Shown here: piece by piece, positions 1 to 64,000 of the stretch
Layout: every line of letters begins with the position of its first letter
Numbering within the stretch: position 1 is the first letter of the stretch
Assembly (NCBI GenBank): GCA_018060885.1
Contig: JAGOVF010000001.1
Location: 2,481-66,480 of the forward strand
DNA: 64,000 bases
Origin: Oligoflexales bacterium
GTDB taxonomy: Bacteria > Bdellovibrionota_B > Oligoflexia > Oligoflexales > JAGOVF01
Direction of reading: 5' to 3'
Notes under the pieces: generated by a model
What the model was told of the DNA's origin: nothing
Databases searched by the model: none
The model's input: the letters and a program-made list of their open reading frames with translations, nothing else
Made by a program: the position numbers and the translations under genes

Positions 1-321
1 CTGCACATCTTCAGCTAGCATACTTTTTGAAACATCAATCGCGACGAAAATATCAACGCCTTTAGTGCGAACTTCCTGCCAGGTATAATCCCATCGTGGT
101 TGTGCGAGACTGAGAATTAAAAACAAAAAGGCCACCAGTATTAATAAAGCGCGCAGCCAAAAACGAGAGAGTTGTAATTGCGGAAAACTATAAGACCAGG
201 CACTTTTCGCGGCAAAAAGCTCTAAACGACGCAAATAATTCTTTTGCGCCCACCACAATAAAAGAGCAAGCACTGGCAGAACCCAAATCAAAAATAAATA
301 TTTATTATGTGCAAATTCCAT
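1..321 (-). CDS. BatB-like VWA-domain membrane protein, N-terminal part (gene runs off the window start)
   Basis: My own minus-strand translation from the ATG (complement of 319-321) gives MEFAHNKYLFLIWVLPVLALLLWW...RTKGVDIFVAIDVSKSMLAEDVQ. This is TM helices followed by the start of a DxSxS VWA motif. It lies directly downstream of the batA-like gene. Confidence 0.7.
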   Translation of the reverse strand, partial: MEFAHNKYLFLIWVLPVLALLLWWAQKNYLRRLELFAAKSAWSYSFPQLQLSRFWLRALLILVAFLFLILSLAQPRWDYTWQEVRTKGVDIFVAIDVSKSMLAEDVQ

Positions 322-373
322 TTAAATCTCTTCCAAAACTACGCAGTTTACTTGATTGCTCAAGTAGACTGTT

Positions 374-1369
374 TTAAGGCACCCGCCGAAAACGACTCAT
401 ATTGAAAAGCAGCTCGAAAATTAAAAAGATCAAGGCAGCCAAAGCAAAAGGCGCGTAAGCCTCATCATAGTGACGATAGATTTCTGCCTCACTTTCGCTT
501 TTCTCTAACTGATCTATCGTTTGATAAACTTGCTGTAAACTAGAGGTATCTTCAGCATTAAAATAGCGTGCCTGTGTTTGCTGTGCAATGTTCTCTAACA
601 AGGCCCGATCTACTTTAAAGCGGGCTCTTTGAATGCGGCCATACTGATCTGCAACCGGCACTATGCCATCCGTCCCCATTGCAATGGTATAGACTTTAAC
701 CTGATAAGTCTTGGCGAGTTCAATCGCGGTGGCAGGAGTGATGGAACCAGCTGTGTTCTCTCCATCGGTGAGTAAAATAATGAGGCGGCTTTTCGCTTTC
801 AAATCCTTAAGTCGCTTAATCGACGTCGCCATACCTTCGCCAATTGCTGTTTGGTCGCCAGCAACGCCGATCTCAACACCATCGAGAAAGAACTTAAGTA
901 CTTCGTGATCGTAGGTTAGAGGCGCAACTGTAAATGCATGCGTACCAAAAACAACTAAACCGAGGCGATCGTCAGGACGATGATCGATAAAGTCTGCAAG
1001 CACTTGTTTTGCAACATCTAGGCGTGTTTTGCGCTCGCCATTTAATTCAAAATCTAATGCTCGCATACTGCCCGAGGCGTCGACCGCAAGAATAATATCG
1101 AGGCCTTCAATTTTCTTGCGCGATTCACTATGCACTAGCTGAGGGCGGGCAGCGACGATTACAGCAGCGATTAAAGCCAAACTGCGCCAGAATCCACCTA
1201 AATAACTTAAAAGGTGCAGCCTTGAATGCACTAGTTTTTTTATTTGTGCTGCCTGGGAGAATTTTAAATGTGCAACTTTCGATTTCCTTGTCCAGTGCCA
1301 CCAAAGCAAGGGTAAAAGCAGCAGTAATAAAAACATCCAAGGCTCTTCAAAATGCAAGTCATGCAGCAA
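374..1369 (-). CDS. BatA-like VWA-domain membrane protein
   Basis: ORF track 374..1498. The VWA MIDAS motif ILAVDASGSM and LLTDGENTAG are present. The N-terminus HFEEPWMFLLLLLLPLLWW is typical of BatA. The listed upstream extension overlaps the preceding gene, so the start is probably TTG 1369, TTG 1357 or ATG 1336, just after the upstream stop at 1372-1374. Confidence 0.8.
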   Translation of the reverse strand: MLHDLHFEEPWMFLLLLLLPLLWWHWTRKSKVAHLKFSQAAQIKKLVHSRLHLLSYLGGFWRSLALIAAVIVAARPQLVHSESRKKIEGLDIILAVDASGSMRALDFELNGERKTRLDVAKQVLADFIDHRPDDRLGLVVFGTHAFTVAPLTYDHEVLKFFLDGVEIGVAGDQTAIGEGMATSIKRLKDLKAKSRLIILLTDGENTAGSITPATAIELAKTYQVKVYTIAMGTDGIVPVADQYGRIQRARFKVDRALLENIAQQTQARYFNAEDTSSLQQVYQTIDQLEKSESEAEIYRHYDEAYAPFALAALIFLIFELLFNMSRFRRVP

Positions 1370-1371
1370 AA

Positions 1372-2043
1372 CTATGGCTCTCCCTGCAAGTTTGAATTTA
1401 AAGCTTCTGATTTTATTGATGATGCAAGAGAAGATTGTGCGGGTGTAGAAATTGTCAGCGAAATAGGCTTTGGTATTAAATTCTTTAATAGTGCACATAA
1501 TTCTTGATGCGCAGTCTGTGCTTCTGGATAGTTTGATTTTCTATCAGCGAATTTCACCAGATCGCTCAAACTTAGAAGACTGTAAAGCTTTTGATATTTC
1601 TCCTCACTTAAAGGCAGCTTGTTTTTCAGAGGGAATTTCAGCTCACCTAAAGTCATATCTGTAGCTGGAAAATGAAAAGTGAGTTCAATGAATAAACGCG
1701 CAGCTAAACTCAAACGATAGTAATAATCCCTTTGTACTTCATAGTCAGAGAATTCTTTTGGAGGTGAAGTCTTTAAAAGCTCATCTAAGCAAGCATGGCG
1801 TAAATCTAGCGCAAAATTAACCGGAATAATTTTCACGTTTTTAGACTTTTTATGCCGCCACCAATAGACAAAAGCAAAAACTAGCAAACAAAGTAAAAAT
1901 AAAATAGCTCCCCAAAATACATAGTCAAAATAAAAAAATTCGACCAAGCCCTGCACATCATGCGGAGGTCCCTGCACGTCAGGAGTTGGCAGGGTGTTTG
2001 GCTGAATTTGTGCTTGGGCTGTCTTTAAAAAATTATCCTGCAA
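1372..2043 (-). CDS. Single-TM membrane protein, DUF4381-like by position in the Bat operon
   Basis: 223-aa ORF with one hydrophobic helix (FWGAILFLLCLLVFAFVYWW). It sits between the DUF58 and BatA genes, where DUF4381 proteins usually occur. The family assignment rests on synteny only. Confidence 0.55.
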   Translation of the reverse strand: MQDNFLKTAQAQIQPNTLPTPDVQGPPHDVQGLVEFFYFDYVFWGAILFLLCLLVFAFVYWWRHKKSKNVKIIPVNFALDLRHACLDELLKTSPPKEFSDYEVQRDYYYRLSLAARLFIELTFHFPATDMTLGELKFPLKNKLPLSEEKYQKLYSLLSLSDLVKFADRKSNYPEAQTAHQELCALLKNLIPKPISLTISTPAQSSLASSIKSEALNSNLQGEP

Positions 2044-2911
2044 GCTCTCGCCTCCGCAGATAACGCACTAAGACTGGAACTGCCGGCTCATTGGTATTCA
2101 CTGTAAATTGATTGACGTTATATCTTCGAAGCATTTCTTTGGTATATTTTTTGGTCAGCATGATTTGTTCGTTATGTTTTTTTTGGAATTCTCGTGAAGA
2201 CGTATCGACCAAAACATACTCGCCGCTTTCAAGGTCTTTTAGTTGCACGACGCCAATTTTCGGAACTTGTTGTTCGTTTGGATCTTCTATAGAAATACAA
2301 GTCAAGTCATAACGCCGCGCCGCCAGCATGATACTTTTTTCATAGGAATCCGCCATAAAGTCGGACAAGAGAAAACAAGTCGCTTTTCTTTTTTGGACCT
2401 TTAATAAAAAACTTAAAGCCGCATTTATATCTGTTCTACCGGCGGCAGAATCGCGACTCAAAATCTGCCTAATAATATTCCAAACGTGGGCACGGCCTTT
2501 TTTTGGTGGTATGTAATGCTCGACCTTATCGCTGAACAAAAGAATTCCGACTTTATCGTTGTTCCTAATCGCCAAATAAGCCAGCAAAGCCGCAAGTTCT
2601 GCAGCAATAGAAATCTTTTGCCGCTTTCGTGAAGTAAAATGCAAAGATCCGCTGACATCTACCAACAACATAATCGTCAATTCGCGTTCTTCGCGGAAAA
2701 CTTTCACAAAAGGCTTTTGCATTTTTGCTGTCACGTTCCAATCGATCGCTCTCACATCGTCGCCCGGAACATATTCGCGAACTTCTTCAAACTCCATACC
2801 AATGCCGCGAAACGCGCTGGCATACTCACCCGACAATGCAGAATTAGCCAAATAACCGGCTTTTATTTGCACTTCTTTAATCTGACGAATGAGCTCGGCG
2901 TCGAGTATCAA
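2033..2911 (-). CDS. DUF58 domain protein (MoxR partner)
   Basis: Motifs VREYVPGDDVRAIDWNVTAK and LLVDVSGS. It overlaps the moxR stop by 4 nt, as in operons. Confidence 0.85.
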   Translation of the reverse strand: MILDAELIRQIKEVQIKAGYLANSALSGEYASAFRGIGMEFEEVREYVPGDDVRAIDWNVTAKMQKPFVKVFREERELTIMLLVDVSGSLHFTSRKRQKISIAAELAALLAYLAIRNNDKVGILLFSDKVEHYIPPKKGRAHVWNIIRQILSRDSAAGRTDINAALSFLLKVQKRKATCFLLSDFMADSYEKSIMLAARRYDLTCISIEDPNEQQVPKIGVVQLKDLESGEYVLVDTSSREFQKKHNEQIMLTKKYTKEMLRRYNVNQFTVNTNEPAVPVLVRYLRRRELAG

Positions 2912-3906
2912 GGTACGTCCACTCCTTCAAGCAGCCTTGTCACTATATGATCCGTGCTAATATTATCTGCTTCTGCCTCAAAGGTTGGAGTGATGCGGTG
3001 GCGCAGTACATCGAGTGCGACGCTTTTAACATCTTGAGGAGTGACAAAACTACGGCCCTCAAACAAGGCATTTGCCCTTGCGGCTTTTTCGAGAAAGATC
3101 GATGCCCGCGGGCTCGCGCCAATTTCAATGAGTTTTTCGAGTTCCTTCAAACGTGCTCGCGGTTCTCGAGTCGCGAAAACCAAATCGACAATATAAGTAC
3201 GCACTTTATCGGCGACGTGGATTGATAATAATGCTTGCTGCATTTCTAATAGTATATTCGCATCAATAACGGCATTGATACTTACTTGCGATTTTTGCAT
3301 AGCGCGCCGCATAATTTCAACCTCATCGACCGCCGAGCCATAACTCACTTTGACTTTAAATAAAAATCGGTCTACCTGCGCCTCAGGTAAAGGGTAGGTG
3401 CCTTCTTGCTCGATGGGGTTTTGCGTGGCTAATACCATAAACGGCTTATCAAGAATAAAGGTCTGGTCACCTAAAGTGACTTGTTGTTCTTGCATACATT
3501 CGAGTAGAGCTGACTGAACTTTTGCGGGGGCGCGATTGATTTCATCAGCTAATAAAAGATTGGTAAAAACTGGGCCTTTTTTGACTTTGAAATCGCCACT
3601 TTTGGGCTCATAAATCTGAGTTCCCAACACATCTGCTGGTAACAAATCTGGAGTAAATTGTATGCGCTTAAAAGCAAGATGGCAGGTCTGAGCTAGGGCG
3701 TTTATTGTTGTCGTTTTTGCCAAGCCTGGCAAACCTTCTAATAATACATGCCCGCCACAAATTAAAGCCATCAATAAACGATCGCTTACAGCGTCTTGAC
3801 CGACTATTTTCTTTTTAATTTCCTGGCGCACTTGTTGAATCTTTTCGCCAAAACGCAGCAATGTCTTTTCAAACTCAGGACTAACAGTGTCTACAATCTG
3901 ATTCAT
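2908..3906 (-). CDS. MoxR-family AAA+ ATPase
   Basis: Walker A GLPGLAKT, Walker B LLADEINRA, and VLATQNPIEQEGTYPLPEAQVDRF. RBS AGAGGA lies upstream of the ATG. Confidence 0.9.
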   Translation of the reverse strand: MNQIVDTVSPEFEKTLLRFGEKIQQVRQEIKKKIVGQDAVSDRLLMALICGGHVLLEGLPGLAKTTTINALAQTCHLAFKRIQFTPDLLPADVLGTQIYEPKSGDFKVKKGPVFTNLLLADEINRAPAKVQSALLECMQEQQVTLGDQTFILDKPFMVLATQNPIEQEGTYPLPEAQVDRFLFKVKVSYGSAVDEVEIMRRAMQKSQVSINAVIDANILLEMQQALLSIHVADKVRTYIVDLVFATREPRARLKELEKLIEIGASPRASIFLEKAARANALFEGRSFVTPQDVKSVALDVLRHRITPTFEAEADNISTDHIVTRLLEGVDVP

Positions 3907-3997
3907 GAAAATCCTCTAAGCAAAATGAGCTCAAATACAAAATTTAAGCTTATTTTAGACAAACTCAGAGGAAAGACAAGTATCCAGTTGCATGAGA

Positions 3998-4987
3998 TTA
4001 TTGTAGGAGGCGTAATCCCTGCAAATAGCCGGGTACTGCGTTGCGCGATTGGTAGTAACTACTACTTAGAGATAGCCCTTGTTGCGACTTAATGGTAGGA
4101 GATTCTTCGCTATTGCCCAAAACGCTATAAGGTGCAACTTTTGAGTTTGCATCATAAGGCGTTGAGCTATTATGCAGCATCATTCCTGGGGAGCTAAAAA
4201 TAAAGCCTGTTTCTAGGATCGACAAATCATTTTGAATTTGTGTATTTTGCATTTCAGCACTTTGCCCTCGCAAAATTGCAGAGCTCTCACTAAAAACCAC
4301 AGCCTTTGCAGGAGCACTTAAAACTTGTAAGTAAGCTTTTTGTCTGCCGATCGCTAAATCTTCAATTTTAAATTGATCATTTTCCTGATTAAAGCTTACT
4401 TTTTGCAGCGAATTTTTCGCGCTTATTTCTTTTAGAGCTCCGTCATCATCTGGCATAAGAAGTGCCAAAACATAAGAGCGGGCAGAATCCAATTTTGAAA
4501 GATTTGCTAGAACGATGTCAATTGTTATACCCGCATCTGAAAAATCGACAGGTAACAGATTAGAAGACGAACTTAATAAACTAAAATTAATTTCATAAGC
4601 CATAGATACAACTTCTAAGTCTTCCTCTAACAAATCACTAAAAATTTTTTTTACAATTCTATGCGTCGAATTATTTTCAAGCATAAGCGGTTCAACTTGC
4701 AAAACGCCATCTTCAAATGGCCAATTGCTTACATTGATCACAAAATCAACTTGTGAATCTCCGACTTGCAGCTGTCTAAGCTGCTCATCGCCGTAAGGAT
4801 CACCATGTTGGTTGATTAATAGGCTGCGCTCTCCATTGATGGGAGTCATAGCATCCGATTCCCCGCTATTGTTTGTGGAGCCCTTACATGAAGAAGCAAG
4901 AATTAGATAAAATATAATTTTGTGTTTATTTGAGATCACGGAAGCGCTCCTTGCCTTATTACTTTTTTTGTAACATTCAAAATTCAA
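3998..4987 (-). CDS. Secreted protein or probable lipoprotein, function unknown
   Basis: 329-aa ORF. The N-terminal hydrophobic segment ends in ...LILASSCKG. No recognisable catalytic motif. Confidence 0.6.
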   Translation of the reverse strand: MNFECYKKSNKARSASVISNKHKIIFYLILASSCKGSTNNSGESDAMTPINGERSLLINQHGDPYGDEQLRQLQVGDSQVDFVINVSNWPFEDGVLQVEPLMLENNSTHRIVKKIFSDLLEEDLEVVSMAYEINFSLLSSSSNLLPVDFSDAGITIDIVLANLSKLDSARSYVLALLMPDDDGALKEISAKNSLQKVSFNQENDQFKIEDLAIGRQKAYLQVLSAPAKAVVFSESSAILRGQSAEMQNTQIQNDLSILETGFIFSSPGMMLHNSSTPYDANSKVAPYSVLGNSEESPTIKSQQGLSLSSSYYQSRNAVPGYLQGLRLLQ

Positions 4988-5076
4988 TTCGGAGCTTCGG
5001 GAAATAACTTTAGCGAAATGGCAATAAATTATTTTTTTAGCTATTTTTTTCGAATGCTATTTACTGTTCGTTTATG

Positions 5077-5117
5077 CCGAGCCTAGCCACGCTTTCTAAA
5101 GTAACTCTCAGAGAAGC
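5077..5117 (+). repeat. Motif D, copy 1 (41 nt; 36/41 identical to 23284-23324)
   Basis: ccgagcctagccacgctttctaaagtaactctcagagaagc versus ccaagcctcgccatgctttctaaagtaactctcagaaaaac. Each copy is followed by a small hairpin. Confidence 0.7.
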
Positions 5118-5283
5118 TGTTTGTATCACACAGCTTTAGATATACGAATCACGTTTAACACAGTCATTCTTGTTAGAACATTTAGTATGGAAGAGTGCAG
5201 CACGGAGAATCTGGTGCTAAGGAGTAAGTTAAAAAACAAAGCAGAACGTGTTGCGAATATTATGCACCCAGAACTGAAGCTTA

Positions 5284-5429
5284 CTTATGTAATAAGACCT
5301 GACTTGTCTTAGCCGCCAGAGGAACTGGTGAGGGCAGGACGCCCGAACCGGTAGCGATAATTTTGCCATGGATGGCATAAAAATTGAGCGGTCCTCTGGC
5401 GGCTAAGACAAGTCAGGCTTATTACATAA
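5284..5429 (+). repeat. Family A structured repeat, copy A1 (84-nt conserved core 5316-5399 on a 30-bp copy-specific stem)
   Basis: The core is CCAGAGGAACTGGTGAGGGCAGGACGCCCGAACCGGTAGCGATAATTTTGCCATGGATGGCATAAAAATTGAGCGGTCCTCTGG. Arm 5285-5315 pairs with 5400-5429, with one bulged A at 5297. The element lies 56 nt downstream of the stop of the minus-strand gene 5485..6873. Confidence 0.85.
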
Positions 5430-5484
5430 ATGAAAATCGATTAAATATGTGAACTACCCAGAAATTAATTTATTGATTTTTAAT

Positions 5485-6873
5485 TTAGCTAAAAATCGTC
5501 TCTTCGAGGCCAAAATCATCGAAGCCTTCAAGATTATTTTTATTTCCCGCAGATTGGGATTGAGAGTCTTCAGAAAAATCATCTTCAAAAGGTGATGGTA
5601 TAGTTTGGCCACTCGGTGTTCCGGCAATACGTTCTTCTACACCTTCAATCGTGTAAGTCATATCGCCTTGTTTTTTGCGTGAGTCATCCGAAACGATCGT
5701 ATAACCACTTCGTTTGATAATGCGATCCATCTGATCTAAATTGGCTTGCGCCACACTATAGTCTGGATCGCTGCGACAGGCACTTTCAAAACAAATCTTT
5801 GCATTCTGCGGATCTTTTTGTCGGCGATAACCGACACCCATATTAAAAAAGAGCTTAGCTTGGGTGCGTGGGCTTTTATCGCCAACAGCGTTGATGGCAG
5901 CATCATAAAGTTTCATACCGGCATCGAAATTTCCACGTCGAATTAGCATCACTGCGGAAGAATTAAACATCGCCGCAAGCTCGACTGGAGAAACTGAACC
6001 TTGCACGATTTCTAAGGCTTCGTTAATCTCGCCATCCATCAGCCGAACTTTACCTTTGCCTTGTAAAGCCTCTTTGTTATTAGAGTCTAGAGCCAATGCA
6101 TTATCAAAAGCTTCAGCGGCCTTTTCATTTTTGCCTACATTGAGCAAAACTTCCCCAAGGCCAACGAGCTTTTCTGGATCAAATGGATTAAGCAAAGTGA
6201 TTTTTGAGTAAATTGCCTCAGCTTCCTTATAAATACCAACTTTCATGAGAGATCTAGCATAAATGTGCAGATATTTAATATTTGGCGGATTCATTTCTGG
6301 AAGCGGCGTTAAGATTTTTAAAGCTTCTTTTGCCAAACCATCTTGGAAATAGGACTCTGCAAGCTCAGCTCTTAAATAAAGGCTGTCTGGATTTTTATCA
6401 CAGAGATCTGTCAAGATGCGTTTCATCCCGGTAAAATCTTGCGCAATCCGTGCTCGCTGCACCCGTGTCAAATCATCCTTAAAAGCAGACCGCGCAGTGC
6501 CTCGACGAATGGTGTGACCTAAATTTGAAGCCAGTTCTTTTGCTTCATAAGCACCAATATGTATTTGTGTTACACCAAATTCCAGCGCAACAGAAATTAA
6601 ACTATCACTCATTTGTAAACTTGCTAATAAAATGGGTCGAGATGCTAAGCCACCTAAAAATACACATTTTTTCAGAATGCGAACACAAGCCGCCTCGTCA
6701 CCGTTCCAATCCAAAACAAAAAGACCGGTAGGAAAACGTTCAACACTATAAAGGGCATCATTAACAGAGCTTTGCTCGACAATGTTACTAATGGCTTTAA
6801 GCTGCAGCTGATTGCGCACAACTTCAGCAAACTGCTTGTCGCTACTAAAAATTATTGCGTCTACTACTGCCAT
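5485..6873 (-). CDS. TPR-repeat protein with an N-terminal CheY-like (possibly pseudo-) receiver domain
   Basis: The N-terminal ~120 aa look receiver-like (..GLFVLDWNGDE..) but lack the usual N-terminal acidic pair. The middle has multiple TPR-like AxxxYxxAL repeats. The tail is acidic. Confidence 0.65.
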   Translation of the reverse strand: MAVVDAIIFSSDKQFAEVVRNQLQLKAISNIVEQSSVNDALYSVERFPTGLFVLDWNGDEAACVRILKKCVFLGGLASRPILLASLQMSDSLISVALEFGVTQIHIGAYEAKELASNLGHTIRRGTARSAFKDDLTRVQRARIAQDFTGMKRILTDLCDKNPDSLYLRAELAESYFQDGLAKEALKILTPLPEMNPPNIKYLHIYARSLMKVGIYKEAEAIYSKITLLNPFDPEKLVGLGEVLLNVGKNEKAAEAFDNALALDSNNKEALQGKGKVRLMDGEINEALEIVQGSVSPVELAAMFNSSAVMLIRRGNFDAGMKLYDAAINAVGDKSPRTQAKLFFNMGVGYRRQKDPQNAKICFESACRSDPDYSVAQANLDQMDRIIKRSGYTIVSDDSRKKQGDMTYTIEGVEERIAGTPSGQTIPSPFEDDFSEDSQSQSAGNKNNLEGFDDFGLEETIFS

Positions 6874-7042
6874 TTTTTAACCAACCTTAATTCAACTCAA
6901 ACTAAGCTACTTTAGAGTTTAGCTTTAAAAAATTAAAAGTCTTCAGACGGCTAACCCTAAGATGGCGCATCGGCAAATTTAGTAAAAACTAAAGGAAATT
7001 TAGGGGCCCAGATGCGGGCTGAAATAAAATTTATGAAATCAG

Positions 7043-8035
7043 CTAGTTATCACTATACAAATGGCAAGCGACTTGGTGAATATTATCGACCCCGAGACTG
7101 TTAGTCTTAGGTACTGTAAGCTCCGGAACCCTGGTTCGGCAGAGATCCATAACTTTTGGGCAACGCGTATGAAAAGGACAACCCGCCGGAGGGTTGCGAG
7201 GAGAAGGGACATCACCTCGAAGTATGATACGTTGAGTTTTTTTTCTTTTAGGATCGGGCTCGGGTATAGCCGAAATAAGTGCCTCAGTGTAAGGATGAAG
7301 GGGCTTATTATAAAGCTCTTCGGAACTTGCAAATTCGACGACCTTGCCTAAATACATCACTGCTATTTTATCAGAAATATGTTTTACCACTGCGAGATCA
7401 TGCGCGATGAAGATGTAGGCTACGCCCATTTCTTTTTGAATATCTAAGAGTAGGTTTAATATCTGCGATTGAATCGAAACATCAAGAGCAGAGACAGCTT
7501 CATCACAAACGATTAATTTTGGTTTTAAAGCTATAGCCCGCGCAATACCAATACGCTGTCTTTGGCCACCGGAAAATTCATGTGGAAAGCGCGCAGTAGA
7601 AGATGCGGGTAGTCCGACTTTTTCTAACAAGCGCTCAACCATCTCGACGCGTTCACTTTCTTTGCCGATATTATGGATGTCAAAAGGCTCGCGCAAAATA
7701 TCGCCTACCGAAAGCCGAGAATTGAGTGATTCAAAAGGATCTTGAAAAATAACCTGCATTTCGCGCCTGAGTTTGCGCAATTCTTTTTCGCTGCGTTCAG
7801 TTAGTTCGATACCATCGAAAACTACTTTTCCTGAACTTGGTCGATACAACTGCAAAATCGCGCGTCCGACCGTGGTCTTGCCACAACCAGACTCGCCAAC
7901 TAATCCTATTGTTTCGCCGGCAGAGACAGAAAAAGATACGCCATCTGCTGCATAGACGGTTCCAACACGACGGTAAAATATTCCACCGTGGACGGGAAAA
8001 TGAACTTTCAAATCTTTAACTTCTAAGAGGCTCAT
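7043..8035 (-). CDS. Peptide ABC transporter ATP-binding protein (OppF/DppF-like; second half of a split YejF)
   Basis: Walker [10 protein letters not shown], signature FSGGQRQR, Walker [13 protein letters not shown], and the C-terminal oligopeptide-type extension (HPYT...CPF..RC). Confidence 0.9.
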
Positions 8036-9108
8036 TAAGTTATTACCTTAACATCATTTATTTTTGCTTTAGCGTCCTTTATTTTTGACTTAGCTTCATT
8101 TATTAATGCCTTATCGGAGCTAATTTTTTGCCAATGATGGCACGCCGTCGCATGGCCTATATTGATAGTTTCTAATTCAGGATTTTTCTCGCGGCAAATG
8201 CTTGTCGCATGTGGGCAACGGTTTTCATAACGGCAGCCACGTGGCCAATCAAAAATCGACGGAACCATGCCGGCAATTGTTGGAAGTACTGTTTTCGGTG
8301 TGCTATCGAGGCGCGGAATGGAGCGCAATAAACCATGCGTATAAGGATGACAGGGATTGCTAAAGACTTGATCGACTGAGCCCGATTCGACGACACGCCC
8401 CGCATACATAACAAGCACTTCATCGCTGATTTCCGCGATAACACCAAGGTCATGAGTGATAAAAATCACCGCCATGCCGCTGTCTTTTTGTAACTGGTGA
8501 ATCAACTCAAGAATCTGTGCTTGTATCGTGACATCGAGCGCAGTTGTAGGTTCATCAGCGATTAAGATTTTGGGTTCACAAGCTAAAGCAATGGCAATCA
8601 TGACCCTTTGCCGCATACCGCCCGAGAGCTGGTGCGGATAGGCATCAAGCTTGCCCGCAGGATCAGGAATACCGACTTTTTCCAGCATGGCGATAGAAGC
8701 ACTATGAACCTCCTTAGAGGACATTTTTGGAAAATGTAGCTCATAAACTTCACCTAATTGCCGCGCAATTTTCTGCACGGGATTAAGCGCCGTCATCGGC
8801 TCTTGAAAAATCATGGCAATTTCTTTGCCACGGATTTTAGGCAAACGACTCGCGGGCAAAGTTGCGATATTCTCACCTTGGTAGTTTATCTCACCAGCGT
8901 CAATATGACCGGCTGGTTGTGGAAGTAAACGCATCAACGACAAGGTCGAAACACTTTTGCCACAACCCGACTCCCCGACTATGCCTAAGACTTTACCTTT
9001 ACGAACTTGAAAGCTAACGCCATCAACCGCACGCGCTGTACCCTGCTCAGTCTTAAATGAAATCGTTAGATTTTTTACATCAAGAAGTATCTCGTTGTCG
9101 ATCGCCAC
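8035..9108 (-). CDS. Peptide ABC transporter ATP-binding protein (OppD/DppD-like; first half of a split YejF)
   Basis: Walker A GESGCGKS, signature LSGGMRQR, and [11 protein letters not shown]. It carries an unusual K-rich 7-aa-repeat tail. Confidence 0.9.
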
Positions 9109-11006
9109 TACAGCACCTGGCCTTCTTTACTCTTAGCCTTAGCAGCTTTACCCGATGTTTTGCGCTTGTAAGTGGTATCAATTTTAACTACAGCTGGAAA
9201 AGATTTACCGGTTTTCATGGCTTTTTTAGTTTCGTCATAGCGTTGTTGATCAAACCAGTATAATCCCCCATAAGTTGCTTCGAAAAAACCATTCGCTATA
9301 TCGAGAGATGACTTTGAAAAAGCTATTTCAGGAAAACGCCACCAGCGCCAATAGGCATAGCGAAAATATGGTGCGACATAGAGTGGTATAAAAGCGCCAT
9401 TTTCGTGAATTATTTCTTGGATGCGATGCGCAATTTTTACACGATTTTTATGTTCAGATTCGATTTTAAATTGATCGGCTAATTTTGAAATTTCATCGTC
9501 TACGATATTCGTAATATTATTAGTTTGTGGAACATTTGCATTATCCTTGTGCACTGATTCCCAGTACTGAGGGCGATCTCCCACTACCCAAGCCCAAAAA
9601 GCTATTTCATGTTTTTTTTCCATGACTCGTTTATAGTAACTTGTTGAATCCATTAACTGTAAAGCTAAATCGACACCAGCTTTTTTTGCTTCTTCCTTTA
9701 AAACTACAAAGCGCGGTGTCAAGCCATCATCACGGTATGCCAAATTTATTTCGAGGCGCTTACCATCTTTTGTCAATATTCCGTCTGATCCTCTTTTTTT
9801 CCAGCCTGCTTTTGCAAAATACTCGCCAGCTTTTTTTAGATCAAACTCTCGGGCTTTAATTTTTGGATTATCAAATTCCCCGAAACCGAAAGTATCACCA
9901 GGCAGTCGATCATACTCATTTCGCAGTAAGGTCTTTAAGAGTTTTTCCATATTTATCGAGTGGGCAAGACCCAAGCGTACATTTCGATCTTTTAAAATTT
10001 CTGTGCTTTGATTAAGATACAATCCATAGGGCATTTCTGGGCGTTGGCGATAAAACCAGAGTTTCTCGACATAACCTTTATCAAAAACCTCTCCCTTCGC
10101 CCACTCATTCCAGTCTTCAGGTGGCGTTATGTTGCGAAAATCTAAGTTGCCTTTTAAGAAATACTCTTTTGCGATTTTATCTTCTCTGACAACTTCGAAT
10201 CGTACTTTATCGACATTAAAGCGATTTTTAAAATAGCGCAGTTCCTTTGCCCACCAGTCTTTTTTGCGGGTCAATTCAATATATTTGCCTTTTTCAATTT
10301 TACTGACTTGATATGCACCAGTGTTTGGCTCTAGTTTCCAGTTATAAGCAGTAACAAAGTCTTTTGGAACAATGCCTTTGTAAAAGTGTTTTGGACGAGG
10401 AGACAAAGGTAAATAATATTCAAGATCAGCGACGGCATGCACTGCATGTACCGATAAAGTGCGATCATCATACTTCACAACTTTTTCAATAGTATTGGTG
10501 TAGTAGTCATTATACCAAGGTGCAACAATATTTTTCGAACGCATAAATTCAATTGCAAACAAAAAGTCATCTGCGGTAACAGGCACTCCATCTGACCATA
10601 CTGCCGCGGGATGCAACTTAAAATACATCGACTTCTTATCCAAACCAAAAGCCCACTCCGATGCTAGCATAGGAATGAGTCGATCTGTATTGGGATGCAT
10701 TGCTAATAAAGGTAAATGCAAATCGCCGATAACACTACGGAAGCTGTTGTTTGAGTCTGGACCAACTGTCCGCAAGGTAGGAGGGAAACTAAGCATTTTT
10801 TCTCTTACGATTCCACCCTTTTTGGCATCAGGTGAAGAATAAACAGGGTCCGTCTCATTAGTCAGCCAAGTTAAGCCGTCAGGCAATTTTGCTGCTTCTG
10901 TCTTTGCAAATGCCTGGCTGTTGATCTGATTCCAAGCGACAAAACTTAGTAAAATAGTAAGAAACTTTAGTCCCAAATTTTTTCTAAAAGTACGCATTAA
11001 CAACAC
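9108..11006 (-). CDS. ABC transporter substrate-binding protein, family 5 (YejA-like)
   Basis: 632 aa with a signal peptide (..NSQAFA) and a long SBP_bac_5-type sequence. It sits inside the permease/ATPase operon. Confidence 0.85.
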   Translation of the reverse strand: MLLMRTFRKNLGLKFLTILLSFVAWNQINSQAFAKTEAAKLPDGLTWLTNETDPVYSSPDAKKGGIVREKMLSFPPTLRTVGPDSNNSFRSVIGDLHLPLLAMHPNTDRLIPMLASEWAFGLDKKSMYFKLHPAAVWSDGVPVTADDFLFAIEFMRSKNIVAPWYNDYYTNTIEKVVKYDDRTLSVHAVHAVADLEYYLPLSPRPKHFYKGIVPKDFVTAYNWKLEPNTGAYQVSKIEKGKYIELTRKKDWWAKELRYFKNRFNVDKVRFEVVREDKIAKEYFLKGNLDFRNITPPEDWNEWAKGEVFDKGYVEKLWFYRQRPEMPYGLYLNQSTEILKDRNVRLGLAHSINMEKLLKTLLRNEYDRLPGDTFGFGEFDNPKIKAREFDLKKAGEYFAKAGWKKRGSDGILTKDGKRLEINLAYRDDGLTPRFVVLKEEAKKAGVDLALQLMDSTSYYKRVMEKKHEIAFWAWVVGDRPQYWESVHKDNANVPQTNNITNIVDDEISKLADQFKIESEHKNRVKIAHRIQEIIHENGAFIPLYVAPYFRYAYWRWWRFPEIAFSKSSLDIANGFFEATYGGLYWFDQQRYDETKKAMKTGKSFPAVVKIDTTYKRKTSGKAAKAKSKEGQVL

Positions 11007-11019
11007 TCCTCATTAAAAA

Positions 11020-12078
11020 CTACTCAAAAACTGTATGTTTCTTTGGATCAAAAGCCTCTCGAACCGCTTCACCAATAAAAGTCACTAAAGTTAATATCAC
11101 GATCATCGCCACTACAACAGACATCACGATCCAAGGCTTATCAAATTGCGAAGTCCCTTGCGATAGAAGCTCACCCCAGCTAGGTGTTGGAGGTGGTAGC
11201 CCATAACCCAAATAATCTAATGCAGTTAAAGCCGTGATGCCTGAAGTCACTGAAAAAGGAATAAAGGTTACTATCATCGAAATCGCATTTGGCACGATGT
11301 GCCGGAAAACAATGCGATGCGGAGTTGCTCCCAAAGAGCGTGCCGCAAGAGCGTAATCACGAGTTTTTTCTTTATAAACCGCTGTTCGCATATACCAAGT
11401 CATATGCATCCAACCGAAAGAAACCATGATGAGAGCCAGCGTAAAAAAATTCGGCACGACGATAGAAGAAACGATCATAACGATATAAAGAAAGGGGATA
11501 TTGCTCCAGATTTCGATCAATCTTTGGCCAACGAGGTCTAGCTTGCCGCCAAAATAACCCATAAGACTGCCTATTGCTACGCCGACCATATAATTACAAA
11601 TCACATAAAAAAGCGAAAATAGAATACAAATACGAAATCCAAACACCAGCCTTGCTAGCACATCCCGCCCGGCTTTATCTGTGCCGAGAAAATGTTGTGA
11701 CTCCAGAGACGGAGCTGTAGGCGGGTACTCGCCTTCCGGCAAATCATTTTCAAAGGCATTGTAAGGCACAGGCGGTAGAACGACGAAATCATCGCCACCT
11801 TGAGTTGCAAAATGTTTTTTTAAATCGCGGTAATTTGTTTCGTAGTCATAATCTAAACCAAACTCAGTTCCTGGGATGACTGCGCCATAAATTGGAAAAT
11901 ACCATTCGCCTTTATACTGGACAAAAAGCGCTCGGCTATTGATAAAAACTTCTGCGAACATAGAAAAAACAAAGGCCAGCGAGAACAATAAAAAAGAATA
12001 ATACCCACGCTTGATCAGGCGAAAGCGATGCAAACGCCGCCGCATAATTGGATCTAGTTTTAGCCATGTAAAATTCAT
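11020..12078 (-). CDS. ABC transporter permease (YejE/OppC-like)
   Basis: Multi-TM protein with the conserved YALAARSLGA loop. I place the start at ATG 12076-12078, which forms an ATGA overlap with the upstream stop. The track's longer 12114 start overlaps the preceding gene. Confidence 0.85.
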   Translation of the reverse strand: MNFTWLKLDPIMRRRLHRFRLIKRGYYSFLLFSLAFVFSMFAEVFINSRALFVQYKGEWYFPIYGAVIPGTEFGLDYDYETNYRDLKKHFATQGGDDFVVLPPVPYNAFENDLPEGEYPPTAPSLESQHFLGTDKAGRDVLARLVFGFRICILFSLFYVICNYMVGVAIGSLMGYFGGKLDLVGQRLIEIWSNIPFLYIVMIVSSIVVPNFFTLALIMVSFGWMHMTWYMRTAVYKEKTRDYALAARSLGATPHRIVFRHIVPNAISMIVTFIPFSVTSGITALTALDYLGYGLPPPTPSWGELLSQGTSQFDKPWIVMSVVVAMIVILTLVTFIGEAVREAFDPKKHTVFE

Positions 12079-13091
12079 TCGAATTGCACCCGCGGATCTA
12101 CTAAAGCAACACAAACATCTGACAATATATTTCCAACTAATAGAAGGAGAGAAGAAATCACCAAGATACCAAGCACCACCGGGTAGTCCCGCTCGACTAT
12201 GGCCTCAAAACCAAGCAGACCTATGCCGCTAATGTTAAAAATTTTTTCAATCAGAAAAGAACCGGTGAGTATCAGGGAAATATTGTTACCAAAATGTGTT
12301 GCGAGTGGAATCAAGCTATTGCGCAAGGCGTGGCGCAAAATCGTTTTTTTATAAGGCAGCCCCTTTGCCACAGCCGTTCTTACGTAATCAGCCGCGATAT
12401 TATCCATCAAGCTATTCTTCATTAACATCGTCATAACGGCAAAACTACCAATAAGATACGAAACAAGAGGTAAAGCGCCATGATGTAACATATCAAACAT
12501 TTTTTCAGAAAAACTCAAATCGTCAAAACCTTCTGAAACAAATCCACCCATAGGGAACCATTCTAAATTCGATGCGAATATAAAAATTAAAAATATTCCG
12601 AAAATATAGGAGGGAATGGCATAACCGACAAAAACAAACAATGAAGACAAAGTATCAAAGTGAGAGTGGTGCCGCACACCTTTTATGATCCCAAGAGGGA
12701 TAGAAATTAAATAAGTTAAAAAAGTCGTCATCAAGCCGTAAAAAAGCGAAATTGGTAAGCGATCTATAATGGTATCAATTACCGGGTCTTGGTAGCGGGT
12801 CGACAGGCCAAAATCTAAGACCACAATTTTTTTCAGCCATTCTAAATACGAAACTAAAATCGGCTTATCAAATCCATAGTATTCCCGAAGTTCTTGCAAT
12901 TGAGTTTCAGACAAAACCTCGCCGCCTCGAGACTGAGAGCCTCCGCTTTCAGTCGCAGCCATTTGATACTCTGCAATCATGCGTTCCAAGGGCCCGCCAG
13001 GTACAATGCGGGTCACAGCAAAGACAAGAAGTGTGATCCCAATAAAAGTGGGGATTATAAGAAAGAAACGACGAATAAAATATGCTGTCAT
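12075..13091 (-). CDS. ABC transporter permease (YejB/OppB-like)
   Basis: MTAYFIRRFFLIIPTFIGITLLVF... and the DYVRTAVAKGL loop typical of BPD_transp_1 peptide permeases. Confidence 0.85.
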   Translation of the reverse strand: MTAYFIRRFFLIIPTFIGITLLVFAVTRIVPGGPLERMIAEYQMAATESGGSQSRGGEVLSETQLQELREYYGFDKPILVSYLEWLKKIVVLDFGLSTRYQDPVIDTIIDRLPISLFYGLMTTFLTYLISIPLGIIKGVRHHSHFDTLSSLFVFVGYAIPSYIFGIFLIFIFASNLEWFPMGGFVSEGFDDLSFSEKMFDMLHHGALPLVSYLIGSFAVMTMLMKNSLMDNIAADYVRTAVAKGLPYKKTILRHALRNSLIPLATHFGNNISLILTGSFLIEKIFNISGIGLLGFEAIVERDYPVVLGILVISSLLLLVGNILSDVCVALVDPRVQFE

Positions 13092-13268
13092 TTCATGTCC
13101 TTAGATAGAAATCGCCTATTGCGCGCCTCAATATAGCCAAACGATCTGAGATTTTATGTCGCTTGAAAGAAATACTCCACAACAACTTTCGAAATTTTAA
13201 AAGAGTATTAATATTTTTAATAGAATTCCGAAAGATCAGCGACTTCCTTATAACTATAGGAACATGAA

Positions 13269-14330
13269 ATGTTAATTGAACTTACCTTCAAGCATTTACA
13301 GCTACGTGGTTTCTACTTTATTTTTTTACTATTAATTGGGACTTTTAGCTGCTCAAAAGCTGGGTTTGTTGGCAAAAATCGCAACAGCTCGGCTAAACCG
13401 GCACCTTCTATAAGTGGTGATTCGAAAAGTACAGTTTTACCTACTACACCCACCAAAGGGTCGGAGCCCAAGACTCAAGTTTTTGAACTGCAAAGTTATA
13501 GCTCTGGACTTGATATGGTATGGGTAGTGGATAATTCTGGATCGATGAAAGATGAAATTGACCAAGTAAGTCGAAATTTGACCGGTTTTGCTGAAAGCCT
13601 TAGTCGAGACATCGACCTCAAATTCGCTCTCATTTCAGGGACTCAATCTTCTTATGAAAAGTACGCTTTAAAGATACCAGATAATTTCCCACCACAAGTT
13701 CATAGACAACAAGTTGATCGTTATGTGGATAGTTATGATGGAATGGAACTTGCCGCATTTGCAAGCTGCCCGAGTGAGTCAAGCGATAGGAATCGTCTTT
13801 GTGGAAGTGAATTTGTTGTATTAGCTCCGAACGGCAGACCCGAGATCGGCTTAGCTCACAATATAAAAGGCGCCTTGCACAGCTTTTTCCGACCTAGGAC
13901 TAAGCGCATTTATGTATTTGTGAGCGACGATGAATCGACGCGTATGACTGACAAGGAGTTTCAAATACGAATCACTCCATATTTACAAGGATCGAGTATT
14001 GTTGTTTATGCATTTGTGGGTATTCCAAATATTAGTCATTGTGCAATTGTAAATTCAGGTACTGCTTATTTAAAACTCGCGACGAGTACCGGCGGAAAAA
14101 CCTACGACCTTTGCCAGCCAGATTGGAGCCGACATTTTGCCGAACTCACTGCTGATGTCAGAACGAAAGTGAAAAATGAATTTATTTTGGATCTAACACC
14201 TAAGCGGATTTTGTCTGTGAAAATAAACGACTTAGTTCTTAGCAGTAACGAATATAGTTTGGTAGGAAATGCTCTTCGTGTCCATCGCCAAAACGAAACT
14301 TTAGGCACGCTCACTGTTGTTTATGAGTAA
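13269..14330 (+). CDS. Secreted VWA-like domain protein
   Basis: N-terminal hydrophobic signal, and the DxSxS motif VVDNSGSMKDE followed by a VWA-like alpha/beta pattern. Confidence 0.65.
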   Translation: MLIELTFKHLQLRGFYFIFLLLIGTFSCSKAGFVGKNRNSSAKPAPSISGDSKSTVLPTTPTKGSEPKTQVFELQSYSSGLDMVWVVDNSGSMKDEIDQVSRNLTGFAESLSRDIDLKFALISGTQSSYEKYALKIPDNFPPQVHRQQVDRYVDSYDGMELAAFASCPSESSDRNRLCGSEFVVLAPNGRPEIGLAHNIKGALHSFFRPRTKRIYVFVSDDESTRMTDKEFQIRITPYLQGSSIVVYAFVGIPNISHCAIVNSGTAYLKLATSTGGKTYDLCQPDWSRHFAELTADVRTKVKNEFILDLTPKRILSVKINDLVLSSNEYSLVGNALRVHRQNETLGTLTVVYE

Positions 14331-14352
14331 GTTCAATTTGGATAGAAGAGTC

Positions 14353-15195
14353 CTACTGTTGCAACAGTGACAAAGCCATTTGTGGAATGCTGTTTGCTTG
14401 AGATAAGACCGAGATTCCCGCTTGGGTTAAAATTGAATTTTTAGTCAATTCAGCTGTTTCTGCGGCAATATCGACGTCTTTAATACGTGAGCGCGCTGCT
14501 GATAAATTCTCAATTGAAATAGATAAATTTCGAATCGTCGAGGTTAAACGGTTTTCGATGGCACCGAGTTTACCGCGCGTCGAAGAGACGTGTTCGATTG
14601 CACTGTCAATAACCGACAAACTCTGCTGCGCATCGAATTTTGTACCGACACCTAGATCAGCCAAACCCATTTGATCGGCATTGACGTCGAGTTGGAAAGC
14701 ATCAAAAGAAATTCGGTCGACACCCAACACGTTGCTACCACCAGTGTTGACTTGAAAATCTAAAGAGCCGCCTGTACCGTCTAACAAATAAGTTCCATTA
14801 AATTCAGTTGAGTTTGCAATTCTATCCATCTCTTCTATGAGAGATGAATATTCTTCCTGTAGATAGCGTCTTTCTTCTGGACCGATAGTATCACTTGCCG
14901 ACTGGACTCCTAATTCTCGTAAACGTACTAAAATATTTTGAACTTCGTTTAAACCACCTTCAGCAACTTGAATCAAAGAAACACCATCTGAGGCATTACG
15001 CTGAGCTTGAACAAGGCCTGTTACTTTTGCACGTAGTTTTTCCGTGATTGCCAAACCGGCGGCATCATCACCAGCTCGATTGATCCTATAACCACTCGCT
15101 AAGCGCTCTAACGATTGATCCAACAATCGGCGCGTTTGCTGTAAATGGCGCTGTGATGTTAACGACGATACGTTCGTCGCAATCCGTAATCCCAT
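14353..15195 (-). CDS. fliC: Flagellin
   Basis: N-terminus MGLRIATNVSSLTSQRHL...LASGYRINRAGDDAAGLAI and C-terminus ...ILTQAGISVLSQANSIPQMALSLLQQ are canonical flagellin D0/D1 segments. RBS GGAGG. Confidence 0.95.
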   Translation of the reverse strand: MGLRIATNVSSLTSQRHLQQTRRLLDQSLERLASGYRINRAGDDAAGLAITEKLRAKVTGLVQAQRNASDGVSLIQVAEGGLNEVQNILVRLRELGVQSASDTIGPEERRYLQEEYSSLIEEMDRIANSTEFNGTYLLDGTGGSLDFQVNTGGSNVLGVDRISFDAFQLDVNADQMGLADLGVGTKFDAQQSLSVIDSAIEHVSSTRGKLGAIENRLTSTIRNLSISIENLSAARSRIKDVDIAAETAELTKNSILTQAGISVLSQANSIPQMALSLLQQ

Positions 15196-15256
15196 GACGA
15201 CCTCCGATTAAAAACAACTCGGCACTTTCCGGGCTCTTCGTCTAGGTTCACCATAT

Positions 15257-15264
15257 TTATTGGC
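15257..15264 (-). promoter_or_regulatory. Possible sigma28-type -10 element (GCCAATAA) upstream of flagellin
   Basis: The minus strand reads ..ttgttcGCCAATAAatatgg.., about 60 nt upstream of the ATG. It matches GCCGATAA at 7/8, but I see no convincing TAAA -35 at the expected spacing. Confidence 0.3.
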
Positions 15265-15421
15265 GAACAAATTCTAAGACAAACATCACAACACAAAATA
15301 ATTTCGATGTATTATCCATCTTAAATGCTATCACAGGAAGAATTCAGTAAACAAGTTCAGCAAGCGAGGAGTGAACTATTAGCTTCGGGGAATTAAAAGA
15401 AACACACATTTTTCTAATAGT

Positions 15422-16456
15422 TTATTGGGCTTGTAGCATCTTTTCTACATCTGAGTTTACTGTGACAAACCGACTCGCAGAAAGCGCTGCATAGCTTTTT
15501 AAAAAGGAACCAGTAACCCAATATTCTGACTTTTGACCTTCTATCTTCATTTTTTTGAATACCATCATTTCTGGTGGACGAGTCTTGTGACGACAAGTTA
15601 AGGAAAAAAGTTCTGCTTGTGATTCAAGTTGAGATGCAATTTCTGCACCCGCATAATTATCAATTCTAAGTTTTTCGATATTTTCTAACCAAATGTCAAA
15701 CTGCACGTTATTTAGTGCTTTTGCTTGATCTGGCCCTAACCATGACGATAATTTATTTTGCTCACCCGCAACTTTGTTAATCTGCACCTTCTGATCACCA
15801 CGCTTGATTTCGCAAGCTTCAAAATCGTCAAGATAACTAGACAAGATCCCGCGCTGAAATAATTTTGTTTTGGCGCCTTCAATGATTTCAATAAGTTCAC
15901 CATCTAACATCGTGAGTGTTTGTTTTTCCTGGTAATAAGCATAATACTGCGCACCGCCGACGACTTTATTACCAATCCACAGTTCCGCCGCTAAATCACC
16001 ATTTGATTTGTAAAGACGCAGCTTTGTCTTTGCAGCATCTAATCCATAGTCTTTTAACTTTTCTGTGTCTTTAATTTCACCAAGGTTTCTGCGACCGAAT
16101 AAGGGAGAAAATAATTTTACATATTCAGTCACTGAGTCGTTAGCACGAAAAGACTCTGGCTCATTAGTGCCGCTTTCACCTTCAGCATTTTCGCTTTTTT
16201 TTGCCGACCCCTTGCTTTCAACAGTAAGCCAAAAGAAGTCTTTTTCTTTCTGTTCCAAAACACTACGCTGCTTTTCACTTTCAAATTCTATGCGTCCAAT
16301 TTCTTCGATACCTATACTTAAAATCGGGAATTTCTCTTGCGCGTCTTCTGACTTCGGCAAAGAAGCCCAATAAGCCAAACCCAATGATGCTACAAATAAT
16401 AGACCGTAAGCTATAGTTTCAATTTTCTTGCTAAACACGCTTTCCCTCACCATCAA
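15422..16456 (-). CDS. DUF4340-like protein (accessory to the GldG-type ABC module)
   Basis: 344 aa with an N-terminal TM anchor. It sits immediately downstream of the GldG-like gene, where DUF4340 proteins typically occur. The family call rests mainly on synteny. Confidence 0.55.
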   Translation of the reverse strand: MMVRESVFSKKIETIAYGLLFVASLGLAYWASLPKSEDAQEKFPILSIGIEEIGRIEFESEKQRSVLEQKEKDFFWLTVESKGSAKKSENAEGESGTNEPESFRANDSVTEYVKLFSPLFGRRNLGEIKDTEKLKDYGLDAAKTKLRLYKSNGDLAAELWIGNKVVGGAQYYAYYQEKQTLTMLDGELIEIIEGAKTKLFQRGILSSYLDDFEACEIKRGDQKVQINKVAGEQNKLSSWLGPDQAKALNNVQFDIWLENIEKLRIDNYAGAEIASQLESQAELFSLTCRHKTRPPEMMVFKKMKIEGQKSEYWVTGSFLKSYAALSASRFVTVNSDVEKMLQAQ

Positions 16457-16503
16457 TCCGAATACAACACAATCATTCTGGCAAATAACATTGAATTTAA
16501 ATT

Positions 16504-18534
16504 TTAGCCTCTTTTAGAGCGACGTCTTACCAAACTCATAACAAAAGCACCAATTAACATCACAATTATGGGCGGCGCAAATAAACTACCATAGTAGAAC
16601 AACAGTTCTTCGTCCCGCTTAAGCATAATTTGCACATCTTCTTCACTTTTTTCCGCTCCCACTAACTCAGAAGTTCCAGCTAACCAATTGAGCGATTCTA
16701 CAGCAAAGAGCTGGTTACCGGGCGAATTGATTAAAAGAACATCAGAAAGCATATGGGCATCGGCAACTGCGATAATCCTAGCCGACTTATCTGCTTCTAC
16801 TTCTTCTTTTGCTTCCGTGTTTTTATTGTCTGAAACTTTATTATTATCTTGGGCTTTTTTATTTTTGCGCTCAATAGCAACGCCTAAAATATTACCTTCT
16901 TTTTTCTCTGCATCTTTATCGAAAGTATAATTTTTATTTAAATCGACGAAAGTAGAAGGATAACTTCGGATTGTCTCTGCTGTTGTCCAATTATTTTCAT
17001 TCTTTGCTATTTCAAAACTACCAGACTTAAACAACAAGACAGCTACGCGCGTGTCCATTTTTGAAAGATTGCGCACAGAATCATGTGAGGTAAAGGTGTT
17101 GGTAAAGATAAACCAACGATCACTTAAAGTACCTGTCGCTTTTGCATAACGCTGTTCGTCAGCGAGTACATCAGGACTGTATTTTAAATTCCATTCTTGG
17201 AGAAGTTCCAACAATGGGTTCGGAGTTTGAGCTGTGCTCATCGCCTCGGAATCTTCGTCATTATCCAATGCAAGAAAGAGCTTACCTCCGCCATCGACAT
17301 AACGTCGTATTGCCGCGACTTCTTCTGCCGCAAAGGGGCCCTTCGGACCAACGATAGCAAGAAAAGTTGCATCATCGGGCACCTTTTCCATACTGCCATC
17401 TTGAATACCAAAACGCTTAACTTTATAGTTTTGTCGGCGCAGATGCTCGTATAATAAATTAATTGATGACAAAGGATCTTTTTCGCCAAACCAGTACTTC
17501 TCTCCGTGCCCAACACTAAAATATGCTACCTGAGGCTTAGCAACTAAACTAGCTAAGCTTGAGCGAAAAAGCTCATCCAGCTTAGCGATATTTTTTCGAC
17601 TTTTTTCGATGGTGTCGCCAATTGCAATTTTTTTGTCAACGCTCTTTGATTTTGAATCTTCATTCTCTACTGGATTCTGGAGTTCTTCTCCATTTATTGC
17701 TTCCGTATTTTCTGGAGTACTATCTTGAGCTTTTTCTTTTTCTGCGACCTCTTCTTTAGTAGCGATAAGTAAAATCTCACCATTAGCTCGAACTTTATGT
17801 TTTTCTGCAACCACTGGATTTAAGTCTTTGTCGAGTTGCTCTATCGTGAGTTGAGGGTATTTAGATTTTAAGTTAAAGAAATACTCTCGCACAAAAGGCA
17901 GAACTTCGTTATCTCGAGTGAAAAATAATTTTGCTTCTACAGGTTTGCCATAAGCTTCGAGAGCTCGCACTGTTGCATCGCTTGGGCTCGTAACTTTTAA
18001 GTAACTCCAATCAAATGTCTTATCAAAACGATTTGCTGAGAAATTTATGCCAAGTAAAGAAGCGCATAATAAACCAGCTAAGGACCATGATCGTGCGGCT
18101 GCCCAGATTCTTTTTGGTTCAGCGTTTGCACCAAGTCCAAACTCTTTGAGCGCCATTTCAACGCCCACAAGAAAAAACAAACCTACGATCGATAGAGATA
18201 GCCACGCGGCTAACGCAGCTTTTTGCGCTAGAGTTTCTACAGCTGCAGCATCTTCCATCACCTTGCCATAAAACATGCCAGCAAGCATGGCCAGAATCAG
18301 AACAAACTTCCAAACTAAGCTTGGATAAAAAGCCCGGCTTTGCTCAGTGCCAGCAGGCTTAAGTGTTACGATTAAGAGCACTGTAAAAGTCAGTGCTGCT
18401 AAAACCAAAAAGGCCGCACTCCCGACAAACATGAGATAGGCATCGGTATTAGGATAGTAGCGCACCCCAAAAAACAATACGGCTAAACCAAGCAAGAAAA
18501 GCGGAACACGCATTTGAATCAAAATATTTTTCAT
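16504..18534 (-). CDS. GldG-like ABC-transport auxiliary protein with a multi-TM N-terminal extension
   Basis: TM-rich N-terminus, a large soluble region resembling ABC_transp_aux (..FFTRDNEVLPFVREYF..), and a C-terminal TM plus RRRSKRG. I place the start at ATG 18532-18534, just after the upstream stop. Confidence 0.7.
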   Translation of the reverse strand: MKNILIQMRVPLFLLGLAVLFFGVRYYPNTDAYLMFVGSAAFLVLAALTFTVLLIVTLKPAGTEQSRAFYPSLVWKFVLILAMLAGMFYGKVMEDAAAVETLAQKAALAAWLSLSIVGLFFLVGVEMALKEFGLGANAEPKRIWAAARSWSLAGLLCASLLGINFSANRFDKTFDWSYLKVTSPSDATVRALEAYGKPVEAKLFFTRDNEVLPFVREYFFNLKSKYPQLTIEQLDKDLNPVVAEKHKVRANGEILLIATKEEVAEKEKAQDSTPENTEAINGEELQNPVENEDSKSKSVDKKIAIGDTIEKSRKNIAKLDELFRSSLASLVAKPQVAYFSVGHGEKYWFGEKDPLSSINLLYEHLRRQNYKVKRFGIQDGSMEKVPDDATFLAIVGPKGPFAAEEVAAIRRYVDGGGKLFLALDNDEDSEAMSTAQTPNPLLELLQEWNLKYSPDVLADEQRYAKATGTLSDRWFIFTNTFTSHDSVRNLSKMDTRVAVLLFKSGSFEIAKNENNWTTAETIRSYPSTFVDLNKNYTFDKDAEKKEGNILGVAIERKNKKAQDNNKVSDNKNTEAKEEVEADKSARIIAVADAHMLSDVLLINSPGNQLFAVESLNWLAGTSELVGAEKSEEDVQIMLKRDEELLFYYGSLFAPPIIVMLIGAFVMSLVRRRSKRG

Positions 18535-18535
18535 A

Positions 18536-19264
18536 CTAACCTCGCCAGCGGCGGGCATCGAGAACCCGAACAGAAAATTCTAAGAACAACCAAATAAAAC
18601 TAAAATAATAAATTAGGCTGCGCGTATGGATTATTCCATTCGCCATACCATTAAAATGATCGTTATGAATCGCCAGATAGGCAAAAATATTTTTGAATGG
18701 TGGATCAACCTTGTCTGCCAGCATCCAAATCATTAAGAAAACAGCGATCAAGACCGCACCTAAAATGGCCGCAACAAGTTGATGGCTGGTCGCAGTAGAC
18801 ATAAATAAAGTGACAGCCAAAGCACAAGAACCGAGCAGCAGTAAACACAAATAACCAGCCGCTAAATGACCTAAGGAGATCTTTCCATAAACATAGATCA
18901 AAGCGGGCATATATGCGGACATAAGTAACAAAATCATTAAAATAATAAGAGACGAAAGAAACTTACCATAGATAATTTGGCGTGCCGATATGGGCGAAGT
19001 AAAAAGCAGCACTGCCGTTCCTAATTGTTTTTCTTCAGCAATTAAACGCATGCCGAGGAAAATTGCCGCGGCGATGATGACTCCGCCAGGAAAATAAAAA
19101 AAATCATAAAGCATTTGGTTAGAAAATTTTGGCTGACTTCCTGCAACCATCGCATGGAATAGAGAGCTCGTAATCACCAAATAGGCGATCGTAATAATGT
19201 AACCAGTCCAGGTATTAAAATAAGCCGCAATTTCGCGACGCGCAATTAAACTAACCGATGACAA
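18536..19264 (-). CDS. ABC-2 type permease (GldF-like)
   Basis: 242 aa, about 6 TM helices, within the operon. Confidence 0.75.
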   Translation of the reverse strand: MSSVSLIARREIAAYFNTWTGYIITIAYLVITSSLFHAMVAGSQPKFSNQMLYDFFYFPGGVIIAAAIFLGMRLIAEEKQLGTAVLLFTSPISARQIIYGKFLSSLIILMILLLMSAYMPALIYVYGKISLGHLAAGYLCLLLLGSCALAVTLFMSTATSHQLVAAILGAVLIAVFLMIWMLADKVDPPFKNIFAYLAIHNDHFNGMANGIIHTRSLIYYFSFIWLFLEFSVRVLDARRWRG

Positions 19265-19320
19265 TTGAACTCCTCCGTTCCCAGGCTTTTAACTTCCAAT
19301 TTCAATCCCATTTCCAACTG

Positions 19321-20313
19321 CTATTTTTGCTGCACAAGTTGCAAAAACAGCTTCTCTAAGCCCGCAGCTTTGCGCTCTAAGCCTAACAAGTCTGCCCCTG
19401 AAGAAATAATCGTTTTTGCAACCATAGCTCGAACATCATCCTCTGCGGTAATTTCGAGAAGCTTCTCTCCGCGTTCTCCGCGTTCTCCGCGTTCCGAGCC
19501 AAAATCTTCTAAGACGATAACTCCCTGCACACCGGCGAGGCCTTTGAGTTTTGCTTCTAGATCCGCCCCAGCTTTTGCGACACGGCAAAGCAGTGAACCG
19601 CCGCGCGCAAGCTCTTGTTCAATTTGCTTTTCAGCACCTTGCACCACAAGCTTTCCGCGATCGATCATCATGATACGATCACAGGTTTTAGTAATCTCCG
19701 ACAAAATGTGACTAGATAAAATAACTGTATGTGCGCCGCGTAGGGAATTTATTAAGTCGCGGACTTCAACTATTTGAATCGGATCTAGACCAGAGATGGG
19801 CTCATCGAGAATTAACACCTTCGGGTCATTAACCAAGGCTTGCGCAATTCCAACTCTTTGGCGATACCCATGCGACAAGACCGCGATTTTTTCGTGACGC
19901 ACTTCCAACATATGTGTACGTTCTAAAACATAGTCCACTCTTGCCTCGACCTGACGGCTGGCAACTTTTTTCAGTCTCGCAACAAAACGCAAATACGCCT
20001 CAACGGACATTTCTTCATAAACTGGCGGCGTATCTGGAAGATAACCAATCAATTCACGAATTTTATCTGGGCGCTCTTCGACATTAAATCCGGCAATTTC
20101 AGCACGGCCAGCTGAAGGCAACAAAAAAGTCCCTAGAATTTTTAAGATAGTGCTTTTACCTGCACCATTCAGCCCTAAAAGCCCGACGATTTCCCCTGAT
20201 TTGATTTCAAAGGATACACCATCTAAGGCTCGCGTTTGATAATAGCTTTTTACCAAGTTCTCTGCGACAATCACGGCGATGCGACCTATTGTTATTTCAT
20301 AATTGACAATCAC
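19321..20313 (-). CDS. ABC transporter ATP-binding protein (GldA-like)
   Basis: Walker A GLNGAGKST, signature LSHGYRQR, Walker B LILDEPISGLD. An alternative GTG start at 20274 gives a more typical N-terminus. The gene contains an ERGERGERGE repeat. Confidence 0.9.
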   Translation of the reverse strand: MIVNYEITIGRIAVIVAENLVKSYYQTRALDGVSFEIKSGEIVGLLGLNGAGKSTILKILGTFLLPSAGRAEIAGFNVEERPDKIRELIGYLPDTPPVYEEMSVEAYLRFVARLKKVASRQVEARVDYVLERTHMLEVRHEKIAVLSHGYRQRVGIAQALVNDPKVLILDEPISGLDPIQIVEVRDLINSLRGAHTVILSSHILSEITKTCDRIMMIDRGKLVVQGAEKQIEQELARGGSLLCRVAKAGADLEAKLKGLAGVQGVIVLEDFGSERGERGERGEKLLEITAEDDVRAMVAKTIISSGADLLGLERKAAGLEKLFLQLVQQK

Positions 20314-20338
20314 TTATTTAAGTTCAAGTCACTATAAA

Positions 20339-21298
20339 ATGTCAACCTCCTTCATGAAAAAAAAATATTTATATTTTCTGACAAATTTTTTTTTAGTATC
20401 TAGTTATTCATTTAGCAGCAGCTCTGACTTAAAAAATAGCTCAAATGTTCTGCCTAAAGTCGTTTCACTTAGCATAGCAAGTGACGAATTATTATTTGAG
20501 CTTTACTCAAGAAGCAAGCAGCTCAGTCGCATTCTCGCTTTTTCAAAACTCGTCGACGACCCACGTTACAGTAATATAGCGCAACAAAGCGCAATTTTTT
20601 CCAATAAAGAACGTTACGGCGGAAGTCTAGAGCATCTTTTAAAACTTGCTCCGGAACTCGTCGTACTGGCTGACTTCAATCAGCCCGAGCTCGTCCACAA
20701 TCTCAAGAAGTCTAAAACTCCAATCTTCGAACTTAAAAGCAGCAACACACTCGTGGGTTTATTAGAACTTATCAAAAGTCTTGGAAATCGTCTCGGAGCT
20801 TCCGAGCATAGTACTGCACTTACTCTAGAACTCGAAACGAAGCTCACCAAAATCAAAAAAAATGCAAATGGCATGAAAAATAAACCTCAGGTGCTTTTCC
20901 TTTTAGCAGATGGCACAAGTGCAGGAGAAGACACACTCATTCATGATTTGATCGTTCAAGCTGGTGGAATTAACTTTGCGAGTTCTTTTCAATTAAAAGG
21001 CTGGCCGCACATCAGTACAGAGCAGCTCCTTAAGAGCCAAGCGGATTTAATTCTTACTATTGGCAAAGATCAAAACATCGAAACTAGGTTTTTTCAAAAA
21101 CACCCAATTTATAAAAATCTAATAGCAGTACAAAAAAATCAAATTATATTAATCAATGAGGCTAAATTGTTCGCAATGTCTCACTTTACTTTTGCTGCCT
21201 GCGAAGAGCTGCAGAAAAATCTCCTCATTTGGTCTAATAATATGGAAACTACAAAAGCAACTCGCCATCGCAATCAGTCTACAAGGGCGAAAAAATGA
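20339..21298 (+). CDS. Periplasmic binding protein of a BtuF/FhuD-type (Peripla_BP_2) ABC importer
   Basis: Signal-like N-terminus (MKKKYLYFLTNFFLVSS). It lies in an operon with a FecCD permease and an ATPase. The start is uncertain (20303, 20339 or 20354). Confidence 0.75.
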   Translation: MSTSFMKKKYLYFLTNFFLVSSYSFSSSSDLKNSSNVLPKVVSLSIASDELLFELYSRSKQLSRILAFSKLVDDPRYSNIAQQSAIFSNKERYGGSLEHLLKLAPELVVLADFNQPELVHNLKKSKTPIFELKSSNTLVGLLELIKSLGNRLGASEHSTALTLELETKLTKIKKNANGMKNKPQVLFLLADGTSAGEDTLIHDLIVQAGGINFASSFQLKGWPHISTEQLLKSQADLILTIGKDQNIETRFFQKHPIYKNLIAVQKNQIILINEAKLFAMSHFTFAACEELQKNLLIWSNNMETTKATRHRNQSTRAKK

Positions 21299-22347
21299 GG
21301 CCAGAAAGTGTTTTGCCAACATCAATTCTTAAAAGCCCCCAAATATATATCGTAATTTTTGCAATTTTGGTCTTTTTTTTGAGCCTATTCTACGGCGTCG
21401 TTGATCTTGATATTTTTTCTATCATCATGACAGATGCTAAAATGACATCTTATCTCTTTTCAAATACAAACGATTCATTTATTCTTTTTCAAGTGCGTGT
21501 ACCGCGTATTTTTTCAGCTTTACTCGCCGGAGCTTGCCTTGCAGCGGGCGGCGTATTAAGCCAAGGACTTTTTCGCAACGAACTCGCGAGTCCATCTATT
21601 CTGGGCACGAGTGCTGGTGCAGCTTTTTTTGCAAGCTTGGCTTTTTATTTTGCTTGGGCACAAAGTCACTTCTTAGCTGTAGCTGGATCGGCTTTTTTAG
21701 GCGCACTTCTAGCTACATTTATTCTGTTAACACTTTTAACAGGAGTTCATTACACACGTTACAGCTTTTACTTACTGCTCGGAGGATTTGCGCTTTCTAG
21801 CTTTCTTGGCGCATTAAGCAGCTTTATTGTTAGCTTTCTTATGCGCGAACAAATTCAAGCTTTGGCAGTTATGCGTTGGCTTTTGGGCAGCTTCAACTCT
21901 AGTACTTTAGAACAAGTGCAGTTTGCCTTACCTTTGGCGATCTTGGCTTTTATTTTTTCTCTGAAAATTAGTAGAGCATTGAACATTTTGGCTTTAGGGG
22001 AAGACAGCGCCGGCAACCTTAGTATCGACATTAAAAAACTACAGGTTTTATCTTTGCTGCTTATCGCTTTTTTAACGGCTATTGCTGCGGGTCTAGGTGG
22101 AATCATTCCTTTTGTCGGATTAGTCGCACCGCACCTCACGCGCCTTATTCTTGGACCTGAACATCGACAGCTTTTGATCTATAGCAGCATCAATGGAGCG
22201 AGTCTTCTAGTGCTAGCAGATTGGTTCGGCCGAGTAGTGAATCCACCTTATGAACTTCAGGTAGGAATTATTACCTCGCTGTTGGGCGCGCCATTTTTTC
22301 TGCTACTCATTCGTCGCCAACTTCGACAGTCGAGAGAGGCTACATGA
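21295..22347 (+). CDS. FecCD/BtuC-family permease
   Basis: About 9-10 TM helices, conserved GVLSQGLFRNELASPSILGTSAGA, and a 4-nt overlap with both neighbours. Confidence 0.9.
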   Translation: MRPESVLPTSILKSPQIYIVIFAILVFFLSLFYGVVDLDIFSIIMTDAKMTSYLFSNTNDSFILFQVRVPRIFSALLAGACLAAGGVLSQGLFRNELASPSILGTSAGAAFFASLAFYFAWAQSHFLAVAGSAFLGALLATFILLTLLTGVHYTRYSFYLLLGGFALSSFLGALSSFIVSFLMREQIQALAVMRWLLGSFNSSTLEQVQFALPLAILAFIFSLKISRALNILALGEDSAGNLSIDIKKLQVLSLLLIAFLTAIAAGLGGIIPFVGLVAPHLTRLILGPEHRQLLIYSSINGASLLVLADWFGRVVNPPYELQVGIITSLLGAPFFLLLIRRQLRQSREAT

Positions 22348-23126
22348 TCAAAGTGATGAATAAATTCGATCTTTGTTTTGGAACGAGCAAAATCCTTTCG
22401 CAAATCGAACTAGAATTGGCCGAGGGATCATTGACAGCCCTTATAGGCAAAAATGGCTCCGGAAAAACTAGTCTTTTAAAATGCTTAACGGGGTTTTATC
22501 CTTATCTTAATGCATCAATTCTTGTTGGCCCTGAACTAAAACCTCTTTCAGAATTCGACCCAACTCAGCGCGCCAAAACCATTGCGTGGTTGGCAACCAA
22601 TCAGCAGCTCGCTTTTGACTTTACCGTCGAGGAAATTGTCGCTATGGGACGCTACCCATGGTCAAAAGGCTATTTATCTCATCATGATAAGCAGTTGATT
22701 GAAAACTCTCTACAACAATTGGATCTGCAGAAATTACGCCGAAAAAGAATTTTTAGTCTCAGTTCTGGAGAGCAGCAGCGAGTTTATATTGCAAGAATTT
22801 TTGCTCAGGACACGCCGATTATTTTTTTAGACGAGCCCTTTGCAAATTTAGACCTTTGCTACAGCTTGGAGTTTTTTGACTTATTAAACGCGCTTAAAGA
22901 CAAAGGGAAAACAATAGTTCTTAGTATCCACGACTTGCATTTTGTTCAGCAAAATTTCAAAAAAGCTCTTGTGATGCAACAAGGCAAGGTCCTCATCCAC
23001 GATGATATTGAGCAATGCTTTCGCAATGAAGTGTTAAACAAAGCATTTGAACTATATGCCTCGCCTAGCTCGCCAGTCCAAGCACTGTCTTTACAACGAG
23101 TTCATCCACGTGATGTATCCACGTGA
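22344..23126 (+). CDS. ABC importer ATP-binding protein (BtuD/FecE/HmuV-like)
   Basis: Walker A GKNGSGKTS, signature LSSGEQQR, Walker B IFLDEPFANLD. Confidence 0.9.
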   Translation: MIKVMNKFDLCFGTSKILSQIELELAEGSLTALIGKNGSGKTSLLKCLTGFYPYLNASILVGPELKPLSEFDPTQRAKTIAWLATNQQLAFDFTVEEIVAMGRYPWSKGYLSHHDKQLIENSLQQLDLQKLRRKRIFSLSSGEQQRVYIARIFAQDTPIIFLDEPFANLDLCYSLEFFDLLNALKDKGKTIVLSIHDLHFVQQNFKKALVMQQGKVLIHDDIEQCFRNEVLNKAFELYASPSSPVQALSLQRVHPRDVST

Positions 23127-23151
23127 TGCACACTTTTTTGAGCGACTTTCA

Positions 23152-23308
23152 TTTAGAAAGCATTTCGAGGCTTGGATGAACGAGCTGCCAGAGGACCGCT
23201 CAATTTTTATGCCATCCATGGCAAAATTATCGCTACCGGTTCGGGCATCCCGCCCTCACCAGTTCCTCTGGCAGCTCGTTCATCCAAGCCTCGCCATGCT
23301 TTCTAAAG
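23152..23308 (-). repeat. Family A structured repeat, copy A2 (core 23188-23271, inverted relative to A1/A3; 36-bp stem)
   Basis: The reverse complement of 23188-23271 is identical to the A3 core. Arm 23152-23187 pairs with 23272-23307, apart from a 2x2 mismatch at 23164-23165. The element starts 26 nt after the stop of the plus-strand gene 22344..23126. Confidence 0.85.
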
Positions 23309-23324
23309 TAACTCTCAGAAAAAC
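23284..23324 (+). repeat. Motif D, copy 2 (its first 24 nt form part of the right arm of A2)
   Basis: See 5077-5117. Homology to locus 1 extends leftwards through the whole A2 right arm (compare 5066-5101). Confidence 0.7.
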
Positions 23325-23493
23325 AGGCAGCACGCTGTTCCAAGCACATAATTAGCACAAAATCCTGCAACCTTGCAGATCATTTGGCATAGAAGTCTGC
23401 AGTTCGGCAAGATCTGCAGGTGTGAGTATGTTGAAAAACAAATGCCTTATTTGTGTATTGATCTGCGTATGCACCCTAAGCTGACAATCACTT

Positions 23494-23645
23494 GAGTCTA
23501 TAGCAAAGGCCTTGTATTGGCCGCCAGCCAGAGGAACTGGTGAGGGCGGGATGCCCGAACCGGTAGCGATAATTTTGCCATGGATGGCATAAAAATTGAG
23601 CGGTCCTCTGGCTGGCGGCCAATACAAGGCCTCTGCTATAGACTC
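23494..23645 (+). repeat. Family A structured repeat, copy A3 (core 23528-23611; 34-bp stem)
   Basis: The core is identical to rc(A2) and 82/84 identical to A1. Arm 23494-23527 pairs with 23612-23645, with one mismatch at 23506. The element lies 52 nt downstream of the stop of the minus-strand cyclase gene. Confidence 0.85.
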
Positions 23646-23696
23646 TATGAAATTCGTTTAAATGTGTGCATCACCAAGTTAAAAATACGCAAAAAA

Positions 23697-26168
23697 CTAC
23701 TTGTGTTTAAACGTATAAACACCATCCCAATTATCACCAGGAGGATGCTCACGGTAGTATTGAATTCGGTTTAAATAAAGCAAACTTGGGCCATCATCTG
23801 GACGGATTTTAATGCATTGCATAAAAAGTTTTTCAGCATCGTCCCATGCCTGTTTCTGATATGCCAAACGTCCTGCTGCGAAGCTTTGAACCATTTCTGA
23901 AATTAAATGTTGCTGACGAATGACATCAGGTCTAGTCACTTCAAATACTCGTACCGGTTCATTCTTTCCTTTGACGCGAATATCATCTAAGTCCCTAGTA
24001 ATGAATTTGCCAGGAGTTAGCTTTGCATGAGTGAACTCGCTAATCATGATTTTAATTCCATACTCTTTAGTCAAACCCTCTAAGCGCGCACCCAGGTTTA
24101 CCGCATCACCCATAACAGTATAAGTAAAGCGTTCTCCTGAACCCATGTTGCCGACCGCCATAGCCCCAGTATTAAGCCCCATTCCAATATCAATTTCTGG
24201 ATAACCACGCTGGCGAAAGTCATGTTTGAGAGCATCCATGGCATAAAGCATTTGCACAGCAGCATCGACACCCAGATCAGGATGCAAGGGTGCTTCAATG
24301 GGGGCACCCCAAAATGCCATGATGGCATCTCCGATATATTTATCAAGTACGCCACCGCTGCGCAGGATTATACTCGTCATCGGTGTAAAATAGTCATTCA
24401 TCAATTCACAAAGCTTTTCTGGCGAAAGGCTCTCAGAAATCGTCGTAAATCCCCTGACGTCAGAAAAAAACACAGTAAGTTCTTTCTTTTCTCCGCCTAG
24501 TTTTAAAGCTCCTGGATTATCGAGCAATTGAGAGATGACCTCTGGACTCAAATAGTGGGCAAATGCGCCTTTGACTTTTTTACGTTCCTGTTCTTCGGTA
24601 AAGTACTTGTAGAGAGTTATCACAATAAAAAGACCAGAAATCTCAATAAATGGAACTCCCATATAAGTCCAAACACCTTTGGCGTTGAACATATAAAAGC
24701 GATCAAAAAGATAATAACCCAATAAAAAGAGCACGACCAAAACACCGGCATAGGCCGCACGGCTAAATAAAATAATCGGCGTGAAAATAAGTCCAACTAT
24801 CAAAATGATATAAAGTTCTTGAGCATAAACACTTGCTGGACGCTTCAGAAATTCACCGCTCAAAATATTGTCCAAGGCCGCGGCATGGTTTTCGACACCA
24901 TCCAGAGCTGGGTCAAAAGGATTGGGCCTTTGATCGTTGCCTCCGATGATGGTCGCACCGAGCATCAAAACTGCACCTTTGAGATTCTTTTTTTCTTCCG
25001 CAGTGAAGCTATTGTGATAAGCATCTGCGAGACTGTAATGATGAAAGCTGCGCCCAGGTCCACGATGATTGAGCAGCAGCCTGCCTAAGCCATCTGGATC
25101 AACTGGTATATCTATAGTGTTGGTATCATCTTTGCGATCTACTAAACTGATAGATTCCACACCGTTTTGATCAAAGAATGCGACGATATCACGCTCTGCA
25201 GCTTCCGCCGCGACTTTTAAGGCCATCGAAGGCATCAGATTTCCATCGATTACCGAGACGAGACTTACCCACCTGGCTATAGCGTCATTGTCAGAATTAT
25301 TACTAAAAAACCCGAAATGCGGTGATGCAGCGGAAATGACCGGAATGTTTGTTACGGCTGCGGGAATTTGCAGTTCTTTATAATCAGTCAACTCTTTACC
25401 TTCTGGCAAAATGACTGCCTGGATCGCCGATCCTTCTGCCATCGTGTCGACACCTTCGTAGCGCCGCTCAGTTCTGCCAGCTGCCTTGACCTCATGTTCC
25501 ATTCCGAAATAAAAGTAGCCAAGTACAATATTGCCAAAATTCTGAATGCCCCTAGCAAAACTAAGATCTCCTGGGCTTTGCTCGAGCATTTTATCGAGTT
25601 CGGCGAAAGGGTTCTGCCACTCATTGGCTAAAGACTTCTGTGTTTTATTCTGGCGAATTTGTTTGAGCAACGGCAACACATCTGAAACACTAGCTTTTTC
25701 GGCCTCACTGAATATTGCGTCAAAAGCAATCCAAGATACGCCGAGTTTTTTAAGGTTATTAAAAGCTTGTTCGTAATAACGGCGAGAAAAAGGAAAACGG
25801 CCAAATTCGTTGATTGCTTTTTCATCTATGGCTAAAATACCAATGTTTTTCGTGGGTTTTTTTGGCCCGCGCACCGTAAATCGATGGTCGAGGAGCTTGG
25901 TTTCCATACTAAATATAAAATCATTCTTTCGCCCAAAGTTTTGATAGTGTATGAAGGTCAGATAGTAAAGACTCCCAACTATTACAGCGGCTACAATTAG
26001 AATTGGGGTTTTCTTTTTAAGTTCTGATAGCCATGCTTTTTTTTTCTGGTTTTTTGCAGTCACGAATTTATTGTCCTTCAAATGTTGAAATATATTAAAC
26101 CGATCTTTGCCCTTCGAGGAATATATGAGAATAAATAGAACAAATCGAAACGAACAAAAAAATTTCAA
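23697..26168 (-). CDS. CHASE2-sensor class III adenylate/guanylate cyclase
   Basis: N-terminal TM, a periplasmic CHASE2-like region, a TM cluster, then the cyclase core LTVFFSDVRGFTTISE...KYIGDAIMAFWGAP and a conserved C-terminal tail. The exact start is uncertain (possible internal TTG/GTG). Confidence 0.85.
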   Translation of the reverse strand: MKFFCSFRFVLFILIYSSKGKDRFNIFQHLKDNKFVTAKNQKKKAWLSELKKKTPILIVAAVIVGSLYYLTFIHYQNFGRKNDFIFSMETKLLDHRFTVRGPKKPTKNIGILAIDEKAINEFGRFPFSRRYYEQAFNNLKKLGVSWIAFDAIFSEAEKASVSDVLPLLKQIRQNKTQKSLANEWQNPFAELDKMLEQSPGDLSFARGIQNFGNIVLGYFYFGMEHEVKAAGRTERRYEGVDTMAEGSAIQAVILPEGKELTDYKELQIPAAVTNIPVISAASPHFGFFSNNSDNDAIARWVSLVSVIDGNLMPSMALKVAAEAAERDIVAFFDQNGVESISLVDRKDDTNTIDIPVDPDGLGRLLLNHRGPGRSFHHYSLADAYHNSFTAEEKKNLKGAVLMLGATIIGGNDQRPNPFDPALDGVENHAAALDNILSGEFLKRPASVYAQELYIILIVGLIFTPIILFSRAAYAGVLVVLFLLGYYLFDRFYMFNAKGVWTYMGVPFIEISGLFIVITLYKYFTEEQERKKVKGAFAHYLSPEVISQLLDNPGALKLGGEKKELTVFFSDVRGFTTISESLSPEKLCELMNDYFTPMTSIILRSGGVLDKYIGDAIMAFWGAPIEAPLHPDLGVDAAVQMLYAMDALKHDFRQRGYPEIDIGMGLNTGAMAVGNMGSGERFTYTVMGDAVNLGARLEGLTKEYGIKIMISEFTHAKLTPGKFITRDLDDIRVKGKNEPVRVFEVTRPDVIRQQHLISEMVQSFAAGRLAYQKQAWDDAEKLFMQCIKIRPDDGPSLLYLNRIQYYREHPPGDNWDGVYTFKHK

Positions 26169-26199
26169 TTCAGGCGAAGTTTCAAATTCTCATTTTAAC

Positions 26200-26904
26200 A
26201 TGAACGAAGCAGCAGCGAAAACTATTGGCGCAAACCTCGACCAATCAGAAGGCAAAAAATTAAAGGCAAGAATTAGCCCGAATGCAGCCCTAGAAATTAA
26301 TCAATTTGTGACAAAATTTCAGATTAAAAAAAGTGATATATGGCAGCTTATACGTCACGGTGAGCTCGCAGCAAGGATCGCTGAAGGGCAAGTTTATGTT
26401 TTCGGCGACCTACCGCAAGATTACCCTGTGATATTTTCAAATGAATCTCTCGAAATTGAATCGAATTTGTCAGCAGCAAACCAATCACCTATTTACCAAA
26501 ATCTCGATCCACAAATCAAAATTTCAGAAAAAATAAGATCTTTCTTTCCGACAAACGATCATGATCCTGAAATAACAGGCCCAGAAAGCCTAAGCGCGGA
26601 AATCGAGCCTAAAAATCTCGCTTCTAGCTCAGATAGAGGCAGTGAAATCTCGCTTCTACTTGATCATCTAAGTTTAGCGAAAGAAGAAAATCTTGAAATT
26701 TTGCGCTTAACTCAATCCGCCATAGAAAGAGTGACTCGCATGAGCGAGCAAGTTCTTTCACTTAAAGAAGACGCTTTGGCTTTGGAAAAAGAACGTAACA
26801 AATTACTTCAAATGAAGTTGGATGAACAATTTGCTTTGACTCAAAAACTCAAACAAGAAAAAGAAGATCTAGAAATGTTGGCAGATTCGCTGACAAGAGA
26901 ATAA
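26200..26904 (+). CDS. Hypothetical protein: excisionase-type HTH-like segment plus C-terminal coiled coil
   Basis: KKSDIWQLIRHGELAARIAEGQVYVF resembles HTH_17/excisionase-family helices. The C-terminal ~70 aa are heptad-rich. The track start 26107 overlaps the cyclase start, so I prefer ATG 26200. Confidence 0.5.
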   Translation: MNEAAAKTIGANLDQSEGKKLKARISPNAALEINQFVTKFQIKKSDIWQLIRHGELAARIAEGQVYVFGDLPQDYPVIFSNESLEIESNLSAANQSPIYQNLDPQIKISEKIRSFFPTNDHDPEITGPESLSAEIEPKNLASSSDRGSEISLLLDHLSLAKEENLEILRLTQSAIERVTRMSEQVLSLKEDALALEKERNKLLQMKLDEQFALTQKLKQEKEDLEMLADSLTRE

Positions 26905-26920
26905 TTGTCCTACTGAGCAA

Positions 26921-27026
26921 TGCGTCGTCATTCTGAACCCTGAGCCTAGCGAAGGGGAAGAATCTATTTTTTTCAGCCGAAAATATTGTTTCATTAGATC
27001 TTTCGCTTCGCTCAAGATGACGCGCA
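26921..27026. repeat. Family C hairpin repeat (GTCATTCTGA..GAGC..AGCGAAG..AAGAATC / inverted partner)
   Basis: The left arm 26921-26964 and right arm 26997-27026 are imperfect inverted repeats. The reverse complement of the right arm is tgcgcgtcatcttgagcgaagcgaaagatc. The element begins 17 nt after the stop at 26902-26904. Confidence 0.7.
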
Positions 27027-27129
27027 ACCATCTAATTTTATTTATATTTATTTAATATTTTCAGCATAACATCAATTATATAGCCCCACCCTTTCAAGAT
27101 CCCGAACCACCCCACCGATAACAAAGCTG

Positions 27130-28392
27130 ATGCAAAACACCGGTTTAAAAAACTTACTCTATATTTTGAAACGCACTAGCAAGTCTTTAGCGTTGATGAT
27201 TTTTCTATTTTTACAAATTTCACCTTCTCTTAGCGCAGAAGAATTACCAGAATTTTTTACTCCTGTTGGCCCCATGGGTATGGGCGGAGCTTTCACTGCG
27301 GTAGCTAATGACGAAAATAGTGTATGGACAAATCCCGCGGGAATCTCTCGTGTACGTAAAGCCCGCGCTCGCAGCAAGCTTCATTTAGCAAAGTTCCCCA
27401 ATCTCATTGCAGGAGCCAACTCGGCTAGCCGCAGTTTTTATTCTGGTGTTCAAAGTTCGCAAAGCACAAGCTCAAGCACAGTTCTTGCCAACTCAGAAGA
27501 ACTCGATACCAAACCCTTTTGGGCGCGTGTTGCCATAGCTCCTATGGCATTTTTCGAACTTGGAAAAAACAATCCAGCCGCTTTTGGAATTTTTATGAAT
27601 ACACAAGCAAGTGCCGTCATCACTGCGGAAGATCCAGAAAGAGCCCAGGTAAAAAGCACCTCTGATCTTGGCGCTATTTTTGGCTGGAGCTTCTCGAACC
27701 AAAGTAATCGTTTTAGTGCTGGATTTAATGTTCGGCCGGTTCATCGTTATGCTTTCGAAGACAATATCGCGACATCGCTATTAACAGACCACACTGAGAT
27801 GACCAAGCTCATGCAAGATGGTTCGAATACCTCCACTGGCCTTGGTGTCGATTTAGGCATGATCTACACGCTTGCAGATTATTGGTTTCCGACTTTTGGA
27901 GTATCATTACTTAATGCACCACTTGCTTGTAAAGATAACTACCTCAATCCCTTCAGCGAAAAACGCGAGACTGTCTGCGGCACTGTCTATTCAGGTTCAT
28001 TTGCCAACGAAGATGCCTTGTCTACAATCGATCCTACTGATATTCGTGCCGGTCTCTCTATCACACCTAGACTTTCGCGAACAATGGCTCTGCGCATTGC
28101 CATCGACATGCATCATATCCACTTTGCATCAGGGACTAGCAACTACGGTTTAAGCGGAGTCGATGCCGGAAAAACTTTGCATGCTGGTTTGGAATTGCTT
28201 TTTGGCAATCCGCTTTTACCAAGTCCATTTAGTTTAAAATTTGGTGCGAATCAGGGTTTTATCACCACCGGAATGACACTAAGAATGCCGTACTTTAGCT
28301 TCGAACTTGTTTCTTACGGTACGGATCTGTCCAGCCAAGCTAAAACGAAAGAAGACCGCCGGATAGTGAGCTCCCTTTCCTTCGATTTCTAA
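27130..28392 (+). CDS. Outer-membrane beta-barrel protein (TraF_2/UPF0164-like)
   Basis: Signal peptide ending ..PSLSA. N-terminal GMGGAFTAVANDENSVWTNPAGIS motif. Alternating beta-strand pattern and a C-terminal aromatic residue (..LSFDF). Confidence 0.65.
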   Translation: MQNTGLKNLLYILKRTSKSLALMIFLFLQISPSLSAEELPEFFTPVGPMGMGGAFTAVANDENSVWTNPAGISRVRKARARSKLHLAKFPNLIAGANSASRSFYSGVQSSQSTSSSTVLANSEELDTKPFWARVAIAPMAFFELGKNNPAAFGIFMNTQASAVITAEDPERAQVKSTSDLGAIFGWSFSNQSNRFSAGFNVRPVHRYAFEDNIATSLLTDHTEMTKLMQDGSNTSTGLGVDLGMIYTLADYWFPTFGVSLLNAPLACKDNYLNPFSEKRETVCGTVYSGSFANEDALSTIDPTDIRAGLSITPRLSRTMALRIAIDMHHIHFASGTSNYGLSGVDAGKTLHAGLELLFGNPLLPSPFSLKFGANQGFITTGMTLRMPYFSFELVSYGTDLSSQAKTKEDRRIVSSLSFDF

Positions 28393-28517
28393 GGGATTGT
28401 CGTAAATCGACGATAACGGCGTTAGGACTCATTCGAAAATCCTCATGTACTTATGAAGTACACTGCGGTTTTCTCATTTCATCCTGCCTTGTTCTCCTCG
28501 ATTTTCAACAATCCCTT
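28391..28517 (+). repeat. Family B structured repeat, copy B1 (79-nt core 28419-28497 between a copy-specific outer stem)
   Basis: The core gcgttaggactcattcgaaaatcctcatgtacttatgaagtacactgcggttttctcatttcatcctgccttgttctcc is about 66/79 identical to 39824-39902. The outer stem aagggattgt (28391-28400) pairs with acaatccctt (28508-28517). The left arm overlaps the stop codon at 28390-28392. Confidence 0.8.
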
Positions 28518-28625
28518 TACTCTGTTCTAATGGATTTGTGCAATAATGGGACTGTTGAAAATTAGTGTCAACTAAGCTAGTTTTCAACGGTCTCTTTATT
28601 ATTTTTCTTGCTGGAGCATTTTGAC

Positions 28626-29705
28626 ATGCGTTTCTCAAAAGTTTGCTATTCTCGCGCCCGCTCACTAGTTCTCCTAAATAGTGCTGCGTTTTTTGTATTA
28701 CATTGCACAAGTACCCAAACAAATCTGCAAAATCAGCCCGCAGATCATTTAAAGTTGGAAAAAAAAGATAAAACTGCTGCAACACCTCTTCAAAAGTCGC
28801 AAGAATCGGCTGTTTTAAGCAAAGGCAAGGCACAAGATCTTTATAGCCGACTTTCTAATTCCATAACAGCCTTAAGCCCAGCAGATCGTGAGATTCGTAA
28901 TAGCTTGAGCTCGCAAAATAATCGCAACACCCTAGACAATGCTGTGCTCTATTTGCTAAACGTGCATTCGATACTGCATCCACTAGGAGGCACTAGCGTC
29001 GTCAATGAAAGCCCACTGGATGACAGTAGCACTCCAATAGCCAGTGCGGGATCTGGCGCTATTAGCTTTGAAGATTTTAGTCAGGATGAAAATTTTGATT
29101 TTGTAAGCAACTTTCGCGACAATCCTTATTTACAGGATAAAGAAAGTATCGCTAAGCTCACTTTAGATGCCGCAGAGCGAGGGCCGAAAGATTCTATAAT
29201 CAGCCAACAATTGCGTGATCTGATTTCTCAACGCGCGGCGAACTGGCTATCTCTGACACAAAAATATCAGCTCGGGCAAAACCAGGCACCAAACGGCGAA
29301 ACACCTCCTGAAGCAGAAGCGAGCACGACACCGAAAGCTCCTCTTGCCATGGGCGATTTACGCGATTCAGATGAAGTCCTCGATATAGCTCAACAGCTCG
29401 CGAATCAGGGGAAACTTAAAGAAGCTAATACCGAGCTCTCAACAATTGGCGAAGATTCACCTCTCTACGAAACTGCCCAGGAAAAAGTAATACAGTACAG
29501 CAACCAAGGCGCTGCGGAACTGCGTCAACAAGCTGCGCAAGCCTTTCAAAGCGCCATGGCGAATTTTAATATGACTTCTAGAAAAGATTATCTTGAACGC
29601 GCAAAGAAACTCTTGCAACAAGCTCTGACTGACTTTCCCCGCACAGAAGATAAAGAGACAATCGAAGCGAATTTGGTGGTTATCGAGAGAGAGCTGAATA
29701 AGTAA
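28626..29705 (+). CDS. Secreted or membrane-anchored hypothetical protein
   Basis: ATG 28626 gives MRFSKVCYSRARSLVLLNSAAFFVLHC... (signal/anchor). The rest is Q/A/S-rich with a helical C-terminus. The track start 28608 is also possible. Confidence 0.6.
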   Translation: MRFSKVCYSRARSLVLLNSAAFFVLHCTSTQTNLQNQPADHLKLEKKDKTAATPLQKSQESAVLSKGKAQDLYSRLSNSITALSPADREIRNSLSSQNNRNTLDNAVLYLLNVHSILHPLGGTSVVNESPLDDSSTPIASAGSGAISFEDFSQDENFDFVSNFRDNPYLQDKESIAKLTLDAAERGPKDSIISQQLRDLISQRAANWLSLTQKYQLGQNQAPNGETPPEAEASTTPKAPLAMGDLRDSDEVLDIAQQLANQGKLKEANTELSTIGEDSPLYETAQEKVIQYSNQGAAELRQQAAQAFQSAMANFNMTSRKDYLERAKKLLQQALTDFPRTEDKETIEANLVVIERELNK

Positions 29706-29733
29706 AAGTAAATTGGCATAAATTCTATTTGAT

Positions 29734-29765
29734 AAAAAAAAGCCGAGTATAAACTCGGCTTTTAT
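29734..29765. terminator. Bidirectional rho-independent terminator between convergent genes
   Basis: aaaaaaa-AGCCGAGT-ataa-ACTCGGCT-tttat. An 8-bp GC-containing stem is flanked by an A-run and a T-run. Confidence 0.8.
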
Positions 29766-29785
29766 AAATTAAATTGAATCTTATA

Positions 29786-30460
29786 TTAGAAATTAAATCT
29801 TAGAGTAGCTAAATTTAAATTCAAAGATGTCTCAGTGACATCCGACTCAGCACCAGTTATTTTTTTTTCTGTTGTAGTAGTACTGTAACCAAGTCCTACA
29901 CCATAGTGCAAATTTTTTGCAATTGGCATAAAAGCAGTTGCGGCGAAAAATATTTCCATAGAAGTCGCATCTGAAGTATCTACGCTATTAGTGCTCGCTT
30001 TTTCCGTTCCCATGTTGATACCAAAGTCTAACTCTACATTTGCTGGTCCTAGATTGTTCAAATAATATTTAAGGTAAGGACCATAGGAATTCGTAGTAGA
30101 ATCAGAATCAGTAGTATTGTCTTCATTATCATTATCAGTTGAATTTAAAGAAATGTTCAAACCTACTTCTAGCTCAGGCATTACATAATACCCAACACCA
30201 AAGGGCACACTGGAATCCGTTGGATAAACATAAAATGCCATATTTTCAGTCGTTGCAGAAATACGCAAAGAATTGCCCATTGTTGCCATTTCAGTCGACT
30301 TATCAGTTGTAGTAGCTCCGACTTTTGGCTTGTCTTTAGTAGTCATAGACTTATGGCTTAATACCCCTTGCTGAATTTGAAAAGCTGGCTCTAAAGAAAA
30401 TGCTTGAGAAGCAGAGAACAAAAACGACCCCAACACAACCGAACGTACAAGTAAACGCAT
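29786..30460 (-). CDS. Small outer-membrane beta-barrel protein
   Basis: ATG 30458-30460 gives MRLLVRSVVLGSFLFSASQAFS (signal peptide). The C-terminus is ..LATLRFNF. The track's 5' extension to 30610 overlaps the next gene and lacks signal logic. Confidence 0.7.
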   Translation of the reverse strand: MRLLVRSVVLGSFLFSASQAFSLEPAFQIQQGVLSHKSMTTKDKPKVGATTTDKSTEMATMGNSLRISATTENMAFYVYPTDSSVPFGVGYYVMPELEVGLNISLNSTDNDNEDNTTDSDSTTNSYGPYLKYYLNNLGPANVELDFGINMGTEKASTNSVDTSDATSMEIFFAATAFMPIAKNLHYGVGLGYSTTTTEKKITGAESDVTETSLNLNLATLRFNF

Positions 30461-30539
30461 ACAGATCCCCTTCTTCAATTTAAAAAAACAACACCATATC
30501 GTAAACAGAAACACTATAAAATGACAATACTTTTCGGCA

Positions 30540-31076
30540 TTAATTTTTTTTTGAAAATTCTTTGAGGCTGAGAAACATCTTTTGTAAGTATTCGCGCGTG
30601 GCTTGATCAATTAATTTTCCTTGAGCGTCAAACTTCTGTAACGCTTCTCCAATCATCACTTCAGGCTTATTCATGATGCGCAAATCTAAAAAAACTCCGA
30701 TTTGTCGCAAATGGTATTGAGCACGAGCTGTTCCGATTTTTCCAGGCGACGCACCTAAGATTGCGGTCGGCTTTCCGGCAAAAGCTAGCGAAGGATGTCG
30801 AGAAACCCAGTCAATAGCATTTTTTAAAACACCAGGCACTGAATAATTGTATTCAGGTGTAGCAATAATCAAAGCGTCTGCTGCTTTTATTTGCTGCGTT
30901 AGCTTTTCCACTGCGGAGGGAAATTCTTTTTCATGATCGGGATCGTAGATTGGTATGGGTCGTAGATCAGCAATAATAAATTCATCGTCTGCGCTCTTCA
31001 GCTCTTCTAAAACCTTTAAAACAGCCATATTCATCGATGCACGACGCAAACTTCCGCAGAGAGCTAAAATTTTCAA
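30540..31076 (-). CDS. NADPH-dependent FMN reductase family protein
   Basis: MKILALCGSLRRASMN... and ..ATPEYNYSVPGVLKNAIDWVSR are typical of the FMN_red family. Confidence 0.85.
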   Translation of the reverse strand: MKILALCGSLRRASMNMAVLKVLEELKSADDEFIIADLRPIPIYDPDHEKEFPSAVEKLTQQIKAADALIIATPEYNYSVPGVLKNAIDWVSRHPSLAFAGKPTAILGASPGKIGTARAQYHLRQIGVFLDLRIMNKPEVMIGEALQKFDAQGKLIDQATREYLQKMFLSLKEFSKKN

Positions 31077-31846
31077 TTGTCAACCGCCTTTAAGAGCATA
31101 GGAACTTCAATCGCTAGGATTTTTGTAATTGTAGCAGAAGTATCTTTATTAATTACAGTGGAAGCGCTTATCGCAAAGCTATTCCCGCTTTCAAAAGCAA
31201 TGGCATCTCGATAGGAAAGCTTTTCGCTTTCTATCTGTACTTCTCCGTTTATAACGAAAAAATAAACGCCGCTGTTGTTAGGAAATTGAGTTAACTTTTT
31301 TTCATAAGAAATTTTTTCACCAGCCTTAAGCTGCACAACTGAAAAATAAGCATCCTGGTTAATACTCAAACTTCCATCTACGCCTTCTGGCGAAACAAGC
31401 ATTTGAAAACCGCTTTTGTTTTCTAATTCTTTAAAACTTTTTTGCTCATAGGAAGGTGTGATGTTCAAACACTTCGGCAAGACCCAAATCTGCAAAAGCT
31501 GTGCAGCTTCGTCTTTTGAATGGTTGTACTCTGAGTGCTGAATACCCGTCCCAGCCGACATCCTTTGAACTTCTCCGGCACGGATTTCAGCTCGGTTTCC
31601 CATGCTGTCTTCGTGCGTCAAAGTGCCAGCAAGCATGACTGTAACAATTTCCATATTTGCATGTGGGTGGGTGCCAAAACCACTGCTAGGCTTTATATCA
31701 TCGTCATTGATCACTCTGAGACAACCAAAACCCATACGAGCAGGATTATAGTAAGAGCCAAAGCTAAAACTATGCCAGCTACGCAACCAGCCCATGTTCA
31801 CTTCACCGCGACTATGTGCTTTATGTATCGAAAATGAATGCGGCAT
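31073..31846 (-). CDS. Pirin family protein (YhhW-like)
   Basis: Cupin metal-site motif FGTHPHANMEIVT..L.G...HEDS, and MSAGTGIQHSEYN. Confidence 0.85.
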   Translation of the reverse strand: MPHSFSIHKAHSRGEVNMGWLRSWHSFSFGSYYNPARMGFGCLRVINDDDIKPSSGFGTHPHANMEIVTVMLAGTLTHEDSMGNRAEIRAGEVQRMSAGTGIQHSEYNHSKDEAAQLLQIWVLPKCLNITPSYEQKSFKELENKSGFQMLVSPEGVDGSLSINQDAYFSVVQLKAGEKISYEKKLTQFPNNSGVYFFVINGEVQIESEKLSYRDAIAFESGNSFAISASTVINKDTSATITKILAIEVPMLLKAVDN

Positions 31847-32316
31847 TAAAAAGACAAATCCTGAATGTCAGAATCATAATCGAGCTTGTGCGAGTATCTT
31901 GAACGAATCAAGTTAATAGGCTCGCCGTAAGTCAAATTTAGTTCTGGTTGGACATTTTCTTGGCCAATGAGTTTTTTAAGAACCACGATCGCATCTTCAG
32001 GTATACGAAAAATGCTATTTTCGGCTCTATAGTCATAAGAACAAATCAACTGTTTTGCTCTTTCCATCACGCCCGCAAATAAAAAAGGAATGGGCATACG
32101 TTTTCTGAGTTGCACCAATTCTTCGACCATTGATGGGCAAAGCTCTTTTTCATCTTGGAAATCTAAAATGATGTATTTTTGTTCAGAAGCAACCAGCCAA
32201 TTATGTATACCGATAACCAATTCACGGCAATCTTCACACTCAGCACCTAAACCACAAGAACCGCTTATATTACAAACGATCGCATCATCAACATTTTCTG
32301 GAATAATTTCTAACAT
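31846..32316 (-). CDS. Hypothetical protein (weak STAS/anti-sigma-antagonist-like pattern)
   Basis: 156-aa ORF with a good RBS (AAGGGG about 9 nt upstream). Its stop abuts the pirin start. The fold suggestion is only pattern-level. Confidence 0.5.
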   Translation of the reverse strand: MLEIIPENVDDAIVCNISGSCGLGAECEDCRELVIGIHNWLVASEQKYIILDFQDEKELCPSMVEELVQLRKRMPIPFLFAGVMERAKQLICSYDYRAENSIFRIPEDAIVVLKKLIGQENVQPELNLTYGEPINLIRSRYSHKLDYDSDIQDLSF

Positions 32317-32499
32317 ATTTTATTTCCCCTTACTTTCCTTCATCTCTTCTTTCGCCGCTCTGCTTTCCTGAATCTGCTTTATCAGATAAACACTCGAACC
32401 ATGCGGCTCCGGCTTGATACCTGAAAAGGCAATTTCCGTCAAGTTATTGCTGCATAAATTATCGTTATTTCAACATAATCCATGATTTACCTAATTAAC

Positions 32500-33069
32500 T
32501 TAACTATCTTTACCATCGGCTGCTGCCTGCGCTCCAAAGCGACAGACTCGATCAACCCACTCAACAACGAGCTTGCGCTTAACCACTTGCATATCTGTCA
32601 CTTCAAGTTGTTGACGTAAAATCGGCAAGAATTCGACCAATATTTTTCGCGCATCTTGCTCATCGGCAACAAAATATTCAAGACGGCGCAGTTGCAAGGG
32701 TAAACGATTTTGCTGGAGAAAACTTAACAAACGTTGATCTTCGCTTTTATGCAAAACTTGGCTGCGAAGGAGCTCTTCTGCATCAACCATCGTATGCACA
32801 TCTAATTGCAAAACCCAATTTTTCGCTTCACCCAACTCTATCGGACGCAGAAGATCATTTCTGTTTTTTTCTAAATCGGCATCCCACTTTATTTTTTCGG
32901 CTTCTCGACTGCGTAAGCTAAATTTAATTTCAACCTGCCAGACTAACCCATCTTTATCCCGTAAATGATGATAGTCATTGTGTTTCATCCACTCACTAAC
33001 TTTTTCAATTGCTGAACGCAAAGATGCGACGACCGGGCGACTTAATTTTGTTTGTTTTTGTTCTAACAT
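32500..33069 (-). CDS. Hypothetical protein
   Basis: 189-aa ORF with no motif I recognise. Confidence 0.5.
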   Translation of the reverse strand: MLEQKQTKLSRPVVASLRSAIEKVSEWMKHNDYHHLRDKDGLVWQVEIKFSLRSREAEKIKWDADLEKNRNDLLRPIELGEAKNWVLQLDVHTMVDAEELLRSQVLHKSEDQRLLSFLQQNRLPLQLRRLEYFVADEQDARKILVEFLPILRQQLEVTDMQVVKRKLVVEWVDRVCRFGAQAAADGKDS

Positions 33070-33229
33070 ATATCACGCCCTCCCTTGCTTAAAAATACGT
33101 CCCTGGCCTGAAATAGAACTCGCTCTTTGTCTTGCACAAGACTGCTAAGTTTTCTAAGCTGCAATATAAGGAATTTCGCTAATGATACTCCGGAGCCAAA
33201 GAATTCACCAGGTTTTTTTAAGCAAAAAG

Positions 33230-33835
33230 ATGTATTTTTGCCTGCTTCTATCATTCGTCTCGATTGCAGCGTGCTCATACAGATTCACTAACTATTATAG
33301 CCAAATTCCTGGAAATGCGCGGAGTATTGCCTTTGAATCTATTTACGATATTTCGCGCAATGTGATAGCGCACGAACTTATCTGGCATGAATTACAGAAA
33401 AAATTCGCCGAAAATGGGCGCCTTATAATCACTAGTAAAAAACAAGCGGATTTATTGCTCAGAGCTCAGTTATCTGAATCTGCAACCTTCCAATTTGGAC
33501 GGCAACAAAGCATAAATGAACAAAAAGACCCTTCAGATATTTTTGCCAGTCCAGAAACAGTTACACCGCACCAACTCAGAGACTTATCTCGTGCTTGGAA
33601 TTTGGCGTCGCAAGAACAAACTATTTTAAAAGTGGATATAGAAATTTGGGATTTGCGAAGTAAAAATATTATCTACTCAAACAGCTTTAAGCGCACCCAC
33701 AGCTACAGAATTCCTCAGGTTAAAAATAAAGCTATAGTGCATTTGCGCTCGGAAGAAGTTAAAGACGATGCAATCATACGCATTGCAAATGACATAGCAG
33801 ATCACGTTATCCGCGGCTTTATCCACAAAATTTAG
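33230..33835 (+). CDS. LptE-like lipoprotein
   Basis: ATG 33230 gives MYFCLLLSFVSIAAC-SYRF (lipobox IAAC). The spacing of hydrophobic segments and ..KKQADLLLRAQL.. resemble LptE. The gene is convergent with lptD and overlaps its stop. Confidence 0.45.
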   Translation: MYFCLLLSFVSIAACSYRFTNYYSQIPGNARSIAFESIYDISRNVIAHELIWHELQKKFAENGRLIITSKKQADLLLRAQLSESATFQFGRQQSINEQKDPSDIFASPETVTPHQLRDLSRAWNLASQEQTILKVDIEIWDLRSKNIIYSNSFKRTHSYRIPQVKNKAIVHLRSEEVKDDAIIRIANDIADHVIRGFIHKI

Positions 33836-36800
33836 TCGTATTGCTCTTCTGCATTTGGAATGCGGCGCGCATAGGTTCTGGGAGTCGCATCCTTTGCAAT
33901 ACTGCGGCCCATAAAGTCGACTCGCAGCCGCACATAGTAGCGGGGCTGACGGCCATATTCATAATGTAAGCTTTCTGTGCGTTCAAATTCGAGACCCCAG
34001 CACTTCGATGGGTTGCTATAAGCTAATTTAAATCCAGTGTCATTTATTTGGCCAGCATCGCTTATTTTTCTATTTGCTTTTATTTCTGCGTAATAATTGT
34101 CGAAGTAAGTAGAGCCGAGTATTCCTCCGAAATCACGGGTTTGCCGAAATCCAGAAACTTTACTACGTTCGGTTATTCTTTCCTTATTAATGCGGTAATT
34201 CAATCCGAAGGTGCTCGAAAAAATGGGGGGTAAATTAAGGCCAAACTCGGTGTATTCGGTAAATTTATCTGAAATATTATAACTGACGCTATTTTTTAGA
34301 CGCCATGACTCAAAAATCATCCAACCCTCACTTAAAAAATTGCTCCATGGAAAATTTTTTTCCACTGCATCTGAATCGTTAAGCTTTTCAGCCTCTCGTC
34401 TCTGCTGCTCCTTATAATAATCGTAGCTAATATCAAATTGTAAATCTGCAAATTGCGACGACCTACCTTCAATAAAGGAATAAGTTGTGTAACTTTCTTT
34501 GCCAGAGCCTGAAAAAATATTAGTATCTTTTACCGCCTCGTCATTAAGAAGCAAAAGCTCGCGCATCACCCGATCACTATCAATTTCTTGCAGACTGTCT
34601 GCGTCTTCCATTTTTTCAGATTTTGCTTCTTCCTTATTAGCCGCATCCATGTTTACGTTTTCATTTTGCACTTTTGCAGTGGCAAGTTTTGTATTCCAGC
34701 TTCCTTGAGCAGTTCCCCAAGTCTGCTTAATGCGAAACATGGCAAGCTGCTGAGGATCCACAAGGTCTTTGGAAAAATAGGCAAATTCTCCATCATCTTG
34801 GCTTAACTGATCATACGCCCCCTCCTTCACGACACTCGGACGCCAACTTAAATCTAAAATAAAATCAACAGTATGATTTAAATATCGTTGTGCGTTTAGC
34901 CCTTCCACAGAAGGATCGTCAATATTAGATTCATTTTTTTGAATTTCAATTTTGCCATCGATGGGCAAACTAAAACGAAATCCATTATTCCAGGTGTTTA
35001 TTGTCGAAACACCGCCATCGTCTTTAAAGCGAACTTGGCGCGCCTCAAGATTTGCAAAATAATTCATCACAAAAAAACTATCTGTAATTAGTGGCGAGAT
35101 AAAACCCATATTGTAGTTTTGCCAACTACCTTCACCAGGTCGCTGCGGCAATTCAACATCAGCTTGTAGCAAATCTGGAACTATGTTGCCTTCGAAATCA
35201 TGGATTCGAATTTGAGAAAAACCGGCCTTGCCATAAATTTTAAAAATTTCTTGACCTGGAAATAGATCAAAATAACGCGTTTCAATTTTCAACTGGGCTG
35301 GAATTTGCTGCCCTTCAAAACGCTTTTCTAAATTGAATGAATCTGAAAAACTATTGCCCAATCCTGCATAGAAATTAGGATTGTCAAAATGCAACTGCAA
35401 TTTTGTTTTGCTATATGTTTGCGCTAATTCATCGCTACCAAACAGCAAATCAGTAAATTGAGATTTGTTTAAAATCTGAGCTTCATTTTCAAGATAGAGG
35501 TCTTGTGGAACGCGATGGTCTGATAACAATTCACCCTGACTCACAATTGAAAAGCGCGGTGTTAAGAAAGTCTGGCCACGCCAGTGCGCAGCCGAACGCA
35601 TATTATTATCTGGAGTTTTTAATAAGTTGCGAATGGTTTCCTTACAATACTCAAGATTTTCGCCTCCTGGTTCGAGACAAAGCTGCGCTGTCGCTGAGGC
35701 CTCTTTACCCCAAAACTGCTCCATATTTCTCGATTGCCAATAATCACTTTGTTTTAACCGTTCACGAAAATAATCTTTGCCTTGTAACCCTTCCAGACTA
35801 GGAGCCGGAGATCCTGAATCTATTTCTCCTTGGCTTGCATCTAGTCCATTTAAGAAATAAGTACTAAGTTCGTCTCGATCCGCACGGTCCTCAATCCACT
35901 TTTTGTCGCGAATGCCTTGCAAATTTAATAGCCAACCTGAATTCGAAGCTTGCTCAATGCGAAATTCTCCACCCAACTTGAAACCACGCTTTTGAAAAAA
36001 ATCGAATTTAAACGTTGCATCATAGTGTTCATCCAAAGCTAAAAAAACCGGCTGTGAAAAAATCGCGCCCGATTCAGAATCATCGCTCAGATAAGGCAGC
36101 AAAAAACCAGACTGGCGCTCGGACTTAAGGGGGATTTTTAGATAAGGGATATAGAGTATTGGCACACCTTTGACTTCAAGAAGCGAATGTTTCATAGTTA
36201 TGTAGCCTCCTGTTTGCGCAAAGGCAGAGCGAGAGCGAAAAGCCCAAGCCGGAGCTTCGTCTTCCTCACAAAAACAGGGCGTCCATAGCGCATCGTTTGC
36301 AGTATAGTCGTTATCATTCACCCGAATAAGTTCGCTTCCAGATAGCGTAAAATAAAAACTCGCTGATACCGGACTTGCGCCTATTAACGCCAATTTTTTC
36401 TGACGCTGCTCCGTCCAGAACTTACGCCGACTTTCAATACGAGCTCCCTTCAGAGCTTTTTGTTGTTCTGTATGGGGATTCTTTCTTGCTTTAATAATCT
36501 GCTCTTGCTCCAGCAATACCCGAAATCGCTCAGTCAATTCCATACTAGGAAGTTCGCTTTCTTTAACTTCTATTATTGCCTGTTTTTGTAACTGGGCTTT
36601 TTCTTTTTGAATGCGTGTCAATGCTTCGCTGCGAGACTTCTCAAACTCCAACTCTTGAATTGAAAATCCCAGCAGTCTGTCAATATGTTGAGATGATTTT
36701 TTAAGATCGTTTAGTATCATCATGGCATCTTTCAGAACAAAGTCGCCACTACTAAAATTATAAACAACATCAGTTCCGGAATAGACATAAGCGCCGCTAA

Positions 36801-37077
36801 CCAGCAGAACATGGCCGTTCGCATGCAGTTCTTTTCTAGCATTGTCGACAGCTATTTCATCCGCAGAGATTATTATTGATGGACCGATTGCAACGACGTC
36901 GCCTTTAAAACTTTGTTTTTGACCTTCTCGATCGAGTAGAGTCGAATTCGCATCGATAAATAAATCGCCTGCCCCCTGGAAAGCAAATGCTGAGGTACAC
37001 AAAATTAACTGGCTGTAAACCAAAACTCTAGGTAAGAAATTCGCCATTTTTTTCAAAATAAACAAGCGTTTCACCAA
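33832..37077 (-). CDS. lptD: LPS-assembly outer-membrane protein LptD (unusually long form)
   Basis: N-terminal OstA-like beta-jellyroll (..GDVVAIGPSIIISADEIAVDNARKELHANGHVLLVSG..) and a long C-terminal beta-barrel region. An alternative start is ATG 37047 (MANFLPRVLV...). Confidence 0.8.
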   Translation of the reverse strand: MVKRLFILKKMANFLPRVLVYSQLILCTSAFAFQGAGDLFIDANSTLLDREGQKQSFKGDVVAIGPSIIISADEIAVDNARKELHANGHVLLVSGAYVYSGTDVVYNFSSGDFVLKDAMMILNDLKKSSQHIDRLLGFSIQELEFEKSRSEALTRIQKEKAQLQKQAIIEVKESELPSMELTERFRVLLEQEQIIKARKNPHTEQQKALKGARIESRRKFWTEQRQKKLALIGASPVSASFYFTLSGSELIRVNDNDYTANDALWTPCFCEEDEAPAWAFRSRSAFAQTGGYITMKHSLLEVKGVPILYIPYLKIPLKSERQSGFLLPYLSDDSESGAIFSQPVFLALDEHYDATFKFDFFQKRGFKLGGEFRIEQASNSGWLLNLQGIRDKKWIEDRADRDELSTYFLNGLDASQGEIDSGSPAPSLEGLQGKDYFRERLKQSDYWQSRNMEQFWGKEASATAQLCLEPGGENLEYCKETIRNLLKTPDNNMRSAAHWRGQTFLTPRFSIVSQGELLSDHRVPQDLYLENEAQILNKSQFTDLLFGSDELAQTYSKTKLQLHFDNPNFYAGLGNSFSDSFNLEKRFEGQQIPAQLKIETRYFDLFPGQEIFKIYGKAGFSQIRIHDFEGNIVPDLLQADVELPQRPGEGSWQNYNMGFISPLITDSFFVMNYFANLEARQVRFKDDGGVSTINTWNNGFRFSLPIDGKIEIQKNESNIDDPSVEGLNAQRYLNHTVDFILDLSWRPSVVKEGAYDQLSQDDGEFAYFSKDLVDPQQLAMFRIKQTWGTAQGSWNTKLATAKVQNENVNMDAANKEEAKSEKMEDADSLQEIDSDRVMRELLLLNDEAVKDTNIFSGSGKESYTTYSFIEGRSSQFADLQFDISYDYYKEQQRREAEKLNDSDAVEKNFPWSNFLSEGWMIFESWRLKNSVSYNISDKFTEYTEFGLNLPPIFSSTFGLNYRINKERITERSKVSGFRQTRDFGGILGSTYFDNYYAEIKANRKISDAGQINDTGFKLAYSNPSKCWGLEFERTESLHYEYGRQPRYYVRLRVDFMGRSIAKDATPRTYARRIPNAEEQYD

Positions 37078-38398
37078 TCGCCATCACAGATCCACAAATG
37101 ACCCAGGGAACATCTGGCTTTTGCTTTTCTATTTTCGCCTGCTGCTGCCAGGCTGCACCAAAGTCTGAAAAGCATTTTAAATCATTGTGTTGAGCATTAA
37201 GTTGATCTCTACTAAACGTACGCTGATTGTTAATTTGAAACAATATTATTTTATTAAAAAAACTTCTGAGCTGGTCTAACATCTCATTAATTGCTTTTTC
37301 CCGCAAAATTGAAACGAAACATATTGTGTTTTTAAGATCGTCTGCATGTGGGAGTCTTTTCACCGCATCTAAAAAAACTTCTATTCCACTTATATTGTGA
37401 CAAACATCGAGTAGTAGTAAATAATTCTCTTTCGACCGATTAGTTTGAAATTTTCTTGTTTCAAAGCGCCCAACTAGACTTGGAGGCCGGGGCAAGTTTT
37501 TATTTTTAATGGCTTCAAGGGCCGCGTTCTCCATTTCATTTGTATAACTCTTGTGTGCTTTATTTTCCTGGCGCTTACGACTCAAGCTAAACTCGCGAAA
37601 TGCCGCGAGTGCGACACAGTAATTTTGCTGCAAGAAACGCGGCAGTGACTCCGCTTGTTTCGAAAGTTTTAATGTGTCGCCATCTTTAAACTGGCATTCT
37701 CCATTTTTCAGCCAAAAATCTCTGCCATAGATGTGAAGCTCGGATCCAGTTTTTTCTAGTAACTCAAAAAATCGCTCAAATCCAGGCTCTCCCCAAATTG
37801 GCCCGCCACCATAAAAAAGAGGCTTGCCCGCCCGTGCTATACCCAACTTTTCTTTAGCTATGCTTAACAAGTCATTACCTAAGTATTCTTGATGATCATA
37901 ACCAATCGATGTGACGATACTGATATCGGGAGCTAAGCTATTTGTTGCATCAAAACGTCCGCCAAGTCCAACTTCGAAAACTTCTACATCTAATTTTTTA
38001 GAGTAAAAAATTTCAATTGCCAATAAAGTCGCAATTTCAAAAAAAGTCAGTTCATCCCAGATATTTTCGCGAAGTTTTTCTTGTATAGAGTTAGCAGTAT
38101 TTAAAAGTTCTTGATTCGTGCAGGCTTGCGGAAAGCATAAAAATCTTTCAGCAAAACTCTTGATATGCGGAGAGGTGTACAAGCCGCACGAAAATTTAGC
38201 CTGCGCTAACATCTGCCACAGAAACGCCGCCGTTGAACCTTTGCCATTTGTACCGGCAATCAGCACCGTAGGTTTATGCGGGCGCTGGGCATATTCAAAA
38301 GCGGATAACGCCGCATTCATCCGCTCTAAACCAGGAAGAATTTGTCCTCGAGTGCGCGCGAATATCTCAATACAAAGGGCTTCAAAATCCGTCTGCAT
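37028..38398 (-). CDS. folC: Folylpolyglutamate synthase / dihydrofolate synthase
   Basis: P-loop IAGTNGKGST and Mur-ligase-type middle and C-terminal domains. Located downstream of accD, as in many bacteria. Confidence 0.85.
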   Translation of the reverse strand: MQTDFEALCIEIFARTRGQILPGLERMNAALSAFEYAQRPHKPTVLIAGTNGKGSTAAFLWQMLAQAKFSCGLYTSPHIKSFAERFLCFPQACTNQELLNTANSIQEKLRENIWDELTFFEIATLLAIEIFYSKKLDVEVFEVGLGGRFDATNSLAPDISIVTSIGYDHQEYLGNDLLSIAKEKLGIARAGKPLFYGGGPIWGEPGFERFFELLEKTGSELHIYGRDFWLKNGECQFKDGDTLKLSKQAESLPRFLQQNYCVALAAFREFSLSRKRQENKAHKSYTNEMENAALEAIKNKNLPRPPSLVGRFETRKFQTNRSKENYLLLLDVCHNISGIEVFLDAVKRLPHADDLKNTICFVSILREKAINEMLDQLRSFFNKIILFQINNQRTFSRDQLNAQHNDLKCFSDFGAAWQQQAKIEKQKPDVPWVICGSVMAIGETLVYFEKNGEFLT

Positions 38399-38410
38399 TT
38401 AAATTATCAG

Positions 38411-39262
38411 CTATTTATTTTTTACTAATATAAACTCAATAAGCTCTGCGAGCTTAGCCTTCATTTCTAAGCGTGGACATATCATGTCGAGCATTCCATG
38501 ATCGAGTAAATACTCTGAACGCTGAAATCCTTCAGGCAATTGTTGGCGTATGGTTTGTTCAATGACTCTCGGCCCTGCAAATCCGATTAATGCATTCGGT
38601 TCTGCTAAATTGATATCACCTAACATTGCAAAACTCGCGGCAACTCCGCCAGTAGTTGGGTCAGTTAACACTGAAAAAAAGGGCATCCCTGCTTCTCTTA
38701 ACCTAACGAGTGCGGCACAAGTTTTTGCCATTTGCATTAAGCTTAAAATTCCCTCCTGCATTCTCGCCCCACCCGAAGCCGTCACAATAATTGCTGGCTG
38801 TTTTTTTTCCGCGCCACGCAAGAAAACACGGGCAATTTTTTCTCCAACGACGGAGCCCATGCTTCCACCCATAAAAGCAAAGTCAAAAACACCGAGTTGC
38901 ACTTCATGGCCGAAAATACGACCTTCGCATGCAATGAGTGCGTCGTGATTGCGATTTAGTTTTTTTGCCGTTTCTTTGAGGCGAAGGGCATAAGACTTTT
39001 GATCAATAAAGTTGAGCGGGTCAACGCTGCTCAGGTCTGTATCCATAAATTTACAAGTATTTTCATCTAGCAACATTTCAATGCGTTTTAATGCAGGAAA
39101 AGGATAATGATAAGCACATTTGATACATATATAATGATTATCTTCAAATTCTTTGCGAAAAATCACCTCGTGGCAGTTACTACATTTGATCCAAAGACCT
39201 GCAGGTGTATCTGCTTTCTGACCACGTGATAGCGGCGCTTTTTCTCGTAGCAACCAAGCCAT
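38411..39262 (-). CDS. accD: Acetyl-CoA carboxylase carboxyltransferase beta subunit
   Basis: N-terminal zinc ribbon CSNCHEV...CIKCAYH, and GGSMGSVVGEK...SGGARMQEG. RBS GGAGGG. Confidence 0.95.
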   Translation of the reverse strand: MAWLLREKAPLSRGQKADTPAGLWIKCSNCHEVIFRKEFEDNHYICIKCAYHYPFPALKRIEMLLDENTCKFMDTDLSSVDPLNFIDQKSYALRLKETAKKLNRNHDALIACEGRIFGHEVQLGVFDFAFMGGSMGSVVGEKIARVFLRGAEKKQPAIIVTASGGARMQEGILSLMQMAKTCAALVRLREAGMPFFSVLTDPTTGGVAASFAMLGDINLAEPNALIGFAGPRVIEQTIRQQLPEGFQRSEYLLDHGMLDMICPRLEMKAKLAELIEFILVKNK

Positions 39263-39340
39263 ATTTCGCCCTCCGATAAAATTTCCATAAACCTACTATA
39301 AGCAGAAATTTTTGCGACATAAAATTTTCTCGATAAAAAC

Positions 39341-39368
39341 TTGCATCCTTTATTTAATTTGATATCAT
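39341..39368 (+). promoter_or_regulatory. Sigma70-like promoter candidate for the small Cys-rich ORF
   Basis: TTGCAT, a 16-nt spacer, then TATCAT, about 85 nt upstream of ATG 39454. Confidence 0.35.
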
Positions 39369-39453
39369 TGGGGAAATTCCAATTTAAAAGAGACAGGGAC
39401 GTGTAACAAGCAAGCACTAATGCTCGCGCTTGGCAAAGTAAGGAGGCTTTGAA

Positions 39454-39759
39454 ATGACTTGCGTACGAAAATGCCCACATTACATTCGGCATGGCTACCT
39501 CGCACAAGATGGCAAAACGATTCAGTTCAAAGACATGTGCGGGCTCAGCATGCGAAAAACTGAAATCCCACGTCCGAAAGTTGCGGAGCAAGAATGCTCC
39601 CATCATCCCTTTGTCAAAGGATTTGAATATTCAAGTTGTGCGACTTATTTAGCGGTCTTTAAGACTGGCGACCAACGCAATAATGCGAGTCCAACTAGCG
39701 ATTTTCAATTTTCTGATGCGTTAGCGGGTGGGTCATTGGCAGACATGGAACTCTTTTAA
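39454..39759 (+). CDS. Small Cys/His-containing hypothetical protein (101 aa)
   Basis: Strong RBS (AAGGAGG 7 nt before the ATG), and a hairpin follows the stop. No family recognised. Confidence 0.55.
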   Translation: MTCVRKCPHYIRHGYLAQDGKTIQFKDMCGLSMRKTEIPRPKVAEQECSHHPFVKGFEYSSCATYLAVFKTGDQRNNASPTSDFQFSDALAGGSLADMELF

Positions 39760-39767
39760 CTTCTTAC

Positions 39768-39786
39768 GAGACTGCAAAGCAGTCTC
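39768..39786 (+). terminator. Terminator-like hairpin after the small ORF
   Basis: GAGACTGC-aaa-GCAGTCTC, an 8-bp stem, followed by tacCTTT. The U-tract is weak. Confidence 0.35.
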
Positions 39787-39796
39787 TACCTTTGGC

Positions 39797-39921
39797 GAGG
39801 CTGCAGGGGAATTAACGATTACTGCGTTAGACCTAACTCGAAAATCCTCATGTACCCAAAAGGTACACTGCGGTTTTCTCATTACGGTCTGCCTTGTTCT
39901 CCTTAATTCTTCTGCAGCCTC
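39797..39921 (+). repeat. Family B structured repeat, copy B2 (core 39824-39902; 19-bp copy-specific outer stem)
   Basis: The outer stem gaggctgcaggggaattaa (39797-39815) pairs with ttaattcttctgcagcctc (39903-39921). Two of these pairs are G:T only on the plus strand. See B1 for the core. Confidence 0.8.
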
Positions 39922-39930
39922 TAATGTTTT

Positions 39931-39980
39931 GTCATTCTGAGCGCACCCCGTGTCATCCTGAGCCACAGGCGAAGGATCTC
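39931..39980 (+). repeat. Family C repeat fragments (GTCATTCTGAGCGCA + GTCATCCTGAGCCACAGGCGAAGGATCTC)
   Basis: This is the same word family as 26921-27026, but here only same-orientation halves are present. It is followed by a third occurrence of CGAAAATCCTC (39983-39993). Confidence 0.6.
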
Positions 39981-40073
39981 AACGAAAATCCTCTTGGGTT
40001 CAGTCCTATACCAATTTAATATTTACAACTCCCGATCTTGGTTGCGTTGAAGAAAATGGCTGGTTCTTTCTGT

Positions 40074-41645
40074 TTAGAGTTGGCCAGGTGCTGGTGAGTT
40101 CTTGTAACGACTTCGAGCGCGCACCAGGATGTTGAACCGACAGGAACAAACTTTTCCATCGGGTGCTAAGCAAGGACTGGTGAACTCTGCATCGAAAGGA
40201 GCTTTTGCGATGAGAGTTGGTTTATATTGATTGGGGCCCGACATCGGTATTTTGAACAAGGCATTGCGTTTAAATTCTGCATAAGGGCCTTTGCCCAACA
40301 TCTTTTCAGTCACATCCGTGGTCAGCCATAAATCACCGTGAGAATCAAACATTAAATTGTCTGGGCAATAAAAGCCAGACTGCTGTCCCCCAGCAATAAA
40401 TGGTTCGGCATTGAAATGCCTTCCCGAATAATCTTCTTGTTCGCTTATACGAAGCACATAGCCGTTGTAATTGCCACGTGAAACACTGTTTGTGAGGGCC
40501 ACATAGACTGCGCCGCTCTTAGGGTCAATCTTAATGTCTTCGGGGCGTTCCATCGCAGTGCCGCCAATCAGGCGAGCTGCGGCATGACAATTAATTAACA
40601 CGTCCAATTGAGATTTGAAGTTCTTCTTTAGATCGGCATTTTTATCTATATCAAGAGCAAGCCATTCACCGCGGTCTATACTTGCTACATAAAGCGTTCC
40701 GTTATCTAGAGATGTAGCAGTATCTGAGACAAATTTATAAATACAACCGCCATCGCGATCATTTCCACTATAGGCCACAGCTCTTTTATCTTTGCTAATT
40801 ATTATCGTGGCACCTTCATGACGAAAACGGCCAAGTGGAATTAATTTTTTTGCCGAGCCATTAAAAGGATTGATTTCCGTCAACCAGCCGTAATGTTCGG
40901 GCGGTCTTTTGTCGAGAGTTTCCCAGCCAAAGCTCGATGACGAAAAGTCTCGCTTTCCTGTTTGCATATTCAAGACTTGATCACCAAAAAAATCTTGGTA
41001 ATTTTCTTCTCCAGAAATAAAGGTTCCCCAAGGAGTCTTACCGCCAGAGCAATTAGCGAGAGTGCCCTTTGCAAAACTCGATCCAGCTATCTGTTGTTGC
41101 CCACTAAATTCTATAATTGTATTTGCATCTAGACGACGATTGTAAGGATCATTTTCGATAAATTGCCAAAATCCATTTTCTCTCTTTTCTACCGCGATGA
41201 TACTCACTCCGACCGCATGCATCTCCTTTTTCAGATGTTCTGGCGAGACAGGCTCATTTTCGGAACGTCCACTCACATACAAGGGATGAAATTCTTCGTG
41301 ATTTATTCCGAGTAAGGCAAATCTCAGCGAGTCCTTGTTGGGGTAAGGAAAACAGGTGATCAAATCATTGCAATCACCAAAAACATCCTTTTTGTGGCTT
41401 AGAACATCGCCGTAGTTGATGAGTAATTTAGCTTCATACCCAGGAGCTAGACTGAGTTCATCAGAATCTTGCTCTAAGGTATTCGAAAATTTGCTTTGAA
41501 TGTTTTTTGACTTTTTATTAGTAGCTTTGTGGTCTGCAGCAAAGGCACTAGGAAATTGCAATAACAAAGGCAAAGACGCGCCTAACTCAAAGGATTTGAT
41601 AAGTGCCGATCTTCGTTTAATTTGATTTTTTCCCGATAATTTCAC
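40074..41645 (-). CDS. phoX: PhoX-type (DUF839) Tat-secreted alkaline phosphatase; 3' end frameshifted
   Basis: Twin-arginine signal (KRRSALIK...AFA). Family motifs GGKTPWGTFISGEENY, GRFRHEGA, ERPEDIKIDP and PDNLMFD. GTG start with RBS GGAGG. The conserved C-terminus continues in the -1 frame to 40006 (see finding). Confidence 0.85.
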   Translation of the reverse strand: MKLSGKNQIKRRSALIKSFELGASLPLLLQFPSAFAADHKATNKKSKNIQSKFSNTLEQDSDELSLAPGYEAKLLINYGDVLSHKKDVFGDCNDLITCFPYPNKDSLRFALLGINHEEFHPLYVSGRSENEPVSPEHLKKEMHAVGVSIIAVEKRENGFWQFIENDPYNRRLDANTIIEFSGQQQIAGSSFAKGTLANCSGGKTPWGTFISGEENYQDFFGDQVLNMQTGKRDFSSSSFGWETLDKRPPEHYGWLTEINPFNGSAKKLIPLGRFRHEGATIIISKDKRAVAYSGNDRDGGCIYKFVSDTATSLDNGTLYVASIDRGEWLALDIDKNADLKKNFKSQLDVLINCHAAARLIGGTAMERPEDIKIDPKSGAVYVALTNSVSRGNYNGYVLRISEQEDYSGRHFNAEPFIAGGQQSGFYCPDNLMFDSHGDLWLTTDVTEKMLGKGPYAEFKRNALFKIPMSGPNQYKPTLIAKAPFDAEFTSPCLAPDGKVCSCRFNILVRARSRYKNSPAPGQL

Positions 41646-41648
41646 ACC

Positions 41649-41679
41649 AGGCCTCCATTAATATTCATTAATGAGGCCT
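41649..41679 (-). promoter_or_regulatory. Hairpin sequestering the phoX Shine-Dalgarno
   Basis: The minus strand reads AGGCCUCAUUAAU-gaau-AUUAAUGGAGGCCU, which is 13 bp with one bulged G. The GGAGG SD (complement of 41652-41656) lies in the 3' arm, 6 nt before the GTG start. Confidence 0.5.
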
Positions 41680-41716
41680 AGTCTATGTGATTTAGAGAAA
41701 CAAACTAAGTGCAAAT

Positions 41717-44479
41717 TTACTTATGAGCACCCAAAGCTTTTGTAGAGCTAACGCCACCAAATGCAGCTTTTTGCGCCGAGCGCTTTTGCTGGTATTCTGT
41801 AAACCAAACTAGAATAACAGGAGCAATAAATGTTGTAGATAGGGTTGCAAGACAAACGCCAAGTGCCATAGCCATTGCAAAATCCCAAATTTGTCCTGTC
41901 CCAAAAATCAAAATACCAACCAAAGATAAAAAGGTCGAAATTGAGGTGTTTATTGACCGAGCAAGTACTTCATTTAAAGATAAATTAACAATTTCTGCGT
42001 AGGACCTGCGACCTTGTATGGCCGTATTCTCTCTAATTCGATCGAAAATAACGATAGTGTCATTTACTGAATAACCGACCACTGTTAAAAAAGCTGCCAC
42101 TGTCGTCAAATCAAAAGAGCGCCAAAAGAACACGTACATTCCCATTAATAAAAATACGTCTAAAAACATTTTAGCTACCGCACCAGGTCCATAACGAATA
42201 TCAAAACGAACCGCGATATAAAGCAGAATAAAAAATATGGCAATAAATACTGAAGCCACACCCTGATTGCGCAACTCTTTTCCAACTTGTGGTCCAACAA
42301 AATCGACTTGCAATATCTCGGGGCGAGATTTTTCGAACTTTTCTAAAACTAGAGTCTGTAGCTTTTGAACATTTAATGCATCTTTCACATTACTTTGCTC
42401 TTGTTCTACTTTTGAATCCTTTCCATTAGCATTATTGGCACCTGCCCGATCAAAGCGCAAAAGGTACTGCTTTTTGCCGCCCTCTAAAGCTTGCACAGAC
42501 ATGGAATCAATCCCAGCTTGCTCCGCAACTTCGCGAATTTCACCGGGCTCAACATTTTCACCAAAGCCCAGCATAAGTTCAGTGCCACCGGCAAAATCGA
42601 CGCCCCAATTGACACCTCTAACTCCTGCTAGTCCAACGATAAAAACAGATAAAACTATGCAAGCTGCAGTAATGGTTTTACCGAGACGAAGAAAATTAAA
42701 ATTAAATACATGCGAGTTAGAAGTTTCTCCCAACCAGGTGCGAATTGCTGCATCTGACTTTGCGCGCGACAAGGCTAAATCAAACAACCATTTTGTCACC
42801 GCAAGCGAAGTGAACATCGAAACTAATAAGCCTATCATCAATGTGACGGCAAATCCGCGAATTGGACCGGAAGAATTCGTTTCTAGCAAGACTAAAGCCG
42901 CGATCAAAGTCGTCACGTTTGCATCAAAAACCGTCCAAAAAACTTTGTTATATGCAACTTCCACTGCTTTTTTTGCATTTTTACCTGACTGCAACTCTTG
43001 CCTGATTCGCTCGTTAATTAAGACATTCGCGTCGACCGCCATCCCCAAAGTCAAAATAAATCCGGCGATACCCGGCAAGGTCAAAGCGAAGCCAAATACC
43101 GCCATTAGCGCTAACAAAAATATGCCATTTAATACCAAAGCAATACAGGCTATGACTCCTGGTCGACGATAGTAAAATACCATAAAAGCCAAAACTAAAC
43201 CGAGCCCGAGCAATACTCCTTTAACACCTTGATTCGCGAGTTCAGGACCAAGAGAGGCTCCGACTTGGCGTTCTTCAAGAACAGTAATTGTTGCAGGAAG
43301 CGCGCCTGATTTCAGAATCAAAGATAAGGCCTGCGCCTCTTCTAATGCTTCGTTGTAACCACGACCACTGCCGAGAGTTATAGAAGCCGCGCCGGTAATT
43401 TTTGTTTTCAAAACCGGAGCAGAGAAAATAACGTTATCTAAAATAATAGCTAAACGCTTATTGATATTTTCGCCGCTGACATCGCCCATCCGTTTACTAC
43501 CTGGGCCAGTGAATTTCAAACCGACTTCTGGAAAGGGATCAATGTCGCCACCTTGTTGCACAAAAGCGTCAAGGATGTCTTCGCCCGTCATAGCAGTCGA
43601 AGCTTGCACGACATAACTGCGATAACGCGCTTTGTTTTTATTACCCGCAATTTCCTCGCGTTCGAAAAGAAGTTCTAAATTCTCAGGAACTAGGGGCTTC
43701 AAAAGAGTCGTAAGTTGTTCCTGATTTTCAGATAAAAAATGCGTTTGCTGTCCACTGCGCTCTGTTGTGACTCCAGCTGGCAATTGATTAGTCAAACTAT
43801 CAAAGGCGGTAAAATCTTCAGCTACAAGTTTGAATTTTAACTGAGCTGTTCGCCCCAATAATTCTTTCGCTTTTTGTGGATCGCGAAAACCAGGCAACTG
43901 CACAAGGATGGAATTGTCGGCTCGACGATTGATGAGCGGCTCAGTTACTCCCCACTTGTCGACCCGACTGCGAATCACGCGCTCAGCTTGCTCAATAGCA
44001 CTCGCCTTCACTTGTTTTACCTGCTCTTCGTCATATTTGAATTCGAGGTTGCGACCTTCTGACCCAGCCGCAACTAAACCAAAAAACTCTTTTTTAACTT
44101 CGTCAGCAAATTTTGCGGCGTCAACACCTTCTTCTAATTCTACACGTAAAACCTGTCTCTCTCGGACTAAATAAGCTGGTTTTACTTTGTACCCTTTACC
44201 TTCAGCCCAACGCGTTATTTCAACACTGTCTCGCGCCAACTTTGTATCGACAGCCTCTGCTGTGGACACTCCTAAAACAAGTTGAACGCCACCTTGAAGG
44301 TCAAGTCCAAGCTTCACATGCGAATCCGGCATCCAATTTGGAATTTTTTCTGCCAAGACTTTTTGATCATTTCGTACTTCTTTTGGTTGGCTGAAATACA
44401 CCAACGAAGGCCCGATGCCCCATAGAGCAAGGACTGTAAGGAATGCGAGAAAAGTGAAGCGCCATTTTGTAGCTTGCAT
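41717..44479 (-). CDS. secDF: Fused protein-export membrane protein SecD-SecF
   Basis: 920 aa with two 6-TM SecD/SecF-type modules, each with a large periplasmic loop. Conserved LGLDLQGG, VQLPG and GPSLG-type segments. Confidence 0.9.
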   Translation of the reverse strand: MQATKWRFTFLAFLTVLALWGIGPSLVYFSQPKEVRNDQKVLAEKIPNWMPDSHVKLGLDLQGGVQLVLGVSTAEAVDTKLARDSVEITRWAEGKGYKVKPAYLVRERQVLRVELEEGVDAAKFADEVKKEFFGLVAAGSEGRNLEFKYDEEQVKQVKASAIEQAERVIRSRVDKWGVTEPLINRRADNSILVQLPGFRDPQKAKELLGRTAQLKFKLVAEDFTAFDSLTNQLPAGVTTERSGQQTHFLSENQEQLTTLLKPLVPENLELLFEREEIAGNKNKARYRSYVVQASTAMTGEDILDAFVQQGGDIDPFPEVGLKFTGPGSKRMGDVSGENINKRLAIILDNVIFSAPVLKTKITGAASITLGSGRGYNEALEEAQALSLILKSGALPATITVLEERQVGASLGPELANQGVKGVLLGLGLVLAFMVFYYRRPGVIACIALVLNGIFLLALMAVFGFALTLPGIAGFILTLGMAVDANVLINERIRQELQSGKNAKKAVEVAYNKVFWTVFDANVTTLIAALVLLETNSSGPIRGFAVTLMIGLLVSMFTSLAVTKWLFDLALSRAKSDAAIRTWLGETSNSHVFNFNFLRLGKTITAACIVLSVFIVGLAGVRGVNWGVDFAGGTELMLGFGENVEPGEIREVAEQAGIDSMSVQALEGGKKQYLLRFDRAGANNANGKDSKVEQEQSNVKDALNVQKLQTLVLEKFEKSRPEILQVDFVGPQVGKELRNQGVASVFIAIFFILLYIAVRFDIRYGPGAVAKMFLDVFLLMGMYVFFWRSFDLTTVAAFLTVVGYSVNDTIVIFDRIRENTAIQGRRSYAEIVNLSLNEVLARSINTSISTFLSLVGILIFGTGQIWDFAMAMALGVCLATLSTTFIAPVILVWFTEYQQKRSAQKAAFGGVSSTKALGAHK

Positions 44480-44637
44480 ATCTTAAAAAACTCCCAAAAT
44501 AAAAAAACATCTTCCCAAAGCAACGAGCAGCTCACAGCTACCCGCGATTTAAGGCACCAACCAAGGCTCAACATCATAACCTAAAAGAATTAAATATTAA
44601 ATGGGCAAATTAAAGCATGAGGATCAAAAAGTCATAT

Positions 44638-47600
44638 TTATATTTGCAACAAATTGGCGATCTCGCGAGCAGTCAAGTGAGACTGAGTTTGTTGTCCGCT
44701 GTCTTCTTCGTCGCCCAGTATTTCGGACATAAGTTGGCGTTTACTTTCTTGGAGTTGCAATATCCCTTCCTCAATCGTCCCTCTCGCCACAAGGCGATGC
44801 ACCATGACCTTCTGCGTTTGACCTAAACGATGCGCACGGTCCCCTGCCTGATCTTCGACAGCAGGGTTCCACCAGGGATCAAAAATAAAAACATGCTCCG
44901 CAGCAGTTAAATTCAAACCCAGACCACCAGCTTTAAGCGATATTAAAAAGATTTTTGCGTCTGTTTTGTTTTGAAACTGCTCGACCAATTCCGCGCGGTT
45001 CTTCGTTTGCCCATCTAAACGTAAATAATTCATTCCTCTTTGGGTAAGTTCTTCACCAATTAGATCTAAAAGTCCGGTCCATTGTGAAAAAACCAGACCT
45101 TTCTGCTCATTTGCTACCATGCTTAATAGACGCGCAATCAGCGCATCTACTTTTGAAGAACCTATAAAACCCTTATGCCCCGGAAGAAGGGCGGGATGGC
45201 AAGCTGCCTGCCGCAAGCGTAAAATTAATTCAAGCGCCTCTATCATCCCCTTTCCTTCAGCCAAGCGGCGCTTTAGCTCACTCACATCTTGTTGCAACAA
45301 AGAATCGTAGATTTGTTTTTCTTGATCAGAAAGTTCGATATAAAGAGTCAGTTCTGTTTTTTCAGGCAACTCAGACAAAACTTCGCGCTTTAAACGCCGC
45401 AATATAAAAGGCCGTATTTTTTTCTTGAGGTCTTCAAAAGCGCTTGTCCCAGAATTTGCACTAAAATCTGATCCAGAGTCTTGTAAATAATTTTTTTGGA
45501 ATTCTTTCAGACTACCCAATAAACCAGGATTTAGGAAACGGAACAAGCTCCAAAGTTCTTCGAGATTATTTTCAATCGGCGTGCCGGTGAGTGCAAATCT
45601 TGAGTCTGCCGCCAGCTCAAAAATCGATTGAGAAGTCAGGCTTTGCGGATTCTTAATAACTTGCGCCTCATCTAAAATAATTAGATCCCATTTTTTTTCG
45701 ACAAATTTTTCCAAATCTAGCCGCAAAGTTGCATAGCTTGTGACCACAACATTTTTATCTTCAAACAATTGCCTATTCTTACCGTGGTACAACGCAACTC
45801 TGAGCTCTGGTCGAAAGCGTTGAATTTCTGATTGCCAATTAAACAGCAAGCTGCGAGGTGCGACAATAAGGGTGTTACCCTTAATCGCAGAAATCGCCTG
45901 CAAAGTCTTTCCCAAGCCCATATCATCAGCTAAAAGCGCTCCACTTCCAATTTCGCGATGCCGACTTAGCCAGGCAAAGCCATAGAGTTGATATGCGCGC
46001 AGCTCGACAGAAAGGTTTGGTTTTTCATAATCAGAAATTTCAATTGGAGTATTCAATAACAAATTCGCACTAGCTACTAAAGAGCGGGGCAAAAGTTTAC
46101 CCTCTTTTAAATACCAATCTGTTAATAAGAGTTTTTTAGAACTTGAAATCTTTTCAAGATCTAATTTATTTTCACCACTTTTAAGATCTGAAAATATTTC
46201 CGAATAACTTTCTAACCACTTTTCAGGTATCCGTGCAAAACCTCCTTTAAAAAGCGGCACGTAATTTTTACCTGAGCGCCAAGCCTGAAAAATTTCAGCA
46301 ATGTCATATCGCTGCTTATCTACGTCAGAATGCGCAGCGACAGAAGCTAGGGAATGTTTAGCTTCTAGTAAAAACTTCAATTCGAGAGTCTTGCCATTCT
46401 CTCTATCTTCTAAGTAAGGACTAAGCTCACCGGCCCAAAAATAGTCTGCAGCAGCCCCTTTTAAATAAACACCAGCCGCTTTAAGTTTCCCAAGGACAGC
46501 AATTGCTTCTGGCGGACTAAATTTATAAATCTTGTTGATCTCAAACTGCAAATTTTCGATCTTTTGCAAAAGCTGCTTTTCGGCCAATGGGTTTCTCAAA
46601 GGAATATTATCAGGACTTTCAGTTCGCAATTGATCATTTTCCCATCTAGCCAGGGGAGGATCACCATAATATATTCGCAATACGAGCTGCATATGCTCGG
46701 AGTCTTTTTGCACTTCTGCTGCTAGATAAACCTCTACTTGTTCGATGGATACTTGGCGCTGCAAATTTTGCGAAATAGCTATTCCTGATTTTTCTATTTT
46801 GGGTAATAATTCACCAAACAAAAATGCTACTTCTTTCTGGCTAAAGAGACTTGCTTCTAACAAATATTTTTTATCAAACAAATTAAAGTCAGGCAGCCTA
46901 ATACTTGCCAAACTCCCATCCAATAGTAGAGCCGCGCCATTTTCAAAAAGCGAAACAATCTGCGGATTTCTTTCAATAGTCAATTTATATGTCGTGTCAA
47001 TCTTTTCAACTTTTCCGGTATAGGTCGGAATATTTTGTACTAAAAAAACTTTTTTTTCGTTAAAAAACAAATCCGTTTTTTCGGCAAGTAACTCAAATAT
47101 CTTTCGCCAAATTTTATGATTTATTTCAGATGCAACTAAGCCAAATATTAATTGATCGACATTCGTGTCAATACGATCTGCTAAAAACTTAGGCGCAGCC
47201 AACCTACCACTTTGATAGGACGATATTGTTGAAGAAATAATAAATTCACTTTGGCCCTCTTGAATTAAAAAGCGAGTTAGACACAATTGATTAGCTGCGT
47301 TGACGGAGAATCGGTAATTTATTTGTGCAAGTGAGTTCGCAATACTCTTGCCTCTCGGCACTTGATAGTTTTGCGTCTTCAAAAAAAGCAACGCTGCGAC
47401 GACATGAGGGCAAGGGTGATTTTTATAGCGTTTTTCGCAGAGAGGCAAATCACAGTACCAATCGCCTGTCTCTGGATTTAGAGTGACTGCCGCGCTAACA
47501 GACGCATCAGCCTGTGCTATCTTAAAGAAATAATCGCCGTCCTTATATTGATCCCAAACGACTAATTTGCTGCGATTTAATTGCACTCCTAGTGACCAGA

Positions 47601-47658
47601 TTGCCGGCGGGCATTCCTCTTGTAATCCAGTATAAAAATCGTTCCAAATTTCTGTCAT
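44638..47658 (-). CDS. SNF2-family helicase with N-terminal SWIM zinc finger
   Basis: SWIM CDLPLCEKRYKNHPCPHVVAAL. SNF2 motifs LADDMGLGKT and DEAQVIKN. Helicase-C motifs ..SLKAGGLGLNLTAAEHVFIFDPWWNPAVEDQAGDRAHRLGQ. Confidence 0.9.
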   Translation of the reverse strand: MTEIWNDFYTGLQEECPPAIWSLGVQLNRSKLVVWDQYKDGDYFFKIAQADASVSAAVTLNPETGDWYCDLPLCEKRYKNHPCPHVVAALLFLKTQNYQVPRGKSIANSLAQINYRFSVNAANQLCLTRFLIQEGQSEFIISSTISSYQSGRLAAPKFLADRIDTNVDQLIFGLVASEINHKIWRKIFELLAEKTDLFFNEKKVFLVQNIPTYTGKVEKIDTTYKLTIERNPQIVSLFENGAALLLDGSLASIRLPDFNLFDKKYLLEASLFSQKEVAFLFGELLPKIEKSGIAISQNLQRQVSIEQVEVYLAAEVQKDSEHMQLVLRIYYGDPPLARWENDQLRTESPDNIPLRNPLAEKQLLQKIENLQFEINKIYKFSPPEAIAVLGKLKAAGVYLKGAAADYFWAGELSPYLEDRENGKTLELKFLLEAKHSLASVAAHSDVDKQRYDIAEIFQAWRSGKNYVPLFKGGFARIPEKWLESYSEIFSDLKSGENKLDLEKISSSKKLLLTDWYLKEGKLLPRSLVASANLLLNTPIEISDYEKPNLSVELRAYQLYGFAWLSRHREIGSGALLADDMGLGKTLQAISAIKGNTLIVAPRSLLFNWQSEIQRFRPELRVALYHGKNRQLFEDKNVVVTSYATLRLDLEKFVEKKWDLIILDEAQVIKNPQSLTSQSIFELAADSRFALTGTPIENNLEELWSLFRFLNPGLLGSLKEFQKNYLQDSGSDFSANSGTSAFEDLKKKIRPFILRRLKREVLSELPEKTELTLYIELSDQEKQIYDSLLQQDVSELKRRLAEGKGMIEALELILRLRQAACHPALLPGHKGFIGSSKVDALIARLLSMVANEQKGLVFSQWTGLLDLIGEELTQRGMNYLRLDGQTKNRAELVEQFQNKTDAKIFLISLKAGGLGLNLTAAEHVFIFDPWWNPAVEDQAGDRAHRLGQTQKVMVHRLVARGTIEEGILQLQESKRQLMSEILGDEEDSGQQTQSHLTAREIANLLQI

Positions 47659-47706
47659 TCTATTCTAAAAGCTCCTGCCTTTGTCAGTATGACCAGTCAA
47701 TCTCGA

Positions 47707-47736
47707 CAAAAAAAAGCACCTAAAGAGGTGCTTTTT
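47707..47736 (-). terminator. Rho-independent terminator after gene 47800..48198
   Basis: AGCACCT-aaag-AGGTGCT, a 7-bp stem flanked by A8 (plus strand, which is a U-run on the minus transcript) and T5. Confidence 0.75.
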
Positions 47737-47799
47737 ACATAGAAAAATAATTTAGTCTAAATATTAATGACGGAATGAGAAAAAACTAATTGGTATCGT

Positions 47800-48198
47800 C
47801 TAAGGCCGTTTTGCCATAATTCCGTTATCTATTGTACTTTCATCAACATTAAAGGTTCTAGGCTGCGCATTTGATGTGCGTATCAAGCTTCTCTGTTGAT
47901 TCTGAAGGTATTGCACGACACCTTTATTTGCAGGGTCTTTCTTCAGATTGTCGATTTCTCTCTGTATGTCATTTAGCCTGTCAACGTCATCCGGGTTTTT
48001 GTAGATTTCATCTAGAATGGTGTTGTACTTTTCCTTGTCTAATTCATTTAAACCCGTAGTATTTGCATAGCGATGGTATTTATGAATCGACATAGGCTCG
48101 GTGTCGATCACGACTGATCCGTCTTGTTTCTTTTCTACCACAACACCTGGTTTTGTATAAATTCCCGCCTTCGAGACGAGATCGCCGATTTGAACCAT
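47800..48198 (-). CDS. Hypothetical protein (132 aa)
   Basis: The ORF has RBS GGGGGA and its own terminator. No recognisable motif. Confidence 0.6.
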   Translation of the reverse strand: MVQIGDLVSKAGIYTKPGVVVEKKQDGSVVIDTEPMSIHKYHRYANTTGLNELDKEKYNTILDEIYKNPDDVDRLNDIQREIDNLKKDPANKGVVQYLQNQQRSLIRTSNAQPRTFNVDESTIDNGIMAKRP

Positions 48199-48424
48199 TT
48201 TATTTCCCCCTATTGCACAGACTGGCTAATATGCTGTACCTTTATTCTAACAAACACAGACTTGTATGATGGAATATTGGCTCGCTGCTGAACTTTTTGA
48301 TTTACGATGTCTGGGCTAATTTATGGGTGTTATTCAATCATTAGACTCACTAAAGTTTTGTTTAAAAAAACCGATAACACCCTAGTCAGTAGTCTCAAAC
48401 CATGGCCCAAGGGGAAAAATCGCA

Positions 48425-48604
48425 ATGATTACAAATGACAAAGAAAAGACTCTTCGTCAAAAACACAACCAAGAACTTTTATCACGTATGCAAAATGGTG
48501 AGGATCTTAGAAAATTCAATCCAGAAGCTAGCTGGTATCCGCCGCGTCCTATAGTGAAAAAAGATAAATCAGCACTGACCCGTCTATTTCCAGCACAGAA
48601 ATAA
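48425..48604 (+). CDS. Small hypothetical protein (59 aa; below the ORF-track cutoff)
   Basis: My translation is MITNDKEKTLRQKHNQELLSRMQNGEDLRKFNPEASWYPPRPIVKKDKSALTRLFPAQK. AAGGGG lies about 9 nt upstream of the ATG. Confidence 0.35.
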   Translation: MITNDKEKTLRQKHNQELLSRMQNGEDLRKFNPEASWYPPRPIVKKDKSALTRLFPAQK

Positions 48605-48617
48605 CCAAATCACTTTA

Positions 48618-49631
48618 TTAGTTTAAGAGCCCAGAATAGTCGGATTCAAATCCGACTAAAGGCTTTATTGAGTTTTCGGAAAGAATGAGCGCAAGTAAAC
48701 GATCAAATCCAAGCGCATTTCCACAAACTTCGGATGAAAATTCCCGCAAACTTGCAAAAAAATTCTCATCCCTAGGAATCTCGTCATAGCCCAATTTCAG
48801 TCGATTTTTGTTCGTTGTTTTTAAGCGGAGCGTGACCTCAGCTTCAGACATCTCTTCAAGATATCCATTGCTCAATTCCACTCCAAATAAATAAAACTCA
48901 AAGCGTTGAGCCCGACCATTTATGACCTTCGATAATGCCGACTGCGAAGGCGGAAAGTCGAAAAGAACACAGAACTCCAGCTGCTCCAATTTTGGCTCTA
49001 TTTTTTCTATGAGAATTTTAAAATAAGCTGTTTCAAAATCATCGTTTGGTTTAACGGAAATGACCCCACTTTGTATAGCCTTTTTAGCCAAATCGACATC
49101 ACCATCAACGAGTACTATCCCGACAAATTCACGCACTGCATCAAAGACACTTATTCTTTTGAGTGGTGGCAATTTATTTTTTTCAATTTTAGAACCAGAA
49201 AAATTATTTAATCGAAATTCTTCCCAGACCGTCCGAATGAGCTCTTCAGTGTCTGCCACGATCTTATTTAACGAAGCACCAACTTCGTACCATTCGAGCA
49301 TGGTAAATTCTGGGTGATGCCATTGACTATATTCTCCGCCATTGCGAAAACATTTGCCGATTTGATAAATACGCGGCATTTTTTCACTCAACAAACGCTT
49401 CATGTGCAGTTCCGGACTTGATCGCAAAAAAAACGATTGCTCCTGTCCATCATAATAGCGCCATTTTGTGGAAAAATATTGTTGATGAACTTCTATACCC
49501 GGTGCTTGCACAACAACAGGCGTTTCGACATCTAAAAAACCTCGCTCTTCAAAAAAAAGACTGATCTTTTTTTTTAAAAAATTCCGCGATTTTTGTGCCG
49601 CAAACATCTGGTCTGTTGGTACTAGGGCCAT
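48618..49631 (-). CDS. epmA: EF-P (R)-beta-lysine ligase (PoxA/GenX; truncated class II LysRS paralog)
   Basis: Class II aaRS motifs: FLDVETPVV, LRSSPELHMKRLL, IYQIGKCFRNGGEYSQWHHPEFTMLEWY, and GNALGFDRLL. Confidence 0.85.
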   Translation of the reverse strand: MALVPTDQMFAAQKSRNFLKKKISLFFEERGFLDVETPVVVQAPGIEVHQQYFSTKWRYYDGQEQSFFLRSSPELHMKRLLSEKMPRIYQIGKCFRNGGEYSQWHHPEFTMLEWYEVGASLNKIVADTEELIRTVWEEFRLNNFSGSKIEKNKLPPLKRISVFDAVREFVGIVLVDGDVDLAKKAIQSGVISVKPNDDFETAYFKILIEKIEPKLEQLEFCVLFDFPPSQSALSKVINGRAQRFEFYLFGVELSNGYLEEMSEAEVTLRLKTTNKNRLKLGYDEIPRDENFFASLREFSSEVCGNALGFDRLLALILSENSIKPLVGFESDYSGLLN

Positions 49632-52267
49632 TTCTTCCTTCTCGCACTAGACTTTTTGTCAAGCGGCTGCGGCAAACCACCTGTGTGCAAATAGAGATTT
49701 TTACGGCTTTCATGAATTTTATGCAGTTTTTTGCTTATGATTTGCAAAGCTGATTTGTCTTCAAAATTTTTCACATATATATTTTTTGCGCCAAATTCAA
49801 CGCCAGTTGTAATTTCAAATGCTTGGAAAAAATGCGCCACCGGATATATTTTTAAAAAACCTTCGCCTATTGCATCTCGGACAAATTTATGTAGCATGAG
49901 GTTATCAACATTTTGATGTGGAATAACGACTCCATAACTTTTATTTTCTCCAAGCAACTTACAAGTTTTTAAAAAGCCCTCAATTTTTTCATTTATACCA
50001 CCAACTGGCTGCACGTCGCCAAGCTGGTTTAAACTGCCTGTCACAGCGAAATTTTGTTTGACCGGAATCCCAGATATTGAACTAATAACCGCAATAAGTT
50101 CTGCAATCGTCGCACTGTCCCCATCAATAATGCCATAGGATTGTTCAAAACAAACGCTAGCAGAAAATCCTAAACTCGATTCTCTGGCAAGCAAAGCGCT
50201 CAAAAAACCGCTTAAAATATACACTCCTTTGTCATGAATGTTTCCAGAGAGTTTACTCGCGCGCTCGACATTTAAAATTCCTTCTTCATTCATAGATGTT
50301 GTGCAGGTAATGCGACCAACGCGGCCAAAAACATGATCGCCAAAATCATAAACAGAAAGTCCATTAACTTGACCGACCCGCTCGCCATCTACACTTACTA
50401 AGTAATCTTTAGATTTAATACTATCCATGAGCTGTTCTTCGACTAAATCGACGCGATGAATTTGATTTTCAAGCGCCAATTCGACATGTTGTCGAGTGAT
50501 TTGTTTCTGCTTAGTGTGTCGAGCAATAAAATCAGCCTCAATCAAAAGATCCTTTATAGTGCCGAATTGAGTAGACAGATAATTATGATCCTCAACCAAA
50601 CGACTACCATATTCAATAATTGAGCATACCGCTGACTTCTGAACCGGCAACAATCCTTCCACCAAGGCCCGATTAATAATAAAGTCAGCATAAGAATTCA
50701 TATTAAGTTTTGTGCGCGGCATTTTATAATTGAAATCAGCTTTGATTTTAAAAATTTTGCGAAAATCTTCATCTTCATCATATAAAATATGATAAATATC
50801 ATCGCTACCTATGATGATAACCTTCAGATCGAGCGGAATGGGTTGCGGCCTAAGACCAGAAGTCGGCAGCAAAGAATATTGCTCGCCCATATCTTCGATA
50901 AAAGCTTTTTGATTTTTTAAAACACGTTTTAAAAACTCCCAAATTGAATCGGCCCCACCCCGAAATATATCAGAAGCATTTAATACTAAATATCCACCGT
51001 TAGCACGCTGAACTGCACCTGATTTAAGCATAGTAAAATCAGTTCTATACATTCCGTACTCGACATTTTTTTCAATGCGACCAAATAAATTATAGTAAGT
51101 TGGATTTGTTTCTATCACGATAGGTGCGTTGGACTTCCCTGTATTATCTACAAAAAGATTTACTTTATATTTTACGAAGCGATCTTTGATTTCTATATTG
51201 TGCCTCAGGCTTTCTTCAGAAGCCTGACCGTCGTCGCTTTCTTCTTCAACGAACTCCAAAAGATTGTCGATAATATCTTTGCTGACCTCTTCAAGGTAAT
51301 TTTTTATTTCTTCGTTCTTTGCATAATAATCAAACATAAGCGTCAATTGCGAATTAACGACCTTCTTTCCCAATTCTTTGCGCAAATCTTCTATGTAACT
51401 TGTGCTTTTTATTTCAATTTCACGAATTTTGCGTGCAAAATCAAGAATAGAAGGCTCTAGCTGCGATCGTTGTTTTTCAATCTCTGCCTTCTGCTGATTA
51501 TCTAACTTATTATATTCTTTTTCGGTGAGTGCCCGGCCATGTACAACAGGAATCGTTTCAATTCCAACCCGCGTCGACTTTATAGTAAATCCCATTGTCT
51601 TTGCTTTATTTTCTAACTTGGAAAATAATTTCGATTTTTTATCATTTGAAGTCGAAAGAAATAAATTTGCAGGATTTTCATATTCTTCACTATGTAGCAC
51701 TTTGGTGATTTGATCTCGCAAAGATTTATTGAGCTGATCCATTCTTTTTTTGAAAACTCTTCCTTCTCCTGCTTTTAGCTTAATAGCTTTCGGGGTTTCA
51801 GGATCTTGAAAGTCATGCACATATACCCAATCAAAGGGAGATGGCGCTCCTTTAGACCAGGCTTCGAGGAAGTTGGTAATAACGCTTAATTTGCCAGTGC
51901 CCGCACTACCCGCTACATAGATATTATAACCAGGCTTACGAATTCCAAGTCCAAGATTAATTGCCTGCACCGCACGATCCTGGGCGATAATTTCATGCGA
52001 TTTTTTTGCACTTTGGCGTTTAGGTAAATCAAAATCTTTATCATTGCATTTCATATAAACAAGAGCTGCATCAAGTGGTTTTGCGGCACTCGAAGTTGCA
52101 ATTGATGATGCAAACACTTTAGGTTTACGAGCAGCTTTCTGGCTAATTCTCACTGCTTTTTTCTTAAAAGGCATTCTCTTCTCCCTATGATGAGACGCCA
52201 TTGTTTCTTGTAAATGGCTCTTTAAAAAATATTTTGGCAGAATACCGCTATCAAGTATTCTGGGCAT
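49622..52267 (-). CDS. Lon-like ATP-dependent protease (COG1067-type AAA+ with a C-terminal Lon S16 domain)
   Basis: Walker A VAGSAGTGK. C-terminal Lon proteolytic-domain pattern ..IDGDSATIAELIAVISSISGIPVKQNFAVTGSLNQLGDVQPVGGINEKIEGF. The true start may be an internal Met. Confidence 0.75.
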   Translation of the reverse strand: MPRILDSGILPKYFLKSHLQETMASHHREKRMPFKKKAVRISQKAARKPKVFASSIATSSAAKPLDAALVYMKCNDKDFDLPKRQSAKKSHEIIAQDRAVQAINLGLGIRKPGYNIYVAGSAGTGKLSVITNFLEAWSKGAPSPFDWVYVHDFQDPETPKAIKLKAGEGRVFKKRMDQLNKSLRDQITKVLHSEEYENPANLFLSTSNDKKSKLFSKLENKAKTMGFTIKSTRVGIETIPVVHGRALTEKEYNKLDNQQKAEIEKQRSQLEPSILDFARKIREIEIKSTSYIEDLRKELGKKVVNSQLTLMFDYYAKNEEIKNYLEEVSKDIIDNLLEFVEEESDDGQASEESLRHNIEIKDRFVKYKVNLFVDNTGKSNAPIVIETNPTYYNLFGRIEKNVEYGMYRTDFTMLKSGAVQRANGGYLVLNASDIFRGGADSIWEFLKRVLKNQKAFIEDMGEQYSLLPTSGLRPQPIPLDLKVIIIGSDDIYHILYDEDEDFRKIFKIKADFNYKMPRTKLNMNSYADFIINRALVEGLLPVQKSAVCSIIEYGSRLVEDHNYLSTQFGTIKDLLIEADFIARHTKQKQITRQHVELALENQIHRVDLVEEQLMDSIKSKDYLVSVDGERVGQVNGLSVYDFGDHVFGRVGRITCTTSMNEEGILNVERASKLSGNIHDKGVYILSGFLSALLARESSLGFSASVCFEQSYGIIDGDSATIAELIAVISSISGIPVKQNFAVTGSLNQLGDVQPVGGINEKIEGFLKTCKLLGENKSYGVVIPHQNVDNLMLHKFVRDAIGEGFLKIYPVAHFFQAFEITTGVEFGAKNIYVKNFEDKSALQIISKKLHKIHESRKNLYLHTGGLPQPLDKKSSARRKKWP

Positions 52268-52301
52268 AAATTAATGTAATGCCAAGAAATTTCTTCCGAT
52301 T

Positions 52302-52339
52302 AAAAATAAAAAAAGGTTTCTTGAGCAAGTCAAGAAACC
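52302..52339 (-). terminator. Rho-independent terminator after gene 52383..53081
   Basis: GGTTTCTTGA-gcaag-TCAAGAAACC, a 10-bp stem. On the minus strand it is followed by UUUUUUUAUUUUU. Confidence 0.8.
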
Positions 52340-52382
52340 AAAAGTTAGTTTAAGAGGACATTTTAAAAAAATTAAAATTTAA

Positions 52383-53081
52383 CTATGCTCGCAAATCGCC
52401 GCCCAAACCTTTAATCACCTGCATGTAATTACCGGACAGACCAAATTCGCCGACTGGTTCTCTAAGAGTTTTTAACAAATTCGAAATGAATTTGCGTCCA
52501 TTACTGTTTGTATCATTATAAAAATATTCACCATAAGCATCAATAAAATCAAGGGCTTCTTCAAGGCCATCTTTGTTGGGTGGATTGCAACAAATAGCGA
52601 CAGCTTTACTCAACCAGCGACCCAGCTCTTGCAAATTTTCATTAGATTTAATTCCAAGGCGTAAGGCTTCGCCATAGAGCGATAACAAAATATCTTTAGG
52701 CAAATCAGTTTCACAAGTCCCAATAAATGTACTAACAGTCCGATAGGCATTCGGCCAATTTTTTGCTTGCTGAAGCACACGAATTTTTTCCATAGCGCCA
52801 TCATAGGATTTAACAGCTTTATCTTGTCGCTGTTTTAAAATTCTTTGATGCGCTTCAATTTGTGGACGCATTCTTTCTTTTAATAAAGCCACAGCTCGCT
52901 CGACTTCTTCTCGGTGTATAGTTGCGTTTAATTCAAACTCTACACCCAAAACATCAGATAGCACATCAACAACATGATCGAGCGTTTCACCACTTTTTTC
53001 TGCCAGTTGACTAAAGTTCCATTTTGTATGCGGTAGCCAATCAGAAAACGTTGCTTCCATCTTGAAGATAAAGTCCAGCAT
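52383..53081 (-). CDS. Hypothetical helical protein (232 aa)
   Basis: The ORF has its own strong terminator. No family recognised. Confidence 0.55.
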   Translation of the reverse strand: MLDFIFKMEATFSDWLPHTKWNFSQLAEKSGETLDHVVDVLSDVLGVEFELNATIHREEVERAVALLKERMRPQIEAHQRILKQRQDKAVKSYDGAMEKIRVLQQAKNWPNAYRTVSTFIGTCETDLPKDILLSLYGEALRLGIKSNENLQELGRWLSKAVAICCNPPNKDGLEEALDFIDAYGEYFYNDTNSNGRKFISNLLKTLREPVGEFGLSGNYMQVIKGLGGDLRA

Positions 53082-53304
53082 CGCGGCAGTTCTCCCGTCA
53101 GTCCAGTTTTTGGTAAATTTTTATTTGGTGTATCTAATTATGATTTTACTTTGGCTGAGTTCGGAAAGCAAAATTTTCTCTGCAAAATATCTTGGAGAAG
53201 GGCTTAGCGAGGAATTTTGTATCTGCATAAGAAGTGAAAATCTGAGGACTTATTATGAACCTTTGTGTAGCCATAAAATGACAAAATAAATTAACTCATT
53301 TTTC

Positions 53305-53350
53305 AAAAAAATACCCCGGGCTCCTCAATTATTCACTGAGAAGCCCGGGG
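53305..53350 (-). terminator. Rho-independent terminator after the small basic ORF
   Basis: CCCCGGGCT...AGCCCGGGG, a 9-bp GC stem plus 4 further pairs. On the minus strand it is followed by UAUUUUUUUG. Confidence 0.8.
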
Positions 53351-53371
53351 ATTTGAGTCAATTAAATTCTA

Positions 53372-53488
53372 TTATTTAGTTCTTAAAAGCCTTCGCATAC
53401 GCATCATACGACGCTTTTTACGACCAACTTTTCTCCGGCCTTTTGGATGTTTGCGTTTGTGTCTAGATCCGTGCACGTTTTTCTCCAT
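53372..53488 (-). CDS. Hyper-basic micro-protein (38 aa from ATG 53488, or 34 aa from GTG 53476); possible bS22-like ribosomal peptide
   Basis: My translation is MEKNV-HGSRHKRKHPKGRRKVGRKKRRMMRMRRLLRTK*. GGAG lies 6 nt upstream of the internal GTG. A dedicated terminator lies 21 nt downstream. This ORF is not in the ORF track because it is under 60 aa. Confidence 0.55.
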   Translation of the reverse strand: MEKNVHGSRHKRKHPKGRRKVGRKKRRMMRMRRLLRTK

Positions 53489-53656
53489 TCTCTGACTAAG
53501 AGCCTTTATGACCGATAGCCGTATTGATATTTCTTAAAAATTGCGTTAAACCTGCAAACTGAGGGGAAGAAAATAGCTTCAAGTCCCTAAAAAAGCAAGT
53601 GATTTACCAAACCATTACAAGCATCTAAAATTACTATAATAATTGGACAATTAGTC

Positions 53657-54736
53657 ATGTCGTCTGCGTCTGCCCATCTACTTTCATTTCGCTTAAAAGA
53701 TCTTGAAAATCTTTGTAGCGACATTGGGTATTCTGTACACCATGCCAAGACAATACTTCGGCAAACTTATAAATTCCACAAAACTCATTTTTCAGAGCTT
53801 GAAAATTTTCCACAAAAGCTGGCTACGCACATCCAAGAAAAATTTAGTTTTGAACTTCCGGAAGTTGTAGAAACACAAGTTTCTGCTTACGACAATAGTG
53901 TAAAATTTTTACTGCGGCTTTCAGATGGAGGCCTTATTGAGGCCGTATTAATGCCAGAAAAAACTCGCATCACTCTCTGTGTATCTTCTCAATTTGGTTG
54001 TGCTCAAGCTTGCAGTTTCTGCCACACAGGTCGCATGGGTTTAATTCGAAATTTATATCGTCACGAAATAGTCGCACAAGTCATGATTGCAAATAAGTGG
54101 ATTGATGTACATGTACCTTGGCTTAAAAAACTGCGTTTAGACCCTGAAAAACGCGTCACCAATGTCGTTTTTATGGGTATGGGAGAGCCACTGGACAACG
54201 TTGATGAAGTTGCAGCAGCTATCGATATTCTCAGCGAACCCTTTGCTTATAATTTGGCCGCCAGAAAAATTACGGTATCAACAGCAGGACATTTAGCTGG
54301 CTTAGAAAAATTGCTGTCTTTAAATAAAAATTTTAGTTTAGCTTTAAGTTTGCATGCTTCTAGCGACAAGCAGCGTAGCAAAATAATGCCGATTAATAGA
54401 AGATGGCCGCTGAGCGATTTAGTAGAAAAACTAAAATTTTATAACGACCTTTCTGGTCGCGATATATTTATTCAGTACACATTAATTAAAGGGGTCAACG
54501 ATAGCATTCATCATGCTGAAGAAGTTGCACAATTACTCAAAGGCCTGCGAGTTAAAATCAATTTAATACCCCTAAACCCGATCGACCCAAGCTTACTCGA
54601 AGCACCGGAAGTGGAGGCAATCGAATTTTTTAGAAAAATCCTCCAAAATCATGGATATCGCGTCATGGTGCGCTATAGCAAGGGACAAGATATCAGCGCC
54701 GCCTGCGGCCAACTCGTCTCAGAGGCGTCAATATGA
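53657..54736 (+). CDS. rlmN: 23S rRNA/tRNA (adenine-C2)-methyltransferase, radical SAM
   Basis: The CxxxCxxC cluster in CVSSQFGCAQACSFCHTG, together with MGMGEPLDN and the C-terminal ..DISAACGQL. Confidence 0.9.
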   Translation: MSSASAHLLSFRLKDLENLCSDIGYSVHHAKTILRQTYKFHKTHFSELENFPQKLATHIQEKFSFELPEVVETQVSAYDNSVKFLLRLSDGGLIEAVLMPEKTRITLCVSSQFGCAQACSFCHTGRMGLIRNLYRHEIVAQVMIANKWIDVHVPWLKKLRLDPEKRVTNVVFMGMGEPLDNVDEVAAAIDILSEPFAYNLAARKITVSTAGHLAGLEKLLSLNKNFSLALSLHASSDKQRSKIMPINRRWPLSDLVEKLKFYNDLSGRDIFIQYTLIKGVNDSIHHAEEVAQLLKGLRVKINLIPLNPIDPSLLEAPEVEAIEFFRKILQNHGYRVMVRYSKGQDISAACGQLVSEASI

Positions 54737-54767
54737 GCAAAAAATCAGTTAATTAAACTTAACCAGC

Positions 54768-54794
54768 TAAATTTTAACTAAAAGCTGCCGATAC
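54768..54794 (+). promoter_or_regulatory. Sigma28 (FliA)-type promoter upstream of the FapA-like gene
   Basis: TAAA (54768-54771), exactly 15 nt, then GCCGATAC (54787-54794). The consensus is TAAA-N15-GCCGATAA. The element lies about 33 nt before the GTG at 54827. Confidence 0.6.
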
Positions 54795-54826
54795 TTTCCC
54801 TGAACTCAATATAGATTAGGTGAAGA

Positions 54827-57517
54827 GTGGCAAAGCTAAAATTTGTTCCATCATTGCTGCAGATGCGTGTAACTATCTCTCAAAGTGAGATTGATAACTC
54901 TCGCTTTGTCGAGCAGCTCTTATTAAAGACGAAAAATAAATTTAATGAATTACAACAATCGAGCTCAGTAATAAGTTTTAAACTCTTTCCAGAAAATTTT
55001 AAATCTTTAGCTAACAGAAAAAACGAAATTTTACTAAATTCCGAAAATACATATACCGTCATATGCGGCCAGGCACGCCCAGAACTTCCTGGTCTGACTT
55101 GTGAATTTAAAATGGCAAATTTACCGTCAATCTTGCTAAATTTTTCTGCTAATCAAGAACTAGCGAAAACATGGAAATGGGAATGGCTTAATCTCTTTGT
55201 AGAAGAGCAACTTCCAGATAACGCATCGAATTTGCAAATCAATCAGTCGCAAATTTTGCTCGCCCTTGTAAGCAAACAAAACTCAATCGAGCTCAATGAA
55301 TTTCATATTGAATTTCTCGAAAAAAATCGCGAAAAAAATCCACTTCGACCTTTCAAAATTTTAATACATCCACATAGCCGAGAGATAAGTCTGCAGATAT
55401 TGAACTTTGAAAAAACTTTTCAATCGTCTTTAGATGTTCTATCAAAAAGCCTTGAGCAATTTATAATTCGCTATAACTTAGAAAAAAATAGCCACTTCAC
55501 ATTTTTAAATTTCTGGTTCGATAAACAATGCCAAGCACTTTTTCGCTCGCCCAATCTTTTCAATGACGAATTTAAGCATGAAATTTTAGTCGGGTTTGAA
55601 TTTAGCAAACAAAAAATACCCGAAGATATAGCTACGCAAGAATTTCAACATGAAGATTCTTTTAATGACGACCTTACTAAAATTGAGGCTCCCGTATTAC
55701 CTGACGAACTCTCTTTCATTTTAGAAAGCAAGCATCATTTTGATGAACAAAGTCCTGAAATCTCTACTCAGCCTTCAACGCAATCTCTATCGCAACCTTC
55801 AACGGTGTCTGCATCGCAGTCGAACGCGGATATAGAATTCGCATTAGATACTTTGGATGACTCGCTCGAACCTGAAGCCATAGGAGAAGAAGTAATAGCA
55901 GTTAAGCCACAAAAAAACTCAGGATCACTTGCAGAGCAAAAATCAGCCGAGCAAAATTCTGCGGAGCAGGAACATCTAGGGCAAGACTCGCTTGAACAAG
56001 AGCCTTCTCACATTCTCACTCGAACATCTAAAACCAAACTTCTTATCGACGAAACAAGCTTCAATATTCTAGTAAGCTGCGTTCCCATCGAACTTCAAAA
56101 CAAAGACTACGAAGCTGCAGTTGGAGATTTCGACGATAGTATATATCAACAAAATTTCGATATGGATGAAACAAAATGGGTCAACTACCTTAAGACTCTT
56201 GGCATAGCCTTTGGAATTAACGAAAAGCTAGTTTCGGGAATTATATCGAATTTCAGAGCTAGAAAAAGTCTAAAAGACTTGGTGGTCGCACAAGGAATTC
56301 CTGCAACAGGAAACTCTCTGCCCTTTCTCTATCATAGCCATGCCTTTTCATATCAGCAAAAAGTTGCCGAAAACTCAAAAGTAGATCTACGAGAATTACA
56401 GCAAAGAAAAATCGTCAAAGCTGGTGAGCTCGTTGCAGAGGTGCGCTATAAAAAACTTGCTCGCAGTGGTATGACAGTTTTAGGTAAAAAAACTCCCCCA
56501 TTACCACCACAAAAATTCGTTGTCACGATAGGTGAAAATCTCATCGAAAAAGAACCAGGTTTTTACTATGCGCGTTTTGATGGTCAGCCAATTATTAAAA
56601 CTGACTACGTTTTCTTATCGACTACAATAGTCCATAATGGCGATGTCAACTTAGCGACTGGAAATATACATTTTAGTGGTGATATCGAAATTAATGGCAA
56701 TATAGAACGCGGTGCACATGTGACTGCTGGCGGCAGTATAACTGTGAATGGGAATGTTCTCAGTGGTCGAGTAAAAACTGGTAAAGATTTAATTGTCAAA
56801 GAAGGCATTATATCTGCAAAAGATGGCCCAATAAAAGTCGGTGGTAGCCTCACTGCTGGTTTTATCGAAAACTCTTCTTTGGTTGTCACTGATAAAATAA
56901 CCGTTAAGCGCAATATCTTAAACTCGATTATAACTACTGGCTCTCATGTTATTTTACAAAATGGAGATAGTGTTATCGCAGGTGGACGCTGCTTCTCCTG
57001 GGGCAGTGTCGTTTCTTACAATGTTGGTTTAAAACGAGGCTTACCGACTTGTATTAGCCTTGGAGTCAGTCCCTTAATCGAGAAAAGAATTGCAAATCTA
57101 AATTCAAGAATAGAATTGGTAGACAAACTTCAAGAAGAAATGAAGATAAAACAGACAGAAGCTCTCAAAGGCAAAGCCGGCTCTTTGAAGAAAAAAGGTG
57201 GAGCAACCGAAGAAGCCGAAGTTTGTCGAAAATATCTAATAAGAACGCGTCGAGTCATAGATAAATTAACCAAACAACGCGACCTTGCTATTGCAAGACG
57301 AGAGTATAATCACAATGCTCATTTAGTGGTGAAGAAACATCTCTATGGGAATACAAAAATCGAAGTTTGTGGGAAGTACACGCCACTAAATTCTGATATG
57401 GTAAGCGTAGCCGTGGTTTCTCGTAAAAAGCTTAGGGATAACGTCATACGACTTGAGCAATTATCTACTATAGATCTTAAGACTACTGACGAAGATGTAG
57501 AAGCTGAGGCTTCTTAA
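54827..57517 (+). CDS. Giant FapA/DUF342-family protein
   Basis: The C-terminal ~400 aa show the DUF342 beta-helix pattern (GDVNLATGNIHFSGDIEINGNIERGAHVTAGGSITVNGNV...) and a terminal coiled coil. The N-terminal ~450 aa are unique, with low-complexity repeats. The start is GTG 54827 or ATG 54863. Confidence 0.75.
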   Translation: MAKLKFVPSLLQMRVTISQSEIDNSRFVEQLLLKTKNKFNELQQSSSVISFKLFPENFKSLANRKNEILLNSENTYTVICGQARPELPGLTCEFKMANLPSILLNFSANQELAKTWKWEWLNLFVEEQLPDNASNLQINQSQILLALVSKQNSIELNEFHIEFLEKNREKNPLRPFKILIHPHSREISLQILNFEKTFQSSLDVLSKSLEQFIIRYNLEKNSHFTFLNFWFDKQCQALFRSPNLFNDEFKHEILVGFEFSKQKIPEDIATQEFQHEDSFNDDLTKIEAPVLPDELSFILESKHHFDEQSPEISTQPSTQSLSQPSTVSASQSNADIEFALDTLDDSLEPEAIGEEVIAVKPQKNSGSLAEQKSAEQNSAEQEHLGQDSLEQEPSHILTRTSKTKLLIDETSFNILVSCVPIELQNKDYEAAVGDFDDSIYQQNFDMDETKWVNYLKTLGIAFGINEKLVSGIISNFRARKSLKDLVVAQGIPATGNSLPFLYHSHAFSYQQKVAENSKVDLRELQQRKIVKAGELVAEVRYKKLARSGMTVLGKKTPPLPPQKFVVTIGENLIEKEPGFYYARFDGQPIIKTDYVFLSTTIVHNGDVNLATGNIHFSGDIEINGNIERGAHVTAGGSITVNGNVLSGRVKTGKDLIVKEGIISAKDGPIKVGGSLTAGFIENSSLVVTDKITVKRNILNSIITTGSHVILQNGDSVIAGGRCFSWGSVVSYNVGLKRGLPTCISLGVSPLIEKRIANLNSRIELVDKLQEEMKIKQTEALKGKAGSLKKKGGATEEAEVCRKYLIRTRRVIDKLTKQRDLAIARREYNHNAHLVVKKHLYGNTKIEVCGKYTPLNSDMVSVAVVSRKKLRDNVIRLEQLSTIDLKTTDEDVEAEAS

Positions 57518-57572
57518 GATTCGATTCAATGAATTTAGGTAAACACCCTAAAACTTCCAAAAATAGAGCCTG

Positions 57573-58118
57573 CTATCTCTTTACATTTCCCGCAACAGGA
57601 ACTTTCGTTTTAGCGGCTTCTTTAACTTTTTCCATCGCTTGTTTGACTTCTTCAACCTGCGCTGAGCCAGACGCAGCTTCGCGTTTTTTCACTTCTTCCA
57701 TGATATTATGGCGGGTCGTGTACTCAACAGCTGACAAGATAATCTGTTTGCCTTTGCGATTTTTTAAATTAAAAATCAATGGTGCCTTTAGATTTGCAGT
57801 CATGTTTTGTGGATTAGTCGGCATTGTGATTATAACTGAAATAACCGCATCTTCTTCCGTTTGAATTTCAAGGTCTGCGACCTCTTCTTCATTTACTTCT
57901 ACTGCGTAGTCTGGCTTAAATAATAAGGGGTTTATCAGTACAAAAGCTATGGCGCCATCATCTAAAGACTGTAACCATTTAAAAGGAGACTCTTTGTCAT
58001 GATCAAGCAAGACATACTTTCTCAGTTCTGGAAAGCCGATCAATCCAGAAGGAAGTAAAATAAGGTCTTTCTCTTGAACCTCAATTTCGCCGAATCGAGA
58101 TGTTGCAACTTTCAGCAA
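57573..58118 (-). CDS. fliW: Flagellar assembly factor FliW (CsrA antagonist) with C-terminal extension
   Basis: ..SRFGEIEVQEKDLILLPSGLIGFPELRKYVLL...PFKWLQSLDD..AFVLINP... I place the start at TTG 58116-58118 (GGAG 6 nt upstream), which gives MLKVATSRFGEI. The track's GTG start is at 58145. Confidence 0.85.
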   Translation of the reverse strand: MLKVATSRFGEIEVQEKDLILLPSGLIGFPELRKYVLLDHDKESPFKWLQSLDDGAIAFVLINPLLFKPDYAVEVNEEEVADLEIQTEEDAVISVIITMPTNPQNMTANLKAPLIFNLKNRKGKQIILSAVEYTTRHNIMEEVKKREAASGSAQVEEVKQAMEKVKEAAKTKVPVAGNVKR

Positions 58119-58287
58119 AAGACTCTCCTCTTCACAAAAACTCACTTAAAGAACTTACAGCGCACACTAAAACTTATGCCTGTTTAGGCATTACTCTCTG
58201 TTGCCGTACACTCTGTTGCCACTTTTCCCGTTGCCGTTTTGCGACTTCAGGACTTATCTTGATACAATTTACTGGTGATCTCATGCT

Positions 58288-58316
58288 ATTCTAAATAATA
58301 TTTTTTGATAAATCAA
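58288..58316 (-). promoter_or_regulatory. Sigma70-like promoter in the csrA-fliW spacer
   Basis: The minus strand reads TTGATT, a 17-nt spacer, then TAGAAT. It is followed by a leader of about 160 nt before the fliW start. Confidence 0.45.
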
Positions 58317-58339
58317 CATCTAGCTTCTAAGTTCCAAAA

Positions 58340-58624
58340 TCAGGTCTGCTTTTTTGGTTTTTTGATTACAAAAGTACCGGATTTGCCTTCTGAACGCAGA
58401 CCGCCGGCGTCGACATTTAATTTACTAAGATCAGCAGGATCCGTCATCGATGCCGCCTTATTCTCTTCATGGATACGTTGGAAAATTTCTTCTCGATGTA
58501 CAACAGTGTTTGGGCTCGCTTTTATCCCTAACCTAACTTGCTTGCCCTTGATTTGCATGACGATTACCTTAATTTCATCGCCAATTGAAATCGCCTCTCC
58601 TATTTTCCGTGTCAATACTAGCAA
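58340..58624 (-). CDS. csrA: Carbon storage regulator CsrA (flagellar-type) with C-terminal extension
   Basis: MLVLTRKIGEAISIGDEIKVIVMQIKGKQVRLGIKASPNTVVHREEIF. TTG start preceded by AGGAGG at 6 nt. 94 aa. Confidence 0.9.
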   Translation of the reverse strand: MLVLTRKIGEAISIGDEIKVIVMQIKGKQVRLGIKASPNTVVHREEIFQRIHEENKAASMTDPADLSKLNVDAGGLRSEGKSGTFVIKKPKKQT

Positions 58625-58715
58625 GCGAACCCTCCTTGGTCTGCCAGAATTCCGAGATAGCTACTCTAAAAGCAAGCCGCCTAAAAAAATTACTTCAAAT
58701 TTAAAAGTTACCTTG

Positions 58716-58744
58716 ATTCTAGACGATTTTTTCCAACAGGTAAA
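58716..58744 (-). promoter_or_regulatory. Sigma70-like promoter candidate upstream of csrA
   Basis: The minus strand reads TTTACC, a 17-nt spacer, then TAGAAT, within the 138-nt flgL-csrA gap. Confidence 0.35.
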
Positions 58745-58762
58745 CCCTCATATCAATAACAA

Positions 58763-59662
58763 TTACTGCATAAAATTTAACAAGGAAGGTTGCAAAAGTT
58801 TATTTGAAGTTAATAAAGTACTTTGCAAAACACTTTCCGACTTTTTAAAATCTGAACTACTGCGGTAGATATCTGCATCTTCGATCGTCGAACGCATTTT
58901 TTCCGTTTGTTCTTCCTCAAAAAGTAGCCTTTCGGACGCTTTTTGCAAACTACTATGCATAGCGCCAATCGTCGCTTGCGTTGAAGTGACCTTCTCTAAA
59001 TGAAAGTCCATCTCATCTATAGAATTGTGAATGGTTTCTTTATCATTAGCTTCCAAGCCGTCACGCAACACTCTTAAGCTCTCTAAAAGATTCATATGCC
59101 CGCTTGCACGCTCGTCGGCATTTGGTTCAAACAATAAACGCCCTGGAATATTAACCTGCCTAAAATCATTGCGTCCAATCGGCAGAAAAATCTGCCCATC
59201 ATCGCCAACAAACTCGCCTTCACTTGCAAAAGCCGGGGTTCGCGTGCGAAATCCAGAAAAGAGATACCTATTATTAAACGAAGCATTCCCGAGGCTCATA
59301 ATCTCATTCATTATTTCGTCTATTTCTTTTGAAACTGCATCACGGCTGCCTTGCGCATAAGTATCGTTTGCCATTCCGATCGCAAGCTCCTTAGCGCGTA
59401 TGAGCTTATCTGAAAGCGTAGTCACAGCCGCCTCTGTATTCTCCAGATAGCCTTTACCAAAATCAATATTGCGCTGAAACTGGCGCTTATTCGAAGAATC
59501 GTTTTTTAGGCTTATCACAGTACTAAAGCCTAAGGGGTCATCTTCAAGGGCATTAATTCTTTTTTGGGTGCTGATTTGACCCAATAGTTTTTCATTTTGA
59601 GTCTTTGCATTATTGACTCTATCAGCAACTACGTCATATCTTTTACTATCGGAAACTCGCAT
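58763..59662 (-). CDS. flgL: Flagellar hook-associated protein 3
   Basis: Flagellin-like N-terminus MRVSDSKRYDVVADRVNNAKTQ...INALEDDPLG and C-terminus. Located downstream of flgK. Confidence 0.85.
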   Translation of the reverse strand: MRVSDSKRYDVVADRVNNAKTQNEKLLGQISTQKRINALEDDPLGFSTVISLKNDSSNKRQFQRNIDFGKGYLENTEAAVTTLSDKLIRAKELAIGMANDTYAQGSRDAVSKEIDEIMNEIMSLGNASFNNRYLFSGFRTRTPAFASEGEFVGDDGQIFLPIGRNDFRQVNIPGRLLFEPNADERASGHMNLLESLRVLRDGLEANDKETIHNSIDEMDFHLEKVTSTQATIGAMHSSLQKASERLLFEEEQTEKMRSTIEDADIYRSSSDFKKSESVLQSTLLTSNKLLQPSLLNFMQ

Positions 59663-59680
59663 AACATAAGCCTATTTAAA

Positions 59681-61105
59681 CTAGCGTTTTAGACTCAATA
59701 CAGTTTCTAACATTTCGTCTACTGTCGTAATGAGCTTCGACGACGCTGCAAAACTAGATTGCCATTTCATTAAGTCCATCGCCTCTTCATCGAGTGACAC
59801 ACCCGAGACTGCGTCTTTGCGTGACTTAATATCAGACAGCATTATATCGTTTGCGTCTTTTAAATTACTTGTTCTAACAACTTCCAAGCCTACTTCACCA
59901 ACTATTCCAGCATAATATTCCGTTAAGTTCGCATTTCCGCCTGAAAGAATTTTGCGATCTTTCAGTCCCACGAGCTCATTTAAATTAACATTATCTCCTG
60001 GAGCATTCACCGAAACAGCCGCGGCGATGGCATCCGTACTCATACTGATCTCATCACTCAAGCTTAGTCTTTTTGCAGCTCCAGGCTCGCTTCCAACTTC
60101 ATTGAAAAAATTAACCCCATTTATCTCTTTAAAATCATTTAGTCCAAAACCCTCACGGTGAATCTTATTGAACTCACCAACGAAAGTTGTGACCATTTCA
60201 TCGTTTTTTACTCGCAATTGAGGAATAAACTGATCACGCAAATCGAGCAAACCACGTAATTGTCCCGATCCGACTTTATCTGTAATAGCACGCTTGTAGC
60301 CATTTTGATCAACAACAACCAGATCCACCAAGGCTTGATTTTCGGCCTTTGATTCTGTGGTCAGCTCTACATGATGGGCACCTTCTACAAACAACATATC
60401 GCCGACACCACGCACTGTCATCATGCCGCGTTCGTCTTCGTAGTAATTGACATCCATTATATTAGCGAGTTTGTTGACAATAGTGTCACGCTGGTCGCGC
60501 AAATCATTGGCTTCACTTTTGCGTCCGGCTTCTGCTACTTGAATCTTTACATTGAGCCCCGCAATATCCTTTACAAGGTCAGATGCTTCCGTTGCTAGAT
60601 GATTAACCGATTGATTGAGTTGCATTTGATTAGAATCTAAGTCAGCATCGATTTTCCGAAATCCATTTATTAAATCTATTGCATTCTCTCGTACAGAAGT
60701 TCTTGCTGTCACGTCATCGGGAAAAGAAGATAAATCTTGCAGAGAGTTGAAAAACTTTGTCATTTCATCAGATAGATTGGCCGTTAATTCTGGCGAAAAA
60801 ATTTGTGAGATGTTTTTAATACCTTCGAATTTTTTTTCGCTCGCCCCAGCTTCCTGCTGCGACTGATTGTATTGCTTTTCGACAAATTTATCATGAACGC
60901 GGTTAATCGAACCGACGTAGACGCCGTTTCCGATCAATATTCCACCGCGAACATCTGTCGGATCTCTTTGCGCAACGTTGACGCGCTGGCGCGAATAGCC
61001 CTCTGTGTGGGCATTGGCGATATTGTGTCCGCTCGTGTCAACCCCTTGGCGAGACGTGTATAACGACTCGGCTCCTATCCCTAGAGTATGGAATAGACCT
61101 GACAT
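59681..61105 (-). CDS. flgK: Flagellar hook-associated protein 1
   Basis: N-terminus MSGLFHTLGIGAESLYTSRQGVDTSGHNIANAHTEGYSRQ and C-terminus ..VSLDEEAMDLMKWQSSFAASSKLITTVDEML. Confidence 0.9.
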   Translation of the reverse strand: MSGLFHTLGIGAESLYTSRQGVDTSGHNIANAHTEGYSRQRVNVAQRDPTDVRGGILIGNGVYVGSINRVHDKFVEKQYNQSQQEAGASEKKFEGIKNISQIFSPELTANLSDEMTKFFNSLQDLSSFPDDVTARTSVRENAIDLINGFRKIDADLDSNQMQLNQSVNHLATEASDLVKDIAGLNVKIQVAEAGRKSEANDLRDQRDTIVNKLANIMDVNYYEDERGMMTVRGVGDMLFVEGAHHVELTTESKAENQALVDLVVVDQNGYKRAITDKVGSGQLRGLLDLRDQFIPQLRVKNDEMVTTFVGEFNKIHREGFGLNDFKEINGVNFFNEVGSEPGAAKRLSLSDEISMSTDAIAAAVSVNAPGDNVNLNELVGLKDRKILSGGNANLTEYYAGIVGEVGLEVVRTSNLKDANDIMLSDIKSRKDAVSGVSLDEEAMDLMKWQSSFAASSKLITTVDEMLETVLSLKR

Positions 61106-61110
61106 AGGGA

Positions 61111-61719
61111 TTACACCTTTACTTTAAATATAGAATTTTGCTCAGATTGTTTTTGCATACCTGCGGCATTATAAGTTGCATCTGCTTCTGCGGCAAAATC
61201 TTGCCAAAATTGATAACTTTGGCGCACATTACGCAGTCCTTTTTGAACTACAATCGCATGGACATTGTAAATATTTTGGTATTTTAGCATCGCGTCTTTA
61301 AACGCATAAATGGCACTAGCTAAATCTGTAATAACAAGCTGCATCCTAGATTCTTGTTGAACATCATGATCAACTTCGCCACCAAAAGCACGATGTTCTT
61401 GTAAAGTTTGCATAACAGCAAGAACTTCACTGACTGTAAGCGGCCCCGGAGTTTGTTGGTCAATGAGATTTTCACTTTCTAGCTGCTTTTTTATTGCCAG
61501 GATAAGCGAAAAAATCTGACCTGATTCTAATTCAATTTTTGCAGCAAGTTTTTTTTTGGGTTGCGCCAATGATTCTACCACGGCGAGATCTGAGATTCGT
61601 AGCGCTTGCTGCTCAGTTTGTAAATATGTGGCGGCCTGGCTATAGTCTTCTGTAACCCTGAGTAAACAAGCATGTAAGCGCACACAGTCCTGGCGTAGGC
61701 CTTCAAATGAATCTGACAT
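61111..61719 (-). CDS. FlgN-like flagellar export chaperone (tentative)
   Basis: 202-aa helical protein between flgM and flgK, where flgN usually sits. Sequence similarity was judged only by general pattern. Confidence 0.5.
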   Translation of the reverse strand: MSDSFEGLRQDCVRLHACLLRVTEDYSQAATYLQTEQQALRISDLAVVESLAQPKKKLAAKIELESGQIFSLILAIKKQLESENLIDQQTPGPLTVSEVLAVMQTLQEHRAFGGEVDHDVQQESRMQLVITDLASAIYAFKDAMLKYQNIYNVHAIVVQKGLRNVRQSYQFWQDFAAEADATYNAAGMQKQSEQNSIFKVKV

Positions 61720-61781
61720 TAATTTCTACCTTTATAGTATTAGGAATTCTGAGAACCAGCTTTCCTAAGTCTGCACAAAAT

Positions 61782-62153
61782 CTAGAATTTTGCTGCTAGA
61801 TCATCACGGATTGCTTCTTTTAATATGCCGTCAGCAATCTTTTCTGGGTCAACATTATAGGTACCCGCTGCTATTTTTGCCTTGAGTTCGGCAACTAAAT
61901 CCGCCCGAACTGGATCCGTGTCTCGCGCGATATTTAAAGCCATATTGCGTTCTGCGGCACGCTTACGTGCAGTCGCAGAAAGTTCTACGTTATAATTTTC
62001 GCCACTTGCCTGTTCGCGCTTTTTTACTTGAGCGGCATGATCACCTTCAGGTGTATTAATGCTTTTAGCCTGATCAGCAGCTTGCTGACGACTGATTTCA
62101 ATTGGTTTAATTTGTGTTTGATTATTAATCGTTGAAGTTGTCATAAATTGCAC
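61782..62153 (-). CDS. flgM: Anti-sigma-28 factor FlgM
   Basis: The C-terminal ..VRADLVAELKAKIAAGTYNVDPEKIADGILKEA is the typical FlgM sigma28-binding helix region. The N-terminus looks disordered. Confidence 0.8.
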   Translation of the reverse strand: MQFMTTSTINNQTQIKPIEISRQQAADQAKSINTPEGDHAAQVKKREQASGENYNVELSATARKRAAERNMALNIARDTDPVRADLVAELKAKIAAGTYNVDPEKIADGILKEAIRDDLAAKF

Positions 62154-62199
62154 CTCTTTCTACCAATTAACCATTTAACACAACTGTTTGTATTCTCAC

Positions 62200-62631
62200 C
62201 TATTCAAGCTTTGAAGGCAAGGAATGAGCTCTATATTGCTGAAGTCCCTGAGTTTTAAGATTGGACAATAAGCTTGAATTATCCTTTGTTGTCGACCCCA
62301 TGAGCTGCTTTTCTAAGACATCTGCGAGGCCGGTAATACCAGTGCTTGCCATATTTTTCGCATATTCTTGGTCTAACATGCTTTGATAGATATCTTCCGC
62401 CGAGCCACCATCGATCAGCTCGCTCTTTATCACAGTGTCACGCATGGATTTTAAGACGAGCTCTAAAAACATCGACTCGAATTCTTGGGCAGATTCACGA
62501 AACTTGGTGCGCTGCCGAGCATCCTTGGCGTCTACCTCTATGGAAGTTGGCTCTGAAGGGCTCGCTTGTTGGGTTTTATTAAGACCCAAAGCTTGGAAAT
62601 TCTTGCCAATATATTGATCAACGCGGTTCAT
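62200..62631 (-). CDS. Rod-binding protein (FlgJ N-terminal-domain-only type)
   Basis: ESAQEFESMFLELVLKSMRDT.....YQSMLDQEYAKNMA matches the rod-binding domain pattern. No muramidase domain is present. Confidence 0.75.
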   Translation of the reverse strand: MNRVDQYIGKNFQALGLNKTQQASPSEPTSIEVDAKDARQRTKFRESAQEFESMFLELVLKSMRDTVIKSELIDGGSAEDIYQSMLDQEYAKNMASTGITGLADVLEKQLMGSTTKDNSSLLSNLKTQGLQQYRAHSLPSKLE

Positions 62632-62646
62632 AAACCCTCAAAACAT

Positions 62647-63753
62647 CTATAGTAATTTAAGCTCCGCCGGCAGAGCCCCGGCAGCATGCACGGCTTGAAA
62701 AATACTCACCAAGTCCTTTGGCTGGACGCCAAGCTGCAATAGAGTCTGCACCAACTCTCCGACTGTGACCTCAGTCGACATTTTATTAGGAGCGTTTTTT
62801 CCAGCTGGCTCTATAGTTTGTGTAGGTTTTGTTTCGATTTGCGCTTGTTCCTGGCCGGAGACTTCAGCAGTAGCTTGTTCAGATACTTCTACAGCTTCGG
62901 AATCCTTTATCTTTATCGCAATTCCGCCATGAGAGATTGTAATAGGGCGAATTCTGACTTTATCTCCCATCACCAAGGTGCCAGTTTTTTCGTTCAACAC
63001 GACTATAGCCTTGCTGTCCGTGAGCACTTGAATGGCTTGGAGTTCAGAAATAAAGTCGACTAAATTATCTTGGTAGAGCAAAGGCACCGTGACGTCGACA
63101 CTATTATGGTCTAAAGCTTTGGCATAAAATCCATTAAACCCTATATTAATCGCCTCGGCTATCCTACTGGCATTGGTAAAGTCAGCCTGCTTTAGGCTTA
63201 GCGTGATTTTATTTTCTGGAGCCAAGAAGGGGCGGAACTCTTTTTCTACTGTGCCGCCTTGTGGAAGGAAAGCTACTGTCTGTACGCCAGCACTTGCTCC
63301 AATTAAAACTCCTTGGGCAAAGGCAAAAATTTCACTATTACCTGCTCGCAAAGGTGAAAGTACTAAAGTTCCTCCGACAAGACTCTTCGCATCTCCCAAA
63401 GCCGAAAGACGCACATCGATTTTATCGCCATTGCGCGCAAAGGCAGGCAACTGCGCAGTCAAGACAACAGATGCCATGTTACCGGTGCTGATTTTCTCGA
63501 TTGGAATTTGCATGCCGAAGCTATTTAATAATTTCTTCGCAGCTTCGCTAGTCGACAAAAAAGCCTTTGAATCGCCAGTTCCGGGTAGCCCTACGACAAT
63601 ACCGTAGCCGATGAGTAGATTTTCTCTGACTCCGCGAATAGAAGTTAAATCCTTTATTCTTGTTTGAGCGAATACTTGACATGGGAAAAGCAAAAAACAA
63701 AAAGCTAGAGCTAAGTGTAAGTGCCATCTATTTAGCATTTTTGGCCTCCGCAT
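62647..63753 (-). CDS. flgI: Flagellar P-ring protein
   Basis: Signal peptide ..PCQVFA, then QTRIKDLTSIRGVRENLLIGYGIVVGLPGTGDS and a conserved C-terminus. The start may be ATG 63738. Confidence 0.9.
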   Translation of the reverse strand: MRRPKMLNRWHLHLALAFCFLLFPCQVFAQTRIKDLTSIRGVRENLLIGYGIVVGLPGTGDSKAFLSTSEAAKKLLNSFGMQIPIEKISTGNMASVVLTAQLPAFARNGDKIDVRLSALGDAKSLVGGTLVLSPLRAGNSEIFAFAQGVLIGASAGVQTVAFLPQGGTVEKEFRPFLAPENKITLSLKQADFTNASRIAEAINIGFNGFYAKALDHNSVDVTVPLLYQDNLVDFISELQAIQVLTDSKAIVVLNEKTGTLVMGDKVRIRPITISHGGIAIKIKDSEAVEVSEQATAEVSGQEQAQIETKPTQTIEPAGKNAPNKMSTEVTVGELVQTLLQLGVQPKDLVSIFQAVHAAGALPAELKLL

Positions 63754-64000
63754 TACCTTTTGTATTCTTTACGCTTTTATCTTGAGCTGCGGATGCTTGC
63801 GCTGAGGAATCTTGCACTGAGGAATCTTGCGTAGTAGCAGCTTGTGTTTCCGGCTCTTCCTTCGCTTCGGCTTCAGCCACTTTTGTGTTTAACTCGGCAA
63901 TTAATTTTTCTTGCTCTGCTTGTTTTTTCAATAAGGTTTCGCGTTCTTTCGCAAAAGTTTGTTTTTCTTTTCTGATATTATTAATTTGATTTTTTACACC
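63728..64000 (-). CDS. C-terminal part of a coiled-coil, K/E/Q/A-rich protein (gene runs off the window end)
   Basis: The frame is open from 64000 (GVKNQINNIRKEKQTFAKERETLLKKQAEQEKLIAELNTKVAEAEAKEE...NAK*). The TTG listed in the track is probably internal. It overlaps the flgI start. Confidence 0.5.
   Translation of the reverse strand, partial: GVKNQINNIRKEKQTFAKERETLLKKQAEQEKLIAELNTKVAEAEAKEEPETQAATTQDSSVQDSSAQASAAQDKSVKNTKGNAEAKNAK

Follow-up and report, generated by a model that had tools for sequence, protein, structure and literature searches.

A diverged TwoAYGGAY-type hairpin repeat in an Oligoflexales genome and its possible link to CsrA

Introduction

The window, i.e., the whole stretch of 64,000 nucleotides of an Oligoflexales genome analysed here, harbours two loci with related composite elements, which are conserved to very different degrees from one block to the next. 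What is the entity that is repeated, and which role does it play? The original prediction described a composite of a “motif D”, a spacer and a “family A” element. A duplicated and unevenly conserved composite is indeed present, but its parsing into these three parts is incomplete. The repeated entity is a hairpin unit composed of a leader, a P1 arm, a core, a second P1 arm and a trailer, and the unit usually occurs as a head-to-head pair.

The assignment of family A to the structured-RNA motif TwoAYGGAY, as a diverged member carried on a dispersed hairpin repeat, is well supported. TwoAYGGAY, an orphan motif ever since its description in 2010, is now found in a genome with a FliW-partnered CsrA, a type without a known RNA antagonist. 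Overall, the best explanation, to which we give about an even chance, is a TwoAYGGAY repeat with a proposed role as an RNA decoy for CsrA; the decoy mechanism taken by itself is somewhat less likely than not.

Architecture of the hairpin units

Locus 2 (23123-23674) is a complete head-to-head pair of hairpin units of approximately 200-220 nt each, with the following parts:

23123-23151, minus strand: trailer of the reverse (A2) unit, an inverted repeat of 23646-23674
23152-23307, minus strand: reverse (A2) unit, with P1 arms at 23152-23187 and 23272-23307 and the core at 23188-23271
23284-23322, minus strand: motif D, comprising the outer A2 5' arm and the A2 leader (UUUUCUGAGAGUUAC on the minus strand)
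23323-23468, no strand: spacer, with hairpins AACAG/CTGTT (23323-23345) and CTGCAG/CTGCAG (23397-23419) and the palindrome CTGCAA/TTGCAG (23364-23379)
23469-23493, plus strand: leader of the forward (A1) unit
23494-23645, plus strand: forward (A1) unit, with P1 arms at 23494-23527 and 23612-23645 and the core at 23528-23611
23646-23674, plus strand: trailer of the forward unit (TATGAAATTCGTTTAAATGTGTGCATCAC)

The core of the reverse unit matches on the minus strand with two mismatches. Its arms are 95% complementary over 44 nt (inverted repeat I3, 23152-23195 with 23264-23307), and in the fold its leader pairs with the trailer CUCAAAAAA. The forward arms are 98% complementary over 42 nt (I4), and the A1 unit folds with a z-score of -12.5. 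The forward and reverse cores are 100% complementary over 86 nt (I2), with 254 nt between the arms, and the composite as a whole matches its own reverse complement over 23123-23674, with a self-complementarity of about 70% over 581 nt. Compared to the core of locus 1, both carry an identical set of two variants. The genes flanking the locus, coding for an ABC ATPase and a CHASE2 adenylate cyclase, converge on the element, and the reverse-unit trailer begins at the stop codon of the ATPase gene (ORF end at 23126). An assembly break falls inside the reverse copy, and the source run SRR11088468 contains the locus. The CTGCAG/CTGCAG hairpin lies about 10 nt off the midpoint of 23123-23674.

The reverse core at 23188-23271 is a third one, missed in the earlier inventory of family A at two loci. 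Moreover, D does not stand as an independent motif: judged by the I3 pairing, the three-way alignment and the fold, it corresponds to the leader and 5' arm of another family A unit in reverse orientation, read in antisense.

Locus 1 (5068-5461), flagged initially as 5077-5429, is a head-to-head pair truncated at the border between core and arm of the reverse unit, such that the core and one arm were lost:

5068-5115, minus strand: remnant of the reverse (A2-type) unit, 5' P1 arm and leader, including motif D (5077-5115)
5116-5261, no strand: diverged spacer, with two short hairpins, AGCTGT/ACAGCT and AGCAC/GTGCT, read by eye
5262-5285, plus strand: leader of the forward (A1-type) unit (ATGCACCC..CTGA..TTACTT), a conserved block in the three-way alignment
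5286-5428, plus strand: forward unit, with P1 arms at 5286-5315 and 5400-5428 and the 84-nt core at 5316-5399
5429-5461, plus strand: trailer (ATGAAAATCGATTAAATATGTG...), 68% identical to the locus 2 trailer

The remnant at 5068-5115 is devoid of the core, second arm and trailer of the reverse unit. Homology to the locus 2 composite begins at 5068, corresponding to 23276, immediately beyond the core, and the identity of the block to the corresponding part of locus 2 is 76%. The forward arms are 26/26 complementary (I6); the leader pairs partially with the trailer in the fold, and the trailer, as reverse complement, also matches the left end of locus 2. The core hairpins at this locus are GGGC-AGGAC-GCCC (hairpin 1) and GCC-AUGGAU-GGC (hairpin 2).

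Each unit represents a quasi-palindrome of approximately 200-220 nt. Its core of 84 nt is an asymmetric three-way structure, in which two hairpins with GGA in their loops (GGGC-RGGAY-GCCC and GCC-AUGGAU-GGC) lie approximately 33 nt apart. The identity of family A and this architecture, as read here, are highly probable. The architecture is based on the inverted repeats I2-I4 and I6, a three-way alignment with a truncated copy on a metagenome contig (L002), self-complementarity and the pairing of leader and trailer in the folds.

Uneven conservation between the loci

The blocks conserved between the two loci are in the sequence as claimed by the original prediction. The cores (5316-5399 and 23528-23611) are identical at 82/84 positions, motif D (5077-5115 and 23284-23322) at 35/39, where shuffled sequences are expected to yield no match, and the distance from D to family A amounts to 168 nt in locus 1, compared to 171 nt in locus 2. 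D and A are linked in all three copies with DNA available (locus 1, locus 2 and L002), and in P0121 and P0122, two copies seen as translations, D directly adjoins a core of the reverse type.

The spacers were described as alignable, yet strongly diverged. Their alignment comprises 105 identical columns out of 192 (55%) and 45 gap columns, and its score of 52 lies so far above the best shuffle (22; z = 11.9) that the similarity is significant. The spacer is non-coding, as had been proposed. Hairpins with different stems at homologous spacer positions are likewise visible by reading: AGCTGT/ACAGCT versus AACAG/CTGTT and AGCAC/GTGCT versus CTGCAG/CTGCAG, to which L002 adds a third set at the same places (GAACAA/TTGTTC and TTCTG/CAGAA). 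RNAalifold on the three spacers gave no supported consensus fold (-4.84 kcal/mol, covariation term +0.23).

The arms are only 45-47% identical between the loci and remain 95-100% complementary within a copy, again as first noticed. The uneven conservation arises because sequence constraint is limited to the apical core, while the stems are constrained in pairing alone, by means of compensatory change or palindrome correction, and the stretch separating the units drifts. The proposal that constraint or concerted evolution acts on core and pairing, rather than a recent copy-and-paste of the whole unit, is borne out, and the pattern recurs in Pseudomonas.

A coding function of the core was rejected, since each of the two core substitutions leads to a different amino acid in the frame that was annotated. 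According to our own reading, the core is open in all three reverse frames, two of which were confirmed by translation. Annotation pipelines now call spurious proteins across the element.

Assignment to TwoAYGGAY

The Rfam model TwoAYGGAY (RF01731) has a gathering threshold of 43 bits and scores 43.3 bits at 5286-5428 (plus strand), 42.2 bits at 23491-23648, 39.0 bits at 23160-23298 (minus strand) and 37.2 bits in L002; two of the three window copies are just below the threshold. The alignments of the window copies and of L002 are full length (model positions 1-168), and each window match is on the strand with GGA in the loops. A model built from gamma-proteobacterial copies only (R1), applied without filters to the complete 64 kb, ranks exactly these three window sites first, with 24.8 bits (locus 1, plus strand), 27.0 bits (A1) and 23.0 bits (A2), and the sense strand scores best at all three.

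The layout of P1, hairpin 1, AG, hairpin 2, CGG and P1 was confirmed by the cmscan alignment, minimum-free-energy folds and R1. The copies have the AG linker, a CGG on the 3' side of hairpin 2 and a long P1 in common, and they share with TwoAYGGAY the three-way junction, the two GGA-loop hairpins and a hairpin 2 of exactly GCC-AUGGAU-GGC, the loop of which fits AYGGAY. The window copies differ from the published motif by their Oligoflexales host, by scores at the threshold, by pairing that reaches into leader and trailer, by a GA/GA internal loop in hairpin 1 (fold) and by a hairpin 1 loop (AGGAC or GGGAU, i.e., RGGAY) that is one base shorter than AYGGAY. The RGGAY loop is also found in Pseudomonas copies scored at 46-62 bits by Rfam. 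The fold further contains a conserved mismatch in hairpin 2 along with GA/GA internal loops, read by eye as tandem G.A. A GA/GA-like arrangement at the base of hairpin 2 was seen by reading the sequence and not in the fold.

A long P1 that is variable in sequence and preserved in pairing is present in the window copies, and in the wider family 14/16 P1 pairs covary. There, covariation extends to 28/37 pairs overall, and 96% of the cells are paired, compared to 33-40% with a slid partner. An alignment of 36 mixed-taxon copies with MAFFT and RNAalifold recovered the two loop-closing stems, nothing more.

In the 2010 description, the P1 stem is “often very large”, and the motif occurs in Clostridia, gamma-proteobacteria and the human gut (Weinberg et al. 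2010, PMC2864571). The description makes no mention of head-to-head pairing or dispersed-repeat behaviour, and the motif was not flagged as repetitive or transposon-linked (PMC2864571). Our assignment extends its range to the Bdellovibrionota (Oligoflexales), well beyond the published one. The initial reading of the locus had left family A unrecognised as a published motif. Among other candidates, AaHKsRNA41 (28 bits versus 97) and SAM-II (18 bits) were rejected, and mir-1788 and MIR1858 were discarded as long-hairpin artefacts.

Strand and transcription

Scans for sigma-70-like promoters and for intrinsic terminators yielded none that fits either unit, where the consensus may not suit Oligoflexales. 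Candidate -35/-10 boxes spotted by eye in the spacer are inconsistent between copies. Folding of both strands gave 239 G.U pairs for the sense and 246 for the antisense strand, and due to this symmetry the helices give no sign of an RNA strand, or of RNA over DNA. A strand test based on G.U pairs versus A.C mismatches (239 versus 14) was dropped, since the count is biased and the G.U numbers of the two folded strands are alike. The sense fold is the more stable one in 86/112 copies, and by 5-12 kcal/mol in four Oligoflexales copies.

CsrA as a candidate partner

The window that carries the repeats also harbours a flgK-flgL-csrA-fliW cluster, including:

58340-58624, minus strand: csrA (NCBIfam CsrA, 88.2 bits, cut-off 73; tblastn against CsrA)
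57573-58145: fliW (NCBIfam FliW, 147.8 bits, cut-off 130)

CsrA is a candidate partner of the repeats, a link that we infer. Identical GGA loop sequences are found in distant phyla, with copies in Oligoflexales, Pseudomonas, Xanthomonadales and Lachnospiraceae, and this is easier to reconcile with a binding protein that is conserved universally than with a transposase confined to one lineage. A CsrA-decoy function of TwoAYGGAY was already predicted in 2015, and our literature search found no published validation of this prediction; a 2025 preprint still regards the motif as relatively unexplored. In a reporter assay, a CsrA from Bdellovibrio recognises hairpins with GGA. FliW-partnered CsrA is known to be antagonised by FliW, and such systems are not known to have an sRNA decoy.

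The decoy mechanism by means of two GGA loops is put forward tentatively. The unit would be transcribed such that the core reads AUGGAU and RGGAY, and the two loops, about 33 nt apart, would clamp one CsrA dimer. The long duplex of P1, leader and trailer might stabilise the core or permit its excision from a transcript crossing it. A head-to-head pair would ensure one sense copy from either direction of transcription, and copies may spread as a non-autonomous repeat or by recombination.

Rfam groups TwoAYGGAY with the Csr/Rsm-sequestering sRNAs CsrB, CsrC and RsmX/Y/Z (clan CL00106). The repeats share with these sRNAs the GGA in hairpin loops, the occurrence in several copies per genome and a csrA gene in the host. 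CsrB and RsmZ contain many more GGA sites than two. In contrast, the repeats have two GGA sites per unit, placed inside a stem of 26-44 bp, a host CsrA of the FliW-partnered type and a predicted CsrA binding. Also, they lack a recognisable promoter, upstream activating site or terminator, and do not resemble independent transcription units by consensus scans that may not suit Oligoflexales.

We counted against the best explanation the missing promoter and terminator matches, the G.U symmetry, the two Rfam scores below the threshold, the short hairpin 1 loop and the FliW-type CsrA. Counted in the same way were the stems of 26-44 bp with their almost perfect pairing, the truncated copies at dispersed sites and the breaks of contigs, as they are equally typical of selfish palindromic repeats.

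A more far-reaching version of the proposal, which is speculative and rather improbable, considers TwoAYGGAY a self-propagating, orientation-independent “portable CsrA decoy”: a non-autonomous foldback repeat, the mobile form of which would be the head-to-head doublet and the payload the two-GGA clamp. If so, CsrA availability would be tuned by repeat copy number and read-through transcription instead of dedicated sRNA genes, and this would include genomes with a FliW-partnered CsrA and no known sRNA antagonist. The decoy idea, if right, is directly testable in culturable Pseudomonas carrying the same element.

Dispersed copies and the mobile-DNA alternative

Beyond the two loci, at least three further copies are located on other contigs of the same MAG, seen as ORFs across the core (P0121-P0123; translations only). 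An exact 27-mer of the core had no match among species-representative genomes and retrieved a single contig from metagenomes, L002. The signature of the two loops was found at at least 117 loci, compared to about one expected by our own estimate, and Rfam identifies the Pseudomonas and Lachnospiraceae copies as TwoAYGGAY with 46-127 bits. For several pattern matches outside Pseudomonas, Rfam makes no TwoAYGGAY call, and these may represent GGA-hairpin RNAs of another kind. A full-text literature search for the loop sequences returned unrelated primer sequences only.

Single units are common. Neighbouring copies in other genomes are divergent in 33/38 cases, convergent in three and tandem in two, and this head-to-head layout in other bacteria is the less expected part of the result. 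In Pseudomonas, nine loci with 100% identical 93-nt cores are embedded in a repeat of about 480 nt that is 83-91% identical and has unrelated flanks. The ends of the Pseudomonas repeat merge with REP arrays. Taken together, in the window and at the related loci TwoAYGGAY behaves as a dispersed hairpin repeat, which is arranged head to head far above chance and in which the core is invariant and the rest drifts.

These features also suit the main rival, a selfish, non-autonomous mobile DNA repeat of the REPIN doublet or foldback MITE type that acts at the DNA level. We consider this alternative unlikely overall, with an appreciable residual probability. The core would then be a hairpin for a trans-acting transposase, preserved by selection for mobility among master copies without any host function, with the pair as the mobile unit and those copies that are single or truncated as decaying relics. 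Dispersed copies with identical cores and unrelated flanks (two window loci, at least three MAG contigs, one metagenome contig and Pseudomonas) agree with a MITE or REPIN, as do the truncation at locus 1 and in L002, the strong excess of inverted doublets, almost perfect stems, symmetric G.U use and the missing promoter and terminator matches. Furthermore, assemblies break inside the element, and one contig of 742 nt is nothing but a pair.

On the other hand, no target-site duplication is evident at 23123/23674, where two or three copies define the ends poorly, and the proteins encoded within about 4 kb of the 117 loci include no recurrent transposase or other family except for ORFs across the repeats themselves. 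The window composite has no match in the collections of plasmids and phages, the Pseudomonas pair has two weak matches in the plasmid collection, and the two-loop pattern appears in 5 of 2.9 million viral contigs. Identical loops in four distant groups would require one cross-phylum transposase system, and the hairpin 2 mismatch and GA/GA internal loops are more reminiscent of an architecture in RNA than of a palindrome in DNA.

The closest mobile counterparts would be REPIN doublets, mobilised by RAYT transposases in Pseudomonas fluorescens, with singlets as presumed relics. Bertels and Rainey are said to have described an excess of inverted doublets for REPINs in 2011. Both element types consist of conserved palindromic modules, mostly as inverted doublets, and are intergenic, dispersed and multi-copy. 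Yet, the units described here measure about 200-220 nt rather than about 35 nt, each forms its own hairpin with an asymmetric three-way core, the cores are 190-700 nt apart, and neither a RAYT nor any other enzyme was found nearby. Correia elements (Neisseria) and ERIC sequences (enterobacteria) are likewise intergenic imperfect palindromes, which form long hairpins if transcribed and are often truncated. They comprise 100-250 nt, and their terminal inverted repeats are the conserved part, whereas here the ends vary, the apical core is invariant and no target-site duplication is evident. If purely selfish, the element would represent a new, large REPIN-like family.

Other RNA partners and a DNA switch

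A CsrA decoy also competes with a structured RNA that has another partner, an improbable alternative. The antisense strand might act, as its UCC loops (AUCCAU, GUCCU) could pair with Shine-Dalgarno-like GGA, or the long duplex, as part of the 3' or 5' UTRs of neighbouring genes, might mainly serve as an element for RNase III or mRNA stability, similar to Correia and ERIC. This would accord with the almost equal folding and equal G.U use of both strands, and with locus 2, which lies between convergent genes and starts at a stop codon, so that read-through transcripts would include the element. Stems of 26-44 bp are also within the size range of RNase III substrates, comparable to the case of Correia elements. 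This alternative is opposed by the higher stability of the sense fold (86/112 copies; 5-12 kcal/mol in the four Oligoflexales copies) and by Rfam and R1, both of which give the GGA strand the higher score. In Pseudomonas, the copies prefer neither gene 3' ends nor a particular gene orientation, and a pure stability element would not require an invariant asymmetric core.

Finally, an invertible switch, in which the 254-nt segment between the cores flips and alters the expression of a neighbouring gene, is very improbable: the 86-nt perfect inverted repeat is present and the two variants common to both locus 2 cores suggest an exchange between them, but the segment contains no promoter-like site (by a consensus that may not suit Oligoflexales), no recombinase is adjacent, the ABC ATPase and CHASE2 adenylate cyclase genes converge on the element, flipping a quasi-palindromic segment would alter little, and many units occur singly.

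Conservation and Architecture of the Composite Loci

The composite at 5077-5429 (locus 1) and that at 23123-23674 (locus 2) were compared by global alignment, one block at a time. As originally predicted, motif D, a repeat of about 39 nt, is duplicated (5077-5115 and 23284-23322; 35/39 identical, with zero matches in shuffles), and both loci carry the 84-nt core of family A (5316-5399 and 23528-23611; 82/84 identical). The spacers are alignable though diverged, and with 55% identity (105/192 columns, 45 gap columns) and z = 11.9 against shuffles, their similarity is significant. The very uneven conservation noticed earlier was borne out blockwise: identity is 98% in the core, 90% in motif D, 68% in the trailer, 55% in the spacer and 45-47% in the arms. 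The diverged arms nevertheless stay complementary inside each copy (inverted repeat I6, 26/26; I4, 98% over 42 nt; I3, 95% over 44 nt). The core is constrained in sequence and the stems in pairing.

A core search of the window revealed a third core, absent from the original prediction and belonging to a reverse unit (A2) upstream of the forward unit of locus 2 (A1):

23188-23271, minus strand: third core
23152-23195 pairing with 23264-23307, minus strand: arms of A2 (inverted repeat I3)

From 23123 to 23674, locus 2 can be aligned to its reverse complement at about 70%, and it therefore consists of two units placed head to head, the cores of which are 100% complementary over 86 nt with 254 nt between them (I2). 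The parsing into motif D, spacer and family A element placed the parts correctly, but motif D is not a separate motif and belongs to the A2 unit. Since one A2 arm covers 23264-23307, its outer end makes up the first half of motif D; the second half is the A2 leader seen antisense. Locus 1 becomes homologous to the composite from 5068 onwards, the position matching the A2 core/arm border, and hence this locus represents the pair minus the reverse-unit core, its other arm and its trailer. A Logan contig (L001, SRR11088468) ends at window position ~23195, inside the reverse copy and 69 nt past the stop codon of an ABC ATPase.

When the units are folded with their flanks, pairing extends past the arms into leader and trailer. 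In the A1 fold (-129.8 kcal/mol, z = -12.5), the leader ATGCACCC..CTGA..TTACTT pairs with the trailer ATGAAA.TCG.TTAAA..TGTGCAT; such leader-trailer pairing gives a predicted hairpin of roughly 200-220 nt per unit.

The Core as a Well-supported, Diverged TwoAYGGAY Member

A scan of the window at Rfam gathering thresholds returned TwoAYGGAY (RF01731) as the sole match; the hit covers 5286-5428 and, at 43.3 bits, just clears the cut-off of 43. Both locus 2 units also align to the model over its full length, at 42.2 and 39.0 bits and each on the strand that places GGA in the loops. In the fold, the order is P1, hairpin 1, AG, hairpin 2, CGG, P1, where hairpin 1 is GGGC-AGGAC-GCCC or GGGC-GGGAU-GCCC above a GA/GA internal loop, and hairpin 2 is GCC-AUGGAU-GGC. 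A large P1 of variable sequence was noted for TwoAYGGAY in 2010 by Weinberg et al., and this is how the arms highlighted in the original prediction behave. A covariance model built from 18 gamma-proteobacterial copies only was searched against the entire window with filters switched off; its top three hits are the three A copies (27.0, 24.8 and 23.0 bits, sense strand best), and up to E = 1 it found no other site besides their antisense strands. At the centre of the finding lies a published motif, TwoAYGGAY, of which family A is well supported as a diverged member; it is borderline by Rfam score and extends the motif to another phylum.

The hairpin 1 loops lie at 5335-5341, 23547-23553 and 23246-23252. 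In these and among the listed matches to the degenerate pattern described below, the GGA of hairpin 1 is flanked by A..C, A..U or G..U and never by G..C, though the pattern permitted all four; a closing pair that is weak or of the wobble type would agree with this. Below threshold, Rfam also matched 23164-23343 (plus strand) to Aggregatibacter sRNA 41, at 28 bits against a gathering threshold of 97. This match spans the reverse unit in antisense, motif D and the short hairpin that follows, and probably reflects a generic long-hairpin resemblance.

Copies in the Same Genome and Across Phyla

An exact 27-mer of the core had zero matches in species-representative genomes and matched one metagenome contig, L002. 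On its minus strand, L002 carries a complete A2-type unit with arms ending in TTTAGAAAGCGT / ACGCTTTCTAAA; a diverged spacer follows, and after it come the ATGCACCC..CTG leader and an A1-type unit that breaks off after 22 nt of its core. Translation shows at least two open frames on the reverse strand of the core (all three by eye), and the translated core was accordingly used as a protein query. This search retrieved four "hypothetical proteins" annotated in the Oligoflexales MAG to which the window belongs, one of them the window's own ORF. In P0121 and P0122 the core continues through the arm to motif D, translated in two frames as MLSKVTLRK or SRFLKYV, and in one further MAG protein, known as translation, it runs into an A1-type spacer. 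Together with the window copies, the MAG holds at least six core-bearing copies. Motif D is attached to a reverse-type unit in every instance, and its proposed linkage to a forward unit holds in 3/3 copies known as DNA. CGCTTTCTAAAGTA appears invariant in five D instances, three read as DNA and two (P0121/P0122) with consistent translations.

Spurious-looking ORFs (57-102 aa) cross the repeat cores:

23352-23627, minus strand: ORF across a core
23047-23355, plus strand: ORF across a core
P0121-P0124: core-crossing proteins

Four such ORFs are annotated as hypothetical in the MAG (KBD78_00115, KBD78_06430, KBD78_15985 and one unnamed). They look spurious as gene products, since each of the two core substitutions alters the amino acid in the annotated frame and the reverse core has two or more open frames.

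A degenerate pattern, defined by the two loop-closing stems only at a spacing of 12-30 nt, matched at least 117 loci in species-representative genomes, where by our own estimate about one is expected by chance. Most are from Pseudomonas (fluorescens and syringae groups), the others from Xanthomonadales, Shewanella, Ferrimonas, a Lachnospiraceae MAG and Planctomycetota. Rfam recognises TwoAYGGAY in the copies from Pseudomonas and Lachnospiraceae (46-127 bits); several of the remaining taxa fall below threshold, and such matches may be other GGA-hairpin RNAs. In L022, from a Planctomycetota MAG, a pattern match not called TwoAYGGAY has a c-di-GMP-I-GGC riboswitch as its neighbour (at 5423-5517, 67.8 bits); the two are probably unrelated. 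Among 91 distinct gamma-proteobacterial copies, 28/37 pairs show both-sided changes, and 96% of cells are paired versus 33-40% with the partner slid.

Head-to-head Layout and Dispersed-repeat Behaviour

Neighbouring copies less than 1.2 kb apart (L004-L120), from Pseudomonas and a Lachnospiraceae MAG, are divergent in 33/38 cases, with 3 convergent and 2 tandem, at core-to-core distances of 190-700 nt. Locus 2 and L002 share this divergent layout. Examples are:

L036 1226-1748: divergent pair
L063 710-1137: divergent pair
L020 5867-6396: divergent pair of the Lachnospiraceae MAG (5867-6032 minus, 6232-6396 plus)

Two contigs (L081 and L109) carry arrays of three or four copies. At nine loci, several from one and the same genome, a 93-nt core region is 100% identical within a common stretch of ~480 nt at 83-91%, while the flanks are unrelated. 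Many contigs, including those of Pseudomonas, end inside the element, and L012 (742 nt) is one divergent pair alone. In eight Pseudomonas contigs (L019, L025, L038, L043, L050, L074, L087, L099), runs of CTTGAT/GATCAA-like hexamers lie just upstream of P1 and the trailer side abuts REP-like sequences, which blurs the repeat ends.

The head-to-head doublet, the leader-trailer extension and the dispersed repeat with an invariant core appear to be family-wide. These three features are what the analysis adds. We found no description of the layout or the dispersed-repeat behaviour of TwoAYGGAY in the literature; Weinberg et al. (PMC2864571) gave no indication that the motif is repetitive or linked to transposons, and a 2025 preprint still terms it relatively unexplored. 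The three features make TwoAYGGAY function testable in culturable Pseudomonas.

Possible Functions

Units occur in many copies, frequently as pairs and at times truncated, and they are unlinked to any protein gene; the 8-kb loci contain no recurrent protein families save the ORFs crossing the repeats themselves. The two GGA loops of the core are ~33 nt apart, a distance that one CsrA dimer can probably bridge. A CsrA-decoy role for the motif was predicted in the literature in 2015. The window also encodes CsrA and FliW:

57573-61105, minus strand: flgK-flgL-csrA-fliW cluster (csrA 58340-58624, fliW 57573-58145)

A FliW-partnered CsrA gene hence shares the 64-kb window with three TwoAYGGAY-like copies. 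Moreover, a Bdellovibrio CsrA represses a GGA-hairpin reporter, and identical loop sequences recur in distant phyla. On this basis, we tentatively favour an RNA decoy for CsrA as a possible function. The long stem might shield the decoy or permit its excision from any transcript, and with two units head to head, transcription from either side would yield one copy in sense orientation. Promoter and terminator scans of the units found none. G.U pairs are equally frequent in the sense and antisense folds (239 versus 246), and thus the helices are silent on the functional strand and on RNA involvement itself. CsrA of the FliW-partnered type is antagonised by a protein and is not known to have an RNA antagonist.

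The main rival reading, somewhat less likely in our view, is that the units are a REPIN-like selfish mobile repeat. Perfect stems, truncated copies, assembly breaks and the excess of inverted doublets are as expected for such a repeat, yet target-site duplications are not visible, no associated enzyme was found in the 8-kb loci, the element is almost absent from plasmid and phage collections, and the asymmetric core contains GA/GA internal loops and a mismatch that is conserved. The identical loops across distant phyla are also easier to reconcile with a protein partner conserved in all bacteria than with a transposase confined to one lineage. An invertible DNA switch at locus 2, for which the inverted cores would be suited, is unlikely: no recombinase lies next to it, the promoter scan gave no site, and the segment between the cores is itself quasi-palindromic.

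A Second Hairpin Repeat Family

The window holds another repeat, 99 nt long and 81% identical between two copies:

28405-28503: second hairpin repeat, first copy
39810-39908: second hairpin repeat, second copy

Nothing in Rfam matched it at gathering threshold. Each copy forms one long imperfect hairpin, the minus strand folding better, and the apical stems of the two copies differ by compensatory changes (GUACUU/AAGUAC versus GUACC/GGUAC).

Follow-up and report, generated by a model that had tools for sequence, protein, structure and literature searches.

The TwoAYGGAY RNA motif was named for the AYGGAY sequence of its two terminal loops, has a closing stem described as "very large", and was found in Clostridia and gamma-proteobacteria as well as in the human gut (Weinberg et al., 2010; PMC2864571). 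The published alignment contains at least five copies from Psychromonas ingrahamii, in which the core helices vary between copies while the GGA loops persist (PMC2864571). Tandem G-A pairs have been described in the TwoAYGGAY stem (Gardner and Eldai, 2014), and two sequences that strongly match the CsrA site have been predicted in the motif (PMC4333381). In Rfam, the family (RF01731) is a member of clan CL00106 (Csr/Rsm protein-binding), together with CsrB, CsrC and RsmX/Y/Z. It has covariation support outside the lineage investigated here, and no experimental test of it was found in the searchable literature.

The known Csr/Rsm decoys have their own promoters, intrinsic terminators and many more GGA sites than the element described below; known CsrA sponges contain 7-22 such sites each. 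For CsrA systems of the FliW type we know of no established decoy RNA. Repeats of the Correia type can be co-transcribed and cut by RNase III.

Here we analyzed a stretch of 64,000 nucleotides from an Oligoflexales bacterium (Bdellovibrionota), called the window in the following. It is ordinary chromosomal DNA with genes for transporters, SecDF, Lon and flagellar proteins. An earlier note had described in it a family of three elements, A1, A2 and A3, each with an 84-nt core on a long, copy-specific stem.

Results

An 84-nt Core Sits on Copy-Specific Arms

Exact matching located the core at 5316-5399 (plus strand) in A1, at 23188-23271 (minus strand) in A2 and at 23528-23611 (plus strand) in A3; three matches compare with 0.00 expected from 100 shuffles. 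The three copies are thus where the earlier note had placed them, with all coordinates right. As it had also stated, the cores of A2 and A3 are the same and A1 differs from both only at 5336 and 5340. The identity of A2 and A3 is unbroken over 86 nt, and the two divergent positions of A1 lie in loop 1.

In every copy the core is enclosed by copy-specific arms that pair with each other as helix P1. The A1 arms (5' arm 5284-5315, 3' arm 5400-5429, plus strand) pair over 31 bp with a single bulged A at 5297, the A2 arms (5' arm 23272-23308, 3' arm 23152-23187, minus strand) over 36 bp with two mismatches side by side, and the A3 arms (5' arm 23494-23527, 3' arm 23612-23645, plus strand) over 34 bp with one mismatch. 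Adding the 8-bp core helix gives helices of 39-44 bp in A1, A2 and A3. A3 carries a CCAG insertion in its 5' arm, which is mirrored as CTGG in its 3' arm.

Homology between the copies continues past the arms, for ~56-70 nt on the 5' side and ~27 nt on the 3' side, so that the module measures ~230-250 nt once both conserved flanks are counted. All copies share the pattern GTTGAAAAACAAA ... TATGCACCC ... CTGA ... TYAC in the 5' flank and ATGAAAnTCGnTnAAA..GTGTGCATCAC in the 3' flank; solo flank motifs were found nowhere else in the 64-kb window. The 5' flank of A1 (GTTAAAAAACAAA ... TATGCACCC ... CTGA ... TTAC; 5228-5283, plus strand) was defined by alignment with the flanks of A3 and A2, and its 3' flank (ATGAAAATCGATTAAATATGTGAAC; 5430-5455, plus strand) ends 30 nt from the stop of a convergent TPR gene (5485-6873, minus strand). 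In A2, the 5' flank spans 23309-23371 and the 3' flank (ATGAAAGTCGCTCAAAAAAGTGTGCATCAC on the minus strand) 23123-23151, both on the minus strand, the latter overlapping the stop codon (23124-23126) of an ABC ATPase gene (22344-23126, plus strand). In A3, the 5' flank spans 23430-23493 and the 3' flank 23646-23674, both on the plus strand, the latter ending 23 nt from the stop codon (23697-23699) of a convergent CHASE2 cyclase gene. Measured from P1, the distances to the stop codons are 56 nt (A1), 26 nt (A2) and 52 nt (A3), with the same relative orientation each time, which confirms the range of 26-56 nt and the common orientation reported before.

Where the ABC ATPase gene ends (23107-23129), two occurrences of CCACGTGATG lie 3 nt apart. 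The gene takes its stop codon from the second of these, which continues into GTGATGCACAC, the terminal sequence of the A2 module; owing to this overlap, the last residues of the ABC ATPase may derive from, or be reshaped by, the element.

The Core Folds into a Three-Way Junction with Two GGA Loops

The minimum free energy fold of A1 is a three-way junction (-93.6 kcal/mol, z = -15.0) and the centroid fold agrees with it, bearing out the closing helix and the two arms drawn on paper before. Two short hairpins lie side by side on the closing helix of 39-44 bp: in A1, P2 is ACUGGU-GA-GGGC[AGGAC]GCCC-GA-ACCGGU and P3 is CG-AU-AAUUUU-GCC[AUGGAU]GGC-AUA-AAAAUU-GAG-CG. Both terminal loops carry GGA, with 33 nt of sequence between the two. 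Loop 2 including its closing pairs is CAUGGAUG; loop 1 is AGGAC or GGGAU.

The GGA strand folds better than its complement by 5-14 kcal/mol in every copy, in a narrow or a wide frame, and the U-G pair of P2 becomes a C-A mismatch on the complementary strand. Sequence and fold place tandem 5'-GA/3'-AG in both P2 (U-GA-G / C-GA-A) and P3 (C-GA-U / U-GAG-C). The sole mismatch of the A3 arms favors the other strand: it is A-C when read on the GGA strand but becomes G-U in the complement. Overall, these predictions argue, with weak to moderate force, for a single-stranded fold of the GGA strand. In all three copies this strand is antisense to the gene whose stop codon adjoins it, a point that the earlier note had missed, and read-through from that gene would thus make the UCC strand. 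Scanning of the modules detected no U-tract terminator on either strand, in agreement with the earlier statement that the element is not an intrinsic terminator; consensus scans, which covered sigma-70-type sites, detected no sigma-70-like promoter before and no terminator after the modules.

The Element Is Related to TwoAYGGAY

The whole window was scanned with cmscan against Rfam 15. The sole match at gathering level was RF01731, TwoAYGGAY, on the A1 core (43.3 bits; gathering cut-off 43 bits). With an E-value threshold, RF01731 was also found on A3 (42.2 bits) and on A2 (39.0 bits, minus strand), both just below the cut-off, and neither scan gave another match of note. The earlier note had named an Rfam hit as what would decide about novelty, and with RF01731 on all three copies the family as such is not new.

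The alignments of all three copies are full-length (model positions 1-168), and A1, A2 and A3 match the Rfam consensus letters AG...GCCaUGGAuGGC...CGG exactly. Adjacent hairpins stand on a P1 of 39-44 bp, as is typical of the motif with its often very large P1, and tandem G-A pairs are present in the stems (P2, P3). Loop 2, AUGGAU, is an exact AYGGAY match. AYGGAY is not found in both terminal loops, since loop 1 has five letters and keeps GGA without the Y; it is AGGAC in A1 and GGGAU in A2, A3 and three extra copies described below. In P1, 42 of the 47 differences are compensated, and the core helices are invariant in this lineage and hence uninformative on covariation. The letters of loop 1, a GA/GA insert in P2 and the two scores below the cut-off mark the element as a variant rather than a plain member. 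Judged by its sequence, the Oligoflexales element is a divergent, lineage-restricted form of the known orphan RNA motif TwoAYGGAY.

In the stored part of the published TwoAYGGAY alignment, 91 reverse-strand stops lie near the motif, against 42 same-strand starts, 24 same-strand stops and 16 reverse-strand starts. The flank windows of this alignment are asymmetric, which makes the 91:24 ratio of stops biased and only suggestive.

Modules Occur as Divergent Pairs, One with a Decayed Partner

A2 and A3 are arranged head to head (divergently), with a spacer of 58 nt (23372-23429) between them. BLAST with the arms detected a second A2-like arm at 5064-5100, and alignment of 5020-5470 with 23105-23690 showed that the two loci are homologous throughout, including the spacer (5120-5227 in locus 1; for example CATTTAGTATGGAAGAGTGCAGCACGG versus CATTTGGCATAGAAGTCTGCAGTTCGG). 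A1 thus has a decayed partner of the A2 type (5044-5119, minus strand), in which three parts remain: a stretch resembling the 3' flank (5044-5063), one arm (5064-5100) and, from the 5' flank, its start (5101-5119). This arm is identical to that of A2 at 30 of 37 positions, and arm plus flank at 46 of 56; the core and the second arm are missing, and the alignment with A2 revealed no trace of a core. The count of three copies in the window therefore holds for modules with a core, to which a fourth, core-less remnant at ~5044-5119 has to be added. Homology across the entire locus and the remnant indicate that the duplicated unit was a divergent pair at least once, and that copies can decay. The decayed partner faces a gene start, not a gene end.

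The A2-A3 pair is bounded by the inverted termini GTGATGCACAC/GTGTGCATCAC, compared with which the left end of locus 1 is degenerate. No direct repeat that could be a target-site duplication was found around the A2-A3 pair or A1, the boundaries being uncertain with so few copies. The earlier note had argued that the element is not a MITE. The conserved flanks, the termini and the duplication of the pair weaken this argument.

Both homologous spacers hold a small hairpin at the same place (23395-23417 and 5196-5222) with different stems, CTGCAG...CTGCAG in one and AGCAC...GTGCT in the other. Between the divergent modules, such a hairpin could serve as a protein site or represent a conserved structure.

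Further Copies Are Found in the Same MAG

All three reverse frames are open across the core, and for this reason a collection of 5.8 billion proteins was searched with the translated core. Four spurious ORFs were retrieved, one of which is A3 of the window itself; the remaining three come from further contigs, and two of these carry the same prefix, KBD78, in their locus tags. Altogether, at least six copies are present in one Oligoflexales lineage, three in the window and at least three on other contigs of the same MAG, in addition to the one remnant. An exhaustive HMMER pass with the translated core over 1.84 billion representative proteins gave nothing further. Gene calling had made an ORF of just one of the three copies in the window, so the true copy number is probably higher.

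BLAST of the element against plasmids and phages gave no match, and a scan of a viral contig collection with the core pattern gave 0 matches. Four pattern matches in a genome contig collection were dismissed as chance, lying inside high-GC coding DNA, and none of 27 in metagenome contigs belongs to this subfamily; most of these are a repeated coding sequence from one metagenome and a few are a different high-GC element. For relatives, the loci around cyclase homologues that are 58-68% identical (L034-L039, ~60 kb in total) were investigated, the nearest relative of the adjacent CHASE2 cyclase being 68% identical. Rfam and our own covariance model (R1) both found the element absent from these ~60 kb. 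One of the loci, L038, has a similar neighborhood without the element, with an ABC ATPase that is only 28% identical, so that its site is no more than a putative orthologue.

In two Logan contigs of SRR11088468, L005 (1299 nt) and L033 (5298 nt), the assembly breaks off once the A2 or A3 hairpin is reached, at 69 and 52 nt past the flanking stop codons. Such ends are explained by a perfect inverted repeat longer than the assembly k-mer and are thus uninformative on copy number. Palindromic elements of this type are likely under-represented in short-read assemblies.

The Arms Drift while the Core Is Frozen

Between the copies the arms are 52%, 65% and 42% identical (35-58% diverged). The arms had been called copy-specific: each copy is indeed self-complementary, but the arms are not unrelated to each other, being diverged homologues. 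At 42 of the 47 differing arm positions Watson-Crick pairing is kept in both copies, and together with the CCAG/CTGG insertion this bears out the symmetric change reported before. The core is identical at 82-84 of 84 positions in the DNA and at 27 of 27 in the peptide of all four ORFs. If it had changed at the rate of the arms, the probability of at least 82 of 84 identities would be below 1e-15. For the closest pair, A3 and the copy in ORF P0124, visible changes amount to 8/61 in arm and flank versus 0/81 in the core (Fisher p = 0.0009).

In two copies known from their ORFs alone, complementarity of the arms is possible at every visible position, over 28 and 31 nt, compared with a best run of 14 in 20,000 random controls. 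Arm and flank of these same copies are similar to those of A2 and A3, showing that arms travel with the element and then drift. Insertion of the core into pre-existing hairpins, with arms derived from the target DNA, was therefore rejected: arms and outer flanks are homologous between copies, and A3 and P0124, like A2 and P0122, share arms and flanks.

The invariance of the core may reflect selection on every core position or gene conversion between 84-nt tracts. The core tree (A2 = A3, A1 apart) conflicts with the tree of arms and flanks, in which A1 is nearer to A3, and this conflict is a hint of conversion between the adjacent inverted copies A2 and A3.

Several other candidates were tried and discarded. 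The arms are not guides against other loci, as no arm match besides the remnant occurs in the window. A small conserved ORF does not fit, since flank ORFs of 4-16 aa are unconserved and the spurious core ORFs diverge outside the core. Inspected by eye, sigma-54 and sigma-28 promoters in the flanks fail in spacing and key bases. An IS608-like TTAC target, the ssoA CS-6 sequence (TAGCGA) and the REP GTAG are lone short-motif coincidences without supporting context.

csrA and fliW Are Encoded in the Window

A csrA gene, the inferred trans-acting partner, is located at 58340-58624 on the minus strand (tblastn 6.7e-18, 51% identical to E. coli CsrA). The Pfam matches are 5e-21 for CsrA and 7e-43 for FliW, and the CsrA residues L2, L4, R6, R44 and I47 are conserved. 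The gene is part of a csrA-fliW-flgL-flgK cluster (57573-61105; fliW at 57573-58145, minus strand), with flgI further on at 62647-63753.

The hag gene of B. subtilis provides the precedent for the layout of a FliW-type CsrA target. In the window, the leader of the flagellin gene (14353-15195, minus strand) contains GGA at 15230-15228 and at 15205-15203, 25 nt apart, the second inside the Shine-Dalgarno sequence. This leader would be expected to be a native FliW-type CsrA target.

Other Repeats

A second repeat, Family B, is present in two copies (28371-28537 and 39777-39941) with a shared core of ~95 nt, ...GCGTTAGRMCTMAYTCGAAAATCCTCATGTAC-loop-GTACACTGCGGTTTTCTCATT...CTGCCTTGTTCTCC, and copy-specific, imperfect inverted arms whose complementarity is 85-86%. 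Rfam gave no match for this family at E <= 1, and a candidate third copy at 57111-57238 is not a member.

The high-GC element of the metagenome contigs (L013 8570-8720, L016, L019, L020, L022 400-550 and L024; GC ~0.7) has a closing stem of 27-34 bp, a GCGCGCC[AUGGAU]GGCGCGC hairpin and a second arm with more GGA. The core is common to L022 and L024, whose arms differ from each other yet are self-complementary in each; U-G pairs are present on the GGA strand of L024. No Rfam match was found for this element at E <= 0.1. Long stems topped by GGA loops may form a wider class.

In metagenome Ga0307509, at least 13 contigs (L006, L008-L012, L014, L027-L032) share a repeat of at least 200 nt that is ~90% identical and coding-like; its match to the search pattern is fortuitous. 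The repeat probably represents a multicopy gene or a transposon in the genome of a eukaryote or in some other large genome.

Discussion

Our preferred reading, to which we assign a probability of roughly 0.4, is that the module acts as an RNA presenting two GGA loops to one CsrA dimer. The RNA would be made from the GGA strand, each GGA loop would engage one RNA-binding face of a single CsrA dimer, and the window's own CsrA, whose gene lies beside fliW, would find in the module a small decoy or docking site of high affinity. Rigidity of the junction and protection of the RNA would come from the long helix, which may in addition be a substrate of RNase III; a helix that needs only to pair would explain why just complementarity is kept. 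The design of the GGA apex, which recurs in RF01731, and the presence of csrA and fliW in the window suggest such a role. The better fold of the GGA strand, the frozen core between arms with compensated changes, the flagellin leader with its two GGA sites and a 64-kb window free of transposase and integrase genes also speak for it. Against it stand the lack of a promoter or terminator in our scans, the antisense position of the GGA strand to the adjoining gene, and the two loop GGA sites per module, fewer than in the known sponges. Moreover, the element behaves as repeated DNA, being multicopy, with pairs duplicated together with their spacer and one copy decayed, and translated-core searches in other organisms as well as the ~60 kb of relatives' DNA did not contain it. 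The core shows no covariation in this lineage, and conversion without selection could explain this.

More specifically, the modules would be CsrA-titrating RNAs in a system where FliW otherwise controls CsrA, each with a minimal two-site clamp for one CsrA dimer and a duplex of RNase III size, organized in divergent pairs and amplified by duplication; this we put forward tentatively, as a possibility that has the odds against it. If it is true, the orphan TwoAYGGAY class gains a function, and RNA antagonism of CsrA exists outside the gamma-proteobacterial CsrB/Rsm paradigm. TwoAYGGAY has been in Rfam since 2010 without a tested function, and the motif is now extended to Bdellovibrionota. A frozen 84-nt apex, mirrored change in arms of 31-36 bp and csrA-fliW in the same 64 kb form a natural experiment, and with defined sequences the putative decoy function becomes a simple question of in vitro binding.

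The repeat behavior is the starting point of the strongest competing explanation, that of a selfish, palindromic repeat in DNA, of foldback or MITE/REPIN type, which has no function as RNA. An enzyme recognizing the folded apex would copy the ~550-nt pair or a single module, intrastrand template switching would correct the arms of the quasi-palindrome, and gene conversion would keep the cores identical. At least six copies and one remnant in one MAG, with none found in relatives or elsewhere in the collections searched, are what would be seen, as are the duplication of the whole pair, spacer included, the inverted termini GTGATGCACAC/GTGTGCATCAC that bound the A2-A3 pair, the intergenic position beside gene ends and the decay of one copy. 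The conflict between the core tree and the tree of arms and flanks is of the kind that conversion between adjacent inverted copies would produce. However, the 64-kb window contains no transposase, integrase or RAYT (Y1 transposase) gene, and no target-site duplication was seen at the ends of the pair. At 35-58% divergence of arms and flanks the copies are old, yet the core is intact wherever it is retained, and the GGA-loop apex recurs in Clostridia and gamma-proteobacteria with covarying helices, which points to a constrained function. The modules also lie in mixed orientation on one replichore (A1 plus, A2 minus, A3 plus; the GC skew of the window is uniformly negative save for one near-zero bin), which argues against a lagging-strand ssDNA mode of transposition. 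We regard a selfish repeat as somewhat less probable than the CsrA reading. Were it true, the element would be an example of palindrome maintenance by mirrored mutation, and a warning that selfish DNA may make up part of an Rfam "RNA" family.

The position of the modules raises a further alternative, a cis-acting 3'-end element of the convergent gene that is read on the complementary (UCC-loop) strand, with a 40-bp helix that would stop 3' exonucleases, offer RNase III a site or hinder read-through, comparable to Correia and ERIC. With the flank included, all three copies begin 0-30 nt past a stop codon in the same relative orientation, and the helix is equally long on both strands. The predominance of reverse-strand stops (91) in the stored part of the published alignment points the same way, but the asymmetric flank windows bias the 91:24 ratio. 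This explanation leaves the 84-nt apex frozen for no reason while the helix varies freely; the complement folds less well, neither strand has a U-tract, and the decayed partner of A1 faces a gene start. We consider it improbable. A protein-binding site at the DNA level, a cruciform or ssDNA three-way junction for a recombinase, replication or nucleoid protein, would fit the full invariance of both core-helix strands (base-specific recognition) and a long perfect palindrome that could extrude, but it has neither a candidate protein nor a precedent for the fold, and the U-G pair, the tandem GA and the covariation of the Rfam family point to a single-stranded, RNA-like fold, making it highly improbable.

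Comparison with Known Systems

REP/REPIN-RAYT, Correia and ERIC elements resemble the Oligoflexales element in being multicopy, intergenic, hairpin-forming and located beside gene ends. In those repeats the arms or termini are conserved and the center varies, whereas here the apex is frozen and the arms drift. The conserved arms, 5' GTAG and RAYT of REP/REPIN have no counterpart: the arms are variable, and GTAG occurs only in the junction GGUAGCG. Integron attC sites likewise keep structure more than sequence, lie just past a stop codon in a fixed orientation and fold as single strands. Their layout is the opposite one, conserved at the stem base, in the R and L boxes, and variable in the center, and the window contains no integrase or cassette array.

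With the Csr/Rsm decoy sRNAs the module shares GGA-bearing hairpin loops, matches to a CsrA/RsmE site of the CANGGANG type, in a genome that encodes csrA; these are putative CsrA binding sites. The decoys lack a closing helix of 40 bp and do not occur as dispersed palindromic repeats, unlike the module, for which an own promoter and terminator were not detected in scans for sigma-70-type sites.

The closest relative is TwoAYGGAY. Differences from it are an extra 2x2 GA internal loop in P2, two extra nucleotides in P3 and the five-letter loop 1 (AGGAC/GGGAU), with one of the three copies reaching the gathering score. The host belongs to the Oligoflexales (Bdellovibrionota) rather than to the Clostridia, gamma-proteobacteria and gut metagenomes of TwoAYGGAY, the core is invariant between copies whereas the core helices of the Psychromonas copies vary, and the module has conserved flanks and forms divergent pairs. 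Common to both are a three-way junction, two adjacent hairpins with GGA loops and an identical GCCAUGGAUGGC apex, as well as the conserved AG and CGG junction letters and tandem GA pairs. Both also have a P1 that is very long and poorly conserved, occur in several copies per genome, and are usually followed downstream by the end of a convergent gene.

Follow-up and report, generated by a model that had tools for sequence, protein, structure and literature searches.

The inverted segments between two convergent genes of this Oligoflexales bacterium, an ABC-transporter ATPase gene and a cyclase gene, are most probably two copies, lying head to head, of a structured motif, TwoAYGGAY (Rfam RF01731), an arrangement found in unrelated bacteria too. 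Together with a third copy elsewhere in the 64,000-nucleotide stretch analysed here (the window), they are taken as new members of that known family and not as an inversion switch. Our tentative reading, to which we give slightly less than an even chance, is that the pair makes up a doublet whose two members diverge, each a structured single-stranded element (probably RNA) that offers two CsrA-type binding hairpins.

Within the 64-kb window, 23187–23272 and 23527–23612 form a perfect inverted repeat (86 of 86 positions complementary); the two inverted copies with identical cores described in an earlier note (84/84) are real and slightly longer than claimed there. A core search recovered exactly three copies of the 84-nt core in the 64 kb and none in 100 shuffles, in line with the repeated family proposed earlier; the core of the third copy, A1 (5315–5400), is 84/86 identical to the others (2 mismatches). 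The identical cores of A2 and A3 are separated by 254 nt and the full hairpins (A2, 23152–23307, − strand; A3, 23494–23645, + strand) by 186 nt, matching the distance of about 185 bp first given. By self-alignment, the whole of 23123–23674 is 70% self-reverse-complementary, corresponding to two ~275-nt units head to head; A2 and A3 mirror each other, and each lies against the 3′ end of the gene beside it. The A1 locus (5068–5412) is 71.5% identical to 23276–23628 (BLAST), shares with that region a direct repeat (5077–5115 and 23284–23322, 90%) and retains a relic of a partner arm (5066–5115, + strand) that is homologous to the right arm of the A2 closing stem (P1) plus the box CTTTCTAAAGTAACTCTCAGA, the partner's core and other arm being missing. 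Identity among the three copies is 98–100% in the cores and ~70% in the flanks, for which gene conversion or recent spread is the best explanation. In an independent Logan assembly (SRR11088468), a 1.3-kb contig, the sole match to the exact ATPase protein, is 100% identical to window positions 21897–23195 and ends 9 nt inside the core, as assemblies are expected to do at a repeat; an exact-protein look-up of the cyclase returned no match.

Each copy is a complete TwoAYGGAY-like hairpin. In A2, P1 comprises 44 bp (arms 23152–23195 and 23264–23307; 44 nt, 95% complementary) enclosing a 68-nt two-hairpin centre, its 2 mismatches forming a tandem G.A/G.A on the − strand; in A3, P1 comprises 42 bp (arms 23494–23535 and 23604–23645; 42 nt, 98%) around the same 68-nt centre, with one A.C mismatch on the GGA strand that is the sole isolated P1 mismatch in the window. 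A1 (5286–5428, + strand) has 26 perfect base pairs (arms 5298–5323 and 5392–5417) followed by ~11 more pairs past a 1-nt bulge. The conserved core of A2 (23187–23272, − strand), to which that of A3 (23527–23612, + strand) is identical, consists of the inner 9 bp of P1 (GCCAGAGGA/TCCTCTGGC), hairpin 1 (loop GGGAU), the junction GGUAG, hairpin 2 (loop AUGGAU) and then CGGU. Alignment of the three upstream regions revealed a 5′ box, CTGAnnnTYACTT, adjoining each P1 (23481–23493, + strand, and 23308–23320, − strand, at the doublet), and a 3′ tail box is kept in all three copies, A1 having the same box and tail as A2 and A3. The tail of the A3 unit (ATGAAAnTCGnTnAAA..TGTGnAnnAC; 23646–23674, + strand), inverted relative to 23123–23137, reaches to within 22 nt of the cyclase stop codon, and the end of the A2 tail (23123–23151, − strand) overlaps the ATPase stop codon (23124–23126), in agreement with the placement of each copy beside the 3′ end of a gene in the earlier note. 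That reading did not include that each copy is itself a long hairpin and that the stems outside the core differ between copies, nor did it identify the repeat as Rfam TwoAYGGAY.

The spacer between the 5′ ends of A2 and A3 (23308–23493) is weakly palindromic by self-alignment. These 186 nt contain no gene, and in them a promoter/terminator scan found no promoter-like site, the only terminator-like site being a hairpin at 23379–23364 (− strand); no U-tract terminator follows any of the three copies and no U-tract lies past P1 of A2 or A3 on either strand, and a consensus scan found no sigma-70-like promoter upstream of A1, with the proviso that Oligoflexia promoter rules may differ. To one side of the doublet lies the ATPase gene ('btuD-like'; 22344–23126, + strand; Pfam ABC_tran), the last gene of a PBP-FecCD-ATPase operon (preceded by Peripla_BP_2 and FecCD genes), and convergent with it is the gene for an adenylate/guanylate cyclase with a CHASE2 sensor (23697–26168, − strand; Pfam CHASE2 and Guanylate_cyc). 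The two open reading frames across the repeats (23047–23355 and 23352–23627) each take the shared core in another frame, and neither has a Pfam match, which confirms the suspicion that they are artefacts. All three window copies begin 25–60 nt past a stop codon on the opposite strand and are antisense to that gene, an arrangement that would also fit a 3′-end role on the other strand. The description of each copy as co-oriented with its gene is true only for an arbitrarily chosen orientation, the strand with the GGA loops and G.U pairs being antisense to both genes; nor would the two 3′ regions be mutually complementary as suggested, because both convergent transcripts would carry the same core sequence and core complementarity arises only within one strand spanning both copies.

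Membership of the family was assessed against RF01731, which has a gathering score of 43 bits. A1 (5286–5428, + strand) scored 43.3 bits, above that score, with a full-length match (model positions 1–168 of 168); against the same cut-off, A3 (23491–23648, + strand) scored 42.2 bits (E = 2.6 × 10−5) and A2 (23160–23298, − strand) 39.0 bits (E = 1.5 × 10−4), both full-length but 1–4 bits short of it. Local E values for the three matches ranged from 1 × 10−5 to 1.5 × 10−4, and the A2/A3 core is 84/86 identical to that of the passing A1, most remaining differences lying in the variable P1. The motif was published by Weinberg et al. (2010, Genome Biol 11:R31); human gut, gamma-proteobacteria and Clostridiales are the taxa reported for the family, and the RF01731 entry (original ID TwoGGAY) describes 'two terminal loops with AYGGAY' and a P1 that is 'often very large'. 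In the window copies, the loop of hairpin 2 (A-UGGA-U, within GCCAUGGAUGGC) fits AYGGAY; that of hairpin 1 (GGGAU in A2 and A3, AGGAC in A1) is GGAY, one nucleotide short of the hexamer, and the same short loop (ACAGGAUGU) occurs in Psychromonas copies scoring 58–66 bits. The conserved junction nucleotides are present (GGUAG and GCGGU align to the upper-case AG and CGG of the model), as is a large covarying P1 (26–44 bp, 13 of 17 pairs changed on both sides). The model's internal loop with its tandem G.A region (ACAG...CGUCA), represented by GCAG/GGAG in canonical metagenome copies, is deleted in all three window alignments, the helix running on continuously (GCCAGAGGA/UCCUCUGGC); because Luteimonas copies above the cut-off lack it too, we treat it as a variant feature of TwoAYGGAY and not a universal one.

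The closing stems are conserved as pairings. Across A1, A2 and A3 they are 95–100% complementary over 26–44 bp, yet differ between copies at 13 of the 17 aligned pairs next to the core, always with both sides changed; all 147 of 147 cells compared were paired (29–42% in slid controls), with no G.U intermediates among the three copies. Correction of one arm by the other, selection for pairing, or both would best account for stems this perfect. Predicted folds were more stable on the GGA-loop strand for A2 (−108.2 kcal/mol on the − strand versus −96.2 on the + strand), A3 (−111.8 versus −106.1 kcal/mol) and A1 (−93.4 versus −83.0 kcal/mol), and for the core itself (−41.9 versus −32.1 kcal/mol), where the difference of 9.8 kcal/mol is due to two U.G pairs. 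Among relatives, free folding gave an ambiguous strand comparison (low-GC and type-B copies favoured the GGA strand, whereas Luteimonas type A, because of its flanks, favoured the other), and a fixed-pair test over 33 distinct family members was used in its place: isolated non-Watson–Crick P1 positions on the GGA strand comprised 21 G.U and 3 A.C (P = 3 × 10−4). On a single strand spanning both window copies, pairing of one copy with the other gives the lowest energy (−297.7 kcal/mol for RNA and −173.6 for DNA; about −208 kcal/mol for the two local hairpins together), so the expectation that local folding outcompetes inter-copy pairing is thermodynamically wrong and, by these energy models, long-range pairing between the copies is possible.

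Relatives elsewhere preserve the same features. Copies from Psychromonas (5 in 8 kb, 50–66 bits), Luteimonas (at least 6 per genome), Bacterioplanoides and Shewanella have retained loops, AG junction and CGG, and all of their stems covary, as stems do in metagenome relatives; from a cross-genus MAFFT alignment, RNAalifold recovered hairpin 2 alone. In two Luteimonas genomes (L031 and L041) the element is present at the orthologous purB locus, with compensatory changes in P1; this retention, taken with the 21:3 bias towards G.U, is a sign that one single strand is under selection. Close pairs (<600 nt apart, in all DNA fetched) were head-to-head in 18 of 20 cases, tail-to-tail in 2 and never in tandem, 13 of the 18 coming from one genus. 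Head-to-head doublets occur in this window, at 13 or more Luteimonas loci and in several metagenomic lineages, beside genes as unrelated as aspS, pgk, rpsF and purB, and we found no earlier description of a recurrent head-to-head TwoAYGGAY doublet in the accessible literature. In Luteimonas, the members of a doublet belong to different subtypes (A and B), and so lack long identical cores, and the spacers are unrelated. Position and orientation relative to genes were mixed among relatives (16 convergent versus 8 co-directional, several copies lying upstream of aspS, pgk and rpsF), and the gamma-proteobacterial motif sits within a longer repeat that also has a conserved hairpin module on the 3′ side. 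The core pattern of the window type (GGTAGCGAT..GCCATGGATGGC..TGAGCGGTCC) had no match in the metagenomes scanned, and a search of viral contigs for the GGUAG-type pattern was negative too; the canonical pattern matched viral contigs 14 times, 12 of them near-identical copies of one locus, and the copy examined (L053) lies upstream of mutS beside prophage-like genes and not in a phage function. Clustering of neighbouring proteins at 120 metagenomic loci yielded no recurrent partner family; one large cluster consisted of translations of the repeats themselves.

A possible partner is encoded in the window. Rfam places TwoAYGGAY with CsrB in clan CL00106 (CsrB/Rsm), and Gardner and Eldai (2015; PMC4333381) found two strong hits for the CsrA-binding motif in it and proposed sequestration, a motif-based prediction. 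Each window element has two GGA sites, 33 nt apart and both in apical loops of the predicted fold (RGGAY and AUGGAU). The hairpin loops read CAUGGAUG and ACA(R)GGAUGU, close to RUACARGGAUGU, reportedly the CsrA ligand obtained by SELEX. A CsrA dimer is said to bind two sites at spacings of 10–63 nt, and the 33-nt spacing, being inside that range, is compatible with such dual-site binding. The host encodes CsrA (csrA, 58340–58624, − strand; Pfam PF02599, E = 5 × 10−21; translation MLVLTRKIGE...), with fliW (57573–58145, − strand; Pfam PF02623, E = 7 × 10−43) close by in the arrangement flgK-flgL-csrA-fliW and a flagellin gene also in the window, and the csrA product is a candidate trans-acting partner of the elements. 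FliW is a protein antagonist of CsrA in FliW-type systems; this host has that partner-switch type of CsrA control, for which no sponge RNA is known to be established. GGA triplets were not significantly enriched in the flanks, and no GacA/UvrY box recurred, within 3 mismatches, upstream of 17 copies. Term counts for a September 2026 preprint (10.64898/2026.09.22.753630) list 52 mentions of TwoAYGGAY and 0 of CsrA; it may propose a different function.

In the doublet reading that we favour, A2 and A3 are paralogous TwoAYGGAY-family copies set 5′ end to 5′ end, with A1 as a third copy, and each folds alone into a ~150-nt hairpin whose long P1 is maintained for pairing only and holds up a conserved two-hairpin platform, each short hairpin presenting a GGA triplet in its apical loop. 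The functional molecule would be the GGA-loop strand (− for A2; + for A3 and A1), most likely as RNA, with the two units being read away from the spacer, or else carried on whatever transcript runs across the doublet. Its most likely activity would be to bind one CsrA dimer per element, one GGA hairpin on each RNA-binding face, which would make the elements a decoy or sponge, or a CsrA site that works in cis. The anatomy, the family resemblance, the conserved pairing, the strand asymmetry, the presence of CsrA and the recurrence of doublets are observed, and transcription, CsrA binding and a regulatory effect are what we infer. Counted against this CsrA/RNA reading are that each element has only two GGA sites, without GGA enrichment in the flanks; that a P1 free of G.U pairs and cores far more alike than flanks look like DNA-level repeat dynamics; that the one isolated P1 mismatch in the window is A.C on the GGA strand; and that no promoter, U-tract terminator or GacA/UvrY box was found in our scans.

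Some of these features would also suit a selfish or mobile palindromic repeat (a REPIN-, BIME- or MITE-like non-autonomous doublet, or a by-product of hairpin-induced template switching) that spreads or is homogenised at the DNA level, its GGA loops serving an element-specific enzyme and not a host regulator; we consider this unlikely but well worth keeping in view, and an exapted RNA role would be compatible with it. Such an origin would account for the multi-copy, intergenic distribution (with 3 copies in this 64-kb window, 5 within 8 kb of Psychromonas and 6 or more in each Luteimonas genome), the recurrence of doublets beside unrelated genes, the decayed doublet at the A1 locus, the near-identical cores amid diverged flanks with perfect Watson–Crick stems, the boxes that delimit a ~275-nt unit and the longer gamma-proteobacterial repeat around the motif. 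Yet a target-site duplication is not seen at 23123/23674; none of the ~47 ORFs of at least 150 aa scanned in the window matched a recombinase, transposase, RAYT, integrase or reverse-transcriptase family; no neighbouring protein family recurs at the 120 metagenomic loci; stem sequence, which a MITE would need for recognition at its ends, varies from copy to copy in one genome; the Luteimonas spacers are unrelated; and orthologous retention with compensatory change, together with the G.U bias, points to selection on a single strand. A more speculative combination, which we regard as distinctly unlikely, would make the doublet, and not the single hairpin, the heritable unit of TwoAYGGAY: a REPIN-like foldback module, spreading or being copied as DNA, of which a transcript from either side would hold exactly one copy in GGA-loop orientation, RNase III cutting the long P1 to free a two-site CsrA decoy that needs no promoter or terminator of its own. 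A domesticated mobile repeat would then be the missing RNA antagonist of CsrA in the lineages concerned, namely FliW-type bacteria (this Oligoflexales) and Xanthomonadales such as Luteimonas.

The position of the copies also raises the prospect that they are 3′-end elements of the convergent ATPase and cyclase genes (bidirectional transcription barriers, stabilisers of mRNA 3′ ends or insulators), an idea of insulation or termination already raised in the earlier note, which seems improbable. All three begin just past an opposite-strand stop codon, the hairpins are very stable on the gene-sense strand as well (−83 to −106 kcal/mol), the − strand terminator-like hairpin in the spacer would end cyclase read-through just past A3, and 23164–23343 (+ strand) weakly matches an Aggregatibacter sRNA model (28 bits against a gathering score of 97), with a long hairpin followed by a terminal hairpin. 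Against this role, neither strand has a U-tract past P1, relatives are mixed in orientation and several lie upstream of genes, the conserved features (GGA loops and G.U pairs) belong to the strand that is antisense to the genes in this window, and a generic terminator needs no core conserved across phyla. A role as template for, or as a structure recognised by, a reverse transcriptase or ssDNA-processing enzyme encoded in trans is a lead from preprint term counts that we rate as very unlikely: the abstract of the September 2026 preprint has both TwoAYGGAY and 'reverse transcriptase', and the counts available for it list reverse transcriptase 14 times, ssDNA 5 times and 'TwoAYGGAY element' 4 times, but these may be unrelated stories within it. 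A long terminal inverted repeat round short hairpins with an invariant G-rich junction does loosely recall retron ncRNAs, and the strand bias is equally compatible with ssDNA; however, a regular-expression search for reverse-transcriptase motifs 3–5 was negative in the window, 47 genome loci, 14 viral loci and 120 metagenome loci, and no neighbour is conserved here, whereas retron reverse transcriptases directly adjoin their ncRNA. Finally, the inversion put forward in the earlier note, in which the cores would recombine and flip 23273–23526 (or a cruciform would stall replication, as at a fragile site), is extremely unlikely. The 86 bp of perfect identity exceed the minimal length for RecA-mediated exchange, and on one strand that holds both copies the duplex between them has the lowest energy, yet inversion would join the left arm of A2 to an arm of A3, leaving both products with non-complementary P1 arms (13 of 17 pairs differing); inversion is unsupported because it would destroy both closing stems, which are intact at 95–98%. 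Moreover, no gene or recognisable promoter lies in the spacer to be turned round, no site-specific recombinase is nearby among the window ORFs scanned, Luteimonas A/B pairs show the same doublet without long identical cores, and each copy folds locally once single-stranded.

TwoAYGGAY is a 16-year-old orphan RNA motif, and CsrA sequestration, a prediction, is its sole published functional idea. Its occurrence in an Oligoflexales genome, in the same window as a FliW–CsrA module, extends its range past the gut Clostridia and the gamma-proteobacteria, and the three copies here offer a small system for the CsrA hypothesis. Any model is constrained by the head-to-head doublet, be it one of divergent control from a shared region, of a mobile foldback unit or of expression that does not depend on orientation. 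There are also lessons for annotation: the two ORFs across the repeats are spurious, the 'inverted repeat' is two autonomous hairpins, and assemblies break at the core.

The elements can be set beside four known systems. Retron ncRNAs have a terminal inverted repeat that encloses short hairpins, and the msr-msd architecture shares with the elements these pairing ends and a conserved G-containing junction; here the outer stem greatly exceeds retron a1/a2 in length, a long msd hairpin is absent, and no reverse-transcriptase gene adjoins any of ~180 loci. REP, BIME and REPIN sequences are likewise extragenic palindromic repeats with many copies per genome, sit between convergent genes, often form inverted doublets with a short spacer (for REPs and REPINs the predominant arrangement, as in 18 of 20 pairs here) and have a GTAG-like tetranucleotide directly 5′ of the hairpin (here GGUAG). 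However, REPs are 20–40 nt long and the units here 150–275 nt; stems vary and loops are conserved, the reverse of REPs, so these are not short identical palindromes; GUAG is found in the window, but AG alone is conserved in the wider TwoAYGGAY family; and RAYT, the Y1 HUH transposase that partners REPs and REPINs, is not among the ~47 window ORFs. The CsrA-sequestering sRNAs CsrB and CsrC, together with RsmX, RsmY and RsmZ, also present GGA in apical loops of short hairpins, CsrB/Rsm share the Rfam clan with TwoAYGGAY, and a csrA gene is present here. Multiple copies of rsmX occur per genome. These sponges carry 4–22 GGA hairpins, compared with two per TwoAYGGAY unit, and are without the very long perfect stem that encloses the elements here, for which consensus scans recognised no promoter, GacA/UvrY box or terminator. 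From TwoAYGGAY itself the window copies differ in scores of 39–43 bits that straddle the cut-off (50–66 in Psychromonas, a seed genus), in a continuous helix that replaces the ACAG/CGUCA internal loop, in a longer P1 (up to 44 bp), in a loop 1 shorter by one nucleotide and in a host, an Oligoflexales MAG, outside the reported taxa; they have in common with it the large closing P1, the GGAY loop of hairpin 1, the AG junction, hairpin 2 with GCCAUGGAUGGC, the CGG that follows, and a multi-copy, intergenic distribution without a conserved neighbouring gene.

The 570-nt gap between an ABC-transporter ATPase gene (22344-23126, +) and a CHASE2 cyclase gene (23697-26168, −) contains a perfect 86-nt inverted repeat (23187-23272 versus 23527-23612), and the coordinates and spacing that an earlier note had given for this pair were essentially right. 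A search of the window with the 84-nt core found three copies (none in 100 shuffles), the third at 5316-5399 with 2 mismatches. Independent sequence from a Logan assembly (SRR11088468) matches window positions 21897-23195 at 100% and stops 9 nt into the core, indicating that the left junction is real and that the core is repeated in the sample.

Each copy is more than a repeat arm: it caps a long hairpin of its own. The arms of the two copies in the gap, A2 (23152-23195/23264-23307; 44 nt, 2 mismatches) and A3 (23494-23535/23604-23645; 42 nt, 1 mismatch), and of the third copy, A1 (5298-5323/5392-5417, with pairing continued past a 1-nt bulge to 5286-5428), flank the same 68-nt centre, and the conserved core takes in just the inner 9 bp of stem, with outer stem sequence varying between copies. 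Aligning the three copies gave standard pairs in 147 of 147 pair cells; both sides had changed in 13 of the 17 core-adjacent stem pairs and one side only in none, and sliding the partner by 1-3 columns as a control lowered pairing to 29-42%. The 68-nt centre is predicted to form a pair of short hairpins whose apical loops read GGGAU (in A1, AGGAC) and AUGGAU, separated by GGUAG and followed by CGGU. Because each stem is bordered 5′ by a conserved box (CTGAnnnTYACTT) and 3′ by a tail of ~30 nt (ATGAAAnTCGnTnAAA..TGTGnAnnAC), 23123-23674, which is 70% self-complementary overall, consists of two ~275-nt units, head to head. The two ORFs through this region (23047..23355 and 23352..23627), already suspected as artefacts, are confirmed as such. 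The A1 locus (5068-5412) is 71.5% identical to 23276-23628, and at 5066-5115 it still carries the right arm of a partner since lost, so the doublet was ancestral there also; upstream lies an ordinary context, a MoxR AAA ATPase - DUF58 - VWA/BatA run of aerotolerance type (374-3906, −). The last codons of the ABC-ATPase gene and its stop are made of a directly repeated tandem sequence (ATCCACGTGATG t ATCCACGTGATG; 23102-23129), exactly at the start of the A2 tail box; this duplication may be a scar of element arrival that remodelled the ATPase C-terminus.

The Rfam scan of the window returned a single family above threshold, TwoAYGGAY (RF01731; 5286-5428, +; 43.3 bits, cut-off 43), and at relaxed threshold A3 (42.2 bits, +) and A2 (39.0 bits, −) gave full-length matches below that cut-off; the window elements very probably belong to this family. 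The strand opposite A2, together with the following small hairpin (23164-23343, +), is a weak full-length match to Aggregatibacter sRNA 41 (RF02901; 28 bits versus GA 97, E = 2.4e-4), a family that may itself represent TwoAYGGAY-type elements annotated from their opposite strand. Scanning by pattern, with each species represented by one genome, yielded 47 loci, about half of them true elements, in Luteimonas (up to 6 per genome), Bacterioplanoides (3), Shewanella and Psychromonas (in strain RZ5, five copies in 8 kb, all Rfam-passing), and the canonical pattern occurred at 120 or more metagenomic loci. Across these relatives the loops, AG junction and CGG are fixed and all stems covary, and no recurrent protein family lies beside the elements among the matches listed. 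The TYACTY box stands 5′ of elements in several distant lineages, the window included. In gamma-proteobacteria (L024 1900-4300 and L021, both of Psychromonas, and L053, L081, L129 and L166; L-numbers denote pattern-scan loci) the motif makes up the 5′ portion of a longer repeat (~330 nt), whose conserved 3′ module is a hairpin (GCTTACTTTTTCTTCTG..CAGAAGAAAAAGTA) followed by GTCGCCGACAGGGCGAAA, with a GACGAGCGCAGACGAG-like end in the Psychromonas copies.

The head-to-head arrangement recurs. Among all fetched DNA, elements with two GGA hairpins enclosed by a stem formed 20 pairs less than 600 nt apart, 18 head to head, 2 tail to tail (both genuine) and none in tandem, so this arrangement is a recurrent family property and no local accident; one further head-to-head pair (L129) was detected by pattern only. 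Luteimonas contributed 13 of the 18, each with a type-A copy facing a distinct type-B copy, amid unrelated neighbouring genes and spacers; the others are this window and metagenomic loci L081, L085, L149 and L166. Type B is TwoAYGGAY-like (Luteimonas loci L002, L018, L019, L031, L036 and L041; for example, L019 1979-2145), carries GTGGGCCATGGATGGCCCAC plus CCAGCCATGGATGGCTGG within a long G-rich stem, and sits 120-270 nt from its head-to-head type-A copy, upstream of aspS, pgk, rpsF or purB, with CGAAGCCG motifs on the flanks of both types. In L081 (~690-740) and L085 (~2440-2490), TwoAYGGAY units are directly adjoined by short arrays of a hexanucleotide, (GCTCTT)n and (GCTTTT)n, and REP-like hairpins fill the spacers of Pseudomonas-like doublets.

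Several alternative roles can be weighed against these observations. The earlier note had suggested an inversion switch, but inversion through the cores would leave chimeric, non-complementary stems in both products, both actual stems are intact, and the spacer holds nothing whose function flipping would change. Nor would the convergent genes acquire complementary 3′ regions, as also proposed, since the ATPase and cyclase transcripts would carry identical cores. On a strand spanning both copies, the minimum-energy fold is a core-to-core duplex (−297.7 kcal/mol as RNA, −173.6 as DNA), versus about −208 kcal/mol for the two local hairpins together; folding models thus allow that the copies may pair at long range and that read-through transcripts may contain an 86-bp dsRNA. 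The doublet could instead be a REPIN-like selfish element; at the orthologous purB locus the element is present in two Luteimonas genomes with compensatory changes in P1, the long closing stem, which speaks for constraint and against drift alone.

A 3′-end or insulator role would place function on the gene-sense strand. In each of the three window copies, the strand with the GGA loops runs antisense to the neighbouring gene, and the core is predicted to be 9.8 kcal/mol more stable on that strand because two U.G pairs turn into A.C on the other. Isolated non-Watson-Crick P1 positions, counted over fixed pairs in 33 distinct elements, comprised 21 G.U versus 3 A.C (p = 3e-4), which, with core stability, indicates that the selected molecule is a single strand (RNA or ssDNA) in the Rfam orientation; the sole isolated mismatch in the window, in A3, is A.C on the GGA strand, so the choice of strand does not follow from the window by itself. 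A link to reverse transcriptase (RT) and ssDNA has also to be considered, but among the matches listed no adjacent RT, and no RT-like motif, was found in any locus searched. Term counts for a September 2026 preprint (10.64898/2026.09.22.753630), which discusses 'TwoAYGGAY elements' extensively, show that ssDNA occurs, as does reverse transcriptase (in the abstract), and that CsrA, nuclease and recombinase do not; it may assign the elements a different function.

The best-supported idea on mechanism, which we hold tentatively and at somewhat less than even odds, is that the elements would bind CsrA. The loop contexts (CAUGGAUG and ACARGGAUGU) and the GGA spacing of 33 nt are in keeping with high-affinity, dual-site CsrA binding, and the window codes for CsrA, FliW, FlgK/FlgL and a flagellin: a flgK - flgL-like - csrA - fliW run of the FliW partner-switch type of CsrA control (57573-61105, −), the flagellin gene (14353-15195) and flgI (62647-63753). 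TwoAYGGAY belongs to Rfam clan CL00106, in which E. coli CsrB is confirmed, and Gardner and Eldai (2015; PMC4333381) described two strong CsrA-motif matches in TwoAYGGAY and proposed sequestration. Against CsrA binding, scans recognised no promoter or terminator, no recognisable GacA box was found, each element has two GGA sites only and flanks that are not GGA-rich, the stems are perfect without G.U, and the dynamics are repeat-like, with cores 98-100% identical versus ~70% for flanks.

A second, unrelated hairpin repeat family occupies 28405-28503 and 39810-39908 (99 nt, 81% identical, both intergenic). Its centre (GAAAATCCTCATGTAC..GTACACTGCGGTTTTC) is conserved and its outer stems covary; z-scores for folding range from −5 to −8, the − strand is more stable and bears AGGAG, CAGGAUG and GAGGAU motifs, and no Rfam family matched. 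At 44638-47658 (−), a 1006-aa SNF2-family helicase strongly matches the defence-system models for DpdE and ZorD (E as low as 4e-121); PADLOC gave 0 matches in five nearby ORFs (40074-57517, including a Lon-like protease at 49622-52267 and leaving out the adjoining SecDF gene), giving no sign of a complete defence system.

Together, these results identify a real feature, in which a structured orphan element that was already known occurs as a divergent doublet in a lineage new to it. Weinberg et al. (2010) defined TwoAYGGAY from 216 representatives in the human gut, Clostridiales and gamma-proteobacteria, named it for two terminal loops with AYGGAY and described its P1 stem as 'often very large'; the Oligoflexales host, a MAG whose SecDF has a 100% identical MAG protein at NCBI and a next relative at 64% identity, is outside that reported range. 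Relative to the consensus, the copies in the window are missing the internal loop, and their loop 1 is shorter by one nucleotide, as it also is in Psychromonas copies scoring 58-66 bits.
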